Assembly (NCBI GenBank): GCA_005879795.1
Contig: VBKJ01000134.1
Coordinates: forward strand, 2,515 to 66,514
Direction of reading: 5' to 3'
Origin: Deltaproteobacteria bacterium
GTDB lineage: Bacteria > Desulfobacterota > Binatia > DP-6
Length of the DNA: 64,000 nucleotides
Shown: positions 1 through 64,000 of the stretch, in pieces
Layout of the letters: every line of letters starts with the position of its first letter
How positions within the stretch are numbered: the stretch's first letter is position 1
Position numbers and translations under genes: made by a program
Notes under the pieces: generated by a model
Told to the model about the DNA's origin: nothing
Seen by the model: only the letters and a program-made list of their open reading frames with translations
Databases searched by the model: none

Positions 1-1
1 C

Positions 2-1903
2 CAGCTCCGCCCCCGCGACACGCTTCTCCTCTACGTGACCGACCACGGCTCGAAGAACGAGCACGACACCGCCGACAACCGCATCGTCCTCTGGGGCGAG
101 AAGGAGTCGATCTCGGTGAAGGAGCTGGCCCGGCTCGTTGGCCGGCTCGATCCGGGCGTGCGCGTCGTGGCCCTCATGTCGCAGTGCTTCTCCGGCGCGT
201 TCGCGAACCTGATGTCGGTACGCACGCGCGACGGCGAGCCGAGCGGCGCGGTGTGCGGCTACTTCTCCTCCACGGCCGACCGCCCAGCCTACGGCTGCTA
301 CCCCGAGAACCGCGGCAAGGACAACGTCGGCCACTCGTTCCACTTCTTCCAGGCGCTCGAGACGAGCCCGGCCTTCCCGCAGGCGCACCTCGACATCCTG
401 GCCACCGACCGCACGCCCGACGTGCCCATCCGGACCTCCCAGGTCTACCTGGAGCGCCTGCTCGAGCGCGCGGCGCACGACGCCGACCAGGAGCGCGCAG
501 CGCTGGTCGACGCCCTCCTGCGCGAGGCGTGGCGCGACAAGACAGCGTGGGAGCCCGAGATCCGGCTCCTCGACCGCATCGCGCACGCCTTCGGCGTCTT
601 CAGCCCGCGCTCGCTCGCCGAGCTCGACGAGCAGACGAAGAGCCTCCCCGACCTGGCCGAGGAGCTGCACAGGCACGGGGAGCTCTGGAAGACGACGCTC
701 GGCGACCTCGACGAGGCCAACCTGGGCCGCTTCCTCGCTGCGCACAAGGACTGGGGCGAGCGCGTCGGCGCCGCGAGCCTCGCCCAGCTCACGCCCGACG
801 GGCGCCGGGGACTGGCACACGCGCTGCTCGCCGACCTCGCCCCCTTCACGCACGTCGACGCGGCGACCGACGGACGCCTGCGCACGCTGCGCGACAAGAG
901 CGCGAAGGCGTCGCCTCCGGCCTACCGCATGGAGGTGCGGCTCGCGGTCGTGCTCCGGCTGCGCTCCGTGCTGACCGAGATCGCGGGGCGGGTCTACCTG
1001 GCGACGCGCGCCACGCCCGCGGAGCGCGTCGCCTACGACGCGCTGCGCGCCTGCGAGGACCTCCGGCTCCCGCCGGCGCCCGGCGCGGCCCCCCCGCCGC
1101 CTGCCGCCGCCCCCGAGCCCTTCCCGCCCTGGGAGGAGGAGGCGAAGCTCGCGCGCGAGGTGCTGCCCGCCTGGATGGGCATCAACTTCCGCCCGGCGGG
1201 CGCGAACACGCGCGCCAGGTACCAGCTGGCCGAGGGCGCCACGTCGGTGATCACGGTCTATCCCGACTCGCCGGCTCAGGCGGCGGGCCTCCAGGTGGGA
1301 GACATCATCCTCGGCCCGCCGGGCAAGCCGTTCATCGAGCCGCACCAGGTGCGCGAGTGGACGATGCTCTCGCCGGCGGGCCGCCCGGCGCCGCTGCAGG
1401 TGCGGCGCGGCGAGCGGGAGCTGGGCGTGACCCTCGTCCCGAAGCCCTACCCGGTCCGCCTCCCCGAGCTGCCCGGACCGCCCGAGCTGGGGAGCGCGGC
1501 GCCCCCGCTCAGGGTGGTGGCGTACCGCGGCACGGTGCCCGAGCGGCTGGCCGACGGAAGGGGGCACCTCCTCTTCTTCTGGGCCACCTGGTGCGCGCCC
1601 TGCAAGGCGTCCCTCCCCGAGGTCCTCGCCTTCGAGCAGGAGCGCGGCGTGCAGGTGATCGCGATCAGCGACGAGCCCGCCGAGCAGCTCGATCCCTTCT
1701 TCGAGAAGTTCACGAGCCCCTTCCCCGCCACCGTCGCGCTCGACGAGCTGCGCCGCACCTTCCAGGCCTACGGCGTCAGCGGCACGCCCACCTTCGTCCT
1801 CGTCGGCGCGGAGGGCAGGGTCGAGAGCACCTCGACCGGGTACACGGCGGAGAAGGGTCTCGGGATCGAGGGCTGGTCCTGGTCCAAGCGCGCGGCGCGC
1901 TGA
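2..1903 (+). CDS. Peptidase C13-like (clan CD caspase-fold) / PDZ / TlpA-like thioredoxin fusion protein, 5'-truncated at the window edge
   Basis: The reading frame is open from position 2, so the gene starts upstream of the window. The N-terminus carries a His-Gly dyad (LLYVTDHGS) and a catalytic-Cys motif (ALMSQCFSGAF) resembling legumain/C13. The middle has a PDZ-like segment (VITVYPDSPAQAAGLQVGDIILG). The C-terminus is TlpA/ResA-like with a WCAPC active site and YGVSGTPTFVLV. Confidence 0.55.
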   Translation, partial: QLRPRDTLLLYVTDHGSKNEHDTADNRIVLWGEKESISVKELARLVGRLDPGVRVVALMSQCFSGAFANLMSVRTRDGEPSGAVCGYFSSTADRPAYGCYPENRGKDNVGHSFHFFQALETSPAFPQAHLDILATDRTPDVPIRTSQVYLERLLERAAHDADQERAALVDALLREAWRDKTAWEPEIRLLDRIAHAFGVFSPRSLAELDEQTKSLPDLAEELHRHGELWKTTLGDLDEANLGRFLAAHKDWGERVGAASLAQLTPDGRRGLAHALLADLAPFTHVDAATDGRLRTLRDKSAKASPPAYRMEVRLAVVLRLRSVLTEIAGRVYLATRATPAERVAYDALRACEDLRLPPAPGAAPPPPAAAPEPFPPWEEEAKLAREVLPAWMGINFRPAGANTRARYQLAEGATSVITVYPDSPAQAAGLQVGDIILGPPGKPFIEPHQVREWTMLSPAGRPAPLQVRRGERELGVTLVPKPYPVRLPELPGPPELGSAAPPLRVVAYRGTVPERLADGRGHLLFFWATWCAPCKASLPEVLAFEQERGVQVIAISDEPAEQLDPFFEKFTSPFPATVALDELRRTFQAYGVSGTPTFVLVGAEGRVESTSTGYTAEKGLGIEGWSWSKRAAR

Positions 1904-1921
1904 AGGAGCCTGCCGGGGCCC

Positions 1922-3121
1922 TCAGCGCGCGAGCGTCGCCACGAGCGCCAGCATGTCGCCCAGGTGACGCGTGAGCAGGAAGTTCTGCCGTACGTGCTCG
2001 CGCGCCGCCGCGCCGAGGCGCGCGCACAGCTCCGGGTCGGCCAGGAGCTGGCGGGCGCGGAAGGCCGCGCCCTCGACCGAGTTCACGGTGTAGCCGGTCA
2101 CGCCATAGACCACCTGGGCCGTGATGCCGCCCGCGAAGCCGCCGATCACCGGCTTCGACTTCCACATCGCCTCGGCTACGCCGAGGCCGAAGCCCTCGCG
2201 CGTCGACTTCTGCAGCACGATGGTGGCGGCGCGCTGGAGCGCATTCACCTCGACGGGCTCGCTCGGCAGCTCGAGCACCTGGAGGTCCGGATCGCGGCTC
2301 GCCGCCTCGCGCACCTCGGCCGACAGCTCGACGCCCTCGGGGTCGTCGCTCTCTGCGCCGCCCACCAGCACGAGCCGGCAGTCGTGCTGGCGCTTCACGA
2401 GCCGATAGGCCTCGATCACCCCGAGCGGGTCCTTGAAGCGGTCGAAGCGCCCCACCTGGAGGAGGATCGGTTTGTCGCGCGGCACGCGCAGGCGGTCGCA
2501 GATGGCGGCGACCTCGACGGGGGCCAGCTCGCGGCTCTTGTCCGAGAGCGGGTCGATGGCCGGGTAGATCATGAACTGCGGGATGGGGAGGCGCTGCGCG
2601 AAGGCGGGGAGCGAGAACACGGCCGCGTCGTACTTGACCACGTACTGGCGGAGGAAGGTCCACGCCCGGCGCTGCGGGCGCGAGACGTCGAGGTGGCAGC
2701 GCCACACCCAGGCGCCCTCCTGCGGGCGCGCCTCGACGAGCCCGGCGGCGAGCGCGTCGTGGGTCACGACCACGTCGGCGGCGGCGTCGAGGGCCGCGGC
2801 CCGGGCGCGCGTGAAGGCGCGGAACTGCTCGAAGAGCTCGTCCGGCACCCGCTCCTCGCCGCCCTGGAGCGCGTGGTGGAGGCGCGCTCCCATCCCGGCC
2901 GCGACACCCTCGGGGTCGACGCTCTCCCATGCCGACTCGACACCCACCTCCTCGAGGAGGGGGACCAGCCCGCGCAGGGTCTCGGCCACCCCGCCCACCT
3001 CGCGGCTCGCGCTGACGTTCAGCAGGCGGCGGTTCCGCACGCGTTCGGAGAGGCGGCGGAGGAAGTCGACCGTCCCGGCCGGGGCGACCGCGCGGTAGTC
3101 CTCGAGGGTGTGCGGCGTCAT
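1922..3121 (-). CDS. Glycosyltransferase family 4 (GT-B fold; TreT-like or α-glucan glucosyltransferase-like)
   Basis: 399 aa. The C-terminal GT4 signature (KSTREGFGLGVAEAMWKSKPVIGG) is present. Its ATG (3121..3119) overlaps the stop of the upstream ORF by 4 nt. It is the last gene of the glgC-GH57 operon. Confidence 0.7.
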   Translation of the reverse strand: MTPHTLEDYRAVAPAGTVDFLRRLSERVRNRRLLNVSASREVGGVAETLRGLVPLLEEVGVESAWESVDPEGVAAGMGARLHHALQGGEERVPDELFEQFRAFTRARAAALDAAADVVVTHDALAAGLVEARPQEGAWVWRCHLDVSRPQRRAWTFLRQYVVKYDAAVFSLPAFAQRLPIPQFMIYPAIDPLSDKSRELAPVEVAAICDRLRVPRDKPILLQVGRFDRFKDPLGVIEAYRLVKRQHDCRLVLVGGAESDDPEGVELSAEVREAASRDPDLQVLELPSEPVEVNALQRAATIVLQKSTREGFGLGVAEAMWKSKPVIGGFAGGITAQVVYGVTGYTVNSVEGAAFRARQLLADPELCARLGAAAREHVRQNFLLTRHLGDMLALVATLAR

Positions 3122-3786
3122 GGCGTCCTCGCGAGCGCCGCGTCCGCGAGCGCGATCAGGCGCCGGCGGACCTCCTCGAGGCCGAAAGGGAACGGGTTCA
3201 GGCGCGCCACCGCGGCGGCCAGCTCCGGCAGCCCGAGCTGCTCGTCGATCCAGGCGGCGAAGTCGTTCCGCCGCCGGCCCTTTCGCCCGCGCGCCTCGAC
3301 CACGTGGAGGTAGACGACCGCCGTGTCCACCTGTGCCAGGGCGTCGCGGAACTCGGCCAGGGTGCGGACCTTCACGCCGGTCTGAATCTCCAGCACGCGC
3401 GACTGCATGAAATAGAACGGCTGGCCGAACATCACGCGCGGCACCGAGCGGGTCTCGGCCAGGTGGTCGTCGATCAGGCTCACCACCTCGGCGCGCAGGG
3501 TCTCCAGGTCCGAGAAATCCTGGGGGTCGACGATGCCGAGCTTCTCGCCGAGCACGCGATCGCGCACCTGGATGGCCGCCCAGGTGGCGAAGTCGTTCGG
3601 GTAGCCGCCCGGGACGCTCCCCTCGTGGAGGAAGCAGCTGTGGGTGTGGAAGTAGATGCTGTCGAGCGGCACGTCCTCCAGGTGCTCGAGCAGCTCGCGC
3701 TCGTCGTAGGCGCGCCGGCCGAGCATCTCGGGCAGTTCCCAGCAGCCGAAGAAGTGGAAGGGCGTGCGGGCGGCACGCTCCGTCAT
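3118..3786 (-). CDS. Conserved hypothetical protein, translationally coupled between GH57 and GT4
   Basis: 222 aa, starting MTERAARTPFHFFGCWELPEML. The ATGA overlap with the GH57 stop (3783-3786) and with the GT4 start was verified in the sequence. No recognisable catalytic motif. The upstream part of the 904-aa ORF in this frame is antisense read-through across GH57. Confidence 0.5.
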   Translation of the reverse strand: MTERAARTPFHFFGCWELPEMLGRRAYDERELLEHLEDVPLDSIYFHTHSCFLHEGSVPGGYPNDFATWAAIQVRDRVLGEKLGIVDPQDFSDLETLRAEVVSLIDDHLAETRSVPRVMFGQPFYFMQSRVLEIQTGVKVRTLAEFRDALAQVDTAVVYLHVVEARGRKGRRRNDFAAWIDEQLGLPELAAAVARLNPFPFGLEEVRRRLIALADAALARTP

Positions 3787-5240
3787 GCGTCCTCCCCGCC
3801 GCGCGCCAGACGGCGGTAGAGCGCGGCGCCCGTCTCGCCGGTGTTGCCGCGCGCCGACGCGAGGCGCGTCACGAAGCCGTCCTCGAGGTGCGCGCCGACC
3901 CCGCGCGCCAGCTCGATCGCACGCGCCGCGTGGCGCAGCACGAGGAGGGGCTCGAGGCCGGTCAGCTCGTCGAAGAACCATCCGCAGCTCGTCTGCATGA
4001 GGAGCGCGTGGCGCGCGAGCGCGAGCAGGTCGCGCACGCGCGCGCCGGCTGCGGCCGTGAGCGCCGCCGACGCCTCCGCCTCGAGCCAGCCGGCGCTGCG
4101 CTCCGGCGCGAGCAGGCACTCGACCCAGCGGTCGCGCGCGCCCCACGGGTCGCGCAGGCACTCGCCCGCGTGCGTCTCGTACACGACCGCGAGCTGGTCG
4201 CGCAGCCAGTCGATCGCCTCGCGCAGCGGCGCCCGCCAGGCCTGCGACCAGCCCGCCTCTCCGCCCACGCGGCAGCCGCAGTCCGCTCGCCAGCGCTCCA
4301 CGCCGTGCGCGCAGCTCCACGAGGTGCGCTCGGCGATCTCGACCTCGTGGGCGGCCGGATGGCGGGCGCGGAACGCCGCCGGCCCCGCGAGCGCGACCGC
4401 CGGGTCGTCGCGCAGCGCGACTACGGCGGCGGCGAGCGCCAGCGCGCCCGCGCGATGGTGGTGGCCGTAGGTCTCGCCGTCGAGCGCCGGCGCAACGATG
4501 CCCGCCGGACCGGCGTCCTCGAGGGCGGAGCGGAGACGCGCCGCGAGCGGCGCGCCCTCGGCGAGGAGCGCCCCGAAGGCGATCTCGCGCGACAGGGCCT
4601 CGTGCCGGAAGACCACGTCGACGGCGCCAGACGGCAGGAGGCAGCGGTAGACCCGCCGCGTGTCGAGCGTCTCGGCCGTGACTGCCTGCCACGCCTCGTC
4701 GCCGGCGCCGAGCGGCCGCACGCGGCGCGCCTGGTGCGGCGCGAGCAGGGTCATGCCGATGCCCGCCTCGGCGAGCGCGGCGAGGCTCGGCCGATCGACC
4801 GCCATCTCGGGGAGCCACATGCCCTCGGGCGAGCGGCCGAAGCGGTGGGCGAAGTCGGCCCGGCCCCAGAGCACCTGGGTGCGTACGTCGCGCGCCGTCG
4901 AGAGGGGCAGGATGGCGTGCCCGTACGCCTGCGCCCAGGCGTTGCCGTGGCCCGTGCGCACCCGGCTCGCCCGGTCGGCGCGCCGGAGCGCGGCCAGCAC
5001 CTCGGGCGCGTGCGGAACGAGCCAGGCGAGCAGCGTCGGGCCGAAGTCGAAGCTCGTCCACTCGTAGGTGTTGACCTCGGCGCCTGGCAGGCGCGCCGCC
5101 GTGTTGGGCGCGTAGCACTCGGCCGTGATGCGCGCATTCCAGTCCTGATAGGGCGCCGCCGAGGGCTCCGGCTCGACCACGCCGCGCCAGGGATGCTCGC
5201 GGGGCGGCTGGTAGAAGTGACCGTGCAGGGCGAGGAACAC
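3783..5240 (-). CDS. Glycoside hydrolase family 57 (α-amylase / 4-α-glucanotransferase / branching-enzyme family)
   Basis: 485 aa. The N-terminus (MFLALHGHFYQPPREHPW) is the GH57 hallmark. The start is a GTG at 5240..5238 that overlaps the glgC stop by 1 nt. Confidence 0.8.
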   Translation of the reverse strand: MFLALHGHFYQPPREHPWRGVVEPEPSAAPYQDWNARITAECYAPNTAARLPGAEVNTYEWTSFDFGPTLLAWLVPHAPEVLAALRRADRASRVRTGHGNAWAQAYGHAILPLSTARDVRTQVLWGRADFAHRFGRSPEGMWLPEMAVDRPSLAALAEAGIGMTLLAPHQARRVRPLGAGDEAWQAVTAETLDTRRVYRCLLPSGAVDVVFRHEALSREIAFGALLAEGAPLAARLRSALEDAGPAGIVAPALDGETYGHHHRAGALALAAAVVALRDDPAVALAGPAAFRARHPAAHEVEIAERTSWSCAHGVERWRADCGCRVGGEAGWSQAWRAPLREAIDWLRDQLAVVYETHAGECLRDPWGARDRWVECLLAPERSAGWLEAEASAALTAAAGARVRDLLALARHALLMQTSCGWFFDELTGLEPLLVLRHAARAIELARGVGAHLEDGFVTRLASARGNTGETGAALYRRLARGGEDA

Positions 5241-6478
5241 TAGACGGCCGGCGGCAGCGGGCCGGCGGGCTCGCCGCGCGGCACGACGACGATGCCCGTG
5301 GGATCGCGGTGCAGCTCGAGACCGGCGCCGTCCTCGCTGCCCGGCTCGAGGTGCGCGCCCTCGGGCACCGTGTTGTAGCGGTCCACGATGGCGCGCATGA
5401 CGCGCGCCCCGGGGCCGATCTCGGTGTGGTCCATGACGATCGACCCGGCGACGATCGCGCCGGGCGCGACCCGCACGTTGCGCCCGAGGATCGAGCGGAC
5501 GACTCGCGCGTCCTCCACCGTGGTGCCCTCGCCGAACACGCTGTCCTCGATCTCGCCGGAGAGGATGCGGACCGGCGGGCCCTCCGCGGAGCGCGCGAAG
5601 ATCGGCCAGCGCGCGTTGTCGAGGTCGAAGGCGGGCGCGGCGCCGAGCTGGTCCATCTGCGCCTCGTAGTACGAGCGGATCGTCCCCACGTCGCGCCAGT
5701 AGGCGGGCTCCTCGTGCGGCCGGACGCCGGGGACGGGATGGTCGCGGAAGTTGTAGGCGAAGACGCGGTGGCGCCGCACCAGCTCGGGGACGATGGTGCG
5801 TCCGAAGTCGTGGTCGCTCTGGTGCGCCGCATCCTCGCGCAGCACGTCGACCAGGACCTCGGTCGCGAACACGTAGTTCCCCATCGAGCCGAGCGCCGCG
5901 GTCGGGTCGCCCGGCGTGGGCTCCGCGGCGCGCGGCTTCTCGGCGAAGGCGGTGATACGGCCGTCCGCCGCGGCGGTCACGATGCCGAAGGCCGACGCCT
6001 CGGCGAGCGGCACCGGGCGCGCGGCCACCGAGAGGTCGGCGCGGCTCGCCAGGTGGAACTGGATCATGTGCCGGAGGTCCATGCGGTAGATGTGGTCGGC
6101 GCCGAAGACCGCGACCAGCTCGGGGCCGAAGTCGCGGATCAGGTTCAGGTTCTGGAACACGGCATCGGCCGTACCCCGGTACCAGGTCTCGCCGCCGCGC
6201 ATCTGCGGCGGCACCACGGTGACGAACGTCTCGGGCAGGCGGCCGCCGATGCGCCAGGTGGCGCTCACGTGCTCGATCAGCGACTGCGACTTGTACTGCA
6301 CGAGCACGTAGAGCGCGTAGATGCCCGAGTTGACGAAGTTGCTGAGCACGTAGTCGATGATGCGGTGGCGCGCGCCGAAGGGCACCGCGGCCTTGCTCCG
6401 CGCGCGGGTGAGCGGCTGCAGGCGGTCACCCCGCCCTCCCGCCATCACGATCCCGAGCACGCGGGGCATCGCCGCCAT
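5240..6478 (-). CDS. glgC: Glucose-1-phosphate adenylyltransferase
   Basis: About 412 aa starting MAAMPRVLGIVMAGGRGDRLQPLTRARSKAAVPFG, with the left-handed β-helix C-terminal domain. The ATG at 6478..6476 was located in the sequence. The 1185-aa ORF in this frame is upstream read-through. Confidence 0.85.
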   Translation of the reverse strand: MAAMPRVLGIVMAGGRGDRLQPLTRARSKAAVPFGARHRIIDYVLSNFVNSGIYALYVLVQYKSQSLIEHVSATWRIGGRLPETFVTVVPPQMRGGETWYRGTADAVFQNLNLIRDFGPELVAVFGADHIYRMDLRHMIQFHLASRADLSVAARPVPLAEASAFGIVTAAADGRITAFAEKPRAAEPTPGDPTAALGSMGNYVFATEVLVDVLREDAAHQSDHDFGRTIVPELVRRHRVFAYNFRDHPVPGVRPHEEPAYWRDVGTIRSYYEAQMDQLGAAPAFDLDNARWPIFARSAEGPPVRILSGEIEDSVFGEGTTVEDARVVRSILGRNVRVAPGAIVAGSIVMDHTEIGPGARVMRAIVDRYNTVPEGAHLEPGSEDGAGLELHRDPTGIVVVPRGEPAGPLPPAV

Positions 6479-6520
6479 TAATGGGCGATTGCGGGCGAGC
6501 GTCAAGGCCTGCGCTCGGCA

Positions 6521-6563
6521 GGCTGTCCGGACCACCACGGTGAGCGAGGCGAACGAGCCGGGG
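6521..6563. repeat. Conserved 45-nt intergenic motif, copy 1 (GGCTGTCCGGACCACCACGGTGAGCGAGGCGAACGAGCCGGG)
   Basis: Nearly identical to a second copy at 13139..13183, differing by 1 indel and a few substitutions. It lies in the 400-bp divergent intergenic region between glgC and the HAF-repeat gene. Confidence 0.6.
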
Positions 6564-6895
6564 GAGGTCCGCTCAAGCGTGAACGTCATCGTGCGAGGTT
6601 CGCACGCAAAGGCGAAGAGCGAGGAGCGCGCGGCGCAACAGTCGAGGTGGGCGACGACCTCCTGATGCGTCGCGCGGGCGGCGAAGATCCGGCCGGTGCA
6701 ATCCAGCGCCGCACCGACGTTCCCGAATCCACCCCCCCAACGCTGTGAACACCCGGTCACAGGTCCGACCGGCGAACGTTCCATCGTTCGCACGGCTGGT
6801 CCTGCCTGCCATGAATCTGACGCCAGCTGCCGGTAGATCGAGCACGTAGATCGTGGGGAGGGGCGTGGCACGACTCCTGCTCTGCCCACCCCTCT

Positions 6896-8356
6896 ATGCT
6901 CAAGACGGGTCTTGGCCGTGCTGACGTGCTCGTCGTAGCCGTGCTCCTCTGGCCCCAGCCCGCTCCGGCGGCCCTCTATACCGTCGAGCGCCAGGACGGG
7001 CTGTTCTCCGTCGCCGAGGCGATGAACAGCGCCGGCGACCTCGTCGGGCAGATCTTCGTGCCCGATCCCTGGGGATGGCACGCGACGCTCGTACGCGGTG
7101 GCCGGTCGGTGGATCTGGGCACGCTCCCCGGTGGTGACGTCGCCGACGCGACCGACATCAACGACGCGGGCGAGATCGTGGGCTACTCGAATGCCGGAGA
7201 CTCGGCCACGCACGCCTTCCTCTACGACGCCGCCGGCATGCATGACCTGGGGGCGATCGGCATCGGCAAACGGCCGCGCATCAACAACGCCGGCGACATC
7301 GCGGGGACACGATACGATGGGCGATTCTTCGCCTACCTGCGCGGTCACGACGGGACGACGATCGACATACCGAAGTTCGACGGCGGCACGGTGAACTACG
7401 CCGCCGGCATCGATGCGCGCGGCCGCGTGGCCGGGCACTCCAACTCTGGAACCTTTCCCGGGTACCACGCCTTTCTCTACGACGCTGGAACACTCACCGA
7501 TCTCGGCGTCCTCCCGACGGGTTCTGAAAGTTTCGCCTATGACATGAACGCGTCGGGGGACGTCGTGGGCCAGGCCGATGCCGTACTCTACAGCGACTAC
7601 CACGCAGTACTCTGGCGCGATGGCGCCATCCGCGACCTCGGCATACTGGGCGGCGGACGCGGCGCCAGCTGGCCCTCCCAGATCAACGGCGCGGGACAGG
7701 TGGTCGGGACGTCCTCGGTCCCTGGCGGCGGCGATACGCACGCCTTCCTGTGGGACGAACGACACGGCCTGCGCGATCTGAACGACCTCATCCCGCCCGA
7801 CTCCGGCTGGGTCCTCGAGCAGGGACAGGCGATCGCGGGGACCGGCGACATCGCCGGCTTCGGCTTCCTGAACGGTGAGGGGCACAACTACCGCCTCACA
7901 GCCAGCGACCCGTGCAGGGACATCCCCGGAAGTGCACTGCAGCAGCCACGGCTGCGGATGGGACGGCGCTTCGTCTTCAGCGGCCAGCTGAGCGGAGCGA
8001 GAACACCGGCCATCGATCCCGCGAGCGGGGGCGTTCGGTTGTTGCTCGCCTCCTCCGGGCGGGATGCCGCGTTCGACGCGACGGTGCCCGGCGGCGCAGG
8101 CTGGCGGTGCAGCGGGTCGGGACGGACTTGGACGTACCATGCTCGGGCAGCGGAGCGTGCATTGGACGGGCTCACGCGGGTGAGACTGCGCAGGCTCGGC
8201 ACTGATCCGGGCGCGTTCCACGTGGAGCTCGCCGGCCGCCTCGGGTCCACCGCCGGCGGCCTCAGCACCAGCGGCGCGCTGGACGCGACCATCATGATCG
8301 GGCCACCGATTGTGGGAACCGCGGAGTGCGGCGAGGCGACGTTTCCCCAGCAGTAG
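6896..8356 (+). CDS. Secreted HAF-family extracellular repeat protein
   Basis: 486 aa with a signal-peptide-like N-terminus. It contains at least 5 repeats of about 40 aa built on H-A-F-L-(Y/W)-D ... DLG ... G-x-V-G, matching the TIGR03803 'HAF' repeat. Confidence 0.65.
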   Translation: MLKTGLGRADVLVVAVLLWPQPAPAALYTVERQDGLFSVAEAMNSAGDLVGQIFVPDPWGWHATLVRGGRSVDLGTLPGGDVADATDINDAGEIVGYSNAGDSATHAFLYDAAGMHDLGAIGIGKRPRINNAGDIAGTRYDGRFFAYLRGHDGTTIDIPKFDGGTVNYAAGIDARGRVAGHSNSGTFPGYHAFLYDAGTLTDLGVLPTGSESFAYDMNASGDVVGQADAVLYSDYHAVLWRDGAIRDLGILGGGRGASWPSQINGAGQVVGTSSVPGGGDTHAFLWDERHGLRDLNDLIPPDSGWVLEQGQAIAGTGDIAGFGFLNGEGHNYRLTASDPCRDIPGSALQQPRLRMGRRFVFSGQLSGARTPAIDPASGGVRLLLASSGRDAAFDATVPGGAGWRCSGSGRTWTYHARAAERALDGLTRVRLRRLGTDPGAFHVELAGRLGSTAGGLSTSGALDATIMIGPPIVGTAECGEATFPQQ

Positions 8357-8515
8357 ATCGCGCTCCGGCCTTGAGAGCCGGCCGCGCGCTCCCGGATCGT
8401 CCGCCCCAGCCACCATGGTTTGCTCGGACAGCCTCCTAGGTTGAAGCGCCCAGGCCGAGCCGCTAAGAGGGCACGGGCGCCGCGTGCGCCCTCGGCCGAA
8501 CTGCTGGGAGGGTAC

Positions 8516-8944
8516 ATGCGACACTCGACCCACCTCGTCGTCGCGTGCCTGCTCGCCATCGCGCTCGCGAGCCCGGGGCTCATGGGGATGGGTGGATTCG
8601 GCGGCGGGCGCGAGGAGGGGCAGCCCGCGCGCGACTTCAGCGCCACCTTCACCGACGTCGACGGCACCCGGATGGCCGTGACGCGCGTCACCAGCGGGGG
8701 CGGCGCGAGCCTCGAGGGCGATCTCGGGCGTGGCCGCCTGCGCGTCCCCTTCGACAACATCACCCGCATCACCTTCCAGGCGGCGGAGAACGACCACGAG
8801 CGCGTGCGGGCCGAGGTAACGCTGCGCGAGGGCGAGCCCGTGGCGCTCACCCTGCGCAGCTCGACCACCTTCTACGGGCGGACGCCGGCCGGCGCGTACC
8901 AGATCCGGGCGCGCGATCTCAAGTCGCTTGAGTTCGCCCAGTAG
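8516..8944 (+). CDS. Small secreted hypothetical protein
   Basis: Starts MRHSTHLVVACLLAIALASPG, which looks like a signal peptide. The ATG at 8516 was chosen over the upstream Arg-rich extension. Confidence 0.45.
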   Translation: MRHSTHLVVACLLAIALASPGLMGMGGFGGGREEGQPARDFSATFTDVDGTRMAVTRVTSGGGASLEGDLGRGRLRVPFDNITRITFQAAENDHERVRAEVTLREGEPVALTLRSSTTFYGRTPAGAYQIRARDLKSLEFAQ

Positions 8945-10313
8945 ACGGCGCCGCGCCCGGTGCGCGACGGTCGCGCTGGCGCTCGCCCTCCCGGCCCGCG
9001 CGGCGGCGCTCGACGTGAAGCTGTGGCCGCTTCTCCGCTACGCGCGCGACGAGGCCACGGGCGACGTGCGCGTGACGGCCTTCGGCCCCCTGATCGAGTT
9101 CCGGCGCACGGCCGAGACCCGCGACCTCCTGATCCGCCCCCTGCTCCGCCTGCACCAGCGGCGCGGCGCCGCGCACGACGACCGCTCCGACATCCTCTAC
9201 CCGCTCGTCTCGACGCGCTGGCAGGACGACTACCAGAGCTTGCGCCTGCTCCTCTTCACCTACCGTACGGGCGCCCGCGCCGCGGCGCCGCCCGCGGAGA
9301 GCGAGACGGCTCGGGCGCGCGCGTGGGCGAGCCGCTTCACGCTCTTCCCGTTCGTCTTCTACCGCTCGAGCCCCGAGCGCGGGCGCCAGCTCTCGGTGGC
9401 CCCCTTTTATCTGGACCTCGACCACTTCCTCGGCTACGAGCGCGTGCGGATGGTGATGTTCCCCGCCTATCTCGGACTCTCCGAGCCGCGGGTCGAGCGG
9501 CGGTACTACGCCTTCCCGTTCGTCGCCACCTACGGCGGGCCGGGCGGCCGCGGGTTCCGCGTGCTGCCCTTCTACGGCACGCGGGAGGTCGTCGGCGAGG
9601 AGCGGACGAGCTTCGTGCTCTGGCCCTTCCACATCCGCAGCGAGCGCCTGGTGCCCGGCTACGGCTGGGAGCGCCGGCGCATCGACCTGCCCTTCTTCGC
9701 CGCCATCGACGGCGCCGGGCGCCGCGTGCGCAGCTACGGCCTCTTCGCCTACACGCTCGCCGTCGACGAGCGGAAGGGGACTGAGAGCATCGGCGCGCCC
9801 TGGCCGCTGGTGTTTCGCCAGCGGCGGCTCGGCGACCGCGACTGGCAGGTCTGGCGGGTCTTCCCCTTCTACGCTAGGAGCGACGTGCGGGGTATCTCGT
9901 CGCGGCTCTACGCCTGGCCCGCCTACCGGCGAAAGTCCGAGGACGTGGATGACTACCACTACGAGCGCCGGCGCGTGCTCGAGTTCCTCTGGCGGCGCCA
10001 GACGCTGGTGAACGAGACCTCGGGCCACCGCGAGACCCTCACCACGATGTTCCCCTGGCTCCGCAGCGAGCGAGACGACCGGCGCGCCTTCGGCCAGACG
10101 CCGGCGCTCCTGGACAGCCTTCTCCCGAAAAACCCGGGGCTCCTCGCCCTGTGGGCGCCGCTCTACGGTGTCGTGCGCTGGGACACGCGCCCCGACGGCG
10201 CGCGCGACTGGAACCTCCTCTGGGGGCTCGCGGCCCGCGAGGACGGCCGGCTCCTCGCCCCCTGGCACCTGGAGCTCGCGCCCGCGGCGCAGGACGGGGC
10301 CCATGGCGGTTGA
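8928..10313 (+). CDS. Secreted hypothetical protein (aromatic-rich, possibly outer-membrane), upstream of and coupled to mlaE
   Basis: 461 aa starting at a TTG (8928). It has an RRRRAR plus hydrophobic signal region and many F/Y/W-P repeats (FPFV, FPAY, LPFY). It overlaps mlaE by 11 nt. Confidence 0.45.
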   Translation: MSSPSRRRRARCATVALALALPARAAALDVKLWPLLRYARDEATGDVRVTAFGPLIEFRRTAETRDLLIRPLLRLHQRRGAAHDDRSDILYPLVSTRWQDDYQSLRLLLFTYRTGARAAAPPAESETARARAWASRFTLFPFVFYRSSPERGRQLSVAPFYLDLDHFLGYERVRMVMFPAYLGLSEPRVERRYYAFPFVATYGGPGGRGFRVLPFYGTREVVGEERTSFVLWPFHIRSERLVPGYGWERRRIDLPFFAAIDGAGRRVRSYGLFAYTLAVDERKGTESIGAPWPLVFRQRRLGDRDWQVWRVFPFYARSDVRGISSRLYAWPAYRRKSEDVDDYHYERRRVLEFLWRRQTLVNETSGHRETLTTMFPWLRSERDDRRAFGQTPALLDSLLPKNPGLLALWAPLYGVVRWDTRPDGARDWNLLWGLAAREDGRLLAPWHLELAPAAQDGAHGG

Positions 10314-11118
10314 GGCGATCGGTCGCGCGCCGCGCCCGCCGGGCGCGCTCGCGCGCCTCGGCGCGAGCCTCCTCGACGGCCTCCAGGTCCTCGGCGAGGC
10401 GACCCGCCTCTTCTTCGCGACCGTGCGCGCGGCGGCCTTCGTGCCCGCCGACCGCCAGCGCGTCGTCGTGCAGATGGTGCGCGTCGGGACCGACACGCTC
10501 CTGATCGGCGCGCTCCTCTCCCTCTTCGTCGGCATGGTGATGGTGGTGCAGGCGGCCGACCAGCTGCGCGACGTGAGCCAGGACATCCTCGGCCCGATCG
10601 TCGGGCTCGCCATGACGAAGGAGCTCGGGCCGGTCCTCATGGCCTTCCTCCTCGCCGGGCGAGCCGGGTCGGCGATGGCCGCGGAGCTGGGCTCGATGAC
10701 CGTCTACGACGAGATCAACGCGCTCCGCACCATGGACATCGACCCGGTGCGCTTCCTCGTCATGCCGCGCTTCGTGGCGGCCACGGTCGCGCTTCCCGTG
10801 CTCATCCTCTACGCCGACTTCATCGGCGTGTGGGGCGGGGCCGCCGTGGTCGCCGCCGACCCGGCGATCACGATCCCGGTCAGCAGCTACTTCGCGCGCA
10901 TGCTCGAGTGGGTGCACTTCACCGACCTCGTCGTGGGCCTGGTGAAGGGCGTGGTCTTCGGCATGGTGGCCTCGATCCTGCCCTGCACCTTCGGGCTGCG
11001 CACGCGCGGCGGCACCGAGGGCATCGCCGCCTCGACCACCGCGGCCGTGGTGTGGAGCTTCATCCTGATCCTGGTCTTCGACTTCCTGATCGTGCGCGTT
11101 ACCTTCGCGCTCGACTAG
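10303..11118 (+). CDS. mlaE: ABC transporter permease, MlaE/YrbE family
   Basis: 271 aa from MAVEAIGRAP (ATG 10303). It has multipass TM segments and the MlaE-type conserved core (GPVLMAFLLAGRAGSAMAAELGSM). Confidence 0.8.
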   Translation: MAVEAIGRAPRPPGALARLGASLLDGLQVLGEATRLFFATVRAAAFVPADRQRVVVQMVRVGTDTLLIGALLSLFVGMVMVVQAADQLRDVSQDILGPIVGLAMTKELGPVLMAFLLAGRAGSAMAAELGSMTVYDEINALRTMDIDPVRFLVMPRFVAATVALPVLILYADFIGVWGGAAVVAADPAITIPVSSYFARMLEWVHFTDLVVGLVKGVVFGMVASILPCTFGLRTRGGTEGIAASTTAAVVWSFILILVFDFLIVRVTFALD

Positions 11119-11473
11119 GAGTCCGTCCGACTGAAGACTACGCGATCTGTCGCCCGCGGTAGGAGATTTGTTTCGACGGACCTGGGGGATTTGGGCTAGG
11201 GTCCCGACGGTACTTCGCGGGTCTCTGGGAACGTCTGGATCACCCGTGGTTGCGAACAGTCCGATTTGCGGCTGGGCACCCCGCATTCCGAAAGGGGTGA
11301 GGCGCTCCCCAAGAGGGAGGGGGTTCTCCTGCCGGCGCAGCGATTGCAGGCTCAATCTGGCATGTTGCCTCGCGCCTCTGCCGGACTGCGCGAACCCACG
11401 CGCTGGAAAGCAGATGACGCCAATCGCCGCATAGTTCCGCCATTCTCGTCCTTGTAAGACTTACCCATTAGCC

Positions 11474-11737
11474 GTGAAACATTTGCGTTCCGCTCTCACC
11501 GGTGCTGGCCTTGCCGCGATTGCCACCTCGGACCTTCTCCCTCCATCTGCTTGCGGGCACGGCGGTCGCCCAATCGACCACCCCGACGTTCGTTTGGGGG
11601 GGCGGCATCGCTCAACCGAGCCGTACGACGCCCCTGCGCAGGTCACGTCTCGGTCAACGTCTGACCGGCGTTGCCAGTTGAATCAGGTGAGCAGCGCGTC
11701 GCGCTGCGCTTCGTCGTCTTCTGAACCCAGGAGCTGA
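11474..11737 (+). CDS. Possible small ORF (87 aa) with a signal-peptide-like N-terminus, ending immediately upstream of the DUF1566 gene; doubtful
   Basis: Starts MKHLRSALTGAGLAAIATS. Its third-position codon usage is T-rich, atypical for this genome. It lies in a lower-GC 620-bp non-coding stretch. Confidence 0.15.
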   Translation: MKHLRSALTGAGLAAIATSDLLPPSACGHGGRPIDHPDVRLGGRHRSTEPYDAPAQVTSRSTSDRRCQLNQVSSASRCASSSSEPRS

Positions 11738-11739
11738 AT

Positions 11740-12939
11740 ATGAGGACGCTCGTACCCTTCCTGCTCAGTCTCGTCTCGCTGCTCGGACCGCGCAGCGGAT
11801 GGGGTTGTCAACTGCCTGCGACCGGGCAGACGACGTGTTGGGACACCAACGGGAGCGTCGTCCCGTGTGCCGGCACGGGTCAGGACGGCGACCTCCGGGA
11901 GGGAGCCCCGCTCGCGTACGTCGACAACGGAGACGGGACGGTCACGGACGTGACCACCGGGCTCGTGTGGGAGAAGCTCTCGAACGACGGGACGGTGCAC
12001 GACAAGGACAACTTGTACACGTGGGCCAACGCGTTCGCGGGGCACGTGGCGACGCTCAACGGCACGACCTTCGCGGGCCACGCCGACTGGCGGCTGCCGA
12101 ATTTGCGGGAGCTGCAGAGCATCGCGAACTACCAGAACGCCCTGCCGGCGGTGTCCCCGGCCTTCAACAACAACTGCTCGTCGGGCTGCCCCGTGACCAC
12201 GTGCAGCTGCACCTACAACGGCGACTACTGGTCGTCCACGTCCGAGGCCCTCAGCCCGTCGCATGCGTGGTTCGTGGACTTCCAGGACGGCCTCCTGGCC
12301 ACGGGCGGTAAGACCGGCACCGAACCCGTTCGGGCCGTGCGGGGCGGCTCGACGTCCTGCCCGCTGCCTGCGACCGGGCAGACGACGTGTTGGGACAGCA
12401 GTGGGAGCGTCATCCCGTGTGCCGGCACGGGTCAGGACGGCGACCTCCGGGAGGGAGCCCCGCTCACGTACGTCGACAACGGGAACGGGACGGTCACGGA
12501 CGTGAACACCGGGCTCGTGTGGGAGAAGCTCTCGGACGACGGGACGGTCCACGACAAGGACAACTTGTACACGTGGGCCAACGCGTTCACCGGGCACGTG
12601 GCGATACTCAACGGCATGAGCTTCGCCGGCCACGCCGACTGGCGGGTACCGAACGTGCGCGAGCTGCAGAGCATCCTGAACTACCAGAACGTCCTACCGC
12701 CCGTGTCCCCCGCCTTCAACAACAACTGCTCGGCGGGCTGCTCCGCGACCACGTGCAGCTGCACCCTCGAGGGCGACTACTGGTCGTCCACGTCCAGCGT
12801 CTCCGGTCCGTCGAATGCGTGGTTCGTCGGCTTCCAGTACGCCAACGTGAACTCCTTCGGCAGGACTGGCGGCAAGAGTGGCACGGCCTCCGTTCGGGCC
12901 GTGCGCGGCAGCTCCAGCTGTTGCGGGTGCGGTGGGTGA
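11740..12939 (+). CDS. Secreted protein with two tandem DUF1566 (Lcl C-terminal-like) domains
   Basis: 399 aa with a signal peptide. Two repeats of about 185 aa each contain TGLVWEKLS.DGTVHDKDNLYTWANAF, the WRLPN(L/V)RELQSI motif, DYWSST and a Cys-rich tail. Confidence 0.6.
   Translation: MRTLVPFLLSLVSLLGPRSGWGCQLPATGQTTCWDTNGSVVPCAGTGQDGDLREGAPLAYVDNGDGTVTDVTTGLVWEKLSNDGTVHDKDNLYTWANAFAGHVATLNGTTFAGHADWRLPNLRELQSIANYQNALPAVSPAFNNNCSSGCPVTTCSCTYNGDYWSSTSEALSPSHAWFVDFQDGLLATGGKTGTEPVRAVRGGSTSCPLPATGQTTCWDSSGSVIPCAGTGQDGDLREGAPLTYVDNGNGTVTDVNTGLVWEKLSDDGTVHDKDNLYTWANAFTGHVAILNGMSFAGHADWRVPNVRELQSILNYQNVLPPVSPAFNNNCSAGCSATTCSCTLEGDYWSSTSSVSGPSNAWFVGFQYANVNSFGRTGGKSGTASVRAVRGSSSCCGCGG
11806..12912 (+). 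repeat. Direct tandem duplication (2 units of about 553 bp) inside the DUF1566 gene
   Basis: Unit 2 (about 12358-12912) repeats unit 1 (about 11806-12357) with high nucleotide identity; for example CTGCCTGCGACCGGGCAGACGACGTGTTGGGACA occurs at 11811 and 12363. The duplication is in frame. Confidence 0.8.
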
Positions 12940-13138
12940 AGTCCTCGTAGACCCGCGCCGGCTGCCCCGTGGCCCGTGGAGGAGCGCCGCCACCACCGGC
13001 CAGCCGCCGATCCCTTGGAAACCGAGCTGGTCTGCCCTACAGTCTGTGCGCACCACGCCGCCCCTCCCGCTGGGCTTTCTCTTCGCAAAGGAGCCGGGCC
13101 GGGGGGTGCGATTTGTCTACGGTGAGAGATCCGGCCTG

Positions 13139-13183
13139 GGAGGCTGTCGGCACAGCCATGGCGAGCGAGGCGAACGAGCCGGG
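13139..13183. repeat. Conserved 45-nt intergenic motif, copy 2
   Basis: GGAGGCTGTCGGCACAGCCATGGCGAGCGAGGCGAACGAGCCGGG. It sits about 150 bp upstream of mlaF and matches copy 1 at 6521..6563. Confidence 0.6.
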
Positions 13184-13332
13184 CAGCGAGAGCCGGAAGC
13201 GCAGCGCACGACCGACGAGGCGTGTCGAACGCACCCGGCGCTCCGCGCCGCGGGCGCACGGGAGCAGCGAGCACCCCCTCCGATCGCTCGCCGCAGCCGG
13301 CATGGTCACCCGACCGCCGCTAGCCAACTAGC

Positions 13333-14100
13333 ATGGCGGTGGCGGCCGAGCGCGCGAAGGGCGTACCGGTCGAGCTGGCCGGAGTACGGAAGTCGTACGA
13401 CGACCACCTCGTCCTGGCGGGCGTCGACCTGAGCGTGGCGCCGGGCGAGCTGGTGGCCATCGTCGGCCAGAGCGGCACGGGGAAGTCGGTGCTGCTGCGC
13501 CAGATCGTCGGCCTCGAGGGGCCGGACGCCGGCCGCATCACGGTGGGCGGGATCGAGCTGGGCGAGTACCTCGCCCTCCCGCCCGAGGAGAAGCCCTTCC
13601 GCATCGCCATGGTCTTCCAATCCTCCGCGCTCCTGGCCTCGCTCACCGTGGGCGAGAACGTGGGGCTGCGCCTGCGCGAGCGCGGCCGCCACGCACCGGC
13701 CGAGATCGCCGCCATCACCCGCCGCGTCCTCGAGCAGGTGGAGCTTGCCGGCACGGAAGAGAAGCTCCCGGGCGAGCTGTCGGGCGGCATGCGCAAGCGG
13801 GTCGCGATCGCGCGCGCGCTCGCCATCGACCCCGAGCTCATCCTCTACGACGAGCCGACCGCCGACCTGGACCCCATCCTGACCGAGCAGATCGGGCAGC
13901 TGATCGCGCGCATCCGCACGCTGCGCGGCCACACCCAGCTCATCGTCACGCACAACCTGCCCCTGGCGCGCGCCATCGCCGACCGCATCGCGGTGCTCGC
14001 CGAGGGCCGCATTGCCGAGTGCGTCACGCCCGCCGAGCTCGCCGCGAGCCGCCACCCGCTCACGCGCGAGTTCCTGCGGGCGTCCGCCCTCGCCGGCTAG
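13333..14100 (+). CDS. mlaF: ABC transporter ATP-binding protein, MlaF-like
   Basis: 255 aa with a Walker A (GQSGTGKS), an ABC signature (LSGGMRKRVAIARAL) and a Walker B (LILYDEPTADLD). Confidence 0.8.
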   Translation: MAVAAERAKGVPVELAGVRKSYDDHLVLAGVDLSVAPGELVAIVGQSGTGKSVLLRQIVGLEGPDAGRITVGGIELGEYLALPPEEKPFRIAMVFQSSALLASLTVGENVGLRLRERGRHAPAEIAAITRRVLEQVELAGTEEKLPGELSGGMRKRVAIARALAIDPELILYDEPTADLDPILTEQIGQLIARIRTLRGHTQLIVTHNLPLARAIADRIAVLAEGRIAECVTPAELAASRHPLTREFLRASALAG

Positions 14101-14108
14101 GAGACGCC

Positions 14109-15077
14109 ATGCTCACCAACGAACAGCGGATCGGCATCTTCTTCATCGTGGGGCTCGTGCTCTTCTTCATCGCGATCGAGCTGACGCTCGGCCTCGGGCT
14201 CTTCACCCGCCGTTACCCGCTCTACGCCACCTTCCGCGACGTGCAGGGCCTCGACACGGGGGCCGACGTGCGGGTCGCGGGCATCAAGGCGGGCCGCGTC
14301 GAGAGCATGCGCATCGAGCACGGCGCCGTGGTCGTCAAGATGGCGATCGACGCGCGTTTCGAGGTGAAGAAGGACTCGCTCGCGCGCCTCGACTTCCGGG
14401 CGCTCAGCGGCGACCGCTTCATCGCCCTCTCGCTCGGCACGCCGACCGCCAGGCGCGCCGAGCCGGGCGACACCCTCGAGGGCGAGACGCCGGCCAGCTT
14501 CACCGACGTGGTCGACAAGCTCTCGACGGTCGCCGAGAGCGTGACCAACCTGACCGACAACCTGAACCGCAACGCCGAGCGCCTGCTCGCCAACCTGGCC
14601 GACCTGGTCGAGGAGAACCAGGGCGCGATCGGCGCCACGGCGCAGAACCTCGCCTCCATCACCGGGAAGCTCGACCGGGGGACGGGGACGCTCGGGCTCC
14701 TGCTCAACGACCGGGCGCTCTACGACCGGGTCACCGACACCATGGGCGACGTGCGCCGGTCGGTCGCGGACCTGGGCGTCGTGGCGCACGACCTGGCCGA
14801 GGGCAAGGGCACGCTCGGCAAGCTCGTGAGCCAGGACGACGGCCTCTACGCGGAGGTGCGCGAGACGGTCGCGAGCCTCGGCGCCACGGCCCGCAACGCC
14901 GAGGAGATCACCGACAACCTGCGCACGGGCCAGGGCACGGTCGGCAAGGCGCTCACCGACGACTCCCTGTACACCGAGGCCCAGGACACGCTCCGCACCG
15001 TCAACCGCGCGACGCAGTCCGTCGAGGATCAGTCGGCGATCTCGCTCCTCGGGACGGTCGTGACCAGCCTGTTCTGA
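14109..15077 (+). CDS. mlaD: MCE-domain periplasmic substrate-binding protein, MlaD-like
   Basis: Starts MLTNEQRIGIFFIVGLVLFFIAI, an N-terminal TM segment. The MCE domain is present (ATFRDVQGLDTGADVRVAGIKAGRVES), followed by a long coiled C-terminal extension. Confidence 0.75.
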   Translation: MLTNEQRIGIFFIVGLVLFFIAIELTLGLGLFTRRYPLYATFRDVQGLDTGADVRVAGIKAGRVESMRIEHGAVVVKMAIDARFEVKKDSLARLDFRALSGDRFIALSLGTPTARRAEPGDTLEGETPASFTDVVDKLSTVAESVTNLTDNLNRNAERLLANLADLVEENQGAIGATAQNLASITGKLDRGTGTLGLLLNDRALYDRVTDTMGDVRRSVADLGVVAHDLAEGKGTLGKLVSQDDGLYAEVRETVASLGATARNAEEITDNLRTGQGTVGKALTDDSLYTEAQDTLRTVNRATQSVEDQSAISLLGTVVTSLF

Positions 15078-15086
15078 ACGGGCGCC

Positions 15087-15845
15087 TCACCCCGCCATCG
15101 TGAGTCCGCCCGACACGCTCAGCACCTGTCCGGTCACGTAGGCGGCCTCGTCCGAGACGAGATAGGCGACCGCGCCGGCCACGTCCTCGGGCTGGGCCAG
15201 CCGGCCGAGCGGGATGGTCCGCTGCATGCTGGCCAGGATCTTCTGGCCGCGCTCGCCCGCCATCACGTCGCGCAGCAGCTGGGTGTCCGCGGGGCCGGGG
15301 CAGACCACGTTCACCGTGATGCCGTGGCGGGCCAGCTCCCGCGCGAGCGCCTTCGAGAAGCCGATGAGCGCTGCCTTGCAGCCGGAGTACACCGCTTCGC
15401 CCGTGCTGCCCACGCGCCCGGCGTCCGAGGAGATGCTGACGATCCGGCCGCGCCCGCGCGCGACCATGCCCTGCACCACGGCGCGCGTTGCGTTGAGCGC
15501 GCCCTTGAAGTTGACGGCGATCAGCCGGTCCCAGAGCGCCGGGTCGCTCTCGAGGAAGGGCGCCAGGCGCTCCCAGCCGGCGTTGTTGACGAGCACGTCG
15601 ATCGGGCCGAGGGCATCACCGACGGAGCCCACGGCGGCCTCGACGGCGACCAGGTTTCTCACGTCGGCGGGGGCGCCGAGCGCCCGCCCGCCCGCGGCGA
15701 CGATCTCGTTCGCGACCGCGCGCGCGCTCGCACCGTCCAGGTCGGCGATGCCGACCGCCATCCCGGCGCGCGCGAGGCGGAGCGCGATGGCGCGGCCGAT
15801 GCCGCGCCCACCGCCCGTCACGAGCGCGACCGCGTCGGTCAATTG
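15087..15845 (-). CDS. SDR-family oxidoreductase (3-hydroxyacyl-CoA / 3-oxoacyl reductase-like)
   Basis: Glycine-rich NAD(P)-binding loop TGGGRGIG, catalytic motif YSGCKAALIGFSK and the NNAG motif. The probable TTG start overlaps the MaoC stop. Confidence 0.75.
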   Translation of the reverse strand, partial: QLTDAVALVTGGGRGIGRAIALRLARAGMAVGIADLDGASARAVANEIVAAGGRALGAPADVRNLVAVEAAVGSVGDALGPIDVLVNNAGWERLAPFLESDPALWDRLIAVNFKGALNATRAVVQGMVARGRGRIVSISSDAGRVGSTGEAVYSGCKAALIGFSKALARELARHGITVNVVCPGPADTQLLRDVMAGERGQKILASMQRTIPLGRLAQPEDVAGAVAYLVSDEAAYVTGQVLSVSGGLTMAG

Positions 15846-16273
15846 CGCGACGGGAGGGCCGCGCTGAAGGTGCCGCTCACCGCGACTTCGCCCTTCTGGT
15901 TGAGCGCCAGCACCTCGCCGTCGATGCGCTTCTCGCCGTTGTGCTCGTACTTCTTGGTGACCTTGCCCTTGCAGGTGATGGTGTCGCCCGGCCAGACGCG
16001 CGTCGCGAAACGCACCTTCATGCGGCGGAGGTTCTCGGCGCCGACGTAGTCGGTCACGCACTTGCCGACGAAGGCCGCGGTGAGCATGCCGTGTCCGAAG
16101 ACGCTCGGGTTGCCCGCCGCGCGCGCGAACTCCTCGTCGGTGTGGATGGGGTTGAAGTCGCCCGAGGCGCCCGCGTAGCGGACCAGGTCCATGCGCGCCA
16201 AGCGCTCGACCACGAAGGGCGGGACCGCGCCACCCTCCTGCACGTCCTCGAAGAAGAGCTTCCTCCGCTCCAT
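15839..16273 (-). CDS. MaoC-like (R)-specific enoyl-CoA hydratase, hot-dog fold, subunit B
   Basis: 144 aa. Contains the MaoC signature (RYAGASGDFNPIHTDEEFA). Confidence 0.75.
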   Translation of the reverse strand: MERRKLFFEDVQEGGAVPPFVVERLARMDLVRYAGASGDFNPIHTDEEFARAAGNPSVFGHGMLTAAFVGKCVTDYVGAENLRRMKVRFATRVWPGDTITCKGKVTKKYEHNGEKRIDGEVLALNQKGEVAVSGTFSAALPSRN

Positions 16274-16283
16274 GTGCGCCTCC

Positions 16284-16733
16284 CTACGCCTTGACCGTTC
16301 CTTCGGTCATGATGAGCGTGTTGCGCGAGTACGCTACGACCTCGTCCCGCTGGTTGCGGCACTCGCTCTCCATGAGCACGAACAGCATGTTCCCGCCGCG
16401 GGAGCCCTGCTTCTCGAAGACGTCCTTGGTGCGAGAGCGGATCCGGAGCACGTCGCCGGCCCGGATGGGCTTCAGGTACTCGAACTCCTGCTCGCCGTGC
16501 AGGAGCCGGCGCATGTCGAGCTTGACGGCGCGCACGCCGCCGCTGGTCGCACCCTCGGTCCAGTGCGCGACCGTCATCAGGAAGGTGGGCGGCACGAGCG
16601 CGTCGTCGCCGGTGAAGGCTGGGTTGTCGTCCTTGATGGCGCGCGCGAACTCGCGGATCTTCCCGTACTCCACCCGCAGGGTGGTCTCGGGCCCCCACTG
16701 GCCGATGGCGGACCGGTCGATCTCCCAGGTCAT
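16284..16733 (-). CDS. Hot-dog-fold dehydratase/hydratase N-terminal-type subunit (MaoC N-terminal-like), subunit A
   Basis: 149 aa starting MTWEIDRSAIG. Its ATG overlaps the ACAD stop (ATGA). It pairs with the adjacent MaoC ORF, as in heterodimeric ChsH1/H2- or BbsH-like hydratases. Confidence 0.6.
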   Translation of the reverse strand: MTWEIDRSAIGQWGPETTLRVEYGKIREFARAIKDDNPAFTGDDALVPPTFLMTVAHWTEGATSGGVRAVKLDMRRLLHGEQEFEYLKPIRAGDVLRIRSRTKDVFEKQGSRGGNMLFVLMESECRNQRDEVVAYSRNTLIMTEGTVKA

Positions 16734-17863
16734 AACCCGATCAGTTGCGCGACGATCTCGCGGTTCCAGGTCGCGTCGCCGAAGGTCACCTCGGAGCTCT
16801 TCGCGCGCTTGAAGTAGATGTGCATGTCGTGCTCCCAGGTGAAGCCGATGCCGCCGTGGATCTGGATACCCTCGCCGGCGGTGTGCCGGTAGGCATCCGA
16901 GCAGTAGGCCTTTGCCATTGCAGCTGCAAGGGGGCCCTCGGGCACGTCGTTCGCGACCGCCCAGGCCGCGTAGTAGGTCGCGGACTTCGAGCTCTCCACC
17001 TCGACCAGCATGTTGGCGCACTTGTGCTGGATCGCCTGGAAGCTGCCGATCGGGCGCCCGAACTGCTCGCGCACCTTGGCGTAGTCGACCGACATCTCGA
17101 GGACCTTCTGGGCTCCGCCGCACATCTCGGCCGAGAGCCCCACCTTGCCGCGGTCGACCACGCGCTCGAGGAGCTTCCAGCCCGCGCCCGCCTGGCCGAG
17201 CACGCGCTCCGCGGGCACGCTCACGTCCGCGAGCGCCAGCTCGCAGAGCTTGCGCGTCTGGTCCATGGTCTTGAGCAGCGTGGCGGTGACGCCGGGCGCC
17301 TTCGCGTCGACGAGGAAGAGGCTCACGCCCTCGGCACCCGTCGAGCCGGGAGCGCGGCCGGCGACGATCAGCAGATCGGCCGTGTGTGCGTCGGGGACGA
17401 AGAGCTTGGTCCCGGAGAGCTTGTAGCCCCCGGCCGCCGGCCGCGCCTCGAGCCCGATGCCCTCCGCGTCCCAGCGCGCGCTCGGCTCGAGCTGGGCGAG
17501 GGTGACGCGCAGCCTGCCCGCCGCGAGCCTCGGCAGGAGGTCCTCCTTCTGCGCCGCGCTCCCGCCCGCGTCGATCGCCACCGCGCCGACCAGGGTCGAG
17601 AAGAACGGGCCCGGCAGCACGACGCGGCCCATCTCCTCGAGGACGACGATCATGTCGACGAAGTCGAGGCCCGCGCCGCCGTGCGCCTCGGGGAGGATGA
17701 GGCCCATCCACCCGAGCTCGGCCATCTTCCGCCACTGCTCGTCGCGGAAGCCCTGCTCGTCCTCCATCATCTGGCGGACGTAGGTCATGGGGCATTCCTT
17801 GGCGAGGAAGTCGCGGGCCGATTTGCGCAGCATCTCCTGCTCTTCGCTGAAGCCGAAGTCCAT
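16730..17863 (-). CDS. Acyl-CoA dehydrogenase
   Basis: 377 aa starting MDFGFSEEQEMLRKSARDF. The ACAD C-terminal helical domain (QIHGGIGFTWEHDMHIYFKRAK) is present. Confidence 0.85.
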   Translation of the reverse strand: MDFGFSEEQEMLRKSARDFLAKECPMTYVRQMMEDEQGFRDEQWRKMAELGWMGLILPEAHGGAGLDFVDMIVVLEEMGRVVLPGPFFSTLVGAVAIDAGGSAAQKEDLLPRLAAGRLRVTLAQLEPSARWDAEGIGLEARPAAGGYKLSGTKLFVPDAHTADLLIVAGRAPGSTGAEGVSLFLVDAKAPGVTATLLKTMDQTRKLCELALADVSVPAERVLGQAGAGWKLLERVVDRGKVGLSAEMCGGAQKVLEMSVDYAKVREQFGRPIGSFQAIQHKCANMLVEVESSKSATYYAAWAVANDVPEGPLAAAMAKAYCSDAYRHTAGEGIQIHGGIGFTWEHDMHIYFKRAKSSEVTFGDATWNREIVAQLIGL

Positions 17864-17931
17864 CGCCGTCCCTTCTCAGCCGTTGGCGAGCCCGGTCACG
17901 CAGCCGGCCACGGCCACACGCTCGTGGATGT

Positions 17932-19320
17932 TCATGTCGGCCTCGCTTTCCAGAAGTAGTTGTTGAAGCCGCCACCCTCGTGGATGCGGCGGAACACGAG
18001 CTCGAGGGGCATGTCGATCTCGACCCGCTCGGGCTCGCAGTCCGTGAGCTGGCAGTAGAGCCGGCCCCCGCCGTCCAGGTCGATCACCGCGTGCGAGGTG
18101 GGCGGGTCCGGGCTCTCGAAGAGGTAATCGTTGGTGAAGGTGAAGAGCCTCCCGCGCCGCGCGAGCTTCACCTCCTCGAGCCCGCCCGGGTGCGCGCACT
18201 CGATGCACACGCGGTGCTTCGGGAACTGGACCGTGCCGCACTTGGGGCACCTGCCGCCGTAGAGCGGGAGCAGCTCCTTGCGGTCGCGGAACATGACCAC
18301 CGCCGACGACGGGTCGCTGGTGACGGTCTCCCTGCGCACGAGCCCGCGGAAGCGCGCGTAGCGGCCGTAGGACGGGAGCGTGCGCTTCACCTCGATCTGC
18401 CGCCACACGCTGGGGCCCGCGGCCGCCGCCGGCGCGGTCACCCGCAGGAGGAGCGCGTCGGCCCCGTCGCCGTAGCCCGCGACCAGGATCAGGTCGCCGG
18501 GCTTCGCGCGCTCGAGTGCGGCGGCGAGGGCGAGGAGCGGCTGCGCCGCGCCCGTGTCGCCGACCGTCGTCCAGAAGCCGTCCTGGAGCTGCCGCTTCGC
18601 ATCGAGGCCGAGCGCCTTGGCGACGGCCTGCGGCGCGCGGAGGTTGGGGGTGGGCAGGATGACCGTGGCGAGGTCCTGGGGCGGGACCCTCGCCTTCGCG
18701 AGCACGCCCTTCACCGCCTCGCCGAGGACGCGGCCGTAGCCGTACCGGGCCTCGAACGCGCCCGGGAAGCTCCTCGGGAATTCCTGCTCCCGCGTCCGCC
18801 AGGTGCCCAGGAACTCGTCCGCGATCGAGTGCGTGGCGACCACCTGGACGCGCTCCGCCCCCCTGCCGAGGAGCACCGCCGCGCCCGCATCGCCGTAGCT
18901 CTGCTCGGCGATCGAGTCGGGCTCGCCCAGCCGGCACTCGCCCGCGGCGACCAGGACGCCGCGCGCGCCGCCCGCGAGCGCGTCGAGCCCGGCCAGCAGC
19001 GCCGAGGTGGCGGCGCGCAGCGTGTCGGTGAAGTCGGCGGTACGCGTCGCGCCCGGCAGGTCGAGGACGGCGGCGATGGTCGCGGCGCCCTGCTTCTCCG
19101 TGTACGGCGAGGTGGTGGTCGCGAAAAAGACAGCGTCGGGCCGCTCGCCCGCCCCCTCCAGCGCGAGCGCGGCGTTCACCGCCAGCGTGAGGCTGTCCTC
19201 GTCGTGGTTGGCGACCGCCTTCTCGCCGCCGGCCGCCTGCCCGCCCCATTCCCTGGCGATCAGCTCGCGCGGGAGCCGGTAGCGCGGGATGCAGGCGGCG
19301 GCGGCCACGATGCCGGGCAT
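17932..19320 (-). CDS. Thiolase-superfamily HMG-CoA-synthase-like enzyme fused to a C-terminal DUF35 (Zn-ribbon + OB-fold) domain
   Basis: 462 aa from MPGIVAAAACIPRYRL (ATG 19320..19318). The C-terminus has a GGRCPKCGTVQFPKHRVCIECA zinc ribbon typical of DUF35. Confidence 0.65.
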   Translation of the reverse strand: MPGIVAAAACIPRYRLPRELIAREWGGQAAGGEKAVANHDEDSLTLAVNAALALEGAGERPDAVFFATTTSPYTEKQGAATIAAVLDLPGATRTADFTDTLRAATSALLAGLDALAGGARGVLVAAGECRLGEPDSIAEQSYGDAGAAVLLGRGAERVQVVATHSIADEFLGTWRTREQEFPRSFPGAFEARYGYGRVLGEAVKGVLAKARVPPQDLATVILPTPNLRAPQAVAKALGLDAKRQLQDGFWTTVGDTGAAQPLLALAAALERAKPGDLILVAGYGDGADALLLRVTAPAAAAGPSVWRQIEVKRTLPSYGRYARFRGLVRRETVTSDPSSAVVMFRDRKELLPLYGGRCPKCGTVQFPKHRVCIECAHPGGLEEVKLARRGRLFTFTNDYLFESPDPPTSHAVIDLDGGGRLYCQLTDCEPERVEIDMPLELVFRRIHEGGGFNNYFWKARPT

Positions 19321-19339
19321 GACGGCTGGATCCCCCCTG

Positions 19340-20470
19340 TCAGACGACGCCGCGCGCGCGCAGCCCCGCGACGTCGGCGCGCGAGTACCCAAGCGCGGCG
19401 AGGACGGCGTCGGTGTGCTCGCCGAGCTCCGGGGGCGGCGTGCGGATGGTGGGCGGCGTGTCGGAGAGCTTGACCGGGTTGCCGAGCGTGCGCCGCCCGT
19501 CGCCCTGCTCGACCACCATGCCGCGGTGGCGCACCTGCCGATCGGCGAGCGCCTCGCCGAGCGTCGCCACCGGGCCGAAGCAGATGTCGAGGTCGGCCAG
19601 CTCCGCGACCCACTCGGCCATCGTCTTCTCGCGGAACCGGGCCCGCAGGCGGCGAAACATGTCCTCGCGCTCCGCCCCCTCGGCGAACTGCTTCTCGACG
19701 AGCTCCGGCATGCCGAGGCGCTCGCAGAGCGTGCGCCAGAAGTGCGGCTCGAGGGCGCCCACCGTCACGTGGCGGCCGTCGCGGGTCTCGTAAATGGCAT
19801 AGCAGGGGTGGTGGCCCGTGAGCATGGTGTCGCCGCGCGCCGGCTCCTGCTTCTCGGCGAGATAGCGCATCACGTTCACCACCTGCCAGGCGAGCGCACC
19901 GTCCAGCATGGCGATGTCGACGGACTGCCCGCTGCCCGTCTCCTCGCGCGCCGCGAGGGCCGCCAGGATGCCCACCGCCGCCATGAGCGCGCCCCCGCCG
20001 ATGTCGGCGATCTGCACGCCCGGGATGACGGGCGGTCCGCCCGCCGGCCCGGTCAGCCCGATCACGCCCGCGAAGCCCAGGTAGTTGACGTCGTGCCCGA
20101 CGCGGTCGCGATAGGGCCCGTCCTGGCCGTAGCCGGAGATCGAGCAGTAGACGAGGCGCGGATTCAGCTGCCCGAGCGTCTCGTAGTCGACCCCCAGGCG
20201 CGCCGCCGCCCCGGGCCGCGAGCCCTCGAGCACCACGTCCGCGTCGCGCGCCAGGCGGTGGAAGATGGCGCGCCCCTCGGGCACCTTCAGGTTGAGGGTC
20301 AGGCTCCGCTTGTTGCGGCCGAGGAGCGGGATGCCCATGCCCATCGGGTCGGTGGGCGAGTAGACGGCGAGCACGTCCATCCCGAGGTCCGCGAGCAGCA
20401 TGGAGCAGAACGGCCCCGGCAGCTGGCGCGACAGATCCAGCATCCGGAACCGCGACAGCGCACCGGGCAT
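19340..20470 (-). CDS. CoA-transferase family III (CaiB/BaiF/BbsEF-type)
   Basis: 376 aa. Family III features: LKVPEGRAIFHRLARDADVVLE, the RPG motif and GYGQDGPYRDRVGHD. Confidence 0.8.
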   Translation of the reverse strand: MPGALSRFRMLDLSRQLPGPFCSMLLADLGMDVLAVYSPTDPMGMGIPLLGRNKRSLTLNLKVPEGRAIFHRLARDADVVLEGSRPGAAARLGVDYETLGQLNPRLVYCSISGYGQDGPYRDRVGHDVNYLGFAGVIGLTGPAGGPPVIPGVQIADIGGGALMAAVGILAALAAREETGSGQSVDIAMLDGALAWQVVNVMRYLAEKQEPARGDTMLTGHHPCYAIYETRDGRHVTVGALEPHFWRTLCERLGMPELVEKQFAEGAEREDMFRRLRARFREKTMAEWVAELADLDICFGPVATLGEALADRQVRHRGMVVEQGDGRRTLGNPVKLSDTPPTIRTPPPELGEHTDAVLAALGYSRADVAGLRARGVV

Positions 20471-20850
20471 GATCCGGCTCGAGTACTACGATCGCGCCAC
20501 CCGTGACAACCTCCGCCGAGGGAGTGCTGTCCCCTCCAGACCGCGCCACGCCCGAGCGGGGATCGTTGCGGCCGGTCCCGTCTCGTGCCGCAAGGATCCC
20601 GGGCGTCTCGGCGTAGCATGGACCGCCTGACGCCGCTGAGCGGATGGAGCGTTGATGAAGGCTTTGGAACCTGGGGCGGCACGTCTGCCGACCGCGGCTT
20701 CGCCGCGGTCGGCACGACCCGAGCGCCCGAAGGGCGCGAGTCGGCCACGAGGGGGAGCCGCGCGCCCCGCGCGCGGCGACGGGGGTCCGGGGGGCATCGG
20801 AAGCGCGGAGCGCGGCGAAGCCGCGCGAGCACTGGACGGGCCCCCCGGGT

Positions 20851-22119
20851 CTAATGCCCGGCGTTCACCAGCGCCGCGACCGTGAACCAGTCGTCCGTCA
20901 CCCCCGCCTTCTCGCCCTGGTTGAAGTACCAGCCCTGCTCGCCCGGAAAACGGTGGCTCGGGAGGGAGGCCTTGGTCGCGTGCTCGAGCTGCACGTCGAC
21001 CATGACGATGGCCGGGGCGAAGATGCGCTCGTCCGGGTACTCGACGGCGCCGGGCGTGTCGAGGATCTTCCTCCGGATCATCACGTCGTTGATCCAGATC
21101 TTCCACAGCTCCCCGGCGCGATCGTACATGTCCGAGTACGGGATGCCCCACGCCTCCCTGTCGATGAAGAGGACGCGCTTGCCGAAGGCGTACTGCGAGA
21201 GCTTGGAGACGCCCTCGACGACGTGCACGCGCCGCCGCTCCCACACCTCGTCGAAGGCCCAGTCGACCCTGTCGTTCCACTGGACCGGGAAGTGCCGGCC
21301 GTGCGCCACCGCGAGCAGATCCCGCTCGCCGAGGTAGCGCCAGTCCATCCACGCGATGTGCCCCGCGTAGCCGCCGTAGCTGTCGACGTCCGTGTCCTGC
21401 CCGAAGAGCGCGTCCGAGCGCTGCGCGGTGGAGAGCCGGCGCACGCGGCGCAGCGCCGGCAGGTAGAGCCAGGCGTCGTCCTGCTTGGCAGCGTCCAGGT
21501 AGCGGTAGCTGACGAAGCCGACGCCCTTCACGTCGAAGGGCTCGAGGATCGGGTAGAGCCCCTGCTGGAGCTCGTAGCCGCTCGGGTTGGGCGCCTTCTC
21601 GGGCTTCGGGTCGACGTAGAGCCGCCCGACCCAGTAGAGGCGCCGGAAGTGATCGATCAAGAAGTGACGCTCGACCGTCATCGGGCCGTGGTCCGCGATC
21701 GCCCCGGTGTCGGCGTCGAAGTTGCGCGCATCGAGGTCGTCGGTCGCGAAGAAGTTGTGGTCGTAGTTCCACATGATCTTGACCGCGACCTGCGGGTCCT
21801 TCGCGTCGATGAAGGGGAAAGGCAGCCCCGCGACGTAGTCGCGCAGCGTCACCCCGTCGGCGGCGAGCCGCACCTGGCCCGAGTACCGCTCCGTCGCCTC
21901 CCGGTAGGCGCGCGGCCACTCGATGCGCCGGCTCTCGCCGACGGTGAGCGGGAACCCGTGCCGAACACACCACTCGAGCCCGGGCGAGATCAGCTCCCGC
22001 ACCTGCTCGACGTTCGCCTCGGTGATGCGGTCCCCCGCTGCAACGTCCGCCCGTGCTGCCCCGCCGAAGACGAGCGCCACCACGCCCGCCACGGCGACCC
22101 GCGCTGCCGGAAGCCCCAC
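20851..22119 (-). CDS. Secreted DUF1329-like family protein, paralog 1 of 4 (start uncertain, between 22119 and 22272)
   Basis: It shares ISPGLEWC..GFP, LYLPALRRVRRLSTAQRSDALFGQDTDVDSYGGY and SHRFPGEQGWYFNQGEKAG ... AALVNAGH with the three downstream paralogs. It has a signal peptide (VAVAGVVALVFGGAARA). Assignment to Pfam DUF1329 is from memory of the family. Confidence 0.6.
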   Translation of the reverse strand: MGLPAARVAVAGVVALVFGGAARADVAAGDRITEANVEQVRELISPGLEWCVRHGFPLTVGESRRIEWPRAYREATERYSGQVRLAADGVTLRDYVAGLPFPFIDAKDPQVAVKIMWNYDHNFFATDDLDARNFDADTGAIADHGPMTVERHFLIDHFRRLYWVGRLYVDPKPEKAPNPSGYELQQGLYPILEPFDVKGVGFVSYRYLDAAKQDDAWLYLPALRRVRRLSTAQRSDALFGQDTDVDSYGGYAGHIAWMDWRYLGERDLLAVAHGRHFPVQWNDRVDWAFDEVWERRRVHVVEGVSKLSQYAFGKRVLFIDREAWGIPYSDMYDRAGELWKIWINDVMIRRKILDTPGAVEYPDERIFAPAIVMVDVQLEHATKASLPSHRFPGEQGWYFNQGEKAGVTDDWFTVAALVNAGH

Positions 22120-22273
22120 TGAACGCCGGCCGCGCTGTCGCCGCGGCGCTTCATGCGGGCGCGGGGGCGCCGGCGCAGCGCCTATGAGGCGCCGAGCGCG
22201 ACGGGCGGCCAGAGCTCCGGCGCCGAGCGGCGCCGAATCGAAGCGGAGCCGGCGCCCCCGCGCCCGCAGCACG

Positions 22274-23539
22274 TCAATGCCCTGCGTTCACGAGCGCGGC
22301 CACCGTGAAGAACTCGTCGGAGATCCCTGCCTTCTCGCCCTGGTTGAAGTACCAGCCCTGCTCGCCCGGGAAGCGGTGGCTCGGGAGCGCCGCCTTGGTC
22401 GCGTGCTCGAGCTGCATGTCCACCATGACGATGGAGGGCTGGAACCCGATGTCGTCCGGGTACTCGATCACGCCCGCGCCGTCGAAGGCCTTCTTCTTGA
22501 AGCTCCAGTCGTTGATCCAGATCTTCCACAGCTCGCCCGAGCGGTCGTAGATGTCGGAGTACGGGACCACCCACGCCTCCTTGTCGATGAAGATGACGCG
22601 CTTGCCGTAGGCGTACTGCGGCAGCTTGGAGACGCCCTCCACCACCCACACCTTGCGTTTCTCCCACACGTCGTCGAAGGCCCAGTCGGTCTTGTCGTCC
22701 CACTTCACGGGGTAGTGCCGCGCGTGCATGGTGCCGAGCAGCTCGCGCTCGCCGATGAACTTCCAGGTCATCCAGGCGACGTGGCCGGCGTAGCCGTAGT
22801 AGCTGTCGACGTCGGTGTCCTGGCCGAAGAGCGCGTCCGAGCGCTGGGCGGTGGAGAGGCGGCGCACGCGGCGGAGCGAGGGCAGATAGAGCCACGAGTC
22901 GTCCTGCTTCGTGGGGTCGATGTAGCGCTGGCCGACCGCGCCCACGCCCTTCAGGTCGAACGGCTCGAGGACCGGGTAGAGCCCGAGCTGGCTCCGGTAG
23001 CCGTTCGGGTTCGGCTTCTCGGGTTTGGGGTCGACGTAGAGGCGGCCGGTCCAGAACTGCGAGCGCAGGTGGTCGAGGAGGAAGTGCCGCTCGATGCTCA
23101 TCGGGCCGTGGTCGGCGACGGCGCCCGTGTCGGCGTCGAAGTTCCGCAGATCGAGATCGTCGGTCGGGTTGAACTTGTACTCGTAGTCCCACATGATCTT
23201 GAGCGCGATCTGCGGATCCTTCGGATCCAGGTCCGGGAAAGGCTGGCCGGCGACGAAGTTCTGCACGCTGAGGCCGTCGGGCGCGAGCTTCACCTGGCCG
23301 GAGTACTTCTCGGTGGCCTCCTTGTAGGCCTTCGGCCACTCGATGCGCCTCGGCTCCACGATCGTCATCGGGAAGCCGCGCTTGATGCACCACTCCATGC
23401 CGGGCGAGATCAGGTCCTTCACCTTGTCGATGTTCTGATCGGTGATCCTGTCGCCGGGTGCGACCTCCGCGCGCGCCGCCAGCCCGAGCAGCGCGACGCC
23501 GAGCGCCACCGCGACCGCCACGCCGGGTCTTCTCGTCAT
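22274..23539 (-). CDS. Secreted DUF1329-like family protein, paralog 2
   Basis: 421 aa starting MTRRPGVAVAVALGVALLGLAARA (ATG 23539..23537 verified). It carries the same conserved blocks. The 801-aa ORF in this frame is read-through. Confidence 0.65.
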   Translation of the reverse strand: MTRRPGVAVAVALGVALLGLAARAEVAPGDRITDQNIDKVKDLISPGMEWCIKRGFPMTIVEPRRIEWPKAYKEATEKYSGQVKLAPDGLSVQNFVAGQPFPDLDPKDPQIALKIMWDYEYKFNPTDDLDLRNFDADTGAVADHGPMSIERHFLLDHLRSQFWTGRLYVDPKPEKPNPNGYRSQLGLYPVLEPFDLKGVGAVGQRYIDPTKQDDSWLYLPSLRRVRRLSTAQRSDALFGQDTDVDSYYGYAGHVAWMTWKFIGERELLGTMHARHYPVKWDDKTDWAFDDVWEKRKVWVVEGVSKLPQYAYGKRVIFIDKEAWVVPYSDIYDRSGELWKIWINDWSFKKKAFDGAGVIEYPDDIGFQPSIVMVDMQLEHATKAALPSHRFPGEQGWYFNQGEKAGISDEFFTVAALVNAGH

Positions 23540-23556
23540 CTTCGGCTCCTTCGCGA

Positions 23557-24825
23557 TCAGTGCCCCGCGTTCACGAGCGCCGCGACCGTGAACCACTCGT
23601 CGACGACGCCGGCCTTGTCGCCCTGGTGGTAGTACCAGCCCTGCTCGCCCGGGAAGCGGTGGCTCGGGAGCGCCGCCTTGGTCGCGTGCTCGAGCTGCAT
23701 GTCCACCATCACGATCGCGGGCGCGAAGGGCAGCTCGTCCTCGTACTCGAGCACCCCCGCGCCCTCGAAGGCCTTCTTGCGGAAGCCCACGTCGTTGATC
23801 CAGATCTTCCACAGCTCGCCGGAGCGGTCGTAGATGTCGGTGTAGGGGATGCCCCAGGTCTCCTTGTCGATGAAGAGCACGCGCTTGCCGTAGGCGTACT
23901 GCGGCAGCTTCGAGATGCCCTCGAGCACGTAGACGTGCCGCTTCTCCCACACCTCGTCGAAGGCCCAGTCGACCTTCTCGTGCCACTTCACCGGGTAGTG
24001 CTGCGCGTGGACGATGCCCAGCAGGTCGCGCTCGCCGAGGTACTTCCAGTCCATCCAGCCGACCTGGCCCGCATAGCCGTAGTAGCTGTCGACGTCGGTG
24101 TCCTGGCCGAAGAGCGCGTCGGAGCGCTGCGCGGTGGACAGGCGACGGACCCGCCGCAGTGACGGCAGGTAGAGCCACGAGTCGTCCTGCTTGTCCGGGG
24201 AGAGGTAGCGGTTGCCGAGCGCGCCCACGCCCTTCAGGTCGAAGGGCTCGAGCACCGGGTAGAGGCCCTGCTGCGCGCGGTAGCCGTTGGGGTTCGGCTT
24301 CTCCGGCTTGGGGTCGACGTACAGGCGCCCGTTCCAGAACAGGCGGCGGAAGTGGTCGAGGAGGAAGTGGCGCTCGATCGTCATCGGCCCATGGTCGGCG
24401 ATGGACCCGGTGTCGGCGTCGAAGTTCCGCAGGTCGGTGTCGTCGAGGCCGTTCACGTACCCGTAGTCGTAGTTGAACATGACCTTGATGACGAACTGCG
24501 GGTCCTTCGCGTCGGGATTGGGGAAGGGCTGGCCGGCGACGTAGTTCTGCATCGTGCGGCCGTCGGGCGACAGCTTCACCTGCGCGGCGTACTTCTCGGT
24601 CGCCTCCTTGTAGGCACGTGGCCACTCCACCGCCTTGGTCGCCCCGATGGTCATCGGGAAGCCGTGCTTGATGCACCACTCCATCCCGGGCGAGATCAGC
24701 TCCTTCACCTTGTCGATGTTCGCCTCGGTGATCCTGTCCCCGATCGCGACGTCGGCGCGCCCGGGCGCCGCGAGCAGCACGGGCACGACGGCGAGCGCGG
24801 CGGCGAGCCTCCGTGTCGTGGTCAT
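23557..24825 (-). CDS. Secreted DUF1329-like family protein, paralog 3
   Basis: 422 aa starting MTTTRRLAAALAVVPVLLAAPGRA (ATG 24825..24823 verified). Confidence 0.65.
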   Translation of the reverse strand: MTTTRRLAAALAVVPVLLAAPGRADVAIGDRITEANIDKVKELISPGMEWCIKHGFPMTIGATKAVEWPRAYKEATEKYAAQVKLSPDGRTMQNYVAGQPFPNPDAKDPQFVIKVMFNYDYGYVNGLDDTDLRNFDADTGSIADHGPMTIERHFLLDHFRRLFWNGRLYVDPKPEKPNPNGYRAQQGLYPVLEPFDLKGVGALGNRYLSPDKQDDSWLYLPSLRRVRRLSTAQRSDALFGQDTDVDSYYGYAGQVGWMDWKYLGERDLLGIVHAQHYPVKWHEKVDWAFDEVWEKRHVYVLEGISKLPQYAYGKRVLFIDKETWGIPYTDIYDRSGELWKIWINDVGFRKKAFEGAGVLEYEDELPFAPAIVMVDMQLEHATKAALPSHRFPGEQGWYYHQGDKAGVVDEWFTVAALVNAGH

Positions 24826-24911
24826 CGATTCGCCCTCCCTCGGCTGGAAACGCCCGGACCGCCGGCCGATCGCCTGGCGGCCCCGGGTGGCGACATCCCC
24901 GACGCTCCGCT

Positions 24912-26189
24912 CTAGTGTCCGGCGTTCACCAGCGCGGCCACCGTGAACCAGTCGTCGGTGACGCCCGCCTTCTCGCTCTGGTTGAAGTACCAGCCCTGCT
25001 CCCCCGGGAAGCGGTGGCTCGGGAGCGAGGCTTTGGTCGCATGCTCGAGCTGCATGTCCACCATGACGATCGCCGGGATGAAGCCGCGGTCCTCCCCGTA
25101 GTCGATCACGTTGGCGCCCTCGAAGGCCTTCGGGCGGAAGCTCACGTCGTTGACCCAGACCTTCCAGAGCTCGCCGGAGCGGTCGTAGATGTCGGAGTAC
25201 GGGATGATCCAGGCCTCTTTGTCGACGAAGATGACGCGCTTGCCGTAGGCGTACTGCGGGAGCTTGGAGATGCCCTCGATGACGTACACCCGGCGCTTCT
25301 CCCACGTCTCGTCGAATGCCCAGTCGACCTTGTCGTTCCACTTCACCGGGTAGTTCTTCGCGTGGTAGCAGCTCAGGAGGTCGCGATCGCCCAGGTACTT
25401 GAAGTCCATCCAGGCAATGTGGCCGCTGTAGCCGTAGTAGCTGTCGACGTCGGTGTCCTGCCCGAAGAGCGCGTCCGAGCGCTGCGCGGTGGAGAGGCGG
25501 CGCACCCGCCGGAGTGACGGCAGGTAGAGCCACGAGTCGTCCTGCTTCTCGGAGGAGATGTAGCGGTTGCCGAGCGCGCCCACGCCCTTCAAGTCGAACG
25601 GCTCGAGGATCGGGTAGAGGCCCTGCTGGGCGCGGTAGCCGTTGGGGTTCGGCTTGTCGGGCTTGGGATCGACGTAGAGCCGGCCGGTCCAGAAGAGGCG
25701 GCGGAAGTGGTCGAGCAGGAAGTGGCGCTCCACCGTGAGCGGCCCGTGGTCGGCGATCGCCCCCGTGTCGGCATCGAAGTTGCGCAGGTCGACGTCGTCG
25801 GTGGTCAGGTGGTTGTAGCTCCAGTTCCACATGATCTTGAGCGCGACCTGCGGGTCCTTGGTGTCGACGTTCGGGAAGGGCAGCCCGGCGACGTAGTTGA
25901 GGACGTTGAGACCATCGGGCGTGAGCTTCACCTGGCTCGCGTACTTCTCGGTCGCCTCCTTGTACGCCTTCGGCCACTCGACCCGCTTGGTCTCGCCGAT
26001 GGTCATCGGCCAGCCGTGCTTGATGCACCACTCCATCCCGGGCGAGATGAGATCCTTGACCTTGTCGATGTTCTGCTCGGTGATCCGGTCGCCGGGTACG
26101 ACGTCGGCGCGCGCGGTGAAGGGAAGGATCGCGAGCGCGAACGTGGCGGCGCCCGCCAGCGCCAGCCACCAGCCGGGCTTCTTCGACAT
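24912..26189 (-). CDS. Secreted DUF1329-like family protein, paralog 4
   Basis: 425 aa starting MSKKPGWWLALAGAATFALAILPFTARA (ATG 26189..26187 verified). Confidence 0.65.
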   Translation of the reverse strand: MSKKPGWWLALAGAATFALAILPFTARADVVPGDRITEQNIDKVKDLISPGMEWCIKHGWPMTIGETKRVEWPKAYKEATEKYASQVKLTPDGLNVLNYVAGLPFPNVDTKDPQVALKIMWNWSYNHLTTDDVDLRNFDADTGAIADHGPLTVERHFLLDHFRRLFWTGRLYVDPKPDKPNPNGYRAQQGLYPILEPFDLKGVGALGNRYISSEKQDDSWLYLPSLRRVRRLSTAQRSDALFGQDTDVDSYYGYSGHIAWMDFKYLGDRDLLSCYHAKNYPVKWNDKVDWAFDETWEKRRVYVIEGISKLPQYAYGKRVIFVDKEAWIIPYSDIYDRSGELWKVWVNDVSFRPKAFEGANVIDYGEDRGFIPAIVMVDMQLEHATKASLPSHRFPGEQGWYFNQSEKAGVTDDWFTVAALVNAGH

Positions 26190-26305
26190 GGTCGGCTCTC
26201 CTCTGCCGTCGCTACGGGTTGGGGGGCTCGGGGTCAGCCTGGCTCCTACCTCGCCCAATGTCCGAACGTCAACCTAGGCTGCCGTGGTTACCCCGACAGA
26301 GACTC

Positions 26306-26872
26306 CTAGCCGCCGATCGGCGCCCCCGCCTCCGCGGCCGGGACACGGTCCGCCGACAGGGCCTGGAAGATGAGATCCTCGTAGTAGCGCACGTTCCGTC
26401 CGATCAGGACCACGTCCGGGGTCCCTCGACGCCGCGCGTAAACGGCGGTGCCGGTCGGATTCGGCCCGCCGATGGTGACCTCGAGCCGGTCGCCGCTCGT
26501 GCAGACCACTTCAACCCTGGCCGCCTGCTGGCCGAGCCCGTAGGTGTCCGCGTCTGCGTCCGCCCCTCCGACGCGGGCGATCTCGGTCGCATCGGCGAGG
26601 GCGTTCGCGAACGCGGCGATCAGGTCCGGGGCGATGGGCGCCCCCGCGGGCTCGACGATCGTCCACCCCGCCCCCTCGCGCCGCGAGACGACGGTCCGGC
26701 TGCCGCGCACCAGCCGGACCTCGCGCAGCGTTGCGGGGTCCAGCCGGAGGAAGGATGGCGGCGCGGGGGCCTCCGTGCGGGCCGGCGGCTCCATACGCCC
26801 CTCGACGAACCAGTACTCGCCCGCCAGGGCGGCGAGCACGAGGTAGAGCAGCGCCACCTGCCGCCAGCGCAT
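26306..26872 (-). CDS. DUF4340-like secreted protein (accessory to GldG-type ABC systems)
   Basis: 188 aa with a signal anchor. It sits immediately downstream of GldG, as DUF4340 proteins typically do. It contains the pattern W.IVEPAGAPIAPDLIAAFANALAD. Confidence 0.4.
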   Translation of the reverse strand: MRWRQVALLYLVLAALAGEYWFVEGRMEPPARTEAPAPPSFLRLDPATLREVRLVRGSRTVVSRREGAGWTIVEPAGAPIAPDLIAAFANALADATEIARVGGADADADTYGLGQQAARVEVVCTSGDRLEVTIGGPNPTGTAVYARRRGTPDVVLIGRNVRYYEDLIFQALSADRVPAAEAGAPIGG

Positions 26873-26874
26873 GG

Positions 26875-28242
26875 TCAGCCCCGCCGCCGCCAGGCGGCGA
26901 GCGCCAGCCCGAGCGCGGCGAAGAGGGCCGGCTCGACGACGGCGGTGCCCCAGAAGATCGCGTTCCCCTGCTCGTTCGAGACGTAGAACTGCTCCACGCC
27001 GAGCTCCTGGCGCCGGGGCCGGTGCGAGAGCCCCTGCGGATCGCGCGCCAGCCAGTTGACCGTGTTCGCGAACAGATCCTTGTTGCCGAGGTACTCGATG
27101 AAGAAGTTGTTGGCGAACTCCGCGTTGCCGTAGACGATGAGGCGCCCCTGCTGCGGCTCCGCGCCCGGCGGCGTGAGGGCGCGGAAGGCGACCTCGAGCC
27201 CGACCGTCACCGGCCCGGAGCGGTCACGCCCGGCCTCGAAGGCGGGCGACCCGTGGCGCAGGACGCCCGTGTCCGTCGTCGCCCAGCTCGCCGGGCTGGT
27301 GCGCAGGAAGCCGACCGCGTTGACCGTGCCGGCGTCGTCGGGGAGCACGTTGACCGAGCGCGTGAGCGAGAAGACGGGCGGCGCGTCGAGCGGCCCCAGG
27401 ATGGGGTGATCACCGCGCGCGAAGGGGACCTGCATGGTGAGCAGCTCGCCGCCGTAGAGACGCGCCTCGGGATCGACCACCACGTCGGGCGGGAGCGAGA
27501 CGTCATAGCGGTGGAGGAAGGCGGCCAGCTCGGGCGCCCGCAGCGGGTCGAGCATGATGAGCGCCTGGCCAGGGCGCTGGAGGTAGCGGTCGAGGACGGT
27601 CAGCTCCTCGGAGAGGAAGCTCTTGCGCGGGCCGGCGATGACGAGCACGGCGGTCTCGACCGGCACGTCGTCGCCGATGAGCGACACCGGGCGGACCTCG
27701 TAGTACTCCTGCTCGAGGACCACGCGCGCGGTCGAGTAGCCCTCGCGCCGGTCCGTGCTGTTCGGGTCGCCCTCGCCGTGCCCGAGGACCCAGCCGACCG
27801 TCTTCCGCTCCTGGCGGGTCACCTGGAGGAGGGCTGCCATGAGCACTTCCTCGCGGGGGTTGGAGAACACCCGCCGGCGGCCCTCGCTCTCGACCACCAG
27901 CGCGCCGTACGAGTCGACCCCGTACTGCCGGGCCAGCGCCGGGCTGCGGTTGACGTCGAGGTACTCGACGTGCACCCGCGGGCTGCGCGCCGTCACCTGC
28001 CGGAGGAGGTCGCGGATGAAGAGGTTGCGCGGGTCCTGCGCGCGCAGGAAGGCCACGACGTGGACGTCGGCGGCGAGGCCATCCAGGATCTTGCGCCCCT
28101 GGTCGGAGAGGGTGTAGCGGCGCTCGGCTGTGAGATCGAGCCGCCACGCCCGCCGGTCGAGGATCGCCTGGCCGAGGAGGAAGATGCCGAACAGGGCCGG
28201 CACGGCCAGCACGATGCGCAGCCGCTGCGCACCGACCCTCAT
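26875..28242 (-). CDS. GldG-like ABC-transporter auxiliary (gliding-motility-associated ABC_transp_aux family) protein
   Basis: 455 aa starting MRVGAQRLRIVLAVPALFGIFLL. The ATG overlaps the permease stop (ATGA, 28239-28242). It has an N-terminal TM segment, a large periplasmic domain and a C-terminal TM segment. Confidence 0.55.
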   Translation of the reverse strand: MRVGAQRLRIVLAVPALFGIFLLGQAILDRRAWRLDLTAERRYTLSDQGRKILDGLAADVHVVAFLRAQDPRNLFIRDLLRQVTARSPRVHVEYLDVNRSPALARQYGVDSYGALVVESEGRRRVFSNPREEVLMAALLQVTRQERKTVGWVLGHGEGDPNSTDRREGYSTARVVLEQEYYEVRPVSLIGDDVPVETAVLVIAGPRKSFLSEELTVLDRYLQRPGQALIMLDPLRAPELAAFLHRYDVSLPPDVVVDPEARLYGGELLTMQVPFARGDHPILGPLDAPPVFSLTRSVNVLPDDAGTVNAVGFLRTSPASWATTDTGVLRHGSPAFEAGRDRSGPVTVGLEVAFRALTPPGAEPQQGRLIVYGNAEFANNFFIEYLGNKDLFANTVNWLARDPQGLSHRPRRQELGVEQFYVSNEQGNAIFWGTAVVEPALFAALGLALAAWRRRG

Positions 28243-28985
28243 CGCCGGCCCCGCCACTGGCGCGCCTCGAGCACGCGCAGCGTGGCCCACACGAAGAGGC
28301 CGGCCACGAAGGCGAAGTAGAAGACGTCGCGTAGCTCGACCAGCCCGACCGAGAAGGGCTGGAAGTGGTTGAAGAGCGAGATGGCGCGCACCACGGGCAG
28401 CGTCCCGGCCGCGCTGGCGGCCTCGTTCCAGGAGAGCAGCCAGAGGAGCAGGAGCGGCAGCGCGGTGAGAAACCCCGCCAGCACCTGGCTGTCGGTGAGC
28501 GAGGAGACGAACAGGCCGTACGACGCGCACGCGAGCGAGAAGAGGATGAGCCCCAGGTACCCGGCGACGAGAGGCTTCAGGGCGAAGGGCTGGACGTGGT
28601 ACACCCACGCCGGATAGACGAGCGTCCCGCCGAGGAGCGCGCCGATCACCACCAGGCAGGCGCCCAGCTTCGCGGCCACGATGGCGCGGTCGCCGAGCGG
28701 GTAGGTGAGCAGCAGCTCGAGCGTCCCGAGCCGGCGCTCCTCGGCGAGGAGGCGCATGGTGAGGAGCGGAATGGCGAAGATCAGCACCAGGCGGATGTCG
28801 ATGAGCAGGATCTGCCAGAAGTTCTCCATGATGTTCAGGCCGAAGCCGAAGGTGATGAAGTAGATGAGATCCGAGTGGAAGTAGTATCCGGTGTAGGCGA
28901 GGAAGGCGGCCGCCACGAGATAGACGAGCGGCGAGCCGAAGTAGGAGCGCAGCTCCTTGCGAAAGAGCGCGACGAAGCTCCGCAC
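28239..28985 (-). CDS. ABC-2 family transporter permease (GldF-like)
   Basis: 248 aa with 6 predicted TM segments in ABC-2 topology. Confidence 0.7.
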   Translation of the reverse strand: MRSFVALFRKELRSYFGSPLVYLVAAAFLAYTGYYFHSDLIYFITFGFGLNIMENFWQILLIDIRLVLIFAIPLLTMRLLAEERRLGTLELLLTYPLGDRAIVAAKLGACLVVIGALLGGTLVYPAWVYHVQPFALKPLVAGYLGLILFSLACASYGLFVSSLTDSQVLAGFLTALPLLLLWLLSWNEAASAAGTLPVVRAISLFNHFQPFSVGLVELRDVFYFAFVAGLFVWATLRVLEARQWRGRR

Positions 28986-28988
28986 GCT

Positions 28989-29936
28989 CTAGCTCCCGGG
29001 CCGATCCGCCGACCCGACCAGGTGGACGAACAGATCCTCGAGGGTGGGCGGGCTCGCCCGCACCTCGAGGAGCGTCCAGCCGCGCGCCACCATCGCGGCG
29101 CCGAGCGCCCGCTGCACCGGCTCGGGATCGTGCGCGAAGAGTGCGAAGGGAGTGCCCGCGAGGCCGTCCGGCCGACGGCGCTCCACCCGCACGACGCCCG
29201 GCAGCGTGCCGAGCGCGGCGGCCACCGTATCGGCGGGACCGTCCACGCGCACAGCGAGCTGTGCCAGGCCCGCCAGGCGCTGGGCCAGGCCCTCCGGCGT
29301 GTCGACCGCCACCAGCCGCCCGCGGGAGAGGATCACGATGCGCGAGCACAGGGCGGCCGCCTCGGAGAGAATGTGCGTCGAGAGGAGCATCGTACGCCCG
29401 GCGAGCGTACGCAGCAGCGCCCGCATCTCGACCGTCTGCATCGGGTCGAGGCCGACGGTCGGCTCGTCGAGCACGAGCACGTCCGCGTCCCCGACCAGCG
29501 CCTGCGCGAGCCCGACCCGCTGGCGATACCCCTTCGACAGCTTGCCGGCCAGGCGATCGGCGACCTCGGCGAGGCCGCACCGCGCGATGGCATCGGCCAC
29601 CGCGGCGCGGCGCGCGCGCCCGCCGAGCCCCTTCACCTCGGCCACGAAGGCCAGGTAGCGGCGCACCGTCAGCTCCGGATAGAGGGAGACCTGCTCGGGG
29701 AGATAGCCGATGCGCCGCCGGGCGGCCGCCGGCTGCTCGGCGACGTCCGCCCCGTCGATGCACACCCTCCCGGCGGTGGGTGGGAAGTAGCCGGTCAGCA
29801 CGCGCATCAGCGTGCTCTTGCCGCTGCCGTTCGGCCCGAGCAGCGCCGCCACCTCGCCCCGCCCGATGGTGAACGACACGTCGTCCACCGCGCAGGTCGT
29901 CCCGTAGTACTTGGTCAGGTGCTCGACGCTGATCAC
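28989..29936 (-). CDS. ABC transporter ATP-binding protein (GldA-like)
   Basis: 315 aa with a Walker A (GPNGSGKST), a signature (LSKGYRQRVGLAQAL) and a Walker B (VLVLDEPTVGLD). Confidence 0.8.
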   Translation of the reverse strand: MISVEHLTKYYGTTCAVDDVSFTIGRGEVAALLGPNGSGKSTLMRVLTGYFPPTAGRVCIDGADVAEQPAAARRRIGYLPEQVSLYPELTVRRYLAFVAEVKGLGGRARRAAVADAIARCGLAEVADRLAGKLSKGYRQRVGLAQALVGDADVLVLDEPTVGLDPMQTVEMRALLRTLAGRTMLLSTHILSEAAALCSRIVILSRGRLVAVDTPEGLAQRLAGLAQLAVRVDGPADTVAAALGTLPGVVRVERRRPDGLAGTPFALFAHDPEPVQRALGAAMVARGWTLLEVRASPPTLEDLFVHLVGSADRPGS

Positions 29937-30022
29937 GCTAATGCCGCCCGGCTCAAGGCCTCACCGCCACTCAATAGCCGCTGCGCGGAGCCGCGCAACC
30001 GCGCTCGATGATGGGCGCCGCC

Positions 30023-30185
30023 GTGCAGCGGCCGGTGTCGGCCGGGTGCCGCCGCCGCGACCTCCGCAGGCCCGCACGCGCCGGCAGCTGTGCGGGGGGA
30101 CGCTGCGGCCGACGGGCGCGCGCGTGGCCGAGGACGCGGGAGCGCCGGCGGCACGCCGCCGACGCCCCGCCGCGGCCCTCGCCTA
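30023..30185. repeat. Structured GC-rich intergenic repeat element of about 165 bp, copy B (second copy at 50600..50768)
   Basis: About 85% nucleotide identity to copy A. A shared 14-bp long-range helix shows a compensatory G-C to C-G swap between the copies. It lies inside the minus-strand operon between the RND gene and the ABC ATPase gene. Confidence 0.65.
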
Positions 30186-30321
30186 GTGCCCCACCCGCGC
30201 CGCCCCTTCGCGCTCGCGCCGCTTGCGCCGCCGCGCGTGGATGATCTCGTCCATGACGATGACGGCGATGCTGAACACCGTGACGATGATGACCGATTCC
30301 CACAGCGTCATCGCGGCCTCC

Positions 30322-33006
30322 CTAGCTGACCGCCGCGGCCTGCGCCTGGACCACCGGGCGCCGCGACGCCTTCCCCCCCTCGCGCAGGATGAAGCCGGGG
30401 CGGAAGTACGAGATCATCACCGGCAGCAGTGTCTCGGAGCAGATGAAGCTGACGCCCATCCACACCGCCAGCAGCCCGCCCATGACGGCGTTGAAGCGGA
30501 TGTTCGAGAACGTCCACAGCGCCGTGCCGCCGATCATGCAGACCGCCGTGAAGCTCACCGCCTTGCCCGAGGTCACGAGCGCCTCGCGGATGGAGAGGTC
30601 GAGGTTGTTGTTGACCCGGATCTCCTCGATGATGCGGGAGAGGATGTAGAGACCGTAGTCGATCCCGAAGCCGACGCCGACCGTGACCAGCGGGAGCGTG
30701 TTCACGTTGATGCCGATCTCGAACACCGCCATGGCTGCGTTGATGAGGATGTTCGAGATGAAGAGCGGCGCCAGGAGGTAGAGGCCGGCGACCCACGAGC
30801 GGTAGCTGAACAGGACGATGACGTAGATCGTGAAGAAGCCGAGGAAGTTCATGAGCAGGTCGTTGCGCACGAGCTCCTCGTTGGCCGCCGCGAGCACCCC
30901 GATGAGCCCGCCGGCAAGCTTGAAGGTCGCCTTCCCGTCCATGTTGTTCTCGGGCCTGGCGATGAAGTCTTTGCACTCCTGGATGATGCGCGCGATGTTG
31001 TCGCCCTTGTGGTTGCGGGCGAAGAAGGTCACGTGCGAGGTGGTGTAGCTCGGGTCCACGTACTTCGCCGTCTCGGTCGGCGGCGAGCCGGAGAAGAAGA
31101 TGAAGAAGGTCTGCGCCACGTCGCGCGAGTTGTTGGGGATGACGCCCCACTTCGGCTCGAGCTCGTGGAAGACCATGTTGACCGCACGCAGGATGTCGGT
31201 GAGCGAGAAACTGTAGCCCACGTCCCGGTCGCGCTCGAGGTAGCGCTGGAAGTTCTCCATGGTGCGCAGCACCTTGGGGTCCTTCATGGCGTCGCGGTCC
31301 TTGCCCTCGGCGACGACGATCAGAGGCTCCACTCCGCCGAACTTGTCCTGGATGTGGGCGTGGGAGACGTTGTAGGGCGAGTCGCTCCACACCAGGGGCG
31401 AGGCCGAGGTCGGGTCGCCGACGATCAGGCCGCGCATGAGGAACGCGCCCACCGCCGTCAGCCCGAGCCAGAACACCATGGTCGTCCCCTTGCCGAGCGA
31501 CGAGAGGTTCCAGTCCGTGACGCGGTTGATGAGCGCCTTGTACCACCCCTTGTCGCGCGCCAGCACGACCTCGGGGTCGGGGGCCCGCAGGTAGTAGTAC
31601 ACGATCGGGTTCAGCAGCAGCTCGGCGACGGTGATGGCGAGGATCCACCACGAGATGACGATCGCCAGGTTGCGCAGCATGACGATCGGCACGAGGATGA
31701 TGACGAGCACGCCGAGCGCGTCGGTCACCACCCCGGCGAAGGTCGGGATGAAGAGCTCGGCGAAGGCCGCCACGATCGCCTTCCGCTGGTTCCAGTCGTG
31801 GCGCTCGAACTCCTCGTAGTAGCGGTCGTGCATCTGGATGGCGTGGCTCACGGCGCGGGCCGTCACCAGGAAGGGCATCACCAGGATGAGCGGGTCGAGA
31901 GCGAAGCCGATGATGTGTACGAAGCCGAGGCCCCAGAAGGCGGCGATGAGCCCGGTGAGCGTCGGGCGCAGCGCTCCGCGCCAGTCGTGGAAGTACATCC
32001 AACGGAAGATCCACTCGAAGCAGTAGGTGACGGTGAGGATCCAGAACACGTCGCTCGCGTAGCTGTAGACCCAGCCGTAGAGGCGCGGCTCGCCGGCGAC
32101 GTACAACTCGAGGTCGGGCTCGGGGATGGTGAGCTGGGCGTCTCTGGTTTCCTCGCCGCTCTTCACGCCGAGCCTGACGGTCGTCCCGGGCTTGTACTTC
32201 TGGATCTCCGCCGCCAGCTCCACCCGGTCCGCCACCGGCTTCCCGTTGACCGACACGATGATGTCCCCCACCTTGAGCCCGGCCCTGGCCGCCGCCGTGT
32301 CGCGGTAGACGGTGTCCACCGCCGCGGCCGCCGAGGTCTCGCCCTTGAACGCGTCCCGGCCCCTGATGAGCGCACCGATCCAGCCCTTCTCGAAGGGCGC
32401 GATGACCCGCTCGTTGATCTCGGTGAAGGTGCGGCGGTGATCGAGGCGTGCTTCGATGAAGTTGGCGCGCACCAGGGCGGCCCGGTCGTCGAGCGAGACG
32501 AGGATGCCGTAGATGCTCTCGGTGTTGTGGACGATGCGCTTGATGTTGGCCGCGTCGTCTGCCGTCTTCGGCATCTGGATCATCACTGGCTCGGCCTTCA
32601 GGAACCCGCCCGCCTGGGCGCGGAGGTAGCGAGTCGTGCGGTGGCCGATCGAGTCGATCTGGTTGTGGTTCACGCCGTAGACGCGGTCCATCTCCTCCGT
32701 GATCTTGTAGATGCGATCGAGGGTCGAGACCGTGAAGATGTCGCCGTCCTTCACCTCGACCATCAGCTGGATGTTGTTGGCGCCGCCGAACGTGCCGGCG
32801 TACTTGTTGTGGACCTGGACGAAGGGGTGGCTCTGCGGGAGGAGGTCGCCGAAGCTCGTCTCGAGCTTCAGCTGGAAGCTCAGCCACGCGAAGTACCCCG
32901 TGACGATGAGCACCACGATCATGACCGGGTGGCGGTAGTCGATCAGCCGCTCGCCCAGCCAGTAGAGTGCTCGCTTGTCCTCTTCGCTCGTGGTTCCGCT
33001 GCTCAT
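30322..33006 (-). CDS. RND-superfamily (MMPL/HAE3-like) exporter with a PDZ domain inserted in the first periplasmic loop
   Basis: 894 aa in two halves of 6 TM segments each. A PDZ-like segment sits at roughly aa 225-305 (AARAGLKVGDIIVSVNGKPVADRVELAAEIQKYKPGTTVRLGV). Confidence 0.7.
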   Translation of the reverse strand: MSSGTTSEEDKRALYWLGERLIDYRHPVMIVVLIVTGYFAWLSFQLKLETSFGDLLPQSHPFVQVHNKYAGTFGGANNIQLMVEVKDGDIFTVSTLDRIYKITEEMDRVYGVNHNQIDSIGHRTTRYLRAQAGGFLKAEPVMIQMPKTADDAANIKRIVHNTESIYGILVSLDDRAALVRANFIEARLDHRRTFTEINERVIAPFEKGWIGALIRGRDAFKGETSAAAAVDTVYRDTAAARAGLKVGDIIVSVNGKPVADRVELAAEIQKYKPGTTVRLGVKSGEETRDAQLTIPEPDLELYVAGEPRLYGWVYSYASDVFWILTVTYCFEWIFRWMYFHDWRGALRPTLTGLIAAFWGLGFVHIIGFALDPLILVMPFLVTARAVSHAIQMHDRYYEEFERHDWNQRKAIVAAFAELFIPTFAGVVTDALGVLVIILVPIVMLRNLAIVISWWILAITVAELLLNPIVYYYLRAPDPEVVLARDKGWYKALINRVTDWNLSSLGKGTTMVFWLGLTAVGAFLMRGLIVGDPTSASPLVWSDSPYNVSHAHIQDKFGGVEPLIVVAEGKDRDAMKDPKVLRTMENFQRYLERDRDVGYSFSLTDILRAVNMVFHELEPKWGVIPNNSRDVAQTFFIFFSGSPPTETAKYVDPSYTTSHVTFFARNHKGDNIARIIQECKDFIARPENNMDGKATFKLAGGLIGVLAAANEELVRNDLLMNFLGFFTIYVIVLFSYRSWVAGLYLLAPLFISNILINAAMAVFEIGINVNTLPLVTVGVGFGIDYGLYILSRIIEEIRVNNNLDLSIREALVTSGKAVSFTAVCMIGGTALWTFSNIRFNAVMGGLLAVWMGVSFICSETLLPVMISYFRPGFILREGGKASRRPVVQAQAAAVS

Positions 33007-33021
33007 GGGAGTTCTCCCGTC

Positions 33022-34104
33022 TCAGCCCTGTGACGGCAGCCAGGTCTTGCCGCCGTCGGTGGTGCGATAGATCAGCCCGTATCCGCCGACGAGCCAGCCG
33101 TTCTTCTCGTCGGAGAAGCTGAGCCCGCGCAGCCAGGTGAGCACGTCCTGTCCGAGCTTGGCCCGGTGCCACGCCGTCTCGCCCGCCTGCCGCCGCACCA
33201 CCTCGCCCGCGGCGCCCACTGCCCAGCCCGCCCCGCTCGGGAGCTCGATCGGGCGGAAGAGCGGATCGACGAGTGGATAGTCGACCTCGATCTGATCGAA
33301 CGTCCACCGCTGCCCGCCGTCGTTGGTGCGCGCGATGTGTCCCTCGATGCCCGCCGCCACACCCCGCTGCGCGTCCATCATGTGCACGCCGTAGAGCGTC
33401 GGGAGGTCGAGCGGATCGAAGATCCCCGTGCCCTCCATCAGCGTCTTCTCCTGCTCGTGCCACGTCTCGCCGCCGTCCGCCGTGTGCATGATCTTGCCGA
33501 ACTCGCCCACGATCCAGCCGTTCTTCGCGTCCGTGAACTTCACGTCGTAGAGGATGGGATCGGCCGCCGCGAGGCTCTCGCCGCCGGAGATGTCGGCTTC
33601 CATTTCCACCTTGCGCGCGCGCCACGTCTTGCCCCCGTCGCTCGTCGAGGTGAGGATCGAGCGGTCGCCCGCCGCCCAGGCGTGGTCGGCGTCGAGGGCG
33701 TAGAGCGCGAAGAGGTAGAGCGGCTGCCTGGAGCCGTCCTTGTCCTCGAAGAACGCGTTCGACTCCTGCTGCTGCCAGCTCTTGCCGCCGTCGGCGGTAT
33801 GCAGGATGAGGCCGTCCTGCCCCGAGATGAAGCCGTGCTGGTCGTCGGTGAAGCGCACGGCATAGAGCGCCAGCTCGGTGCCGCTCGGACGCGCGGTCCA
33901 GCTCCGGCCACCGTCGGTCGTCTCGAGGATCTTGCCGTTGTAGCCGACGACGAAGGCGCGGTCCTTGCTGAGCGCTTGCACGTCGTAGAAGCGGTCGGTC
34001 ACGTAGATGGTGCGCTGGGCGAGCGGCACCATCTCGACCTCGTGATGGCATCCGAGCACGAGCGCGAGGAGGGTGGCCCCTCCCGGGATGATCCAGCGAC
34101 GCAT
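33022..34104 (-). CDS. Ycf48-like BNR/Asp-box repeat lipoprotein (photosystem II stability/assembly factor homolog family)
   Basis: Starts MRRWIIPGGATLLALVLGCHHE, which contains a lipobox. It has repeated T.DGG.SW/TW BNR motifs: ETTDGGRSWT, HTADGGKSWQ, STSDGGKTWR, HTADGGETWH, RTNDGGQRWT and RTTDGGKTW. Confidence 0.7.
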   Translation of the reverse strand: MRRWIIPGGATLLALVLGCHHEVEMVPLAQRTIYVTDRFYDVQALSKDRAFVVGYNGKILETTDGGRSWTARPSGTELALYAVRFTDDQHGFISGQDGLILHTADGGKSWQQQESNAFFEDKDGSRQPLYLFALYALDADHAWAAGDRSILTSTSDGGKTWRARKVEMEADISGGESLAAADPILYDVKFTDAKNGWIVGEFGKIMHTADGGETWHEQEKTLMEGTGIFDPLDLPTLYGVHMMDAQRGVAAGIEGHIARTNDGGQRWTFDQIEVDYPLVDPLFRPIELPSGAGWAVGAAGEVVRRQAGETAWHRAKLGQDVLTWLRGLSFSDEKNGWLVGGYGLIYRTTDGGKTWLPSQG

Positions 34105-34174
34105 GCGGCCCCTCCCCCGGGGCGCGGGAACCGCGTCCCGTCGACGGGCGCCTAACAGACCCTCTCTCGAGATG

Positions 34175-34654
34175 TCAATGGGACGAGCCTCCCCCGGCAT
34201 CCGCCTTAGGGAACCACTTGGAGACGTCCTTGGGCTCCACGATCACCTGGCGGTCGACCTTCCAGGCGCCATCCTCCTTGAGGAGGGTGTAGAGCTCGTA
34301 CTCGGTGAGCCCGAGCTGGTTCACGAAGCGGTCCTGGGAGGAGAGGACGTTCGGCACCCAGGCCGTGGCGCCCTCGACCTTGCCGGGATGGACATGGAAC
34401 TCGAAGATCTTGACGTCCGCGAACGCCATGCCGGTCTTCTGCTCCTTCACCCAGACCTCGCGGTCCTTCCCCTGCTTCATCGCCTTGGAGACCAGGTCGT
34501 AGGCGGCGTCGAACCTTCCGTCCTTGAGGGCCTGCAGGTACCGCCGGACGGTCTCCTCCGGCGAGAGCGGGGTGGTCTCCGCGGCTGGCACTCTCGCGGC
34601 GACGACGAGCCCGAGTGCGCCGAACGCCCACGAGAGCGAGCGCGCGCGAGGCAT
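34175..34654 (-). CDS. Secreted NTF2-like hypothetical protein
   Basis: 159 aa with a signal peptide (MPRARSLSWAFGALGLVVAARVPAAE). The motif ETVRRYLQALKDGRFDAAYDL is typical of NTF2/SnoaL-like lipoprotein families. Confidence 0.4.
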   Translation of the reverse strand: MPRARSLSWAFGALGLVVAARVPAAETTPLSPEETVRRYLQALKDGRFDAAYDLVSKAMKQGKDREVWVKEQKTGMAFADVKIFEFHVHPGKVEGATAWVPNVLSSQDRFVNQLGLTEYELYTLLKEDGAWKVDRQVIVEPKDVSKWFPKADAGGGSSH

Positions 34655-34811
34655 GTCCGCTCCCTACCACGGCCGCGTGCCGGCCGGAAGCCGGCGACGA
34701 TTCTGCATCGGAGGGACCAATTTTGCGCCGCAGCCCTCACAGCCTAGCCCGGGGAATCCGCACCGCGCTCTGCGTACGGGGGTGGCACGTCACTTGCTGC
34801 CCGGCACGGAC

Positions 34812-35039
34812 ATGGACGAGAACCCCGGCAACCTGATCCGCACGCTCCGCCAGAAGCTCAGCATGACGCAGGAAGAGTTCGCGCACGAGATCGCGGTCAC
34901 CGTCTCGACCGTGAACCGCTGGGAGAACGCGCATGCCGAGCCGAGCAAGTTGGCGTGGAAGGCGATCCACGACCTGGCGCGCAAGCGCGGGTTGACCGAG
35001 GACATCCTGCGCCTCGCGGGGGCGCTGAGCGGCGGCTGA
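34812..35039 (+). CDS. XRE-family helix-turn-helix transcriptional regulator
   Basis: 75 aa starting MDENPGNLIRTLRQKLSMTQEEFAHEIAVTVSTVNRWEN, a classic HTH_3 motif. The ATG at 34812 was verified. Confidence 0.65.
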   Translation: MDENPGNLIRTLRQKLSMTQEEFAHEIAVTVSTVNRWENAHAEPSKLAWKAIHDLARKRGLTEDILRLAGALSGG

Positions 35040-35231
35040 GCGGCCGGGCCTGCGACCCAGAGAGGCGAGATTTGAACGCCGCAGTCAATCGCATGACGCC
35101 GCCGGCGCTCCCACCTCGCGCCGCACCGCGGGCCGCGCGCGCCCGCCGCCCGGGGGATGTGCCGCGGCCGTGCTCGCCTTTTCCACCCCGCGTGTCAGAA
35201 GTGCCCGTGTCGGGGCGCCGCGGCGGCCGGC

Positions 35232-35247
35232 CGGCACGCCCTTTGCG
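35232..35247 (+). promoter_or_regulatory. Candidate σ54 (RpoN) -24/-12 promoter, cGGCACGcccTTTGCg
   Basis: The GG and GC dinucleotides are spaced exactly as in the consensus TGGCACG-N4-TTGCW. It lies about 60 bp upstream of the σ54-dependent regulator gene at 35309. Confidence 0.4.
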
Positions 35248-35308
35248 TCACGGCTGACACACCCCGGGGGCCGGACGGCGACGGACGGCACACCAGGGCG
35301 CCAGCCAC

Positions 35309-36700
35309 ATGAGCCACTCCCAAGCCATCGCCGCCGTCGGCCCGGTGGAGCAAGCCAAGATCCTGGTGGTCGAGGACGATCCGGACATCCGGAAGATCCT
35401 CGAGCTCTTCCTCGGCGAGAAGGGCTTCCGCGTGAAGATCGCCGACGGCGCGCCGCGTGCCCTCGAGCTGCTCGGCGAGGAGCCGATCGACGTGATCCTC
35501 TCCGACGTGCGCATGCCCGGCATGAGCGGGCTCGATCTGCTGCGGCACGTGAAGGAGCAGGATCCGGACATCCAGCTCGTCCTCATGAGCGCCTACTCGT
35601 CGGTCAAGGACGCGGTCGAGGCGATCCAGCTCGGCGCCGCCGACTACGTCGAGAAGCCGATCGACTTCCGCCGTCTCGAGCGCGTGCTGCAGACGGTGCT
35701 CGAGAAGCACCAGCTCCAGCACCGCACGCGCATCCTCGAGCAGCGCCTGCAGGGCTGCGTCACCTTCGAGGGCATGGTCGCGCGCTCGGCGCAGATGCTG
35801 TCGGTGTTCGCCTTCATCGAGCGCCTGGCGCGCTATCCCACCACCGCGCTCGTGATGGGCGAGAGCGGGACCGGCAAGGAGCTCGTCGCAGGCGCGCTCC
35901 ACAGCCTCTCGCCGCTCCGCGACCGCCCCTTCGTGGTCTGCAACTGCACGACCCTCGCGCCCACGCTGCTCGAGAGCGAGCTCTTCGGGCACGTGCGCGG
36001 CGCGTTCACGGGCGCGGACCGGGACCGCAAGGGCCTCTTCGAGGCGGCCCACGGCGGCACCATTTTCCTCGACGAGATCGGCGAGCTGCCGGTCGCCGTG
36101 CAGGTGAAGCTGCTGCGCGTCCTCGAGAACCGGGAGATCAAGCGCATCGGCTCGCCCGACCCCGTGCACATCGACATCCGGGTGATCGCCGCCACCAACC
36201 GCGACCTCGCCGACATGGTGCGCGAGGCGACCTTCCGCGACGACCTCTTCTACCGCCTGAACGTGGGCGCCATCCACCTCCCGCCGCTGCGCAGCCGCAC
36301 CGACGACATCGAGCCGCTCGTCCACCACTTCGTCGGCATCTTCAACCAGCGGCTGGGCCGCACCATGAGCGGCGCCGCCCCCGAGGTGTTCGACATCCTC
36401 GCCCGCTATTCCTGGCCCGGCAACGTGCGCGAGCTCGCCAACGTGATCGAACGCGCGATGGTGGTCTGCAAATCGAGCGTGATCGTGCCCGAGAGCCTGC
36501 CGCCGCACCTCTTCGAGGTCCGTCCGCTGCTCCTCGACGACGGGCCCGAGATGCCCGACCTGAGCCTGCGCGCAGCGGAGCGGGAGCAGATCGTACGTGC
36601 GCTGCAGGCCTCGGGGGGCAAGCGCGTGGAGGCGGCGCGCCGGCTCGGCCTCTCGCGGCGTACGCTGTACCGCAAGCTGTCGCGCTACGGCATCTCGTGA
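35309..36700 (+). CDS. σ54-dependent Fis-family response regulator (NtrC family)
   Basis: 463 aa with a receiver domain (ILVVEDDPDIR ... ILSDVRMPGMSG), a σ54-interaction AAA+ domain (GESGTGKELVAGALH, the GAFTGA loop, ESELFGH) and a C-terminal Fis-type HTH. Confidence 0.85.
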   Translation: MSHSQAIAAVGPVEQAKILVVEDDPDIRKILELFLGEKGFRVKIADGAPRALELLGEEPIDVILSDVRMPGMSGLDLLRHVKEQDPDIQLVLMSAYSSVKDAVEAIQLGAADYVEKPIDFRRLERVLQTVLEKHQLQHRTRILEQRLQGCVTFEGMVARSAQMLSVFAFIERLARYPTTALVMGESGTGKELVAGALHSLSPLRDRPFVVCNCTTLAPTLLESELFGHVRGAFTGADRDRKGLFEAAHGGTIFLDEIGELPVAVQVKLLRVLENREIKRIGSPDPVHIDIRVIAATNRDLADMVREATFRDDLFYRLNVGAIHLPPLRSRTDDIEPLVHHFVGIFNQRLGRTMSGAAPEVFDILARYSWPGNVRELANVIERAMVVCKSSVIVPESLPPHLFEVRPLLLDDGPEMPDLSLRAAEREQIVRALQASGGKRVEAARRLGLSRRTLYRKLSRYGIS

Positions 36701-36711
36701 ACGGGAGAGTG

Positions 36712-37914
36712 ATGGACGAACCCCTGCACGCCCTCTGCCTCAGCACCGATCCGGCCGTCTCCAGCGCGGTGGTGGCGCTGCTCGCGCGCATCCCCGGCTT
36801 CGCGGTGACGGCACGCGAGCTCGATTACCAGCTCGGCTCGCTCGAGCTGAACGACATCCGCGAGCCGCACCTCGCCATCGTGCTCCTGGGCGAGGACCCG
36901 TCGCCCGGCCTGGCGGTGATCGAGGAGGTGCACAAGAGCGCCCCGGCGACCCAGGTCCTGGCGGTGTCGACGGACGAGCGGTCCGAGACGATCGTCAGGG
37001 CGCTGCGTGCGGGCGCGGACGAGTTTCTCCCTCTGCCGCTCGACGCCAATGCGCTGATGAAAGTCTGCATCAAGGTCTCTGCGCTCCGCCGCGTGTCGAA
37101 GGCGAACGGCGGCGCGCAGCACGCCCAGTTCTGGGTGGCATACGGCGCCAGGGGCGGCGTCGGCGTGACCACCCTGGTCGCCAACCTGGGGATCGCGCTG
37201 CAGGCGGCGGGGCGCCAGACGGTGCTCCTGGACCTCGACCTCCTCTCCGGCGACCTGGCGCTCTTCTTGAACCTGAACCCGAGCTACACGCTGCGCGACA
37301 TCGCCGCCGCCAAGCGGCTCGACCCCGTCTTTCTGCAGGCGACGATGATCCGCCACCGCTCGGGCCTGGAGCTGATCGCCGCCCCCGTGCCGCTGCCGGG
37401 CGAGGCGCCGCTCCCGCTCACCAGCGAGCAGACGCTCGCCATCCTGAAGCTCCTCGACGCCACCCACCAGGTGGTGCTCCTCGACACGACCCCGGCCCCG
37501 CTCGACGCGACGCGCGCGGCGCTCACCAACGCCGATCGCATCTTCCTTGTGACCGAGCTCACCCTGCCGGCGCTGCGCGCCACGATGCGCGCGCTCGCCT
37601 GGCTGCGGGAGGAGGGCGTCGAGCTCGAGAGCACGGTCGAGATCGTGGTCAACAAGCACGCCAACCGCTCGTGGGAGGTCGCCCCCGCGGAGGCGGCAAA
37701 GACCCTCGGGCTCCCCATCCGGACCCTCCTCCCCCGCGACGACGCGGCCGTGTACACGGCCGTCAACGGCGGGCTCCCGCTCGACGAGGTGAAGGGTGGC
37801 GCCGCGCTGCAGCGCGCGATCGCCGCGCTGGTCGGGGGTGCAGCGCCCCCGCCGGAGAGCCCCGTGCTGAAGGGCTTCCGCCGCTTGTTCGCGGCCGCGG
37901 AACGGAGGGCCTGA
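36712..37914 (+). CDS. CpaE/TadZ-like pilus-assembly ATPase (receiver-like N-domain plus MinD/ParA-type ATPase)
   Basis: 400 aa starting MDEPLHALCL (ATG 36712 verified). It has a deviant Walker A (WVAYGARGGVGVTTLVANLG). Confidence 0.6.
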   Translation: MDEPLHALCLSTDPAVSSAVVALLARIPGFAVTARELDYQLGSLELNDIREPHLAIVLLGEDPSPGLAVIEEVHKSAPATQVLAVSTDERSETIVRALRAGADEFLPLPLDANALMKVCIKVSALRRVSKANGGAQHAQFWVAYGARGGVGVTTLVANLGIALQAAGRQTVLLDLDLLSGDLALFLNLNPSYTLRDIAAAKRLDPVFLQATMIRHRSGLELIAAPVPLPGEAPLPLTSEQTLAILKLLDATHQVVLLDTTPAPLDATRAALTNADRIFLVTELTLPALRATMRALAWLREEGVELESTVEIVVNKHANRSWEVAPAEAAKTLGLPIRTLLPRDDAAVYTAVNGGLPLDEVKGGAALQRAIAALVGGAAPPPESPVLKGFRRLFAAAERRA

Positions 37915-37917
37915 GCG

Positions 37918-39243
37918 ATGAGCATGCCGACCGGGACCATCCCCGCGCCGCGCAGGAGCGCGCCCGCCTCTCCGAGCCAGCAGATGAAGGACCTCAAGCT
38001 GCGCGTGCACCGCCAGCTCCTCGAGCGCCTCGACCTGGTGGCGCTCGCCTCGCTCGACAGCGCACAGGCCGAGGAGCACATTCGCGCCACGCTCGAGCGT
38101 GTCCTGCAGGCCGATTCGCCCGAGCTCTCGGGGCTCGAGCGCGAGCGGCTGATCGAGGAGGTCGGTTACGAGGTCTTCGGGCTCGGCCCGCTGGATTCGT
38201 TCCTCAAGGATGCCGACGTCTCCGACATCCTGGTGAACGGTCCGGACGCCGTCTATATCGAGAAGCAGGGGCGGCTCGCGCTCACCGACGTCAAGTTCCG
38301 CGACGAGGCGCACCTGATGCAGGTGATCGACCGCATCGTGTCGGCGGTCGGCCGGCGCGTCGATCGCGAGTCGCCGATGGTGGACGCGCGGCTGCCCGAC
38401 GGCTCGCGCGTGAACGCCATCGTCGCGCCGCTCGCGGTGCGCGGACCCTGCCTCTCGATCCGTCGCTTCGGGCGGGAGCCCTACCGCATCGACAACCTGC
38501 TCGCCTTCGGCGCCCTCACGCCAGAGATGGTGCGCTACCTGGCGGCCGTCATCCAGGGGCGCCTCAACGTCATCATCTCGGGCGGCACGGGTGCCGGGAA
38601 GACTACCCTCCTCAACTGCCTGACCAGCTTCATCCCGCACCACGAGCGCGTGGTGACGGTCGAGGACTCGGCCGAGCTCCAGCTCCAGCAGCCGCACGTG
38701 GTGCCGCTCGAGAGCCGTCCTCCCGACCTGGACGGCAAGGGCGAGATCACGCAGCGCGACCTGGTGCGCAACGCGCTCCGCATGCGGCCCGACCGCATCA
38801 TCGTCGGCGAGGCACGCGGTGCCGAGGCGCTCGACATGCTGCAGGCGATGAACACCGGCCACGACGGCTCGCTCACCACCATCCATGCCAACTCGCCGCG
38901 CGAGTGCCTGCAGCGCCTGGAGGTGATGGTGCTGATGGCCGGCTACGATCTCCCCGTGAAGGCGATCCGGCAGCAGGTCGGCTGCGCCGTCAACGTGTTC
39001 GTCCAGGCCGCGCGGCTGACCGACGGCTCGCGCAAGGTCGTGCGGGTGAGCGAGATCGTCGGCTTGGAGGGCGACCAGATCCAGCTGCAGGACCTCTTCG
39101 AGTTCACGCAGACGGGGATCACCCCCGAGGGCCGCGTCCACGGCCAGTTCCGCTCGAGCGGGCTGCGCAGCCGGTACTTCGACCGCATGGTGGCGGCGGG
39201 CGTCAAGCCCCAGGACATCCTCCCCAGAACGAGCGAGCGATGA
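37918..39243 (+). CDS. cpaF: CpaF/TadA-type type II/IV secretion system ATPase
   Basis: 441 aa with a Walker A ([14 protein letters not shown]), a Walker B (IIVGEARG) and a His box (TIHANS). Confidence 0.8.
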
Positions 39244-39297
39244 GCAGGCTCGTCATGATTGCCGCGCGGACGGCGCCGGCGTGAGGACGAGGAGGCG

Positions 39298-39720
39298 ATG
39301 ACCATGTCGGAGTCGGAACGGAAGCCGTGCATCCTGATCGTGGAGGACCACCCCATCATCGCCGAGCTGGTGGAGACGCGGCTGCGCATCGAGGGAATGG
39401 AGCCGATCAAGTGCCCGGGCGGGCAGGAGGCGCTCGGCATCATCGGGACACAGCCGCTCGATGCGGTCATCCTCGACATCATGATGCCAGATGTCGACGG
39501 CTACGAGGTCTTGCGCTATATCCGCGCCCAGCCCGCGACGCGCCACCTGCCGGTCATCTTTCTGACCGCCCGGTCCACGCCCGCGGACATCGAGAAGGGC
39601 CTCGCGATGGGCGCGAACTACTACATCACCAAGCCGTTCAGCGGCCTCGACCTGGTGCGCAAGGTGCGCATCTGTCTCGAGGAGCATCGCGCCGCCCCCG
39701 AGCCGCGCGCCATGCGATGA
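39298..39720 (+). CDS. Stand-alone CheY-like receiver-domain response regulator
   Basis: ILIVEDHPIIAEL, D(AVILD)IMMPDVDG, and the conserved K in YYITKPF. Confidence 0.7.
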   Translation: MTMSESERKPCILIVEDHPIIAELVETRLRIEGMEPIKCPGGQEALGIIGTQPLDAVILDIMMPDVDGYEVLRYIRAQPATRHLPVIFLTARSTPADIEKGLAMGANYYITKPFSGLDLVRKVRICLEEHRAAPEPRAMR

Positions 39721-40160
39721 GGCGCCCCCTGGCGCTGCTTGGGCTCGCCGCCGTGCTCGTCGCGGCTCCCGCCCGCGCCGACGGGCGCGAGGTCCCGCTC
39801 CAGGGCGACGGCAGGGGCTGGCTCGTCCGCGCCACGCTCAATGGCAGCGTGAACGGCCTCTTCCTCCTCGACACCGGCGCCAGCTACTGCGTGATCAACC
39901 AGAGCGTCGCGCGCCGGCTGGGGCTCAAGACAGGCGCGGAGCAGACGACGCTCGCCACCGCGAACGGCCTGGTGCGTGCGCCGATGGTCACCATCCGCTA
40001 CTTCGATCTGGGCAGCAACCGCGTCCGCGACGTGAAGGCGGTGGTCCACGACTCGGTGATGCCACCGCTCGACGGCATCGTCGGCTTGAGCTACCTGAAC
40101 AACTTCAGCTACGTGATCGACGCCAAGCAGCGCTTGCTGCGGCTGCGTCCCGGCGGTTGA
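39717..40160 (+). CDS. Retropepsin-like (clan AA) aspartic protease, secreted
   Basis: Signal peptide MRRPLALLGLAAVLVAAPARA and an active-site motif LLDTGAS. Its ATG overlaps the receiver gene's stop (ATGA). Confidence 0.55.
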   Translation: MRRPLALLGLAAVLVAAPARADGREVPLQGDGRGWLVRATLNGSVNGLFLLDTGASYCVINQSVARRLGLKTGAEQTTLATANGLVRAPMVTIRYFDLGSNRVRDVKAVVHDSVMPPLDGIVGLSYLNNFSYVIDAKQRLLRLRPGG

Positions 40161-40518
40161 TTCGCTCGTCCGTGCGCGCGAGCGCGGGGGCGCCGTCTCC
40201 GCTTCGCTGCGCCGGCCGCACAGGCCGCCCCGGTCGCGCGCTCCGCGCCGGCCGCAGAGGCGCTGCGACGGCGCCCCCGCGCTCGCGCTCGCTGCCTCGC
40301 CTCCTAGAGAAGCAGCGCCACTTCCCCGGCGACGACTGGTAGCGTTGGACGAGGTCCGTGCCTCGGACGAGCCGGAACGCGCGACGCTCGACGGACGCGT
40401 TCGTCGCGAACGCCGTCCCGCTCTGCTTGCGGCACATGCCGCAGTGGCAGAGGGCGATGGGGCCGAGCTCGCCCTTCACCTCGTACGCGACACCTCCGCA
40501 GAGACAGGTGCCGGTCAT
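40105..40518 (-). CDS. GFA-family (CENP-V/glutathione-dependent formaldehyde-activating-like) protein, possibly degenerate at the C-terminus
   Basis: The N-terminus (MTGTCLCGGVAYEV ... CHCGMCRKQSG) has the Cys-rich GFA motifs. After GKWRCF the expected C-x-x-C-G-S motif is absent. The remaining roughly 55 codons read straight through the palindromic element and overlap the protease gene. Confidence 0.4.
   Translation of the reverse strand: MTGTCLCGGVAYEVKGELGPIALCHCGMCRKQSGTAFATNASVERRAFRLVRGTDLVQRYQSSPGKWRCFSRRRGSERERGGAVAAPLRPARSARPGRPVRPAQRSGDGAPALARTDERINRRDAAAASAAWRRSRS
40174..40288. repeat. GC-rich palindromic element of about 115 bp
   Basis: The arms are perfect 22-nt reverse complements: GCGCGCGAGCGCGGGGGCGCCGTC at 40174-40197 and GACGGCGCCCCCGCGCTCGCGC at 40267-40288. 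The spacer contains direct repeats of GCGCCGGCCGCA. It lies at the convergent junction of the protease and GFA genes. Confidence 0.7.
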
Positions 40519-40531
40519 GTCCGCCCTCCTC

Positions 40532-41659
40532 CTAGACGCCGAGGACGTTGATGGTGCAGGCGGAGCCGAGGCCGATCACGTGCGAGAGGCCGACCTTGGC
40601 GCCCGAGACCTGTCGGGCGCCGGCGGAGCCGCGGAGGTGGGACGTCACCTCGAAGATGCCGGCCACGCCCGTGGCGCCGAGGGGGTGCCCCTTGGAGAGG
40701 AGGCCGCCCGAGACGTTCACCGGGATGCGGCCGCCGTGCGCCGTCTCGCCCTCGTCGATCATCCGCCCCGCCTCGCCGTCCCTGCACAGGCCGAGGTTCT
40801 CGTAGTGGAGGAGCTCGGCGGTCGCGAAGCAGTCGTGCAGCTCGACCAGGTCGAGGTCCTCGGGCCCGATGCCGGCCACCTCGTAGGCCTTGCGGGCCGC
40901 GTTGCGGGTGAGCGTGCTCACATCGGGCAGCGTCAGGTCCCGCTCCGTCCATGGATCGGAGGTGAGGACCGAGGCCAGCACCCTCACCCTGGCGCCGAGC
41001 TGACGCGCCTTCTCGGGTGAGACGACGACCGCGGCCGCGGCCCCGTCGCCGGTCGGGCAGCACATGTAGAGCGTGTTCGGGTAGGCGACCATGCGCGCCT
41101 TGAGCACGTCCTCGAGGCTCACCTCGTTCTGGTACTGCGAGAGCGGGTTCCTGGTGGAGTGCCTGTGGTTCTTGACCGCGACCTTCGCGAATTGCTCCGG
41201 CGTCGTCCCGTATTTCCGCATGTGCTCCATCCCGGCCTGACCGAACACGGCCGGCATGAGGCCGCTGCCGATCACGCCCTCGGTGCGGATGCCCGGGCCG
41301 CCGCCCCCGAGGAGCCCCATCTTCCCCATCTGCTCGACGCCGACGGCGAGCGCCACCTCGTGCACGCCGGAGGCGACGGCCATCCACGCCTCGCGGAACG
41401 CGGTCGACCCCGTGGCGCAGGCGTTGGCGACGTTCACGACCGGGATGCCCGTCTGCCCCACCTCCTGGAGGACGCGCTGGCCGACCATGGCGTTCGCCTG
41501 GAAGAGGCAGCCCGCGGCCAGCAGCTCCACGTCCCTGATGGAGAGGCCGGCGTCCTTGAGCGCGAGCAGGACGGCCTCGGCCCCCAGGTCGGGGACATCC
41601 CGCTCGGGGTAGCGACCGAAGCGGATCATGCCGACCCCGGCGACGTAGGCGTCTCGCAT
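40532..41659 (-). CDS. SCP-x/Ltp-type thiolase (BbsB-like)
   Basis: 375 aa with NACATGSTAF around the active-site Cys and a C-terminal GHPLGATG motif. Confidence 0.8.
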   Translation of the reverse strand: MRDAYVAGVGMIRFGRYPERDVPDLGAEAVLLALKDAGLSIRDVELLAAGCLFQANAMVGQRVLQEVGQTGIPVVNVANACATGSTAFREAWMAVASGVHEVALAVGVEQMGKMGLLGGGGPGIRTEGVIGSGLMPAVFGQAGMEHMRKYGTTPEQFAKVAVKNHRHSTRNPLSQYQNEVSLEDVLKARMVAYPNTLYMCCPTGDGAAAAVVVSPEKARQLGARVRVLASVLTSDPWTERDLTLPDVSTLTRNAARKAYEVAGIGPEDLDLVELHDCFATAELLHYENLGLCRDGEAGRMIDEGETAHGGRIPVNVSGGLLSKGHPLGATGVAGIFEVTSHLRGSAGARQVSGAKVGLSHVIGLGSACTINVLGV

Positions 41660-41680
41660 GGTGATGCTCCTCTCGCCGAC

Positions 41681-42115
41681 TCAGCCCCGGGCGGGGCGGA
41701 AGTAGAACGCGATCACGTCGTTGCCCTCCCGGTCCTGCTGCGAGACGCCGGTCGTCATCTCGACCGGCATGCCGAAGCGGAGTCTGGCGGGATCGGGCTC
41801 GACGTCGATCAGGTTGCAGCGCACCGACACGCCCTCGGGCAGGTCGACGACGCCGACCACGTACGGCACCGGGACTCCGGGCATCGACTGGTGCACGATC
41901 GACCATACCCAGAGCGTCCCCGTGCGTGACAGCGGAATCTCCTCGAACGGCCCCTCGGCGGTGCATCGCGAGCAGGCGCGCCGCCCGCCCAGATAGACGG
42001 CGCCGCACGGCTTGCAGCGCTGGCCGACCAGGTAGGGCTCTCCCGCATCGGGCAGACGGAGGAAGGGAACGATCGGACGCCGGCCGCGCGGCGCCGTGGT
42101 CGCGGAGGCGCTCAC
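41681..42115 (-). CDS. DUF35 (Zn-ribbon + OB-fold) protein, thiolase partner (BbsA-like)
   Basis: 144 aa with QRCKPCGAVYLGGRRACSRCTAEG. Confidence 0.7.
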   Translation of the reverse strand: MSASATTAPRGRRPIVPFLRLPDAGEPYLVGQRCKPCGAVYLGGRRACSRCTAEGPFEEIPLSRTGTLWVWSIVHQSMPGVPVPYVVGVVDLPEGVSVRCNLIDVEPDPARLRFGMPVEMTTGVSQQDREGNDVIAFYFRPARG

Positions 42116-42240
42116 GTGGCCCGCGTAGCATCGCCCGGCGCCCCCTGTCCAGCGCCAGTGTGCTGTCCGCTGGATGGCTCTACTACGAGCGCCGACAGCA
42201 AGCTGGTCACCGGGTGCGGCGCGGAGTATGCGTGGCGGCC

Positions 42241-43053
42241 ATGGACGACTTCCAGGGACGGGTGGCCGTCATCACCGGCGGCGGAGGCGGGATCGGCGCC
42301 GCCATGGCGCGTGCCTTCGCCGCGCGCGGCGCGCGCATCGTCCTCGCCGACCTCGATCGGGCGGCGATGGAGGGGGTGGCGGCCGAGCTCGGCGGCCGCG
42401 GCGCCGAGGTGCTCGCGGTACCGACCGACGTGACCGCGCTCGAGAGCGTGCGCGCACTCGCCGACGCAGCCGAGCGACGCTTCGGCGCCGTGCAGATCGT
42501 GTGCAACAACGCCGGCGTCGCCACCCTGGGCGAGACCGCCGCTTCGACACACGCCGACTGGCAGTACACCATGAACGTCAACTTCTGGGGCGTCGTGCAC
42601 GGCGTCGAGACCTTCGTGCCTCGCCTCCTCGCGCGCGGCGCGGGCGGGCACGTCGTCAACACCGCCTCGATGGCGGGGCTGGTCGGGATGCGCTGGCTCG
42701 GCGTCTACTGCGCCTCCAAGTTCGCGGTGGTCGGGCTCACCGAGGCCCTGCATCGCGAGCTCGTCGAGCACGGCATCGGGGTGAGCGTTCTCTGCCCGAT
42801 GGTCGTCGAGACCAACATCAACGAGAACTCGATCCGCAACCGGCCCGCGCCGTTGCGTAACCCGGGCGACCCCGCCGTCCCCGCCGGCGCCGTCATGGCG
42901 GGCAGCGTCATCGGCCCCGACGAGGTCGCCCGCCGCGTCGTGCGCGGCATCGAGCGCAAGGACCTCTATATCTTCACTCACCCCGAGCAGCGCGCCATCC
43001 TCCAGCGCCGCGCCGCGCGGCAGGACCGGATGTTCGAGCCCGATCGCTGGTAG
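42241..43053 (+). CDS. SDR-family oxidoreductase
   Basis: 270 aa starting MDDFQGRVAVITGGGGGIGAAMARAF, with NNAG and the catalytic motif YCASKFAVVGLTEAL. Confidence 0.8.
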   Translation: MDDFQGRVAVITGGGGGIGAAMARAFAARGARIVLADLDRAAMEGVAAELGGRGAEVLAVPTDVTALESVRALADAAERRFGAVQIVCNNAGVATLGETAASTHADWQYTMNVNFWGVVHGVETFVPRLLARGAGGHVVNTASMAGLVGMRWLGVYCASKFAVVGLTEALHRELVEHGIGVSVLCPMVVETNINENSIRNRPAPLRNPGDPAVPAGAVMAGSVIGPDEVARRVVRGIERKDLYIFTHPEQRAILQRRAARQDRMFEPDRW

Positions 43054-43082
43054 CGCGCCCCGGAGCGCGCTAAAGGGAGCGC

Positions 43083-43724
43083 GTGGTCGCCGCCGGCGCG
43101 CTGATCTCCGGGACGGGCACCAACCTGCAGGCGATCGTCGACCGCATCGCGGCCGGCCGGCTCGACTGCGCGCTCCGCCTGGTCGTCTCGAACCGCGCCG
43201 GCGCCGAGGGCCTCGGGCGCGCCGAGGCGGCCGGCATCCCGACCCGCGTCATCGACCACAAGGGTTTCGCGTGCCGCGAGGACTTCGACCGCGCCGTAGT
43301 CGCTGCGCTCCGCGAGGCGGGCGTCGAGCTGGTGCTGCTGGCCGGCTTCGACCGCCTCGTCACCCCCGTCTTCCTCGCCGCCTTCCCGCTCCGCATCATG
43401 AACATCCACCCGGCGCTGCTGCCCGCGTTCAAGGGGCTCGATGCCCAGCGCCAAGCCCTCGCGTACGGGGTCAGGATCGCCGGCGCCACGGTCCACTTCG
43501 TGGACGAGCACACCGACCACGGCCCGATCATCGTGCAGGGCGCGGTCGCGATCAGCCCCGAGGACAGCGAGGACGAGGTCCGCCGCCGCATCCTCGCCGT
43601 GGAGCATGACATCTATCCCCTCGCGATCCAGCTCTTCGCCGAGGGGCGCCTCACGGTCGAAGGGCGGCGGGTGATCGTGCGCGGCCCCCGTCCACGGCTC
43701 CCCCCGCCCCTCGTCCACTGGTAA
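43083..43724 (+). CDS. purN: Phosphoribosylglycinamide formyltransferase
   Basis: 213 aa starting at a GTG. It has ISGTGTNLQAI and the formyltransferase signature (NIHPALLPAFKG ... HFVDEHTDHGPII). Confidence 0.85.
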   Translation: MVAAGALISGTGTNLQAIVDRIAAGRLDCALRLVVSNRAGAEGLGRAEAAGIPTRVIDHKGFACREDFDRAVVAALREAGVELVLLAGFDRLVTPVFLAAFPLRIMNIHPALLPAFKGLDAQRQALAYGVRIAGATVHFVDEHTDHGPIIVQGAVAISPEDSEDEVRRRILAVEHDIYPLAIQLFAEGRLTVEGRRVIVRGPRPRLPPPLVHW

Positions 43725-43744
43725 CCCCCTGCGCGGGGAGGCGA

Positions 43745-43767
43745 CCCCCGCGAGGGGGCTTTCGATT
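43745..43767 (+). terminator. Rho-independent terminator downstream of purN (CCCCC-GCGA-GGGGG stem with a GNRA loop, followed by CTTTCGATT)
   Basis: A perfect 5-bp G/C stem with a GCGA tetraloop and a 3' U-rich tract, about 20 bp after the purN stop. It is preceded by a second weaker hairpin, CCCCCTGCGCGGGG. Confidence 0.55.
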
Positions 43768-43911
43768 GAGTTCTAATGAGTTTCTGTTACACGGCAGCAG
43801 GAAGCAGCGGATGGGGCAAGCTGGCGGAGGGAGGGACGGACGGAGAGCCAGACACCTGCTGGCACCATCGGGACCGATGAGTCCGGCAAGGGCGACTACT
43901 TCGGCCCCCTC

Positions 43912-44496
43912 GTGGTAGCGGGCGTGTGCGTTCCCGCCGGCGGCCGGGAGGTTCTCGCGGGGCTCGGCGTGCGGGACAGCAAGACGCTGTCCGACGCGCA
44001 GGCCGAGCGCCTGGCCCGTGCCGTCCGGGAAGCTTACCCCACCGCCGTGGTGGCGATCGGGCCCGAGCGCTACAACGCGCTCTACGCGAAGATGGGCAAT
44101 CTGAACCGGCTGCTCGCGTGGGCGCACGCGCGCGTCATCGAGAACCTGCTCGAGCAGACCCCGGGGTGCCAGGAGGCGGTCTCCGACCAGTTCGGGGACG
44201 CGCGCCTCCTCGAGCGCGCGCTCCTCGAGCGCGGCCGCCGCATCAGCCTGACCCAGCGCCCCCGCGCCGAGTCGGATCCGGTCGTGGCCGCCGCCTCGAT
44301 CGTGGCGCGCGCCGAGTTCCTGCGCCGGCTCGCCGCGCTCGCCCGGCGCTTCGCCACCCCGCTCCCGAAGGGCGCCGGACCGCCCGTACTCGCCGCCGGC
44401 CGGGCCTTCGTCGCCCGCCACGGCGCCCGGGCGCTCGCCCAGGTAGCGAAGCTCCACTTCCGCACCACCCAGCAGGTGACGGGGGCGGGGGCCTGA
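43912..44496 (+). CDS. RNase HIII-like (rnhC-family RNase H fold) protein; the annotated start is doubtful because the catalytic DESGKGD motif is encoded upstream of the first canonical start
   Basis: The frame is open from 43779 and encodes GTDESGKGDYFGPLVVAGV at 43871-43927, then the DSK motif and the C-terminal VVAAASIVARAEFL. There is no ATG/GTG/TTG in that frame between the TGA at 43776 and 43912. An ATG at 43811 lies in the +1 frame. Confidence 0.45.
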   Translation: MVAGVCVPAGGREVLAGLGVRDSKTLSDAQAERLARAVREAYPTAVVAIGPERYNALYAKMGNLNRLLAWAHARVIENLLEQTPGCQEAVSDQFGDARLLERALLERGRRISLTQRPRAESDPVVAAASIVARAEFLRRLAALARRFATPLPKGAGPPVLAAGRAFVARHGARALAQVAKLHFRTTQQVTGAGA

Positions 44497-45941
44497 TGGA
44501 CGTCGCCGCCGTCCTCGCCGAAGTCCGCGCGCTCGCCCACCGCGGCGAGATGCACACGATCGTCGAGCGCTACGGGGCGATCGACGACACCCCCGCGAGC
44601 GAGACCTGGAACTCGACCGAGCTCCTCTACGAGATCGGCCGCGCCTTCGGCATGCTCGGGAACGAGGAGAAGGTCGAGCGCTACCTGCTGCGCTGCGCCG
44701 AGCTCGCCCCGCGGCGCGCCGCCGTGTTCCACTGCGCCATCGGCTGGTACTTTCAGCGCAAGAAGAAGTGGACGAAGGCGCTGCGCTGGTACGACCGCGC
44801 CCTCTCCTCCTTTCCGACCTACCACCTCTGCCTCTTCCGCCGCGGCTACTGCCTCGAGAAGGTGCACCGCCCGCGCGAGGCGGTGGAGGCGCTCGCCCGC
44901 GCGCGCAAGATCTGGGAGGAGGCGCCGAGCGAGCAGCGCCAGCGCGGCCGCGGCGTGCAGGTGCAGGTACTCTTCCACCTCTCGCGCGGGCTGCGCGACC
45001 TCGGCGACTACGAGGGCGCGGCCGAGGCGCTCGATCAGTGCTGCGCGCTCGACCGCGGCAGCGACCCGCCCACCATCCGGGACGAGCACACGCTCGCCTG
45101 CCGCGGCGAGCTGCACCTGCGGCGCGGCGACCTGGACGCCGCCCTCACCGCCCTCACCGCGGCGCGCGACCTCGATCCCGGATCGAGCTACCTCTGGGAG
45201 CGCCTCGGCCGAGCCTACGAGCTGCGCGGCGAGCTCGAGGCCGCCGAGGCTTCCTACCACCACGCCACCCTCCTCCCGCGCGGCGCGTTCGCCTTCCTCG
45301 CCCTCGGCCGCTTCCACCTCCACGCCACGAGCCGGCTCCCCGAGGCGGCGTGCGCGCTGGTCGAGGCGCTGCGGCGCCTGCCCGGCGCCGAGCCCCTGAT
45401 CCACCTCGAGCTGGCGCGCCTGCACCTCGCCTGCGACCGGCCGCACGCCGCCCTCGCGCACGCGCAGCGGGCGCTCGCCTGCCGGCACGAGGGCGGCTTC
45501 CCGGAGGGGCTCCGCCTGGCCGCCGCGCTGGCCGAGCGGCTCGGGCGGCCCGACGACGCCGCCCGCTACCTGGAGCAGCTCGGGCGCCTGGTCCCCGACG
45601 ACGCGGCCCTCGCCGCGCAGCGCGCGTCCCGGGCCGCCTCGCCGGCTCCCGGCGCGACGGTGGCGCCCGACCTCCCGCTCCCGCCCGAGCTCGCCGTCCT
45701 CGACGAGGTCGCCTGCGACCGCCCCGGGGAGGAGCGCCTGGTCGGCGTGGTCGATCGCTTCTTCACGGAGAAGGGCTTCGGCTTCCTCCACTACGACGAC
45801 GGGCGCTCGATCTTCTTCCACGTCACGCAGTGCGAGGAGGGCGCCGAGGGCATCGCGCCCGGCACCCGGCTGAGCTTCCGCGTCGGTCACAATCCGAAGA
45901 AGGGCAAGACCCAGGCGGAGGCGCTGCGCCGGGTGGACTGA
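44496..45941 (+). CDS. TPR-repeat protein with a C-terminal cold-shock (CspA-like) domain
   Basis: 481 aa starting MDVAAVLAEVRAL (ATG 44496 overlaps the upstream stop, ATGA). It has TPR-like helical repeats. The C-terminus contains VGVVDRFFTEKGFGFLHYDDGRSIFFHVTQ, which matches the CSD RNP motifs (KGFGFI and the FFH block). Confidence 0.6.
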   Translation: MDVAAVLAEVRALAHRGEMHTIVERYGAIDDTPASETWNSTELLYEIGRAFGMLGNEEKVERYLLRCAELAPRRAAVFHCAIGWYFQRKKKWTKALRWYDRALSSFPTYHLCLFRRGYCLEKVHRPREAVEALARARKIWEEAPSEQRQRGRGVQVQVLFHLSRGLRDLGDYEGAAEALDQCCALDRGSDPPTIRDEHTLACRGELHLRRGDLDAALTALTAARDLDPGSSYLWERLGRAYELRGELEAAEASYHHATLLPRGAFAFLALGRFHLHATSRLPEAACALVEALRRLPGAEPLIHLELARLHLACDRPHAALAHAQRALACRHEGGFPEGLRLAAALAERLGRPDDAARYLEQLGRLVPDDAALAAQRASRAASPAPGATVAPDLPLPPELAVLDEVACDRPGEERLVGVVDRFFTEKGFGFLHYDDGRSIFFHVTQCEEGAEGIAPGTRLSFRVGHNPKKGKTQAEALRRVD

Positions 45942-46007
45942 CCCGGCCGCCGGCAGCGCGCATCGAGGACGCCGGCCGGTTGTACTGCTCCTCCAGCGCG
46001 GCCGGGA

Positions 46008-46898
46008 TCACGACCACCGGCCACGCCGCGCGTGCGGCATCAGACGCAGGCACTCGGGGAGGAAGCGCAACGTCGGGCGCGTGAGCGCCGCAAGCGCGTC
46101 GAGCAGCCGCTCGTGAGTCGCCCTCCAGGCGAGCCCGTAGCGCGTGCGCACGGCGGACGGCAGGAGCCCGATGGTGAAGAAGCGCGCAACGCGAAACGGC
46201 TCGCCGAGGGGGAGCGGGAGCGGCGGCGCCAGGATCGACGCGGCGAGGTCGCGGGCCGTCTCGCCCACGGTCAGCACGTCGTCGCGGACCATCGCGTCCA
46301 CGTAATCCTCGAACGCGCGGTGGCTCGGCGGGACGAGCGCGTCGGGGATACCGAGGAGCCGGGCGCCGACCTTCGCCTCCTCGTAGTAGGTCGCGCGGTC
46401 CTCGGGCGAGAGCGGAGCGACGAAGCGCCCGTAGACGAGGAGCGCGCTGTCGACGAGCGTGGCGTGGACCCACAGGAGGAGCGTCGGGTCGTTGGCGTCG
46501 TAGGGCGTCCCCCGCCGCCACGGGCCGACGTCGGCGTCGAGGACGCCGTGGACCCGGGCGTGGACGCGTTCGATCTCGTGGACCGCCGCCAGCGCGTGCG
46601 CCGCGTCCGCGAAGACGATGGTGAGCATCAAGTCGAGCGTCCGCCAGAGGCGCGCGAGCGGCTCGGCGCGGAAGCGGCTGTGCGCCGCGACCGCGGCAGC
46701 GACGAGCGGGTGCGCGATCTGGAGGAGAAGGGCGCGGCCGCCGCCGAGGAGCACGACCGCCTCGCGATTGACGCGCCGGATGAAGCTCTCGGAGGCGAAG
46801 AGGCCGTCCCGGGGGTCGACGACCGGGCGGCGGCACGCGGCGCGCAGGCGCTCCACGTCCTCTGCCGACAGCTCGGGATGGGCGCTAGCGGCCTGCAT
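46008..46898 (-). CDS. MpaB-family oxygenase (DUF2236)
   Basis: 296 aa. Resemblance to DUF2236/MpaB (LLLQIAHPLVAAAV ... YDANDPTLLLWVHATL). Confidence 0.5.
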   Translation of the reverse strand: MQAASAHPELSAEDVERLRAACRRPVVDPRDGLFASESFIRRVNREAVVLLGGGRALLLQIAHPLVAAAVAAHSRFRAEPLARLWRTLDLMLTIVFADAAHALAAVHEIERVHARVHGVLDADVGPWRRGTPYDANDPTLLLWVHATLVDSALLVYGRFVAPLSPEDRATYYEEAKVGARLLGIPDALVPPSHRAFEDYVDAMVRDDVLTVGETARDLAASILAPPLPLPLGEPFRVARFFTIGLLPSAVRTRYGLAWRATHERLLDALAALTRPTLRFLPECLRLMPHARRGRWS

Positions 46899-46961
46899 GC
46901 CGGGATGGTAGCCGTCGGCGCGGCCCGGGGCGAGCCTCGCGGTCGCGGGGCGCCGGGGAGA

Positions 46962-47669
46962 CTAGCGCGCGTCCGGATAGACGCGCGCCAGGCGCGCGGG
47001 CGGCACACCGGCGTAGTACGCCGCGCGGAGTGCCCACATGAGGACCACGGTGCGCGCCAGGCCGTGGCGCTGCCAGCGGCGCGCCGAGGTGGTGACCGTG
47101 TCGCGCAGACACGCGATGGGGCCCACGCGCTTCATGGCCCGGCTGAGCGCGACGTCCTCCATGAGCGGCACGAGCGGATAGCCGCCCACGCGCTCGAACA
47201 CCGCGCGGCGGACGAAGATCGCCTGATCGCCGGTCGCGACGCGCGTCAGACGCGAGCGGAGGCTGATCAGCCGGCCGAGCGCACGATAGGCGAGGCCCGC
47301 CGCGTCGAGCCGCACGTCGAAGCGGCCGCCGACCACGGCCGGATCCGCGAGCGCGCGGGCGACCGCCCGTGCGTAACCCGCGGGGACCCGCGTGTCGGCG
47401 TGCAGGAAGAGGAGCACGTCGCCGCGCGCCGCGGCCGCGCCGGCGTTCATCTGCCGCGCCCGCCCGCGCGGCGCCTCGAGCACCCGGTCGGCGCGCGCGC
47501 GCGCCACCGCGAGCGTGCCGTCGCGGCTCCCGCCGTCCACCACGATGACCTCGTGCACGCCCGGCTGCCGCGCGGCGGCGAGCGACGCGGGCAGGGCCTC
47601 CACCTCGTCGAGCGTCGGCACGACGACGGAGAGCGTCGGCGACGAGAATTGCAACCCCGCATCCCCCAC
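46962..47669 (-). CDS. Family 2 glycosyltransferase, TIGR04283-like
   Basis: 235 aa with LSVVVPTLDE, VIVVDGGSRDGT and the DXD-type motif FLHADT. Confidence 0.65.
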   Translation of the reverse strand: MGDAGLQFSSPTLSVVVPTLDEVEALPASLAAARQPGVHEVIVVDGGSRDGTLAVARARADRVLEAPRGRARQMNAGAAAARGDVLLFLHADTRVPAGYARAVARALADPAVVGGRFDVRLDAAGLAYRALGRLISLRSRLTRVATGDQAIFVRRAVFERVGGYPLVPLMEDVALSRAMKRVGPIACLRDTVTTSARRWQRHGLARTVVLMWALRAAYYAGVPPARLARVYPDAR

Positions 47670-47677
47670 GGTATAGC

Positions 47678-49552
47678 TTGACCCCGATGCTGGACGGCGC
47701 CGCGACCCCGCGCAAGCCCGTCGAGGCGCGCGACACGGTCGTCATCCGTTTCGCCGGCGACTCGGGTGACGGCATGCAGGTGACCGGCATGCAGTTCACC
47801 ACCGAGTCGGCGCTGGCGGGCAACGACCTCGCCACCCTGCCCGACTTCCCGGCCGAGATCCGCGCCCCCGCCGGCACGCTCGCCGGCGTGAGCGCCTTCC
47901 AGCTCAACTTCTCCTCGCACGAGGTCTTCACCCCCGGCGACGACCTCGACGTCCTGGTCGCCATGAACCCGGCCGCCCTCAAGATGAACGTCGGCGACCT
48001 CAAGTCGGGCGGCATCCTGATCGTCGACCGCGAGGGCTTCAACGAGCAGAACCTGAAGAAGGCCGAGTACGAGTCGAACCCGCTCGAGGACGGCTCGCTC
48101 CGGCGCTACCAGCTCTTCCAGGCCGAGGTGACCAAGCTCACCACGGCGGCGCTCAAGGACCTGGGACTCTCGGCACGCAGCGTCTTCCGCTGCCGGAACT
48201 TCTTCTGCCTCGGCATGACGTCCTGGCTCTACCACCGGCCGATCGAGCCCGCCGAGGCATGGATCAAGGAGCGCTTCAAGAAGACGCCGGAGGTGGTCGA
48301 GGCGAACGTGCGCGCGCTGCGCGCCGGCTTCAACTTCGCCGAGAACGCCGAGCTGTTCTCCGTCTCGTACGAGATCCGGCCGGCCACGATCGCCCCCGGC
48401 AAGTACCGCAACATCACCGGCAACACGGCGACCGCGCTCGGCTTCGTGTGCGCGGCCACGAAAGCGGGACGGCCCCTCTTCCTCGGCAGCTACCCGATCA
48501 CGCCCGCGAGCGACGTGCTGCACGAGCTCTCGGGCTGGAAGCAGTACGGCGTCTACACCTTCCAGGCCGAGGACGAGATCGCCGGCATCGGCGCCGCGCT
48601 CGGCGCGGCCTTCGGCGGCGCGATCGCCATCACCACCACCAGCGGCCCGGGCATGAACCTGAAGGCCGAGACCGTCGGCCTGGCGCTCGCCGTCGAGCTG
48701 CCGATCGTCGTGACCGACATCCAGCGCGCCGGCCCCTCCACCGGCATGCCCACCAAGACCGAGCAGGCCGATCTCCTGATGGCCATGTACGGCCGCCACG
48801 GCGAGTCGCCGGTCCCGGTGCTGGCCGCGGCCACGCCCGCCGACTGCTTCTTGATGGCCTTCGAGGCGGTGCGCATCGCGGTCAAGTACATGACGCCGGT
48901 CGTCCTGCTGACGGACGGCTACCTCGCCAACGGCGCCGAGCCGTGGCTGATCCCCGACCCGGCTGCGCTCCCCGACGTGCCGGTCGCCTTCCGCACCGAT
49001 CCGGGCGCGTTCTTCCCGTATCTCCGCGACGAGGAGACGCTCTCGCGCCCGTGGGTCATCCCCGGTACGCCCGGCCTCGAGCACCGCATCGGCGGCCTCG
49101 AGAAGGAGTACCTGACCGGCAACGTGAGCTACGCGCCCACCAACCACGAGCAGATGATCCGGGTGCGCGCGCGGAAGATCGCCGGCATCGTCAGGGAGAT
49201 CCCTCCGCTCACGGTCTCCGGTCCGCCCGAGGGCGAGCTGCTCGTCGTCGGCTGGGGCAGCACCTACGGCTCGATCACGCAGGCGGTGCGTGACCTGCAG
49301 GCGGCCGGCCACGCCGTCGCCCACGTACACCTCCGGCACCTGAACCCCCTCCCCTCCGACCTGGGCGGCATCCTCGGCCGCTACCGGCGGATCCTCGTTC
49401 CCGAGATGAACCTGGGACAGCTCGTGCGCCTGCTGCGCGCCGAGTACCTGGTCGACGCGATCGGCTTCAACAAGATCCAGGGCCGTCCCTTCAAGGTGTC
49501 CGAGATCGCGAGCCGGTGCCTCAAGCTCCTCGGCAAGGAGAGCCTCGCGTGA
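47678..49552 (+). CDS. korA: 2-oxoacid:ferredoxin oxidoreductase, fused alpha/gamma subunit
   Basis: 624 aa. The N-terminal gamma-like domain has GDSGDGMQVTG. The alpha domain has GSYPITPASD and TTTSGPGMNLKAE. Confidence 0.8.
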   Translation: MTPMLDGAATPRKPVEARDTVVIRFAGDSGDGMQVTGMQFTTESALAGNDLATLPDFPAEIRAPAGTLAGVSAFQLNFSSHEVFTPGDDLDVLVAMNPAALKMNVGDLKSGGILIVDREGFNEQNLKKAEYESNPLEDGSLRRYQLFQAEVTKLTTAALKDLGLSARSVFRCRNFFCLGMTSWLYHRPIEPAEAWIKERFKKTPEVVEANVRALRAGFNFAENAELFSVSYEIRPATIAPGKYRNITGNTATALGFVCAATKAGRPLFLGSYPITPASDVLHELSGWKQYGVYTFQAEDEIAGIGAALGAAFGGAIAITTTSGPGMNLKAETVGLALAVELPIVVTDIQRAGPSTGMPTKTEQADLLMAMYGRHGESPVPVLAAATPADCFLMAFEAVRIAVKYMTPVVLLTDGYLANGAEPWLIPDPAALPDVPVAFRTDPGAFFPYLRDEETLSRPWVIPGTPGLEHRIGGLEKEYLTGNVSYAPTNHEQMIRVRARKIAGIVREIPPLTVSGPPEGELLVVGWGSTYGSITQAVRDLQAAGHAVAHVHLRHLNPLPSDLGGILGRYRRILVPEMNLGQLVRLLRAEYLVDAIGFNKIQGRPFKVSEIASRCLKLLGKESLA

Positions 49553-50556
49553 GCGCCTCCGAGCAGAAGCTCACCAGGAAGGACTTCGTCTCCGACCAGG
49601 ACGTGCGCTGGTGCCCGGGGTGCGGGGACTACGCCGTCCTCTCGCAGGTGCAGAAGGTGCTCCCCGAGCTCGGCGTGCCGCGCGAGAACTTCGTCTTCAT
49701 CTCGGGCATCGGCTGCTCGAGCCGCTTCCCGTACTACGTGAACACCTACGGCTTCCACTCGATCCACGGACGGGCGCCCGCGATCGCGACGGGACTCAAG
49801 GCGACGCGCCCCGAGCTCTCGGTGTGGGTCGTCACCGGCGACGGCGACGCGCTCTCGATCGGCGGCAACCACCTGATCCACGTGCTGCGCCGCAACCTCG
49901 ACATCAACATCCTGCTCTTCAACAACAAGATCTATGGCCTCACCAAGGGCCAGTACTCGCCCACCTCCGAGGTCGGCAAGGTGACCAAGTCGACGCCCGC
50001 CGGCTCGGTCGACCACCCCTTCGACCCGATCGCGCTCGCCCTCGGCGCCGAGGCGAGCTTCGTCGCGCGCAGCGTCGACGTCGAGTCGAAGCACCTGCAG
50101 GAGATCGTGCGCCGCGCGCACGAGCACAAGGGCGCCGCCTTCGTCGAGATCCTCCAGAACTGCAACGTCTTCAACGACGGGGCGTTCAACGACGTGACCG
50201 ACAAGGCCACCAAGGCCGACTCGACACTCGTCCTCGAGCACGGGAAGCCGCTCGTCTTCGGCAGGAACCGCGACCGGGGCATCCGCCTGCGTGACTTCCA
50301 GCCCGAGGCGGTCGAGCTGGGGGGCGGGATCACGGAGGCCGATCTGCTCGTCCACGACGAGCGCAACCCTGCCCTCGCCTACCTGATCGCACGCCTGGGG
50401 CCGCCCCGCTTCCCGACCCCGATCGGCGTCTTCACCGCCGTCGAGCGCCCGCGCTACGAGGACGCCTTGAACCAGCAGGTCGCCGCCGCCAAGGCAAAGT
50501 CGCCGGCCGATCTCGGCGCCCTTCTGAACCGCGGCGACACCTGGGTCGTCTCCTAA
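49549..50556 (+). CDS. korB: 2-oxoacid:ferredoxin oxidoreductase, beta subunit (TPP-binding)
   Basis: A GTG start overlaps the korA stop (GTGA). It has WCPGCGDY and the TPP motif GDGDALSIGGNHLIH. Confidence 0.8.
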   Translation: MSASEQKLTRKDFVSDQDVRWCPGCGDYAVLSQVQKVLPELGVPRENFVFISGIGCSSRFPYYVNTYGFHSIHGRAPAIATGLKATRPELSVWVVTGDGDALSIGGNHLIHVLRRNLDINILLFNNKIYGLTKGQYSPTSEVGKVTKSTPAGSVDHPFDPIALALGAEASFVARSVDVESKHLQEIVRRAHEHKGAAFVEILQNCNVFNDGAFNDVTDKATKADSTLVLEHGKPLVFGRNRDRGIRLRDFQPEAVELGGGITEADLLVHDERNPALAYLIARLGPPRFPTPIGVFTAVERPRYEDALNQQVAAAKAKSPADLGALLNRGDTWVVS

Positions 50557-50599
50557 TCGGGATCAGGGACGACGGGAGGTAGGAGGTCGCGACGCCGCG

Positions 50600-50768
50600 G
50601 CAGCGTGCGGTGGCGGGGTGCCACCGCGGCGACCTCCACAGGCCCGCGCGCGCCTGCAGCTTCGCGGGGGGACGTGACGGCCAGCGCGGCGCGCGTGGCC
50701 GAGGACGCGGGAGCCGCGGCGGCACCCCGCCGCCGCCACCCCGCCGCACTCTCGGCGCGCTCGCCTAC
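50600..50768. repeat. Structured GC-rich intergenic repeat element of about 165 bp, copy A
   Basis: It aligns to 30023..30185 at about 85% identity with small non-triplet indels. It is flanked by short inverted repeats (CGCGACGCCGCGG at 50588 and CCGCCGTCGCG at 50769). It lies between the convergent korB and CBS genes. Confidence 0.65.
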
Positions 50769-51219
50769 CCGCCGTCGCGCCCGCGCCAGCGTTCGCCGCG
50801 CGCCGGGTCCGGCGGCACCGTGAGCACCTCGTTCGGGAAGAAGTCGGCGATGTAGTCGATGATGTCCTTCGCCGATACCACGCCGACCGGCTGGCCCGCC
50901 TCGGTGACCAGCGGCACGTGACGGAAGCCGCCCACGCTCATCTTGTTGAGGGCGTAGACGATCGGATCGTCGGGCGAGAGCACCTCGGGGTCGGGCGTCA
51001 TGAAGTCGCGCACCGAGCGCTTCTCGTCGCCCTGCCCCAGCTTCATGATGAAGTCGCGCTCGGTGACGATGCCGTGACGCTGTCGGCGGGCGCGAGGCAG
51101 AGGGGCGGCCGGGGGGCGAGATAGCGGATGGGCTCCCGGATCATGCGCTGATCGAGCACGCGTGGCGCCCGCTCGCCGCCGGTGAGGAGACTCAGATCCT
51201 CCTCGAGCCATTCGTCCAT
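50765..51219 (-). pseudogene. CBS-domain pair protein disrupted by a single-nucleotide frameshift
   Basis: The ATG at 51219..51217 opens MDEWLEEDLSLLTGGERAPRVLDQRMIREPIRYLAPRPPLCLAPADSV in one frame. The CBS core (HGIVTERDFIMKLGQGDEKRSVRDFMTPDPEVLSPDDPIVYALNKMSVGGFRHVPLV ... VGVVSAKDIIDYI) continues in the -1 frame from about 51090. The total span of 455 nt is not a multiple of 3. Confidence 0.45.
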
Positions 51220-51291
51220 GGCGCTCCCTCCTTGCCCCGAGGGCCGGTGATCGCTGGTGAGCCGGAGTCTCCGCCCGGACGCGAAAGGCTG

Positions 51292-51963
51292 TCAAGCGCG
51301 GAGGTCGAGGCCCGCCATCACGCCCGTGGTCCGGGGTAGGCTCACTTCCCCCCGCGCCAGGAGAGCGCGCAGGCGGGCCAGGTCCGCGGGCTGGTCGACG
51401 TCGAAGCTCGGGGGCAGCAGGTGTGGGGCGAGGCCCGCGGCGCCGGCCCGCGCGAGCGTCGCCTCGAGCACCCCGGCCGTTCCCCAGGCGATGCCCGCGA
51501 ACAGGTCCGGGGCCGGCCTCCCGAGGCCGATCAGGTAGTAGCCGCCGTCCGCCGCGGGTCCGAGCACGACGTCCGCGCCGTGCGCGAGCGCGGCTGCGGC
51601 CTCGGCCAGCGCCGCCGCTGGGATGTGTGGCGCGTCGGCGCCGATGGCGACGACGGGTCCGGGGCCCGCGGCGAACTCCTCGCCGATCGCCCCTGTCAGG
51701 CGCTCGCCCAGGTCGCGGCCACGCTGCGGGCGGCACCCGGCCCCGGGGAGCAGCTCGGGGAAGGGCGCATCGGGCGGCGTGTACGCCCAGGTGACGGCAT
51801 AGGGCATCGCGCCCAGGCGCTCGGCCAGGTCGAGCACGAACGCGCGGTAGAGCGCACAGGCCGCGTCGGCACCGAGCGTGGCGGCGAGCCGCGTCTTCAC
51901 CCGGCCCGCGACCGGGTGCCTCGCCATGACGACGACACGGGCTCCAGGAGGCGGTTCGGGCAC
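51292..51963 (-). CDS. TIGR04282/DUF2064-family glycosyltransferase-like protein
   Basis: 223 aa starting MPEPPPGARVVVMARHPVAGRVKTRLA, with GADAPHIPAAAL and DGGYYLIGL, the hallmarks of DUF2064. Confidence 0.6.
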   Translation of the reverse strand: MPEPPPGARVVVMARHPVAGRVKTRLAATLGADAACALYRAFVLDLAERLGAMPYAVTWAYTPPDAPFPELLPGAGCRPQRGRDLGERLTGAIGEEFAAGPGPVVAIGADAPHIPAAALAEAAAALAHGADVVLGPAADGGYYLIGLGRPAPDLFAGIAWGTAGVLEATLARAGAAGLAPHLLPPSFDVDQPADLARLRALLARGEVSLPRTTGVMAGLDLRA

Positions 51964-52353
51964 CTAAGACCCCGCGGGCCGGAAGCTTTGGAGGTAGGCG
52001 ACGATGTCGTCGATCTCCGCCGGCGAGAGGACTCCCTCGAACGGCGCCATGAGCGTGCCCGGCCGGCCCTGCGCAATCACCAGCCGGAGCTGCTCGCGCG
52101 TGCGCCCCTTCCAGAACGCGGGGTCGCGGAAGTTCCGCGGCCTGGGCTCGATGGCGGCCGCCGCCGGCCCGTCCCCGCCGCCCCCGCTGCCGTGGCAGGG
52201 CGCGCAGCGCGTCTCGTAGACAACCTGGCCCCGGGCGACGTCCACGGCCGGTTTCGCCCCCGGTCGGGGCGCCCCCGCATCGCTCCCGCAGGCGGCGAGG
52301 CAGACGAGCAGCGGGGCGAGCGCGCTGGCGGCGCGCCCCTCCCTACGCGTCAT
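51964..52353 (-). CDS. Class I c-type cytochrome lipoprotein
   Basis: 129 aa with a lipobox (LLVCLAACGS) and a heme-binding CAPCHG. Its start overlaps the grx stop by 11 nt. Confidence 0.7.
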   Translation of the reverse strand: MTRREGRAASALAPLLVCLAACGSDAGAPRPGAKPAVDVARGQVVYETRCAPCHGSGGGGDGPAAAAIEPRPRNFRDPAFWKGRTREQLRLVIAQGRPGTLMAPFEGVLSPAEIDDIVAYLQSFRPAGS

Positions 52354-52612
52354 CGCCGTCGTCTTCGACCAGCCGGTCGAGCTCCGCGCGCGCATCCAGC
52401 GTCGCCAGCTCCGCGAAGCCGCCGATCGCGCGGCCGTCGATGAATATCTGCGGCACCGTGCGACGGCCGGTACGGCGCACGAGATCGGCGCGTGCCTCGG
52501 CATCGCCCCCCACGTCGATCTCGTCGTACGGGATGCCGCGCGCCCGGAGGAGCCGCTTCGCGCGCACGCAGAACGGGCAGCTCCCCATCGTGTACACCTG
52601 CACGCGCGCCAT
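52343..52612 (-). CDS. grxC: Glutaredoxin (GrxC-like)
   Basis: 89 aa starting MARVQVYTMGSCPFCVRAKRLL, with a CPFC active site and a TVPQIFIDG ... GG motif. The rest of the 326-aa ORF is antisense to mazG. Confidence 0.8.
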   Translation of the reverse strand: MARVQVYTMGSCPFCVRAKRLLRARGIPYDEIDVGGDAEARADLVRRTGRRTVPQIFIDGRAIGGFAELATLDARAELDRLVEDDGDDA

Positions 52613-52690
52613 CGCCTCGAAGCTAGACTGCGTGCCCGGGTGTCGCAAGGCCGCGTTGACAGCGCGGAGGCGCGCCGATACGGTCGCGCG

Positions 52691-53482
52691 ATGGTCGATG
52701 CGGGTGTCGGCGAAGCGTTCACGCGCCTCGTGGAGCTGATGGCGCGGCTCCGCGCCCCGGGCGGCTGCCCGTGGGACCGCGAGCAGACGTCCGCGAGCCT
52801 CCGCCCCTATCTGCTCGAGGAGGTCTACGAGGTCCTCGAGGCGATCGACGCGGGCGACGCCGGCCACCTGCGCGACGAGCTGGGCGATCTCCTCCTCCAG
52901 ATCGTCTTCCAGTCCCAGCTCGCGTCCGAGGCGGGGCGCTTCACCATCGCCGACGTGGCGTGCGCCATCGTCGACAAGCTCGTCCGCCGCCACCCGCACG
53001 TCTTCGGCGACGCGCGGGTGCGGGACGCCGACGAGGTGGTGCGCAACTGGCGCCGCATCAAGGCCGAGGAGCGGCGCACGACGGGCGAGGACGGCGACCT
53101 CTTCGCGGGTGTGCCGGCAGCGCTGCCCGCGCTGGTGCGCGCGCAGCAGCTGGGCGAGAAGGCGGGCCACGTCGGCCTCGACTGGCGGGATGCGGGCGGC
53201 GTGCTCGAGAAGCTGCGCGAGGAGATCGCGGAACTCGAGGCCGCGCTCGCGGCCGGCGACCGCGGCCAGGTGGAGCACGAGCTGGGCGACCTCCTGCTCG
53301 CGGCCGCGAGCCTCGGCCGGCACGTCGACGTGTCCGCCGAGATGGCGCTGCGCGGCGCCAACGAGCGCTTCGTGGCGCGCGTCCGCCGCCTCGAGACGGC
53401 GGCGCGGGTTCGCGGCCAGGCGCTCGCGGACCTCGCCCCCGAGGAGCGCGACCGGCTGTGGGAGGCGGTCAAGCTGGTTTGA
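52691..53482 (+). CDS. mazG: Nucleoside triphosphate pyrophosphohydrolase MazG
   Basis: Tandem MazG domains with RLRAPGGCPWDREQT and EEVYEVLEAI, and a second EEIAELE. An alternative upstream start lies at 52640. Confidence 0.8.
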   Translation: MVDAGVGEAFTRLVELMARLRAPGGCPWDREQTSASLRPYLLEEVYEVLEAIDAGDAGHLRDELGDLLLQIVFQSQLASEAGRFTIADVACAIVDKLVRRHPHVFGDARVRDADEVVRNWRRIKAEERRTTGEDGDLFAGVPAALPALVRAQQLGEKAGHVGLDWRDAGGVLEKLREEIAELEAALAAGDRGQVEHELGDLLLAAASLGRHVDVSAEMALRGANERFVARVRRLETAARVRGQALADLAPEERDRLWEAVKLV

Positions 53483-53535
53483 CCCGTGCCCGCGCGCGTG
53501 GTACCAGCGCAGCCCCGGAGGAGGACCCGACCAGC

Positions 53536-53805
53536 GTGGCGAACCACCCCTCGGCGCTGAAGCGCCACCGGCAGAGCGAGAAGCGGCGGCTGCGCAACCG
53601 GGCGCTCAAGACCCGGCTCGGCCACTTGGTGCGTGCGGTGCGCACGGCGGTCGCGTCGCGCGACCCCGAGGCCGCCCGGACGCTGGCGCGGGCCTCGCGC
53701 GAGCTCGACAAGGCGGTGGCCAAGGGCGTGCTGCACCGCAACAGCGCGGCCCGCAAGGTCTCCCGCCTCGCGCGCGCGGTCGGCACGCTCGCTACGACGC
53801 GCTAG
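53536..53805 (+). CDS. rpsT: 30S ribosomal protein S20
   Basis: 89 aa from a GTG at 53536, starting (V)ANHPSALKRHRQSEKRRLRNRALKTRL. Confidence 0.85.
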   Translation: MANHPSALKRHRQSEKRRLRNRALKTRLGHLVRAVRTAVASRDPEAARTLARASRELDKAVAKGVLHRNSAARKVSRLARAVGTLATTR

Positions 53806-54790
53806 CGATCTCGAGCAGCGCCGCGTCGAAGCACGCCTCCTCGTCGTGTGCGCTCTTGAGCTCGAGGTCGAGGCGGCGCAGCACGAGGAGGGCGCGCTCC
53901 AGGTCGGCGGCGCGCCCGCGGCCGCGGTTCCGGTCGACCAGCCAGCGCGGCATACCGAGCCGCTCGGCGATGGCGGCGGGGGCGAGCCCCTGCTCCGCCA
54001 GCTCGGCCACGTGCAGCGCGCGGCGCAGGTTGGCGGCCACGAAGGCGACGATGAGGATCGGCGACACGCCCTCGGCGCTGAGCTGGCGGAGCACCCGCGC
54101 GGCGCCCGCGAGGTCGCGGCGGGTCAGGCGATCCGTGAGCTCCTCGACCCGGTGGGAGCGCGCCGTGGTCGCCATCGCGCGCACGTGCTGCGGCTCGATG
54201 CGCACGCCGGGACCGACGTGGAGCGAGAGCTTGTCGAGCTCGCCGGCGAGCACGCCGAGCGAAGGGCCCGAGCGCTCGACCAGCTCCTCGACCGCCGCGG
54301 GCGCGATCTCGTGCCCGCGCTCGCGGGCCAGGCGGACCACCCACGGCCCGGCGGCGCCCGCGTCGAGCTCCGGGAACCCCACGCCCGTCCGCGCGCGCAG
54401 GCAGGCGGCGAAGAGCTTGCGGCGCTGGTCCGGGTCGCCTGCGACCACCAGGACGAGCGTTCCCTCGGCACCGAGCGTCGGCAGCGCGTCCAGCACCCGG
54501 GTCTCGTCGCGCGCGGCGAGCTTCTCCGCGCGGCGGACGACGAGCACCTGCGCACCCCCGAAGAGCGGCGGGGATCTGAGGTCCCCGAGTGCGCCGCCCA
54601 GGCGCTCGGCGTCCTGGTCGGCCCACAGGGTCCGCCACGTCCCCGGCCGGCCCGCGGGCAGAAGCCGGCGCCGGAGCACGCCGAGCGCGCGCTCGACGAG
54701 GAACGTCTCCTTGCCGAAGACGAGATAGGAGGGCCGCAGCGGCTCGCGCTCGAGGGCTGCGAGCGGATCGGGTGTGGCGCTCAGAAGCCC
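53792..54790 (-). CDS. holA: DNA polymerase III delta subunit (start codon unresolved; the upper coordinate is approximate)
   Basis: A conserved N-terminus (PLRPSYLVFGKETFLVERAL) and a delta fold. No ATG/GTG/TTG was found in frame between this motif and the lptE stop; only CTG codons occur there. Confidence 0.6.
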   Translation of the reverse strand, partial: GLLSATPDPLAALEREPLRPSYLVFGKETFLVERALGVLRRRLLPAGRPGTWRTLWADQDAERLGGALGDLRSPPLFGGAQVLVVRRAEKLAARDETRVLDALPTLGAEGTLVLVVAGDPDQRRKLFAACLRARTGVGFPELDAGAAGPWVVRLARERGHEIAPAAVEELVERSGPSLGVLAGELDKLSLHVGPGVRIEPQHVRAMATTARSHRVEELTDRLTRRDLAGAARVLRQLSAEGVSPILIVAFVAANLRRALHVAELAEQGLAPAAIAERLGMPRWLVDRNRGRGRAADLERALLVLRRLDLELKSAHDEEACFDAALLEIASAS

Positions 54791-55356
54791 TCCATCGTCT
54801 GCAGGTAGATGTCGCGGGCGAGGAGCTCGATGAGCTCGACCTCCGCCGCCCGCCGGCGCGCCTCGCCGATCTGCACGTTGGGCAGGTCGGGGAGATCGCG
54901 GGCGTTGATCGTGCCGCGCTGGAAGCGCGGCGAGCTGGTGACGACGGCGCCGCTCACCGCCCCGAAGTCCTGCGACTCCTGGAGCAGCTTGTTCTCGAAG
55001 AGGACGTGGCCGCTCTCGCGCTCGGTGAGCCGCATGCCCACCCGCATGACCCCCTGGTACTGCACCGCCTCGTCGGTGGCGCTGAAGGCGACCGGCACGC
55101 TCGTGAAGCTGCGGATGGTGCCGGAGAGCACCAGGTCGGCATCGCCGTCGGTGACCACGCGCAGCGCCCCCAGCCGGCGGAACTCGTCCTCGACGGCGCG
55201 GTGCAGGCGGACCTCGAGGCCGGTCTCGCGGGTGTGGTTGGTGAACGGCTCGATGCGGATCGAGCGCGCCCCGTCCGGGACCGTAGTGCCCGTGCCGGCC
55301 AGGTGGTAGCCGCACCCCGCGAGCGCGAGGGCGGCGAGGAACGCGGCGCACCTCAT
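54781..55356 (-). CDS. lptE: LPS-assembly lipoprotein LptE
   Basis: 191 aa starting [19 protein letters not shown], which contains a lipobox. Its position between leuS and holA matches the conserved leuS-lptE-holA synteny. It overlaps the leuS stop (ATGA). Confidence 0.75.
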
Positions 55357-57832
55357 GCGATCAGGTTCAGCATGCGTCGGGGTACGAATACCACCTTGCG
55401 GATCGGCCGCCCACCGGTGTGCGCCTGGATGTGCGGGGCGGCGAGCGCGGCGGCCACGACTTGAGCCTCGGCCGCGTCGGCCGGTACGCTGACGCGGCCG
55501 CGCAGCCTGCCGTTCACCTGCACCGGAAGCTCGATCAGCTCGCGCACGAGCGCGCCGGGGTCCGCCGCGGGCCAGCGCTCGGCGTCGAGCGCTCGGGCGT
55601 GGCCCGTCGCCTCCCACAGCTCGCTCGCGATGTGAGGCACGAAGGGCGCGAGCAGGAGGAGCGTCGCGTCGACCGCCTCGCGCAGCACGGCGGGGCTCGC
55701 GCGCTCGCTCGCATCGCCGAGCGCGTTCACCAGCTCCATGACCGCCGCGACGGCGGTGTTGAAGTGGAGCCGCTCGACCACGTCGCCGGTCACGCGGCGG
55801 ATGGTCTCGTGGGTGCGGCGGTGGAGCTCGCGCTCGTCCGCGCCGAGCTGGCCGGGGAGCCGCGTCCCCGGCGGCGCCAGACGCGGCGCGAGCGCGTGCA
55901 CCAGGCGCCAGAGGCGGTGGAGGAAGCGATGCATCCCCTCCACGCCCTGGTCGCTCCACTCGAGGTCCTTCTCGGGCGGCGCCTGGAAGAGGCAGAACAG
56001 GCGCGCCGTGTCGGCCCCGTAGCGCTCGATCAGGTAGTCGGGGTCGACCACGTTGCCCTTCGACTTGCTCATCTTGGCGCCGTCCTTGATGACCATGCCC
56101 TGCGTGAGCAGGTCGCGGAACGGCTCGTCGAGCCGCACGTAGCCCAGGTCGCGCAGCACCTTGGTGAAGAAGCGCGCGTAGAGGAGATGGAGCACGGCGT
56201 GCTCGATGCCCCCGATGTAGCGCTCGACGCCCTCGGCGCCGAGCCAGTAGTCGAGCTCGGCGGGATCGAAGGGCGCGGCGTCGCTCCGGGGCGAGCAGTA
56301 GCGCGCGAAGTACCAGGACGACTCGACGAAGGTGTCCATGGTGTCGGTCTCGCGCCGGGCGGGCCCGCCGCAGCGCGGGCAGGCGACGCGCACGAAGGCC
56401 GCGTGCGCGGCGAGCGGCGAGCCGCCGGTGCCGGTGAAGGCCACGTTCTCGGGCAGGACGACGGGCAGGTCGCGCTCCGGCACCGGCACCGTGCCGCACC
56501 GCTCGCAGTAGATGATGGGGATGGGCGCGCCCCAGTAGCGCTGGCGCGAGATGCCCCAGTCGCGCAGGCGGTACGACACGGTCGGGCCGCCCTGACCGCG
56601 CGCGGCGAGGGCGGCCGCGATGCGCTCCTTCGCGCGCTCGCTCTCGAGCCCCGTGAACTCCCCCGAGTCGACGAGGAGGCCCGGCCCCTCCCACGCCGCC
56701 TCCATGCCGCCCGGGTCGAGGCGCTCGCCCTCCGGCTGCACCACCACCCGCACCGGGAGCCCGTACGCGCGCGCGAACTCGAAATCGCGCTGGTCGTGCG
56801 CGGGCACGGCCATGACCGCGCCCGTGCCGTACTCCATGAGGACGAAGTTCGCGACGTAGATCGGCAGGCGGGCGCCCGTGATGGGATGGCGGCAGAAGGC
56901 GCCGGTCGCCACACCCTCCTTGCCGACCGCGCGCTCGGCGCGCGAGGTCGCCCGCACGCGTGCGGTGAAGGCGGCGACCCCTGCGGCCGCGGGCGTGCCC
57001 GCGACCAGCTCGGGCACCAGCGGATGCTCGGCCGCGAGGCTCATGAAGGTGACGCCGAAGAGCGTGTCGGCGCGGGTGGTGAAGACCGCGACCTCGCCGG
57101 CGCGGCCTTCGAGTGGAAAGCGGATCTCCGCGCCCGCGCTCCGCCCGATCCAGTTCCGCTGCATGGTGAGCACGCGCTCGGGCCAGCCGGTCAGGCGGTC
57201 GAGGTCGCGCAGCAGCTCCTCGGCATAGGCCGTGATGCGGAAGAACCACTGCTCGAGCTCGCGGTCCGTGACCGGGCCGTCGCAGCGCCAGCAGCGGCCG
57301 TCCACCACCTGCTCGTTGGCGAGCACGGTCTCGCAGTGTGCGCACCAGTTGACGAGCGAGCGGCGCTTGTGGGCGAGGCCGCGCTCGAGCATGCGCAGGA
57401 AGAAGAGCTGCTCCCAGCGGTAGTAGCGCGGGTCGCAGGTGGCGAGCTCGCGCTCCCAGTCGTACGAGAAGCCGAGCCGGCGGAGCTGCCGGCGCATGTG
57501 GTCGATGTTGTCGTAGGTCCACCGGGCGGGGTGGACGCCGTGCTCGATGGCGGCGTTCTCGGCCGGGAGCCCGAAAGCGTCCCAGCCCATGGGGTGGAGC
57601 ACGCGGTAGCCCGCCATCCGCCGCTGGCGCGCGATCACGTCGCCGATCGAGTAGTTGCGCACGTGCCCCATGTGGATGTGCCCGGAGGCGTACGGGAACA
57701 TTGCGAGGACGTAGTACGCCTGCTGGCCCGGCTCGGCGCGCGCCGCGAAGGCGCGCGCCTCCTCCCAGCCGCGCTGCCACTTCGCCTCGACCGCCTGCGG
57801 GTCGTACCGCCCCGGCCCCCCCGCCCGCGCCA
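55353..57832 (-). CDS. leuS: Leucine--tRNA ligase
   Basis: 826 aa with the HIGH motif (ASGHIHMGH), the KMSKS motif and the CP1 editing domain. The ATG at 57832..57830 was verified. Confidence 0.9.
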
Positions 57833-57835
57833 TCC

Positions 57836-58264
57836 TCACTCCGGACGCTCCGGCTTCGCCTTGACGCCGAGCACCTGGGCGATGTGGTCGAGCACGCCGT
57901 TCACGAAGGCAGGCGAGTCCTCGCTCCCGAAGCGGCGCGCGATCTCGATCGCCTCGTCGATCGCGACCGAAGGGGGAATGTCCGGCCGCGCGAGGAGCTC
58001 GAAGGTGGCGAGGCGGAGCAGGCTCAGATCGACGCGCGAGAGGCGCGGCAGCCGCCAGTGCTCGGCGCTCGCCGCGATCAGCGCATCGATGCGCTCGCGG
58101 TGCGCGGCCACGCCCTCGACCAGCTCGCGGGCGAAGGCCTGCACCTCGCGCTCGGCGTCGAAGTACGACCAGAAGAGCGCCATGCCCGGGTCGCCCTCCC
58201 CCGCCACGTCGAGCTGGTAGAGCGCCTGGAGGGCCAGCTCTCGCGCCTCGCGCCGCGAGCCCAT
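57836..58264 (-). CDS. nusB: Transcription antitermination factor NusB
   Basis: 142 aa starting [20 protein letters not shown]. Confidence 0.85.
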
Positions 58265-58737
58265 CAAGCCCTCTGCACCGCGCGCAGGAGGTACACCATC
58301 TCGAGCGCGGTGAGCGCCGCCTCGTAGCCCTTGTTGCCCCGCGTGCCGCCCGCGCGCGCGAGCGCCTGCTCGAGGGTGTCGGTGGTGAGCACCCCGAAGG
58401 CGACGGGCAGGTCCTGCCGGAGGGCCACGTCCGCGATGCCGCGCGCCGCCGCGGCCGCCACGTAGTCGAAGTGCGGCGTCTCGCCGCGCACCACCGCACC
58501 CAGGCAGACGAGCGCGTCGTAGCGGCCGGTCGAGGCCATGCGCTGCGCGCAGAGCGGCAGCTCGAAGGCGCCGGGCACCGTCGCCACGTCGATCGCGTCG
58601 TCCGCCACCCCGTGGCGCGCCAGCGCGTCGAGCGCACCGGCCAGGAGGAGGTCGGTCACGCTCTGGTTGAAGCGCGCGAGCGCGACGCCGATGCGCAGCC
58701 CCTCGCCGCTCGGGGTGGCCTGCAGGTGGCGCGGCAC
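58264..58737 (-). CDS. ribH: 6,7-dimethyl-8-ribityllumazine synthase
   Basis: 157 aa with [10 protein letters not shown] and GAFELP. Confidence 0.85.
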
Positions 58738-58749
58738 GGGTCGGGACGC

Positions 58750-59961
58750 TCAGCTGGTGCGCTGGAGCCCGGAGAGGAGGTGTCCGAGCTTGGCCTGCTT
58801 GGTGCGCAGGTACTCGATGTTGCCCGCGTGCGGCGCCACCTCGAGCGGGGCGCGCGCCACCACGTGCACGCCGTAGCTCTCGAGCCCGCCGATCTTCTGC
58901 GGGTTGTTGGTGAGCAGCCGCACGTGCCGAACGCCCAGGTCGCGCAGGATCTGCGCCCCGATGCCGTAGTCCCGAAGGTCCTCCCGGAAGCCGAGCTCGA
59001 GGTTCGCCTCCACCGTGTCGCGGCCCCGATCCTGAAGCGCGTAGGCGCGGATCTTGTTGGCGAGCCCGATGCCGCGGCCTTCCTGGTGGAGATAGACGAG
59101 CACGCCGCGACCCGCCACCGTGATTGCCTCGAGCGCCTGGCGGAGCTGGTCGCCGCAGTCGCAGCGCTCGGAGCCGAAGACGTCGCCGGTCAGGCACTCC
59201 GAGTGCAGGCGCACGAGCACCTCGGCGTCGCCCTGCACGTCGCCCAGCACGAGCGCCATGTGCTGATGCTGGTCGACCGAGTTGTCGTACACGATGGCGC
59301 GGAAGGTCGGGCCGTCACGCAGCGGGAGCATCGCCTCGGCCACGCGGCGCACGAGCGTGTCCGAGCGGAGCCGCATCTGGATCACCTCGGTGATGCTGAT
59401 GCGCGGGAGGCCGTGGTGCGTGGCGAGCGCGTCCAGCTCGGCCGCCGTCGCGAGGTTGCCCGACGGCCCGAGCACGCTGCAGACGACCGCCTCGGGGCCC
59501 ATCCCCGCCAGGCGCACGAGGTCGCTCGCCGCTTCGGGGAGCGCGGCGTACACGAGGGTCCCGCCCTGCGCCGCCTGGATGGGCGTCACGTGCCCTGGCA
59601 TCACCAGATCGCCCGGCGTCGCGTCGGCGGCAACCGCCGCCAGGATCGTGGTGGCGCGGTCCGAAGCGCTGATCCCGGTCGAGACCCCCTGGCGTGCCTC
59701 GATCGAGGCGCCGTAGGCGGGTGTGGCACCCGCGCGCGGCCCCATGAGCGGGATGCCGAGCTGCCGCATGCGCGCCGGCGGCAGCACCAGGCAGACGAGC
59801 CCGCGCGCGTGCTTCACCAGGAAGTTGATGGTGGCCGGCGCGACGCGCGCCGCCGCGCAGCCGAGCACCGCCTCCGGCGGCTCGGCCGCAGCATCGACGA
59901 TCAGCACGACGCCGCCGCCCCGGATCTGCTCGACGCACCCGGCGATGCTCTCCGGCGCCAT
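58750..59961 (-). CDS. ribBA: Bifunctional 3,4-dihydroxy-2-butanone-4-phosphate synthase / GTP cyclohydrolase II
   Basis: 403 aa from MAPESIAGC (ATG 59961..59959 verified). It has a DHBP synthase N-domain and a GTP cyclohydrolase II domain with a Cys zinc cluster ([20 protein letters not shown]). Confidence 0.85.
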
Positions 59962-60351
59962 CGGCGCAACCCTACCCCGCCGCCGACGCCGAGGCAAAGG
60001 CGGGCGGCGGGGACGGCGCGGGGCGGCGGCGGCGCCCCCGCGCGCCGGTGGCGGCGGGTTTGACGGAACCATCGCCGCGCTCGTCGCGCTCGAAGGGCGC
60101 GCCGAGAGCAGCCGACCTGCGGGCAGTTGGGGCTTGCGTGTCGATGATGCGCAGCCGGCCCTGGCGTACGATGGGGCGGGCAAAGGGTGCGCTATCGCGG
60201 CGGAGCGCCGCCCGTCTTCATCGATGCAACTTCCCGCTTGTGGGGACGACCCCGGCCGTGACTATGCCCCACGTCGCATGGTAAAGGGGCGCTGGCGCCT
60301 GGTTCAAGTCCGGGTCCGATCCCGCCGACAACGATCCAGAGGGGGTGGGTA

Positions 60352-60928
60352 CGTGAGTGGAGAGGCGTTCATCGACTACTACGAACTCCTTCAGCTCAGT
60401 TCGAACGCGGACGAAGACACGGTTCGCCGTGTATTTCGCCACCTGGCCAAGAAGTATCATCCCGACGGCCCCGGCCACGGCGATGCAAAACTCTTCAATC
60501 TCCTTGTTGAAGCGCAACGCACGTTGACCGACCCCGGGGCGCGGGCGGCCTACGACGCGAAGTACCAGCAGTACTGGAACCGCACCTGGAAGGTCGCCGC
60601 CGAGGCCGCCGACGGCCAGACGATCGTCGACGACGCAGACATCCGAGAACGGCTGCTCGCGCTGTTGTACGTTCAGCGCAGGCAGAGCGCACGTCAGCCG
60701 GGCATGGGCGACATGGAACTCGCGCGTGTCGTCGGCTGTCCCCCCGAGCACTTGGATTTTCACCTCTGGTATCTGAGGGAGAAGGGCTGGATCCAACGGC
60801 TCGACACCGGCCTGTTGGCCATCACCGCAGAGGGCGTGGATCAGGTGGAAGCGTATCGCGCGCGCGTCGGCCCCACCCGCATGATAGACACGCGAGTTGG
60901 ACGTGGCGCGAATGACGCACCCGACTGA
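60352..60928 (+). CDS. J-domain (DnaJ-like) protein with a winged-helix-like C-terminal domain
   Basis: From a GTG at 60352: IDYYELLQLSSNADEDTVRRVFRHLAKKYHPDGPG, which carries the HPD motif. Confidence 0.6.
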
Positions 60929-61099
60929 CGAACCGTGCTCCGCCACACCGGCCACTGACTCTCCGCGACTTCGAGCAGCGCCTCGCCGCCGTTTCCGAGG
61001 TCGCTCGCCTGCTGAAGTGCTCGAGCCCGCCTGCGGTGGACCGCGGGCACGCGGGCGGTGTATGGCAGGGCGACCGATTCGGCCGTGGAGGGTCGAGCC

Positions 61100-61570
61100 A
61101 TGACGAAGGGGAGCGGCGCCGGCGTTCTCGCGCTCGTGGCTGCGCTGCGGGCGAGCGGCGCGCTCGGCGCGTGGATGGTGAACGAGCGCGGCGAGTGCGT
61201 GCGGGCGTGGACGACCGCCTCGCTCGGGCGCGGACCCTCGGCAATGCTGAACGCGCCGCTCGCGCCCGTCCGGTCTGCGGTCGGCGGGTTCCGGGTCGCG
61301 CACGACGACCGGAGCCCGGACCTGAAGTCGAAGATCCTGTTGCCTCCGCTGTTGACGCTCGGCGGAGGCGCCATGGGCCTGGTCGACGCCGCCGTCTGGC
61401 TCGGCACCGGGCTCGCCGACACGGTCACCGGCGGCTACTTCGAGGTGGCGCCGGAGGAGGCGACGCGTCTCGGCGTCGAGCCGATCGTGCCGGCGTTCGC
61501 TCGCGTCCCCGGGCGGGGCAGCACGGACCGCTGTGGCCGTGGGGCCGGAACGCTGGCCGCCGCACGCTGA
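61100..61570 (+). CDS. Hypothetical protein
   Basis: An ORF of about 156 aa starting MTKGSGAGVLALVAALRASGALG. It has no recognisable motifs. Its codon bias is plausible for the genome. Confidence 0.25.
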   Translation: MTKGSGAGVLALVAALRASGALGAWMVNERGECVRAWTTASLGRGPSAMLNAPLAPVRSAVGGFRVAHDDRSPDLKSKILLPPLLTLGGGAMGLVDAAVWLGTGLADTVTGGYFEVAPEEATRLGVEPIVPAFARVPGRGSTDRCGRGAGTLAAAR

Positions 61571-61622
61571 GCCGGCGCCTCAACGAGACCGCGCCGTGGG
61601 AGGTGAGCGCGTCCGGGCCGCT

Positions 61623-62447
61623 TCACCCCGCCGTCGCCCCCAGCGCCTGCGGCCTCACCATCGCGAACTCGCGCTCGAAGTGGGGCTGGATCGTCCCGAA
61701 CACACGGTCCCAGATGGTGGTGATGATCCCGTAGTTCCCGGCGATCTCGGAGTGATGCGCGTCGTGGAAGGATGGCGTCACGAACCAGCGGGACAGGCGA
61801 TTCGTGTACCACCAGCGTGGGAACACCTCGTGCCCGGTGTGCAGGAGGATGCTGTTCACCGTCCCGTGAAGGCTGACGAGCGTGACGGCGTACATATGGA
61901 AGGGGAACAGCGTCAGGGCCAGCGGAAGGAAGCCGCCGGTCAGCAACGCCTCGATCGGATGCACAGAGAACGCCGTCAGCGGGTTCGGCATGATGGATCG
62001 GTGGTGCACCTTGTGAACCCAGTCATAGACGATGCCCACGTGCAACACCCGGTGCACGGTATAGAAGTAGAGGTCGAAGAGCAGGAAGTAGAGGACGGTC
62101 TGACCGAGAACGGCGAGGCGGGTCGTGTTGCCGAAGTCTATGACCGCGATCCCTCGTTGAAGGAGGTAGATGGTGAACATCCCGACGACCCCGCCCAGCA
62201 TGAGCGTCGTCGACGTGAACAGCAGCTCGTGGAGCAGGACGCGCCCGTTGAAGCCGCCCTGCTGAATCTTCCGCTTCCTGAAGAAGCCCCGGAAGACGAC
62301 GTGGATTAGCAGGAAGGCCAACGCGATGACCATGCCGTTGGCGAGCGGCAGGCGGAAGACCTCCGTGAACCCCACCCGCTGCACGACGAAGAGCGCGAGG
62401 ATCGTGTCGACGAGCGGGTTCACCGGCTGCAGGCCCTGACGGGCCAC
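61623..62447 (-). CDS. Fatty acid hydroxylase / sterol desaturase superfamily membrane protein
   Basis: His boxes HKVHHR and HDAHHS, with TM segments. A GTG start at 62447 or an ATG at 62334. Confidence 0.65.
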   Translation of the reverse strand: MARQGLQPVNPLVDTILALFVVQRVGFTEVFRLPLANGMVIALAFLLIHVVFRGFFRKRKIQQGGFNGRVLLHELLFTSTTLMLGGVVGMFTIYLLQRGIAVIDFGNTTRLAVLGQTVLYFLLFDLYFYTVHRVLHVGIVYDWVHKVHHRSIMPNPLTAFSVHPIEALLTGGFLPLALTLFPFHMYAVTLVSLHGTVNSILLHTGHEVFPRWWYTNRLSRWFVTPSFHDAHHSEIAGNYGIITTIWDRVFGTIQPHFEREFAMVRPQALGATAG

Positions 62448-63415
62448 TGAAGACCTGGGAGGCCTCGGTGGTGCACCTCTCTCTGATTCACCCGCTCGCC
62501 GGGATGCCGTACCAGGCTCAAGAGGTTCCCCCCGGCCGCACCCGGACTGGCGCCGAGTCCGCTCGCCAAGGCGAGCAGCGCGACCGTGGCCTGCTTGCGA
62601 CGAGCGAAGTCGCCCCCCTCGCGCCTGCGGGCGGCCCAGCGGGCGAAGGTCACGACCAAGGCGATCGTGGTGACGACTAGGACGGTCGCTGGAATGCCGA
62701 CCAGCAGCGCCGAAGGCTCGGGCACTGCGCGCAGCGGCTCGAGCGCAAGCTTCGCAGCCGGACGGAGGATGCAGAACGCAGCCAGCAGCGATCCCGCAGG
62801 TGCGCCGCGGCGGAAGAGCCAGAGGAGCACCCCCAGGGTGAGGAGCGAGGCCATCGCGAAGTAGAGCGGCAGGGGGTGAGCCGGCAGCGAAAGCGGAGCG
62901 TCGGCGGGGATCAAATGGGCCGCCACCTGTGCGTTGTAGGCCTGGGTGTCCGGGGCATGGCGCCAGCAGAAGAGCGCGAAGCGGCCGCACGCCCTGCCCA
63001 TGCAGCACCCGTTGGCGAGGCACCCGAGCCGTCCTATCGGAATCAACACCGATGCCCAGACGGCGAGCGCATCCCCCGTCGCACGCCAGGGCGCGCGGAG
63101 GAACGCGCACCACAGCCCCGCGGCCACGACGCCGGTCAGCAGACCGAGCGGCAGGTGGTTCCCGGGCGCGAACAGCTCGCGGGGCGAGACCAACAGGGCA
63201 CCCACGAGCGCGTGGAGCTCGAGCGGAGCTTGCTCGAAACGGTACTGCCACTTGGCGCCGACGGCGCACCCCACTATGGCAACCACGAGCGCGCCGACCG
63301 TCGCCGGAGTGAGCGCGCGGCGCGCGCGCAGCATGAGGAGGCCGGCGAGGAAGCCGGCGAAGTAGCCTGCCGCCCACGCGGCCACGTATGAGCTAGGCAC
63401 CGTACATCCTCGCAT
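62420..63415 (-). CDS. lgt: Prolipoprotein diacylglyceryl transferase-like membrane protein
   Basis: 331 aa, multipass. An Lgt-like segment IPIGRLGCLANGCC corresponds to the Lgt signature Y/IPIGRxGNxxNgE. Confidence 0.4.
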   Translation of the reverse strand: MRGCTVPSSYVAAWAAGYFAGFLAGLLMLRARRALTPATVGALVVAIVGCAVGAKWQYRFEQAPLELHALVGALLVSPRELFAPGNHLPLGLLTGVVAAGLWCAFLRAPWRATGDALAVWASVLIPIGRLGCLANGCCMGRACGRFALFCWRHAPDTQAYNAQVAAHLIPADAPLSLPAHPLPLYFAMASLLTLGVLLWLFRRGAPAGSLLAAFCILRPAAKLALEPLRAVPEPSALLVGIPATVLVVTTIALVVTFARWAARRREGGDFARRKQATVALLALASGLGASPGAAGGNLLSLVRHPGERVNQREVHHRGLPGLQWPVRACSR

Positions 63416-63603
63416 CCGCGACGCGGCGGCGCGGCGGGCAGCGGATCGTCAGGAAGCCACCCGGGCTTGTCGAAGAGCCGAGGGAGAGGATGTGCACCAA
63501 CACGCGTCACGTGTAAGCCCGGTGAACGGACCGGGTCAAGTACGGGTGACGGCGCCCCTCAGCCGGAAACCCGGTGCGCCAGCGGCTCCGCGACCCAGCC
63601 TCG

Positions 63604-64000
63604 CTACTGCCTCGCTGCGGTCGCGTCGGGCGGCGCGAGCGCCAGGGCGGCCCGTACGGCCGGCATCGGGCGCAGCAGCGCGCGGACGGTGGCAAGGGCC
63701 TCGTGCATGCTCCCCACCTGGTTCACCTGCTCGCCGGGGTCGACGATGAGGTCGAACAGGCGCTCCTCGCCGTACTCACTGCGCATGTACTTCAGGTGCG
63801 CGGTGCGAACGCCCGTCCACTCCTCGCCAAACAGCAGGTTGCCGAGGTTGAAGGAACGCTCGGAGCCTGCGCGCCCGGTGAGCAGATCGACGCCCCCCCT
63901 CCCTTGCTCCTCGATGCCCGCCAGCGCGAGGATCGTCGGCGCGACGTCGATCACGTTGCTCAGCTCTCCGCGGCTCATCGGGCCCCGCGGCTCCGCGGCC
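63604..64000 (-). CDS. Sulfatase / alkaline-phosphatase-superfamily enzyme, C-terminal fragment (the N-terminus lies beyond the window end)
   Basis: The C-terminal sulfatase block IDVAPTILALAGI is present. The ORF is open to position 64000. Confidence 0.55.
   Translation of the reverse strand, partial: AAEPRGPMSRGELSNVIDVAPTILALAGIEEQGRGGVDLLTGRAGSERSFNLGNLLFGEEWTGVRTAHLKYMRSEYGEERLFDLIVDPGEQVNQVGSMHEALATVRALLRPMPAVRAALALAPPDATAARQ

Follow-up and report, generated by a model that had tools for sequence, protein, structure and literature searches.

Four similar genes lie in tandem in a 64-kb stretch of DNA (64,000 nucleotides, hereafter the window) from a Binatia bacterium. What do the encoded proteins do, and why are four of them kept? 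A sequence-only reading of the window had placed four ORFs for diverged secreted proteins between positions 20851 and 26189, and all four were present. P1–P4 (Table 1) are intact, co-directional ORFs encoding products of 421–425 aa. They lie on the minus strand, which that reading had left unstated. The conserved blocks it had picked out, ISPGMEWCIK.GFPMTI, WLYLPSLRRVRRLSTAQRSDALFGQDTDVDSYYGY and SHRFPGEQGWYFNQGEKAG...FTVAALVNAGH, were seen in the alignment, with small substitutions in P1. The ATG codons of P4 and P3 are preceded by Shine-Dalgarno sequences, GAGGAG and GGGAGGG, respectively. For P1 the start codon is in doubt: no clear Shine-Dalgarno sequence precedes GTG 22119, translation could instead begin at GTG 22092, and the counterparts in metagenome gene calls are 409 or 422 aa.

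Table 1 Features of the DUF1329 array and the genes around it.
Feature	Position	Strand	Remarks
Small exported protein, family unassigned	34175..34654	minus	First gene of conserved block; signal-peptide-like N-terminus; syntenic at 55–69% identity
YCF48-like BNR beta-propeller, AmeC / PP_2018 type	33022..34200	minus	PSII_BNR E = 1.8e-42; Ycf48 NCBIfam match
RND transporter, MMPL type (putatively HAE3)	30322..33006	minus	894 aa; MMPL and PDZ Pfam matches
GldA-like ABC ATPase	28989..29936	minus	PF00005; TIGR03522 GldA 265 bits, below threshold
GldF-like ABC-2 permease	28239..28985	minus	ABC2_membrane_2 and _3; TIGR03518 GldF 118 bits, below threshold
GldG-like ABC auxiliary protein	26875..28257	minus	PF09822 and DUF7088; TIGR03521 GldG below threshold
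DUF4340 protein	26306..26872	minus	PF14238; directly upstream of array; N-terminal membrane anchor
DUF1329 paralog P4	24912..26189	minus	425 aa; first in transcription order; predicted signal peptide ~residues 1–28 (26106-26189)
DUF1329 paralog P3	23557..24825	minus	422 aa; predicted signal peptide ~residues 1–24
DUF1329 paralog P2	22274..23539	minus	421 aa; predicted signal peptide ~residues 1–24; chosen for structure model
DUF1329 paralog P1	20851..22119	minus	422 aa if start is GTG 22119; last, most divergent; K-poor, R-rich
Two G+C-rich hairpins	20683..20737	minus	In 380-nt spacer after P1
Downstream catabolic genes, co-directional	15087..20470	minus	Pfam; NCBIfam best matches all below cut-offs; syntenic in Binatia loci
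Family III CoA-transferase	19340-20470	minus	Pfam
HMG-CoA-synthase-like protein fused to DUF35	17932-19320	minus	Pfam
Acyl-CoA dehydrogenase	16730-17863	minus	Pfam
MaoC-type hydratase pair	16284-16733 and 15839-16273	minus	Pfam
BadH-like SDR	15087-15842	minus	Pfam

We assigned the four proteins to families by profile searches. All matched PF07044 (DUF1329, LolA-like clan) at 168–188 bits against a cut-off of 23.1, over profile positions 2 to 342–366 of 368 (E-values: P4, 2.9e-54; P3, 4.1e-49; P2, 4.6e-55; P1, 2.1e-50). They also matched PF17131 (LolA_like) at 62–72 bits against a cut-off of 30, with P4 at 72 bits. The Pfam scan of P1–P4 gave nothing beyond these two families, and the NCBIfam scan gave no match. 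By profile match, P1–P4 are clearly new members of the already catalogued DUF1329 family, a membership that the earlier reading had missed. DUF1329 is a known, poorly understood periplasmic family, and in the literature surveyed the function was biochemically established for no member.

The presequences were evaluated heuristically. Each of the four is 24–28 aa long, with one or two K/R residues, a hydrophobic core and an ...A-R-A cleavage motif, and 59 of 64 full-length homologues have presequences of this kind, which bears out the earlier claim of secretion. None of the four contains Cys, hence none has a lipobox. P1–P4 are therefore predicted to be soluble periplasmic proteins exported via a Sec/SPase I signal peptide, and not lipoproteins.

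The AlphaFold (AF2) model of P2 (pLDDT 87.6, pTM 0.88) consists of a mostly helical N-terminal part of ~100 residues and a LolA-type open beta-barrel. Foldseek matched the model to 3bk5 (E = 3e-17, TM 0.82), 9tp6 (LolA3; TM 0.83) and 4z48 ('DUF1329 family protein'; TM 0.76), all TM values being normalized to target length, followed with weaker scores by LolA, RseB and MucB. A PDB profile search matched only the LolA-like 3bk5, 9tp6 and 4z48, over residues ~183–345, and no full-length DUF1329 structure was found in the PDB searches. The LolA-like fold considered in the sequence-only reading is thus supported concordantly by Pfam clan, PDB profile search, AF2 model and Foldseek, and the modeled DUF1329 fold is a LolA-superfamily open beta-barrel. 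The PF17131 structures 3bk5 (Vibrio), 9tp6 (Porphyromonas gingivalis), 4z48 (Desulfovibrio piger) and 3buu share with P1–P4 a motif of the WLYLP-x-RRV-RR-S type and the same open barrel (TM 0.69–0.83, target-normalized). Unlike P1–P4, they are ~240–270 aa long, cover only residues ~125–400 of the window proteins, lack the extra N-terminal ~100 residues, and are 14–20% identical.

LolA/LolB and LppX/LprG, whose barrels carry lipid tails through the periplasm, belong to the same general fold class of unclosed beta-barrels. The similarity to LolA/LolB is at the superfamily level (TM 0.36–0.48, target-normalized; 6–12% identity). P1–P4 match no LolA/LolB sequence family, and no LolCDE-type (FtsX/MacB) genes were found among the window ORFs scanned; sequence models and the missing LolCDE context rule them out as LolA proper. 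Lacking the lipobox Cys of LolB and LppX, they were likewise ruled out as lipoproteins of the LppX/LprG/LolB type.

The array is flanked by a larger conserved cluster that the earlier reading had missed (Table 1). A YCF48-like propeller, an RND transporter with PDZ domain, GldA/F/G-like ABC-2 genes and a DUF4340 gene precede the DUF1329 genes, and beta-oxidation-type genes follow. The same order was found in more than 12 loci of Binatia MAGs, where the DUF1329 slot holds 1, 2 or 4 genes, and DUF1329 proteins of just 35–40% identity still adjoin ABC-2/GldG/DUF4340, BNR and RND genes. The PDZ domain of the RND (residues ~206–293), common to all syntenic RNDs, lies in the first periplasmic loop between TM1 and TM2 according to hydropathy. 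The RND scored 60 bits with Pfam MMPL (threshold 20.5), and its best NCBIfam match, TIGR00921 HAE3, reached 104 bits, below the cut-off of 351.9. The DUF4340 protein has a single N-terminal hydrophobic segment, and its gene keeps its place in more than 12 Binatia loci. The small exported protein at the head of the block gave no Pfam or NCBIfam match. A Mla-like system adjoins the cluster. Judged by gene order, the array is the putative periplasmic module of this larger conserved transport and catabolism cluster. The hairpins after P1 (RNA fold −48 kcal/mol, z = −3.1 versus shuffles; 13-bp stem, GAA loop, no U tract) may be a terminator or an RNA-stability element separating the array from the catabolic genes.

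We compared the locus with AmeB of Castellaniella defragrans, PP_0766 of Pseudomonas putida and PhnK/DelCs14_1722 of Delftia. P1–P4 share with these a full-length PF07044 match, a length of ~420–450 aa, a predicted periplasmic location, the LolA-like fold, and linkage to YCF48-like BNR and MMPL-type (here putatively HAE3) RND genes beside catabolic genes for hydrophobic compounds (PMC6394551; 10.1101/072470). Three of the four components of the tetrapartite AmeABCD-type system (DUF1329, BNR and RND) are present and co-directional, and the DUF1302 barrel is missing locally. The window further differs in having a tandem of four diverged copies where the compared systems have a single one, GldA/F/G-like ABC-2 and DUF4340 genes between the RND and DUF1329 genes, a PDZ insert in the RND, and a host from the Binatia (Binatota) with a high-G+C soil genome rather than a proteobacterium. 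DUF1302 (PF06980) had no match in the scanned ORFs of the 64-kb window, and tblastn with the DUF1302-like proteins of the loci L040 and L042 found none in the window or the syntenic loci. L040, L042 and L043 are more distant Binatia-type clusters with RND, DUF1302-like and BNR genes, the first two also with ABC-2 genes; thus, the arrangement in the clade of the window looks derived.

Previous studies deal with the DUF1302/DUF1329/BNR/RND module. Its four genes are cofit in several bacteria (10.1101/072470), P. putida depends on them when growing on Tween 20 and butyl stearate (10.1101/2020.07.04.188060), and AmeABCD influences both Nile Red efflux and the tolerance of monoterpenes (PMC6394551). 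According to AlphaFold predictions, DUF1329 forms complexes with DUF1302 as well as with BNR plus RND (PMC10866462, PMC13499233).

We consider it probable that P1–P4 are exported DUF1329 carriers of hydrophobic molecules in the periplasm, working inside a conserved envelope-transport cluster. Each paralog would take up a hydrophobic or amphiphilic cargo in the cavity of its barrel and would shuttle it through the periplasm, linking the outer membrane with the transporters of the inner membrane. Several diverged carriers would give one set of membrane machines a wider range of cargo or partners. Transport may be uptake or efflux, and the known systems disagree: efflux was described in Castellaniella, and Pseudomonas needs the module for growth on esters. 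Also against the carrier model, DUF1302, the usual partner in the outer membrane, was found neither in the window nor in any syntenic locus, and the score of the RND stays under the threshold of the HAE3 model.

It is possible, though unlikely in our judgment, that DUF1329 proteins instead take over an endogenous lipid or envelope component from the RND, the GldAFG-like ABC exporter or both, escort it to the outer membrane, and do not handle growth substrates. Candidate cargoes are hopanoid-like lipids, lipoproteins and a surface polymer. The hopanoid exporter HpnN is one of the HAE3 RNDs, and the RND of the window has weak matches to HpnN and BstA. The resemblance of the ABC genes to GldA/F/G, the LolA-type lipoprotein or lipid carriers as closest structural relatives, and the neighboring Mla-like system point in the same direction, as does the 'export of a cell wall component' that Price et al. 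suggested from pleiotropic fitness phenotypes (10.1101/072470). However, the array is tightly and conservedly linked to CoA-transferase, acyl-CoA dehydrogenase, hydratase and SDR genes, and described DUF1329 genes often lie within catabolic islands for monoterpenes, phenanthrene, p-cresol and steroids (10.1101/072470, PMC6394551). A copy number that varies from 1 to 4 and the scattered orphan DUF1329 copies, some IS-flanked, are also hard to square with housekeeping export.

Returning to the carrier model, we evaluated why four copies are kept. P1–P4 are 70–80% identical in protein sequence and 78.7–84.3% identical in nucleotide sequence (mature regions), well under the >95% set beforehand as refutation of an old expansion. 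P1 is the most divergent paralog, as claimed before, with 70–72% protein identity to P2–P4 versus 75–78% among the latter (tblastn). The dN/dS values were 0.31–0.39 for paralog pairs and 0.05–0.19 for ortholog pairs of every paralog; the absolute values are soft, as dS is probably underestimated at a GC3 of ~0.97. For individual paralogs, dN/dS was 0.13–0.16 (P4, with L012_1 and L010_1), 0.12–0.19 (P3, with L012_2 and L023_1), 0.10 (P2, with L012_3) and 0.05 (P1, with L007, 97% identical). In the NJ tree, whose deep nodes are poorly supported, P4, P3 and P2 each cluster with the slot-matched copies of other MAGs and not with each other (bootstrap 83–100 at the near nodes). The view that the expansion is not recent therefore held, given the DNA identity, purifying selection on the orthologs of each paralog, and slot-wise grouping across species. 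As far as sequence comparison goes, P1–P4 were shown to be anciently duplicated, individually maintained genes. Fifty-one positions are fixed inside an orthogroup and differ between groups. This, with the higher dN/dS between paralogs than between orthologs, is consistent with differing substrate specificities, which the earlier reading had suggested and which we infer as a possible outcome of the divergence.

Alternatively, the four paralogs might do one job and be kept for dosage or for a hetero-oligomeric periplasmic assembly, their divergence being mostly neutral or compositional. Long blocks are invariant in all four, including some that are less conserved family-wide (e.g., residues 130–146, 376–399 and the C-terminus), which fits shared partners, and one or two copies suffice in relatives. 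P1 contains 12 K and 37 R versus ~26 and 24 in P2–P4, and ~13–16 of its differences from the other paralogs are conservative K-to-R swaps tracking its higher G+C. Nevertheless, we regard this explanation as improbable, since each paralog has persisted as a lineage of orthologs of its own, strongly constrained by purifying selection, with slot-specific clades across several MAGs, and in 25 of the 51 group-specific positions the difference involves paralogs other than P1 alone. Gene conversion usually homogenizes dosage repeats, and it is almost absent here, with a single short candidate tract among the paralogs.

An esterase or hydrolase formed by DUF1329 and DUF1302 and acting on fatty esters was proposed for PP_0765/PP_0766 from RB-TnSeq phenotypes on the two esters above (10.1101/2020.07.04.188060). 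For P1–P4 this is very improbable: the predicted barrel is of the LolA carrier type, no hydrolase family or fold appeared among the Pfam, PDB-profile and Foldseek matches, the window has no DUF1302 gene, and a later structure-prediction case study assigned the pair to transport instead (PMC10866462). An assembly duplication or very young tandem amplification has a negligible chance, as nothing was found in its favor and it is refuted by the DNA divergence, by orthologs of each paralog in a second MAG, and by six independent JGI soil metagenomes whose contigs carry these genes in unchanged order at 98–100% protein identity, except for one P4-slot copy (L001, 92%).

The carrier assignment is a solid yet fairly ordinary finding. 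A broader proposal, which we hold to be doubtful, is that Binatia have an undescribed composite trans-envelope system in which 1–4 interchangeable DUF1329 carriers serve a PDZ-HAE3 RND/YCF48 unit and a GldAFG-like ABC-2/DUF4340 unit without linked DUF1302. If so, the radiation of paralogs (tandem, orphan, IS-flanked and AMIN-fused) would be part of the access of this phylum to hydrocarbons and other greasy substrates. The AMIN-fused DUF1329 form adjoins a copper membrane monooxygenase operon in all four cases examined.

The sequence-only reading had placed four tandem genes for secreted proteins of about 420 aa in this region, and we confirmed four ORFs (P1 to P4) at the coordinates listed in the table, all on the minus strand with P4 first in transcription order. 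Their four-way alignment had a mean column identity of 83% and contained all three conserved blocks quoted in that reading. P1 was, as proposed there, the most divergent copy, sharing 70-72% protein identity with the other copies versus 75-78% among P2 to P4 (tblastn). Nucleotide identity over the mature regions was 78.7-84.3%, below the level of more than 95% taken to indicate duplication in assembly. In six separate JGI soil metagenomes, contigs carried these genes in unchanged order with 98-100% protein identity, the exception being the copy in the P4 position of contig L001 (92%). Because six metagenomes reproduced the genes and their order, an assembly artefact is excluded. No further DUF1329 copy was detected elsewhere in the 64-kb window by tblastn. 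Compared with window 24912-29936, L001:368-5346 from a soil metagenome was a mosaic: P3, P2, and P1 were approximately 100% identical to the window, and beside the 92% P4 copy the upstream ABC, GldG, and DUF4340 genes were 61-85% identical. The pattern points to recombination between strains at the array or to chimeric assembly.

Coordinates of the DUF1329 array, its conserved gene block (5' to 3' on the minus strand), and other features; window positions unless a locus is named.
Feature	Position	Strand	Remark
Small exported protein, unknown family	34175-34654	minus	
YCF48-like BNR propeller	33022-34200	minus	
HAE3/MMPL-type RND	30322-33006	minus	PDZ domain in periplasmic loop 1
GldA-, GldF-, GldG-like ABC-2 transporter genes	26875-29936	minus	
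DUF4340	26306-26872	minus	
DUF1329, P4	24912-26189	minus	425 aa
DUF1329, P3	23557-24825	minus	422 aa
DUF1329, P2	22274-23539	minus	421 aa
DUF1329, P1	20851-22119	minus	422 aa
Spacer 3' of P1	20471-20850	minus	380 nt
Two hairpins	20683-20737	minus	
Family III CoA-transferase		minus	
HMG-CoA-synthase-like/DUF35 fusion	17932-19320	minus	
Acyl-CoA dehydrogenase		minus	
Two MaoC-type hydratase subunits		minus	
BadH-like SDR		minus	
Mla/MCE-like lipid transport set	10168-15077	plus	
MlaE	10168-11118	plus	
Lcl_C/DUF1566 protein	11950-12939	plus	
MlaF-like ATPase	13333-14100	plus	
MlaD	14109-15077	plus	
Sigma-54 consensus	34783-34798	plus	TGGCACGTCACTTGCT
XRE-type HTH ORF	34813-35039	plus	75 aa
NtrC-type activator	35309-36700		
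Thiolase	40532-41659	minus	
MPAB_Lcp_cat protein	46008-46856	minus	
AMIN-DUF1329 gene	L055:10001-12073		outside window
AMIN-DUF1329 gene	L056:3408-5408		outside window
AMIN-DUF1329 gene	L058:7001-9043		outside window
AMIN-DUF1329 gene	L059:5818-7836		outside window

All four proteins matched Pfam DUF1329 (PF07044) over nearly the whole profile (E = 2e-50 to 5e-55) and were also above the threshold for LolA_like/TP_0789-like (PF17131); an NCBIfam search with the four gave no match. The DUF1329 family is already catalogued and sizeable: a phmmer search of the whole library, clustered at 50% identity, returned 2445 representatives with E<=1e-3, of which 242 reached E<=1e-30. Close relatives with 73-86% identity were plentiful in metagenomes, the named ones being 'Candidatus Binatia', and the loci retrieved by conserved peptides were nearly all from Binatia or 'Deltaproteobacteria' MAGs. 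The G+C content of the window was 67-76%, and the window is a piece of a Binatia (Binatota) genome.

Export signals were assigned by heuristic reading of the N-terminus. Each presequence was 24-28 residues long, had a hydrophobic core and one or two basic residues, and ended in an ...A-R-A motif, immediately before the conserved mature N-terminus [DE]-V-x-x-G-D (x-x mostly x-P). The same layout was present in 59 of the 64 full-length homologues. The presequences of P1 to P4 contained no Cys, and thus no lipobox.

Sequence searches of the PDB gave matches limited to the short LolA-like proteins 3bk5, 9tp6, and 4z48, covering residues ~183-345. A first AF2 model, built on 39 sequences at 74-86% identity, was poor (pLDDT 61) and did not resolve the most conserved region. 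The alignment was replaced by one of 126 sequences, including relatives at 31-42% identity found using a distant Binatia DUF1329 as the query, and the resulting model had a pLDDT of 87.6 and a pTM of 0.88. In this model, the N-terminal ~100 residues are mostly helical and are followed by ~13 beta-strands. Foldseek against the PDB (TM normalised to target length) matched 3bk5 (E=3e-17, TM 0.82), 9tp6, which is LolA3 of P. gingivalis (TM 0.83), and 4z48, entered in the PDB as a DUF1329 family protein (TM 0.76); weaker matches were 3buu, followed by LolA, RseB, and MucB. The proposed LolA/LppX-like fold was therefore supported for its LolA part by AF2 and Foldseek, and no evidence was found for LppX-type lipid anchoring. 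By HMM match, heuristically read export signals, and modelled fold, P1 to P4 belong to DUF1329; they are neither LolA proper nor lipoproteins of the LppX/LolB type, and they form a new member set within a known family.

We followed the evolution of the copies through their orthologs and a neighbor-joining tree (52 homologues, 100 bootstraps, computed in numpy). Another MAG, GB_EKS_MAG_00090, carried an ortholog of every copy in its loci L012 and L007, with protein identities of 90-97%. In the tree, P4 clustered with copies from the first slot of other arrays, P3 with L012_2, L023_1, and L017_1, and P2 with L012_3 and L016_2 (suffixes give the copy within the array), while P1 had a long branch to itself; support was 83-100% at near nodes and weak at deep ones. 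This slot-wise grouping implies that the duplications are older than the split between, at a minimum, the nearest lineages sampled. The slot held one DUF1329 copy in seven loci (L009, L014, L015, L020, L022, L026, and L051), two in L011, L013, and L021, at least two in L016, one full gene plus a fragment in L008, and four in the window, in L001, and probably in L012 plus L007.

Ortholog dN/dS values were 0.13 for P4, 0.19 for P3, 0.10 for P2, and 0.05 for P1, and all four copies, including the divergent P1, are under purifying selection. Among the paralogs, dN/dS was 0.31-0.39 and pS 0.29-0.40 (Nei-Gojobori), ratios that are probably overestimated, since at a GC3 of ~0.97 dS is probably underestimated. 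A dN/dS of 1.2 for P3 against L017 was discarded because the L017 gene, split into two ORFs, is broken or frameshifted. Stand-alone 'orphan' close paralogs also exist, two of which adjoin transposase-like genes. These are the nearly identical orphans of L024 (8098-17009) and L025, both from MAG MFD00822.bin.1.250, which lie next to a small Lcl_C-like ORF and to ORFs that, judging by eye from their N-termini, are transposase-like, suggesting that mobile elements spread some paralogs.

Gene conversion was considered and rejected as the origin of the conserved blocks. A single P2-P3 tract, a run of 79 identical nucleotides at codons ~377-403 in the QLEHATKAALPSHRFPGEQGWY block (window 23557-23539 region), exceeded codon-shuffle expectation (p ~0.001) and is possibly a short conversion tract. 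The other five pairs fell short of this level (p = 0.04-0.59), and gene conversion among the copies is minor. Some blocks were invariant in P1 to P4 yet less conserved across the family. Fifty-one positions were fixed inside each orthogroup and differed among groups, P1 being the sole differing copy at 26 of them, several of which were K-to-R changes. Since P1 contained 12 K and 37 R versus ~26 and 24 in the other copies and had a higher G+C content, its divergence is partly compositional and conservative.

The gene order of the block was identical in more than 12 Binatia loci. In L040, L041, L042, and L047, the DUF1329 protein was 35-40% identical, yet its gene adjoined the ABC-2, GldG, and DUF4340 genes. 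The RND gene was also present in L040, L042, and L047, the BNR gene in L040 and L042, and a DUF1302-like barrel in or beside L040-L043 and L047; in L034, L035, L037, and L038, such a barrel lay directly upstream of DUF1329. No DUF1302 was found in the 64-kb window or in the syntenic loci; this clade has its outer-membrane partner encoded elsewhere or uses a different one. Compared with the AmeABCD type (DUF1302, DUF1329, BNR, and RND), the window cluster holds three of four components without a linked DUF1302 and adds the GldAFG-like ABC-2 transporter, DUF4340, the RND PDZ insert, and multiple carriers. The architecture is a modest variant. The papers retrieved contain next to nothing on DUF4340.

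The PDZ insert (residues ~206-293) occurred in every syntenic Binatia RND at 49-65% identity, less conserved than the remainder of the protein, whereas the RNDs of distant DUF1329 clusters, L040 and L042 among them, lacked it. Docking of this domain on the invariant C-terminus of P1 to P4 (...LVNAGH) was neither supported nor excluded: no specific co-variation was seen, because the L-[IV]-x-[SA]-G-[HRK] C-terminus also occurs in clusters with PDZ-less RNDs and in orphan copies.

In the window, the 380-nt spacer 3' of P1, whose counterpart in relatives with a single copy measures ~100 nt, forms two strong G+C hairpins (-48 kcal/mol, z = -3.1) that lack a U tract; Rfam gave no match at the gathering threshold in the whole window, these hairpins included. 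Consensus scans for sigma-70 promoters and terminators performed no better than on shuffles. Sigma-54 control of the cluster was rejected, as the only perfect TGGCAC-N5-TTGC site is on the plus strand, 15 nt upstream of the XRE-type HTH ORF, and faces that ORF rather than the minus-strand genes. Beyond the ORF lie the NtrC-type activator, response regulators, and Tad secretion ATPases of the CpaE-like and CpaF-like kinds.

The Mla/MCE-like set converges on the cluster end, and in several syntenic loci the SDR is followed by a comparable ABC ATPase gene of opposite orientation. The DUF35 portion of the HMG-CoA-synthase-like fusion is a BbsA-like OB-fold domain. In relatives such as L009, this gene is followed by an SCP2-type thiolase gene, which the window lacks at this position; a thiolase gene is instead found ~21 kb away.

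DUF1302, DUF1329, BNR, and RND genes show cofitness in several bacteria (10.1101/072470), and P. putida needs the four module genes to grow on Tween 20 and butyl stearate (10.1101/2020.07.04.188060). In C. defragrans, AmeABCD has a part in tolerating monoterpenes and in Nile Red efflux (PMC6394551), and in AlphaFold predictions DUF1329 touches the DUF1302 barrel as well as the BNR/RND pair (PMC10866462, PMC13499233). Fitness and deletion studies connect DUF1329 with the ability to grow on hydrophobic compounds or to tolerate them. The Binatia, soil bacteria without cultured members, are credited with wide potential for alkane use and methylotrophy. The Binatota genome paper does not address how hydrophobic substrates pass their envelope (PMC8262859).

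The best-supported reading is that P1 to P4 are periplasmic carriers of hydrophobic molecules. They would connect the outer membrane to transporters of the inner membrane, and one set of machinery would be shared by several carrier variants, each old and conserved in its own right; transport could run as uptake or efflux. Blocks invariant in P1 to P4 and less conserved family-wide may be common docking surfaces, and the variable segments may reflect differences in cargo or partner, with the 51 group-specific positions as candidate residues setting ligand or partner. A rival is that the proteins export an endogenous envelope lipid. Alternatively, the four copies may be simply redundant or form a hetero-oligomer of equivalent subunits. 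An esterase role is contradicted by the predicted fold. The sequence-only reading was right in what it observed and largely reasonable in its interpretation, under which the copies may differ in specificity. Four diverged, individually conserved carrier candidates beside one transporter set provide a convenient comparative system, to which the one-copy and two-copy orthologous arrays of relatives add.

Related loci encode proteins of 666-690 aa with an N-terminal AMIN domain fused to DUF1329 (P0132, P0134, P0136, and P0137). The AMIN-DUF1329 gene is divergent from an AmoC-AmoA-PmoB copper membrane monooxygenase operon ~200-300 bp away, a neighbourhood found in all four distinct clusters looked up. 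Next come genes for an FAD ring-hydroxylase-like protein, an ABM monooxygenase, response regulators, an enoyl-CoA hydratase, and an aldo-keto reductase. Such monooxygenase operons are covered in the Binatota genome paper, whose passages on them do not name AMIN-DUF1329 as a neighbour (PMC8262859). The linkage fits with DUF1329 carriers handling hydrophobic substrates. In the window, ~20 kb from the cluster and without linkage to the array, a protein with an mpaB/rubber-oxygenase catalytic domain (MPAB_Lcp_cat, E=1.4e-60) could be relevant to hydrophobic polymer or isoprenoid breakdown.

Follow-up and report, generated by a model that had tools for sequence, protein, structure and literature searches.

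Long covarying hairpins at gene 3′ ends in soil metagenomes, probably a REP/REPIN-like repeat family

Two similar GC-rich sequences occur in the window, the 64-kb stretch of DNA analysed here. One of them, copy B, lies inside an operon and the other, copy A, between two convergent genes. The original prediction had described the pair as a structured element in which base pairing was kept by a double substitution. The locus raises the question of what kind of element this is: a dedicated RNA, a site acting at the level of DNA, a small transposon, a chance pair of terminator hairpins or part of a repeat family. The best reading, held with moderate confidence, is that of a dispersed repeat family of the REP/REPIN type and not of a dedicated RNA gene.

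The two copies in the window and their surroundings

Window positions 30015-30181 and 50589-50751 matched with 81.4% identity over 167 nt in blastn (E 1.3e-39), and a MAFFT alignment of 30000-30210 with 50577-50790 had a mean column identity of 83%, flanks included. The homology proposed for the two copies is confirmed by these values, at an identity slightly lower than the 85% given originally. Single-base indels were seen in the alignment, in agreement with the non-triplet indels described before. The window, with a G+C content of about 71%, contained these two copies only; the remaining blastn matches were short and GC-rich, with E values of 1e-3 or worse. Both copies were recognised on the plus strand by the covariance model of the family (Table 1), whereas the reverse strand of copy A reached only 11.8 bits, which gives the family a defined orientation.

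The 14-bp helix on which the original prediction was built exists, embedded in a hairpin that is much longer and of which it makes up the inner portion. In copy A it is formed by GGTGCCACCGCGGC with GCCGCGGCGGCACC. Copies A and B have A.C and G-C, respectively, at helix position 7, and G-C and C-G at position 12, both as predicted; in the family at large, 54 copies have C-G at position 12 and 38 have G-C. The 3′ arm of copy B had been given as GCGGCGGCGGCACC and must be corrected to GCGCCGGCGGCAC. Copy B has an extra C.C mismatch at helix position 11, beside the compensated pair, and the same mismatch is found in 32 of 94 family members.

Copy B belongs to a run of minus-strand genes which encode, in order, a YCF48-like BNR protein, the MMPL/PDZ protein, the 42-aa ORF and, beyond copy B, the ABC ATPase, an ABC-2 permease, a GldG-like auxiliary protein, a DUF4340 protein and four tandem DUF1329 paralogs. 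The MMPL/PDZ gene is thus upstream and the ABC ATPase gene downstream of copy B in the operon. The gap of 385 nt between these two genes holds the 42-aa ORF and then copy B, with the stop codon of the ORF about 10 nt from the base of the hairpin and the start codon of the ABC ATPase about 90 nt from the hairpin. The predicted location of copy B between the RND and ABC genes of one operon was correct, but its orientation is antisense to the operon. In an operon transcript that includes it, copy B would appear as the reverse complement of the family consensus. Copy A occupies the spacer between the converging 3′ ends of the oxidoreductase beta subunit gene and the CBS-domain ORF, with the stop codon of the former (50556) about 40 nt ahead of the hairpin and that of the latter (50765) about 18 nt past it.

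Table 1. Coordinates of the two elements and of the flanking reading frames in the window.
Feature	Position	Strand	Basis
Copy B, whole imperfect hairpin	30028..30173	+	Covariance model match 30032-30168, 92.7 bits
Copy B core, GCGACCTCC... to ...GACGCGGGAGC	30057..30143	+	Read from sequence
Copy B conserved apical motif CGGGGGGACG	30093..30102	+	Sequence, family conservation
Copy A, whole imperfect hairpin	50597..50747	+	Covariance model match 50604-50739, 99.9 bits
Copy A core, GCGACCTCCAC... to ...GACGCGGGAGC	50629..50714	+	Sequence and alignment
Copy A conserved apical motif CGGGGGGACG	50665..50674	+	Sequence
42-aa ORF, transmembrane-peptide-like	30183..30311	-	Translation MTLWESVIIVTVFSIAVIVMDEIIHARRRKRREREGAARVGH*; no Pfam match
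MMPL/RND-type membrane protein with PDZ domain	30322..33006	-	Pfam MMPL 2.4e-16, PDZ_2 6e-12
ABC transporter ATPase	28989..29936	-	Pfam ABC_tran 7e-35
2-oxoacid:ferredoxin oxidoreductase beta-type subunit (TPP-binding)	49549..50556	+	Pfam TPP_enzyme_C 5e-32, gene call
CBS-domain ORF	50765..51736	-	Pfam CBS 3.7e-15

No sigma-70-like promoter was detected in either of the two window spacers, the promoters of the host lineage not being known, and a scan of both spacers revealed no hairpin followed by a U-tract of the terminator kind at either copy. Rfam 15 returned no match for the window, for eight family loci or for the elements alone at gathering or permissive thresholds, the best permissive scores (at most 16 bits) being noise.

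Family members and hairpin covariation

The 19-mer GTGGCCGAGGACGCGGGAG from the conserved 3′ arm was used to scan contigs from one genome per species, and 120 matches were listed. About 80 of these fell in a conserved coding gene of Solirubrobacterales in which the word is present by chance. The only true copy among the matches listed was found in a Candidatus Methylomirabilota MAG contig (L078); it is full-length, has 82% identity and lies between convergent genes. By scanning metagenome contigs with a 22-mer, at least 118 contigs carrying the family were identified, which, judged by their record names, stem from soil metagenome projects. Together with the one named MAG and the G+C content, the soil source tentatively suggests a host of the Rokubacteria type within Methylomirabilota. 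In these 118 listed contigs nhmmer found at least 141 copies. A covariance model (R1) of 139 positions and 42 pairs detected at least 113 copies in 100 sources, 99 of them distinct, and at least seven of its matches were cut at contig ends, as expected of repeats that break assemblies. One contig represents the window's own strain (L231, 99.9% identity) and another a 97% relative (L177), and copy B is present in both; the whole spacer is highly diverged between the window and the 97% relative, which is hence of no use for a rate comparison. Viral contigs gave no family match in two scans. With about 140 further copies among the contigs listed and strong covariation between them, the window pair is not an isolated case. 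The family is large, real and well supported, apparently undescribed, and yet of a familiar type.

Every full copy folded into one imperfect hairpin of about 140 nt with a minimum free energy of about -113 to -138 kcal/mol, copy A at -120 kcal/mol and the copy in L231, which is identical to copy B, at -113 kcal/mol. Individual full-length copies were more stable than their dinucleotide shuffles, with z values of -6.6 to -8.4. For a 129-nt piece of copy A the z value was -4.45, and a shortened piece of copy B was the same as its shuffles (z -0.18).

The proposal that pairing maintained by double substitution reflects a selected secondary structure was upheld well beyond the two window copies. 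Among the 99 distinct copies, standard pairs filled 97.7% of the 3862 pair cells; shuffles gave 85.0%, and sliding the partners by 1-3 columns brought the proportion down to 35-57%. Two-sided changes occurred at 22 of the 42 pairs and in 382 cells, where 96 were expected from shuffles, and the outer stem contributed 20 covarying pairs out of 25. On each of five covariation measures the observed value went unmatched in 500 shuffles; these values are to be read with the alignment of the covariance model being fitted to structure and the copies being related and not phylogenetically independent. Two analyses free of that fitting agree with it. Anchored on the core and independent of any alignment, Watson-Crick pairing was at least 0.80 at positions 4-23 beyond the core and then fell to chance level; positions 2 and 3 beside the core paired less (0.45 and 0.74), with C.C or G.A/A.G mismatches in many copies, and the length of the outer stem peaked at 23-28 bp. 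RNAalifold, run on a plain MAFFT alignment, found 29 pairs, and at 12 of these a change on one side was compensated on the other. A diverged subfamily (L148 694-827, L128 6850-6983 and L181 4393-4530) has kept the architecture and likewise compensates within the inner helix, in which GGCC/GGCC of the core is replaced by GGCUC/GAGCC, GGUCC/GGACC or GCCUC/GAGGC.

Core, gene 3′ ends and copy dynamics

The core is built of two near-invariant arms, purine-rich loops, a bulge and a variable apex. The 5′ arm, GCGACCTCCGCAGGCCCGCGCGCGCC, was 98.7% conserved and the 3′ arm, GCGCGCGTGGCCGAGGACGCGGGAGC, 99.5%, the latter value being partly an artefact since this arm was the bait of the exact-match searches. 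The outer stems, with 78-79% column conservation, were the most variable part, and the apex was 83% conserved, yet contained the almost fixed CGGGGGGACG. No bait was taken from the 5′ arm, and the core is thus truly more conserved than the outer stem. The pairing of the arms is interrupted at fixed places, first by a tandem GA/GA mismatch, then, after two C-G pairs, by a 3-nt CGC bulge and, three pairs further on, by a GCA/GA internal loop. Next comes a GC-rich helix that contains either a G.U pair or a bulged U. Pairing in the apex is inconsistent from copy to copy. A K-turn reading of the core was rejected, the G.A pairs and the 3-nt bulge being separated by two Watson-Crick pairs. The combination of a fixed asymmetric core with a covarying outer stem suggests a specific binding partner.

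In the 64 distinct flanks on the 5′ side, an A at position -1 (47 of 64) was the sole conserved base, and no GTAG-like tetranucleotide was conserved. The 3′ tail is C-rich and the tail of the opposite strand has a single U, so that the hairpin is not followed by a U-tract whichever way it is read. That the core might have been inserted into pre-existing terminator hairpins was also considered and rejected, because outer-stem positions are common to unrelated loci, positions 5, 7 and 13-15 being more than 90% identical across them.

With genes called by a caller based on codon-position G+C log-odds, both flanking genes could be assigned for 96 copies, representing roughly 23 or more independent loci. 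The copies were convergent (n = 44), sense-tandem (n = 31) or antisense-tandem (n = 21), and none was divergent, an outcome expected with a probability of only about 1e-3 were one spacer in four divergent. Facing stop codons were a median of 22 nt (quartiles 13-37) away from the hairpin base, and facing start codons a median of 68.5 nt. In tandem contexts the element adjoins the stop of the upstream gene, whichever end of the element faces that stop. Copies were outside called genes at all but one of 119 loci. In two contigs (L165 and L136) a radical-SAM/DUF2344 ORF stays open through a copy. At one locus two contigs carry the element (L148 and L128) and a third (L159) has instead a 9-bp hairpin, GCCAGGAG-ACAG-CCUCCUGGC. 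The whole spacer differs between them, and there is consequently no clean insertion junction.

The number of copies varied between strains, and a single spacer harboured one, two, three or four of them depending on the strain. The repeated unit contains fragments of both neighbouring gene ends, which indicates tandem duplication by unequal recombination and not transposition. Flanking direct repeats were no longer than in shuffled controls, and a target-site duplication is accordingly absent. In two contigs (L223 and L193), two locus-specific copies are combined into reciprocal chimeras, which suggests recombination between copies, assembly chimeras of the metagenome being also possible. A second, unrelated family of 115-nt GC-rich hairpins is found at window positions 22154-22268 and 40176-40288, and at two loci (L133 and L197) the element alternates with this second family in a BIME-like mosaic. 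A phmmer search with E. coli RayT of the ORFs of at least 70 aa in about 0.8 Mb of family loci gave no RayT homolog at E values up to 10, a search of low power, as the gene is expected once per genome. A bias with respect to the replication strand is unlikely, opposite orientations often being found on one contig (L148, L219 and L181).

Kinship of the family, alternatives and possible role

REPs are characterised by a bias towards convergent genes, by clustering into BIMEs and by effects on mRNA stability (PMC3184786). The present family resembles the REP/BIME sequences of E. coli and other Proteobacteria in several ways: the elements are GC-rich imperfect palindromes, extragenic, in many copies and in either orientation, placed after gene 3′ ends and between convergent genes, forming clusters and mosaics with other repeats, associated with recombination and strain differences, and likely to give a terminating or stabilising hairpin in the 3′-UTR. 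They differ from REPs in a unit of about 140 nt instead of about 35 nt, in having no GTAG-like tetranucleotide, in belonging to a different phylum, in that no RAYT was found in the approximately 0.8 Mb of loci, and in a centre that is conserved and an outside that varies. With the REPINs of Pseudomonas fluorescens and others, in which hairpins show frequent compensatory changes, tandem clusters occur and a single-stranded DNA form has been proposed (PMC3116915), the family shares those compensatory changes and clusters and a long hairpin with two conserved inverted arms and a less conserved spacer. An extra covarying stem of 23-28 bp outside the conserved arms and the inconsistent pairing of the apical spacer set it apart from the textbook form of a REPIN. 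The gene that defines REPINs, encoding the Y1/HUH transposase RAYT, is typically flanked by the repeats; none turned up in the approximately 0.8 Mb of family loci.

MITEs such as ERIC, Correia/NEMIS, Nezha and RUP are similar in their size of 100-170 bp, in a hairpin spanning the whole element, in co-transcription with upstream genes and in an occasional in-frame presence in ORFs (here L165), but the present family has neither target-site duplications nor conserved termini. By the usual criteria it is not a MITE, and it is not in Rfam. In high-G+C bacteria, 'I-shaped' terminator hairpins that lack a U-tract have been proposed. Intrinsic terminators, this type included, share with the family the location right after stop codons and between convergent genes, and a short plain hairpin takes the place of the element in the element-free strain; the element differs from them in being ten times longer, in being homologous between loci with a fixed core, and in having no U-tract.

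Taken together, the palindrome, the copy number, the spacers at gene 3′ ends, both orientations, the clusters, the strain variability and the compensation lead us to regard copies A and B as probable REP/REPIN-like extragenic palindromic repeats that form a 3′-UTR hairpin, with moderate confidence in the kind of element and less in any mechanism. That independent GC-rich terminator hairpins or chance similarity at 71% G+C have merely been mistaken for a homologous family may be considered refuted already. GC-rich shuffles do fold almost like the shortened copy B, and the window does contain many weak GC-rich matches, but blastn aligns the two copies at E 1e-39, more than 100 copies score 93-128 bits with the covariance model, copies at unrelated loci have arms of 24-27 nt in common, and full-length copies lie far below their shuffles in energy. 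A classical MITE, which would be a non-autonomous transposon with terminal inverted repeats that a DDE transposase moves by cut and paste, is very improbable. Palindromic, intergenic and multi-copy, of about 140-165 bp and present or absent according to strain, the element does recall ERIC, Correia and Nezha (PMC3184786); its ends are, however, its least conserved part, where inverted repeats bound by a transposase should be the most conserved, its flanking direct repeats do not exceed shuffled controls, the sole empty site is a replacement of the whole spacer and no clean insertion, and at one locus the additional copies came about through tandem duplication, flanking gene ends included.

More weight must be given to the question of whether the element is read as RNA or as DNA, and on which strand. 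The plus strand folds better by about 3.7 kcal/mol on average, doing so in 85 of 104 copies, and it is this strand that displays the purine-purine mismatches and the conserved G.U pair; among covarying pairs, G.U (n = 51) exceeds A.C (n = 32), a modest excess that derives from few subfamilies. A strand-specific family of structured non-coding RNA, whether a multi-copy sRNA or a cis-regulatory 3′-UTR motif whose invariant plus-strand loops are read by a protein, would account for this asymmetry, for the strong covariation, and for GA/GA and GCA/GA loops, G.U pair and apical CGGGGGGACG that are fixed in one orientation even in the diverged subfamily. We nevertheless think it unlikely. The orientation is mixed among tandem genes (31 sense against 21 antisense cases, copy B among the latter), and an RNA function of the plus strand would consequently fail at about 40% of tandem sites; a stop codon is always near, whichever end of the element faces it, promoter-like sites are absent from both window spacers in a lineage whose promoters are not known, copy number varies between strains in mosaic clusters, Rfam has no match, and the G.U excess is small and confined to few subfamilies. 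A similarly low probability is assigned to a site acting as DNA, in the form of a cruciform or a duplex bound by gyrase, IHF or a nucleoid protein, or of a recombination site, with the RNA hairpin incidental. It would fit the occurrence of both orientations, the near-invariant and asymmetric core, and the BIME-like clusters and mosaics, in which chimeric copies suggest recombination at the element, and BIMEs are bound by IHF and gyrase (PMC3184786). It leaves unexplained, on the other hand, both the restriction to spacers at gene 3′ ends, 10-35 nt from the stops, and the short hairpin at the same site in the element-free strain; compensation along a 25-bp stem favours pairing within a strand over recognition of a duplex, and the chimeras are possibly artefacts of metagenome assembly. 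A strict rule of replication strand is not supported. The fixed purine-rich loops and the G.U pair favour one strand, and a role of the RNA that is purely blind to orientation therefore falls short. In our view the requirement for pairing works in either orientation and fits a 3′ hairpin in RNA, whereas the fixed asymmetric core is better explained by a protein that recognises DNA, single-stranded or duplex.

For the REP/REPIN-like repeat that we favour, the following role may be outlined. Transcribed in either orientation, the element would form a very stable 3′ hairpin, which would attenuate read-through and block 3′-to-5′ exonucleases. Such a function as terminator and stabiliser is proposed from the position of the copies and by analogy with the REPs of E. 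coli, of which REP325 is a partly Rho-dependent terminator and a stabiliser of mRNA (bioRxiv 10.64898/2026.03.23.713779). Copy B would act as an attenuator or stabiliser within its operon and divide expression between the MMPL and ABC parts, and copy A would be a two-way stop between convergent genes. More tentatively, the family may persist and multiply at the DNA level, where copies are duplicated in tandem and recombine or undergo gene conversion with one another, and an enzyme of the RAYT/HUH kind that recognises hairpins may in addition read the asymmetric core when the DNA is single-stranded. Reading of the core by such an enzyme would explain a 5′ arm that is fixed and an outer stem that needs only to pair.

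A bolder idea, to which we attach a low probability, is that a dedicated protein docks at the asymmetric core and the apical CGGGGGGACG of the plus-strand hairpin, as RNA or as single-stranded DNA. The element would then not be a passive REP-like hairpin. It could be either a hairpin replicator independent of RAYT or a lineage-specific class of protein-bound 3′-UTR regulatory RNA, and the fast-covarying outer stem would be a clamp only.

As far as Rfam and the literature searched show, this is the first family of the REP/REPIN type for a large-genome, uncultured phylum of soil bacteria, and it comes with a calibrated covariance model and approximately 100 distinct copies. If its partner proves RAYT-like, the association of REPINs with RAYTs extends to a new phylum; if it is of another kind, a new mechanism is involved. 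In practice, repeats of this sort break metagenome assemblies, mark the 3′ ends of genes, and give rise to differences between strains in operon read-through and to rearrangements. Depressed translation of the upstream gene has been reported for E. coli REPs whose distance from the stop codon is about 15 nt or less. Many copies of the present family lie within about 15 nt of a stop codon, in the range of that effect.

A second hairpin family interleaved with the element

A second family of long GC-rich hairpin repeats, about 115 nt in length and unrelated to the element studied here, was detected both in the window and in metagenome contigs. Its outer stem is GCGGGCGCGGGGGCGCCGG.../...CCGGCGCCCCCGCGCCCGC, the two window copies share 77% identity, and copies are, like those of the element itself, also placed beyond gene 3′ ends. 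In two metagenome contigs, L133 and L197, the two families are interleaved in alternating order, and this mosaic resembles a BIME.

Features described in this section, by location
Feature	Location	Strand	Description
Second hairpin family	window 22154-22268; 40176-40288
Second hairpin family, metagenome contigs	L133 314-426, 713-828; L197 3829-3944, 4053-4143
Second hairpin family, further contigs	L122, L156, L224
'Empty' allele	L159 ~4990-5040	reverse	compared with L148 694-827
969-aa ORF	L165 3216-6125	-	Radical_SAM_N2 + Radical_SAM ... DUF2344
Element copy within 969-aa ORF	L165 3967-4105
Reciprocal chimeric element copies	L223 171-309; L193 1089-1225
19-mer in coding gene (example)	L018 7125-7143
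42-aa ORF	window 30183-30311	-	one hydrophobic helix + basic tail, MTLWESVIIVTVFSIAVIVMDEIIHARRRKRREREGAARVGH
Four tandem DUF1329/LolA-like paralogs	window 20851-26189	-	~415-425 aa each
300-nt direct repeat	window 11812-12111 + 12364-12663		93% identity

Empty, open and chimeric copies

The same convergent gene pair flanks the 134-nt element in related strains and, in the 'empty' allele of contig L159, a short stem of 9 bp with a 4-nt loop, GCCAGGAGACAGCCTCCTGGC. Contig L165 displays an element copy inside a long ORF, which runs without a stop for 44 codons across the copy, between the two protein parts, and has a negative coding score at the crossing. The same arrangement, with the ORF open through the element, was found in contig L136. 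The repeat may have entered a linker between domains with the reading frame kept, for which the RPEs of Rickettsia are a precedent; alternatively, two genes may have been fused when a stop codon was lost.

Comparison of the copies in L223 and L193 with those at L148 5342-5478 and L190 939-1077 revealed chimeras that join the 5′ half of one locus type to the 3′ half and flank of another. Such joins imply that dispersed copies have recombined and so rearranged the genome, or else that metagenome assembly produced chimeras at the repeat.

Sequences sharing or adjoining the element

The 19-mer GTGGCCGAGGACGCGGGAG in the element's 3′ arm also occurs, by chance overlap, in many MAGs of Solirubrobacterales and Actinomycetota, where it falls within a strongly conserved coding gene; this gene dominates the genome-collection matches to this word (about 80 loci among the matches listed). 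On either side of the word, these loci show variation at third codon positions.

Copy B, the element between the MMPL and ABC ATPase genes, is directly adjoined by the stop codon of the 42-aa ORF, whose GGAGG ribosome-binding site overlaps the MMPL gene end. Third-position G+C is high in this ORF, and no Pfam match was obtained for it.

The window also holds tandem paralogs and a direct repeat. The four paralogs, located immediately downstream of ABC/GldG-like genes, share 74-86% DNA identity with a period of ~1.3-1.4 kb, and the units of the direct repeat are spaced 552 nt apart and include a 36-nt perfect match.

Follow-up and report, generated by a model that had tools for sequence, protein, structure and literature searches.

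The closest described systems are AmeABCD of Castellaniella defragrans and the Pseudomonas PP_2018/PP_2019 genes with DUF1302/DUF1329 proteins, in which a HAE3-type RND transporter has Ycf48-like and LolA-like partners (PMC6394551; bioRxiv 10.1101/2020.07.04.188060). No mechanism is assigned to the Ycf48-like and DUF1329/DUF1302 partners of Pseudomonas and Castellaniella, and the transfer of hydrophobic cargo from HAE3/MMPL-type RND pumps to periplasmic partners is poorly understood. Structures are solved for the HAE3/MMPL lipid exporters HpnN, MmpL3, MmpL4 and MmpL5. The coiled-coil domain of MmpL4/5 is located in a periplasmic porter loop, thus accessory insertions at the level of such a loop are known. 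The entry descriptions give the coiled coil as an extra insertion, and none of the HpnN/MmpL entries matched here is described as having a PDZ domain. A PDZ domain situated between transmembrane helices and facing the periplasm is found in the site-2 proteases RseP and aq_1964, but there the host is an intramembrane metalloprotease with a PDZ tandem rather than a transporter. In RseP the tandem filters substrates by size, and this protease is the best-known member of the short list of polytopic membrane proteins with a periplasmic PDZ, which RND transporters now join.

The window, i.e. the whole 64-kb stretch of DNA analysed here, comes from an uncultured soil bacterium of the phylum Binatota and encodes a PDZ of a type known from periplasmic quality-control proteases. 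The open reading frame at 30322..33006 (minus strand) encodes an 894 aa MMPL/HAE3-like RND transporter with 12 TM helices and two periplasmic loops; no second RND gene was found in the 64-kb window. The Pfam MMPL model (PF03176) matches the protein with 60 bits against a cut-off of 20.5. The top-scoring NCBIfam RND model is HAE3 (TIGR00921), with a score (104 bits) under its cut-off (351.9), and therefore the protein is termed HAE3-like. The full-length AlphaFold2 model (pTM 0.77) displays 12 long helices in the RND layout, i.e. two homologous halves with a large periplasmic loop after TM1 and after TM7. Top Foldseek matches of the model are MmpL5, MmpL4, MmpL3, HpnN, NPC1 and Patched, and AcrB also gives a whole-chain match. 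The fold is shared with HpnN and MmpL3/4/5 (E-value 1e-21 to 1e-16, TM about 0.6–0.7 on target), however the sequence identity to these exporters is only 12–13%. D371 in the TM4 region and D783-Y784 in the TM10 region are invariant across 104 sequences, and these residues may be the counterparts of the Asp-Tyr proton-relay pairs of MmpL3. The gene product belongs to the proton-motive-force-type RND transporters, within the MMPL/HAE3 group.

Periplasmic loop 1 contains an insertion of about 97 residues (positions 206–302; 32101..32391, minus strand), delimited by alignments with paralogs that have no PDZ. Three Pfam PDZ models match the insert above their gathering thresholds and together span residues 206–293. 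PDZ_2 (PF13180) defines the PDZ core, residues 227–293 (32128..32328, minus strand), with 46.1 bits against a cut-off of 27 and an E-value = 6e-12. PDZ_6 (PF17820) gives 43.1 bits (cut-off 27) and PDZ (PF00595) gives 37.8 bits (cut-off 23.2). All three lie well outside the range of chance. A preliminary description of this DNA had placed a PDZ domain in the 894 aa protein at 32090..32340 and had named the same three Pfam models as a check, and the domain is real by all of them. The interval it gave contains the PDZ core, but the insertion reaches about 50 nt past the upper bound, to 32391.

Structure prediction, also proposed in the preliminary description, yields a PDZ fold with a pLDDT of about 90 (about 88–93 over the PDZ region of the full-length AlphaFold2 model) and secondary structure elements in the order beta-beta-alpha-beta-alpha-beta-beta. 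A profile of the insert family matches the PDZ1 domains of DegQ, DegP and DegS with E-values of 1e-26 to 1e-14. When the PDZ is modelled as the domain only, Foldseek comparison with solved structures gives PDZ1 of DegQ, DegP, MucD and DegS, with probability 1.0, TM 0.62–0.73 and 26–32% identity. The modelled domain has the PDZ fold, a beta-sandwich with two helices, and superposes on solved PDZ domains. The PDZ identity of the insert is confirmed by the HMMs, the predicted fold and the PDB matches. Public annotation already names the protein "PDZ domain-containing"; a literature search for PDZ together with RND, MMPL or HpnN found no paper describing such a protein.

The likeness to HtrA proteases is restricted to the PDZ. 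A Pfam scan of the RND protein shows no trypsin-like serine protease domain, and NCBIfam HtrA models match solely the PDZ segment (residues ~218–296), far under their cut-offs. The protein is not a member of the HtrA/DegP protease family. PDZ1 of DegP, DegQ, DegS and MucD is the best match in both sequence and structure and likewise has the carboxylate-binding loop at its N-terminal edge, but in the RND protein the domain is embedded in a loop of the transporter and is joined to the porter subdomain at either end.

The insertion is situated between TM1 (helix 25–43) and TM2 (from position 306) in the AlphaFold2 helix map, in the first periplasmic loop, as the preliminary description had it. 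On its N-terminal side the PDZ follows the last helix of the PD1 porter subdomain (190–205), and on its C-terminal side it precedes the final beta-strand (299–305), which enters TM2. Homologs that lack the insert can be aligned through the site without a break, so that the insertion is lineage-specific, a point that the preliminary description had suggested checking against MMPL/HAE3 homologs. The site holds 97 residues here versus 8 in proteins of the L035 type, which have no PDZ, and of the P0122 type, which have a PDZ in loop 2; the PDZ-less paralogs, whose cores share about 70% identity with this one, link ...PFE to ...YVAGEP by 8 residues. The preliminary description had noted that RND pumps normally have porter subdomains at this place; a replacement of the subdomain by the PDZ was rejected, as all PD1 elements are present and the paralogs differ by a clean insert alone. 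The PDZ is a module added at the end of PD1. It most likely occupies the end of the porter domain remote from the membrane and faces the periplasm, because strand 299–305 must run from the far end of PD1 to the membrane; its position relative to the porter cleft is read from chain topology only. In comparison with the coiled coil of MmpL4/5, the insert is a module of the peptide-binding type and has two pseudo-symmetric sites among the paralogs.

The carboxylate-binding loop, the equivalent of GLGF, is K207-G-W-I-G-A212 (32371..32388, minus strand), as assigned by conservation and by alignment with DegP/DegS. The segment G208-W-I-G-A212 has the x-Phi-G-Phi pattern, precedes the groove strand and aligns with the start of the DegP/DegS PDZ1 match. 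A canonical PDZ with a GLGF-type loop had been described for the peptide AARAGLKVGD...KSGEE. This peptide consists of residues 239–286, and its AGLKVGD stretch corresponds to alphaA/betaD as usually seen in HtrA-type PDZs; the loop does exist, but outside of the quoted peptide and upstream of it. Among 47 site-1 PDZs, G208, W209, G211 and A212 are nearly invariant, and a GWIGA-type motif is found by regular expression in 44. The mean identity to the query is 40% for the PDZ versus 71% for the core, with the PDZ lower in all 48 comparisons. The PDZ diverges about twice as fast as the RND core, yet the binding loop is conserved. R261, one of the alphaB positions of the groove, is conserved as well. 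Near-invariance of the GWIGA residues in a domain that outpaces the core in divergence thus points to a constraint on the binding site.

Among the homologs compared here only one clade of Binatia MAGs (phylum Binatota) has the insertion. Four architectures are found in this clade: a PDZ in loop 1, a PDZ in loop 2 at the pseudo-symmetric position, a PDZ in both loops, and none. The cores of proteins that differ in architecture are 60–70% identical. Loop 2, too, has a PDZ as its insert; this domain is a homolog of the PDZ at site 1 (hhalign 97%) and occupies the equivalent structural position directly before the strand entering TM8. Its profile has the aq_1964 PDZ as best PDB match (E-value = 7e-10). 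All of the 120 nearest homologs carry a PDZ, and site-1 PDZs among the relatives are as low as 28–35% identical. Parsimony on every bootstrap tree requires at least six changes at site 1 and at least two at site 2; these are crude neighbor-joining trees, and recombination between paralogs is possible. A single PDZ gain defining one clade was rejected on the at least six site-1 changes counted on these crude trees. PDZ presence is evolutionarily labile. The RND protein of one locus, L051, is found inside a full gene cassette (described below) but carries no PDZ, thus the PDZ is dispensable in at least one lineage.

The RND gene is part of a cassette on the minus strand with the order NTF2-like protein, Ycf48-like lipoprotein, RND, tiny TM protein, GldA/F/G-like ABC system and DUF4340. 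The first gene (34175..34654) encodes a small secreted protein of 159 aa with a weak match to MecA_N, which is NTF2-like (E-value = 1e-3); a sequence search of the PDB gave no match. A Ycf48/BNR-like beta-propeller lipoprotein with the lipobox LVLGC (33022..34104; Pfam PSII_BNR, 146 bits) lies directly upstream of RND. Directly downstream is a 42 aa single-TM protein (30183..30311), a possible small subunit, which has conserved homologs but no Pfam match. Then follow a GldA-like ABC transporter ATPase (28989..29936; Pfam ABC_tran), a GldF-like ABC-2 permease (28239..28985; Pfam and NCBIfam) and a GldG-like ABC auxiliary protein (ABC_transp_aux, DUF7088; 26875..28257). Scores against the NCBIfam equivalog models are all below cut-off: 265 of 402.6 bits for GldA (TIGR03522), 118.5 of 288.5 for GldF and 55 of 389.9 for GldG. 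The ABC genes are relatives of the GldAFG gliding-motility transporter and not equivalogs. The cassette ends with a membrane-anchored DUF4340 protein (26306..26872) with the tail APIGG. Four tandem DUF1329/LolA-like paralogs (24912..26258, 23557..~24900, 22274..~23560 and 20851..22272; overall 20851..26258, minus strand) come next, with Pfam DUF1329 scores of 165–185 bits each and 71–80% identity to each other. The minus-strand open reading frames at 19260..20549 and 17876..19249 show no Pfam match.

PDZ-bearing forms are nearly always in this cassette and close PDZ-less paralogs are not. Downstream flank is available for 39 loop-1-PDZ loci, and in each of these the GldA-like ATPase gene comes just after RND; the Ycf48-like gene is upstream in 38 of 41, and the other cassette genes are present in 31–38 of the 41. 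The NTF2-like gene occurs in 33 of 41 loop-1-PDZ loci versus 1 of 30 PDZ-less loci. The cassette is present in four of seven double-PDZ loci, the other three double-PDZ genes lying outside of it, and in both loop-2-PDZ loci examined, versus 1 of 30 PDZ-less loci; the PDZ-less L035 paralog sits in an unrelated gene context. Deeper loop-2 branches retain the small protein, the Ycf48-like gene and RND. The NTF2-like protein and the GldAFG-like/DUF4340 genes follow PDZ presence more closely than the other partners do.

The cassette shares with AmeABCD and PP_2018/PP_2019 an HAE3/MMPL-like RND gene directly after a gene for a Ycf48/BNR-like periplasmic protein, a DUF1329 LolA-like protein nearby, and a link to the metabolism of hydrophobic compounds. 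AmeD, at 787 aa, has the size of the PDZ-less homologs found here, and the paper does not mention a PDZ. The present cassette differs by the additional NTF2-like protein, tiny TM protein, GldA/F/G-like ABC system and DUF4340. A DUF1302 outer-membrane protein, found in the AmeABCD type, gave no match among the open reading frames scanned here.

From these sequence comparisons we give about even chances to the PDZ being a flexible docking module for a periplasmic partner of the same cassette. The PDZ would capture a partner by its C-terminal tail or by an exposed strand and so hold it at the periplasmic outlet of the pump, where hydrophobic cargo would be handed over. Candidates are the NTF2-like carrier, the DUF4340 and GldG-like ABC components, and the Ycf48-like or DUF1329 lipoproteins. 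A tether agrees better than a precisely fitted gate with a module that occurs at either site. Labile PDZ presence, the PDZ-less L051, the double-PDZ genes outside of the cassette and the tails of the candidates count against docking. No canonical hydrophobic HtrA-PDZ ligand is seen among the candidate C-termini compared, and the tails are conserved only within subclades: DUF4340 ends in AP[IV]GG or G[AP]V, Ycf48-like proteins in LPSQG, IPAAA or YRRIG, and the NTF2-like protein in ...H (e.g. ...SSH), with a conserved (W/Y)FP motif near its C-terminus. All four DUF1329 paralogs share the identical C-terminal 11-mer FTVAALVNAGH. This identity and the conserved binding loop favor the docking proposed in the preliminary description, in which the PDZ would bind C-termini of the co-encoded secreted paralogs or of lipoproteins. 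However, DUF1329 genes adjoin only 17 of 41 loop-1-PDZ loci and also accompany PDZ-less RND systems such as AmeABCD (PMC6394551), which disfavors it. The tiny TM protein was rejected as PDZ ligand, as a cytoplasmic C-terminus is predicted from the basic C-terminal half and RNDs lacking a PDZ have this protein as a neighbor as well.

Other roles were weighed against docking. The nearest relatives of the domain are the PDZ1 domains of HtrA proteases, DegS included, and the cassette stands under a sigma-54 response regulator; together with the conserved binding loop, these suggest a DegS-like regulatory sensor. Here the PDZ would rest on the porter domain and inhibit or gate the periplasmic cleft until released by exposed hydrophobic C-termini (unassembled outer-membrane proteins, lipoproteins), so that the pump follows the state of the envelope. 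The PDZ of DegS acts as such a sensor. A module found at either site, both or neither on 60–70% identical cores ill fits a finely fitted allosteric interface, however, and the tight link with specific cassette genes argues more for a dedicated partner than for a general stress signal, thus a sensor appears rather unlikely. The same HtrA-type ancestry is consistent with an assembly element, in which the PDZ would contact the other protomer or a second PDZ and stabilize a dimer or a larger oligomer, in the manner of the PDZ1-PDZ2 contacts of DegP/DegQ cages. Double-PDZ forms exist, and solved HAE3/MMPL pumps are monomers, dimers or trimers by their entry descriptions. But single-PDZ forms at either site and near-identical cores with no PDZ would need different interfaces, the conserved carboxylate-binding loop suggests peptide binding beyond surface contacts, and the correlation with the cassette is left unexplained; we consider this role distinctly unlikely.

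In another reading the PDZ groove itself would bind a hydrophobic substrate, such as a lipid or lipopeptide tail, and would cap the porter cleft or receive the substrate above it. This would agree with a PDZ placed, as judged from topology, at the outlet end of PD1, and with the abundance of fatty-acid and beta-oxidation genes nearby; some PDZ domains bind lipids. Yet the conserved elements are those of peptide-carboxylate binding and the PDZ-less paralogs share the same porter core, which makes such direct cargo handling very unlikely. It is also highly improbable that the PDZ is a largely neutral passenger, i.e. an HtrA-derived domain caught in a permissive surface loop and repeatedly lost, with little present function. 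The many state changes on the tree, the PDZ-less L051 within the cassette and the fast divergence of the PDZ would be expected of a passenger. However, the domain is intact and confidently folding, the binding loop is kept even at the lowest PDZ identities, all of the nearest homologs have the PDZ, and the correlation with gene context is strong. An RseP-like size-filter role for the RND PDZ is not evident.

An extension of the docking reading, itself rather improbable in our estimate, is that the PDZs physically couple an envelope machine with two engines, the proton-driven RND and the ATP-driven GldAFG-like ABC system, together with LolA-like/Ycf48-like lipoproteins. The PDZs would then bind a conserved tail of a cassette partner such as DUF4340, GldG or the NTF2-like carrier, forming one conveyor for a hydrophobic envelope component, and the partners that each paralog recruits would depend on how many PDZs it has and where (in loop 1, loop 2, both or neither). 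A peptide-binding module in the porter domain would give a direct, testable handle on cargo hand-over, and its ligand could be fished with a recombinant domain of 100 residues. Paralogs with zero, one (in either half) or two PDZs on near-identical cores are a ready-made comparative experiment. The cassette is a conserved, uncharacterized envelope cassette that unites an RND and an ABC system in an uncultured phylum.

Homologs of the tiny TM protein follow RND in 39 of 74 loci, irrespective of PDZ state. Two plus-strand genes are found on the other side of the cassette, an Xre-type HTH gene (34524..35039) and the sigma-54-dependent response regulator (35309..36700), which is divergent from the cassette. 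This region is conserved in the closest loci. The neighborhood is rich in genes of fatty-acid metabolism and beta-oxidation.

The RND transporter open reading frame (window positions 30322–33006, minus strand; 894 aa) encloses the interval 32090–32340, in which the preliminary description recognized a PDZ domain. The G+C content of the window is approximately 70%. A Pfam scan of the protein gives an MMPL match of 60 bits (cut-off 20.5), and three PDZ models exceed their gathering cut-offs over residues 206–293 (PDZ_2 46.1, PDZ_6 43.1 and PDZ 37.8 bits), far past chance. The PDZ_2 match, residues 227–293, corresponds to positions 32128–32328; thus, from the scores and the position, the PDZ is real. 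The same scan found no protease domain. The top RND model in NCBIfam is HAE3 (TIGR00921), with 104 bits against a cut-off of 351.9; the protein therefore belongs to MMPL in Pfam but falls short of the curated threshold for HAE3. Within NCBIfam, the PDZ segment also aligns to the PDZ portion of the DegP, DegQ, DegS and RseP models. Elsewhere in the window, a PDZ occurs only in a 622 aa open reading frame (35–1903, plus strand) with a thioredoxin/redoxin (AhpC-TSA) domain, where PDZ_6 is above cut-off (31.9 bits) and PDZ_2 and PDZ are under it.

An AlphaFold2 model of the RND protein, with 104 homologues as input (mean pLDDT 77, pTM 0.77), shows 12 long helices (TM1 25–43, TM2–6 within 306–472, TM7 503–526, TM8–12 within 701–868) and two periplasmic loops. 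Its top Foldseek matches in the PDB are MmpL5, MmpL4, MmpL3, HpnN, NPC1 and Patched (E = 1e-21 to 1e-16). The predicted PDZ consists of strands 212–214 and 229–233, helix 238–241, strand 249–253, helix 261–269 and strands 276–283 and 286–293, and strand 299–305 then leads straight to TM2. Confidence is high across residues 220–300 (pLDDT ~88–93). A domain-only model (residues 200–306, pLDDT 78) has as top PDB matches PDZ1 of DegQ, DegP, MucD and DegS (probability 1.0, TM 0.62–0.73, 26–32% identity). A profile of 47 homologous inserts matches DegQ/DegP with E ~1e-26, and the DegS and RseP PDZs with 1e-14 to 1e-10. From these structure and profile matches, the loop 1 insert is an HtrA-type PDZ, and the proposed PDZ fold is borne out by the modeling.

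The domain had been described as lying between TM1 and TM2, where porter subdomains are normally found. The position is correct, but the porter subdomain is kept and not displaced. The elements of PD1, the first periplasmic porter subdomain, are all present ahead of the insert (strands 77–85 and 176–183; helices 93–110, 149–161 and 190–205). In a library clustered at 50%, homologues are mostly 770–800 aa long, with residue ~300 of the 894 aa protein mapping to their residue ~200. In alignments, PDZ-less relatives read VxxPFE, then 8 residues, then YVAGEPRLYGW; 97 residues lie between the same anchors in the PDZ-bearing protein. With PD1 intact and PDZ-less relatives aligning around the insert, replacement of a porter subdomain by the PDZ is ruled out. 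A second correction concerns the GLGF-type loop, which was said to be within the quoted peptide. That peptide is residues 239–286 and spans alphaA to betaE; the GLGF-equivalent loop is K207-G-W-I-G-A212 (32371–32388, minus strand), just beyond the interval. With these two corrections, the structural side of the earlier interpretation is supported.

All 120 nearest homologues (74–100% identity) carry MMPL and PDZ; one source name is "MMPL family transporter [Candidatus Binatia bacterium]". GenBank TMB20271.1 belongs to the 90% cluster of the protein, and automatic annotation of these RND proteins already says PDZ-containing. A scan with one genome per species gave 78 loci, most from records labeled Binatia/Binatota or with older Deltaproteobacteria or Myxococcales labels, as is common for such MAGs. 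The few with other names are probably mis-assigned. Sorted by insert length at two sites, the RND genes fall into four types. One has an insert in loop 1 only, as in the window. Another has no insert and a core ~70% identical to the window protein (e.g. the L035 clade of close paralogs). A third has an insert in loop 2 only; this is the P0122 family (e.g. locus coordinates L081 9001–11697 and L083 9001–11682), with a core 60–67% identical. The last, of ~1000 aa, has inserts in both loops (L033, L034, L038, L039, L041, L042 and L063). In alignments the loop 2 insert directly precedes a strand, FKLAGGLIG, running to TM8, and its site is the pseudo-symmetric counterpart of the loop 1 site. It gives weak Pfam PDZ_2 matches, with two PDZ stretches each in L033 and L034; its top PDB matches are PDZs of an RseP homologue and DegQ/DegP, and its profile matches the site 1 profile with 97% probability (hhalign). 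By these comparisons the loop 2 insert is also a PDZ. An additional conserved loop, WEKAGPSW, is found in most loop 2 PDZs.

The PDZ states are interleaved on NJ trees of the RND core. In none of the 40 bootstrap replicates does the parsimony count fall below 6 changes for site 1 or below 2 for site 2, where the median is 5. An ancestor that carried the PDZ and lost it cleanly several times seems a likelier history than several gains at one identical residue; recombination among paralogs may also have contributed. The RND of locus L051 (4296–6773, locus coordinates) is without any PDZ, lies within a complete cassette and nests among loop 1 PDZ relatives; it looks like a recent clean loss.

In the window the cassette begins, on the minus strand, with an NTF2-like secreted protein (34175–34654) and a Ycf48/BNR-like lipoprotein (33022–34104), which precedes the RND. 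Directly past the RND stop is a 42 aa single-TM protein (30183–30311; MTLWESVIIVTVFSIAVIVMDEIIHARRRKRRE...), followed by a GldA-like ABC ATPase, a GldF-like ABC-2 permease, a GldG-like auxiliary protein, DUF4340 and four tandem DUF1329/LolA-like paralogs (20851–26258). Upstream, in divergent orientation, are genes for an Xre-type HTH protein and a sigma-54 response regulator; the region has acyl-CoA dehydrogenase, thiolase and SDR genes on its flanks. Gene order is identical in two other Binatia contigs (L001 and L002). Across loci the cassette goes with the PDZ: of the loop 1 PDZ loci with downstream flank, all 39 have the cassette ABC ATPase gene immediately after the RND. The cassette is present in both loop 2 PDZ loci examined, in 4 of 7 double-PDZ loci and in a single one of the 30 PDZ-less loci, L051. 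In deeper loop 2 branches the ABC genes are missing, but the Ycf48-like gene, the RND and the small protein are retained. The PDZ-less paralog L035 has VWA, TPR, acyl-CoA dehydrogenase, TerC and TonB-receptor genes as neighbors. Because some PDZ-less RNDs are also preceded by Ycf48-like genes, the best trackers of the PDZ are the ABC/GldG/DUF4340 genes together with that for the NTF2-like protein.

Accessory domains in RND porter loops are known, e.g. the MmpL4/5 coiled coil, which is named in the descriptions of matched PDB entries, and RseP is a precedent for PDZ domains in periplasmic loops of a polytopic membrane protein. In predicted working the window RND resembles HpnN/MmpL-type lipid exporters. 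The cassette is similar to AmeABCD and to Pseudomonas BNR/RND plus DUF1302/DUF1329 genes (PMC6394551; bioRxiv 10.1101/2020.07.04.188060). In AmeABCD, too, a Ycf48-like gene is ahead of an RND, for which no PDZ is mentioned (PMC6394551). The window cassette has in addition a GldAFG-like system, an NTF2-like protein and the PDZ, and none of the window ORFs scanned was a DUF1302 gene. Full-text literature searches gave no paper mentioning PDZ together with RND, MMPL or HpnN. The main interest is the two-site series with zero, one or two PDZs, and its association in Binatota with a conserved cassette that combines RND and ABC genes.

The PDZ would most likely serve the pump as a docking module exposed on its periplasmic side, and the docking function put forward in the preliminary description is plausible. 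By the chain topology of the model it would lie on the porter domain at the end away from the membrane, since the strand behind it must return from the far end of PD1 to the membrane. Cargo release by MMPL/HpnN-type pumps is believed to take place at that end. Direct binding of cargo by the PDZ is an improbable alternative. A DegS-like sensor or gate, in keeping with the DegS matches, is unlikely but the strongest of the rivals; that the PDZ can be at one pseudo-symmetric site, the other or both favors a flexible tether over a fitted gate. An oligomerization element is rather less probable than a sensor. The insert is the faster-diverging part of the protein (mean identity to the window protein 40% vs 71% for the core; lower in 48 of 48 comparisons), as a nearly neutral passenger might. 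Yet G208, W209, G211, A212, A239, D248, G255 and R261 are near-invariant and a [G/A]-[W/Y]-x-G-Phi loop is found in nearly all PDZ copies, a pattern that would be expected of a peripheral domain with its peptide-binding groove in use; a passenger is the least probable reading.

If the PDZ is a docking module, its ligand is probably encoded in the cassette, given how the two occur together. The candidate C-terminal tails are conserved within subclades only, and none is a canonical hydrophobic PDZ ligand. The tiny TM protein is ruled out as the ligand by topology and by its occurrence with PDZ-less pumps. It has no Pfam match and may, by analogy, be a small pump subunit like AcrZ or YajC; homologues of 38–65 aa follow the RND in 39 of 74 loci, in any PDZ state.

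The four DUF1329/LolA-like paralogs are 71–80% identical and all end in FTVAALVNAGH. Within the closest clade, three unrelated cassette proteins (NTF2-like, tiny TM and DUF1329) have a C-terminal His, and DUF4340 ends in AP[IV]GG. Just past the DUF1329 array, open reading frames 17876–19249 and 19260–20549 (minus strand; 457 and 429 aa) have no Pfam match. In locus L071 (5185–12385) a unit of Ycf48-like gene and PDZ-less RND (803 aa each) is present twice in tandem, and a third, more distant RND open reading frame is downstream. A GAF-PtsP (PEP-utilising enzyme) gene is conserved upstream of the cassette in four loop 2 PDZ loci (L081, L083, L084 and the P0125 contig), and DUF493 and a response-regulator histidine kinase are near three of them, L084 being without a DUF493 call. 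Instead of these genes, the loop 1 loci nearest the window, which make up about half of the examined set, have the sigma-54 response regulator and Xre-type HTH gene.
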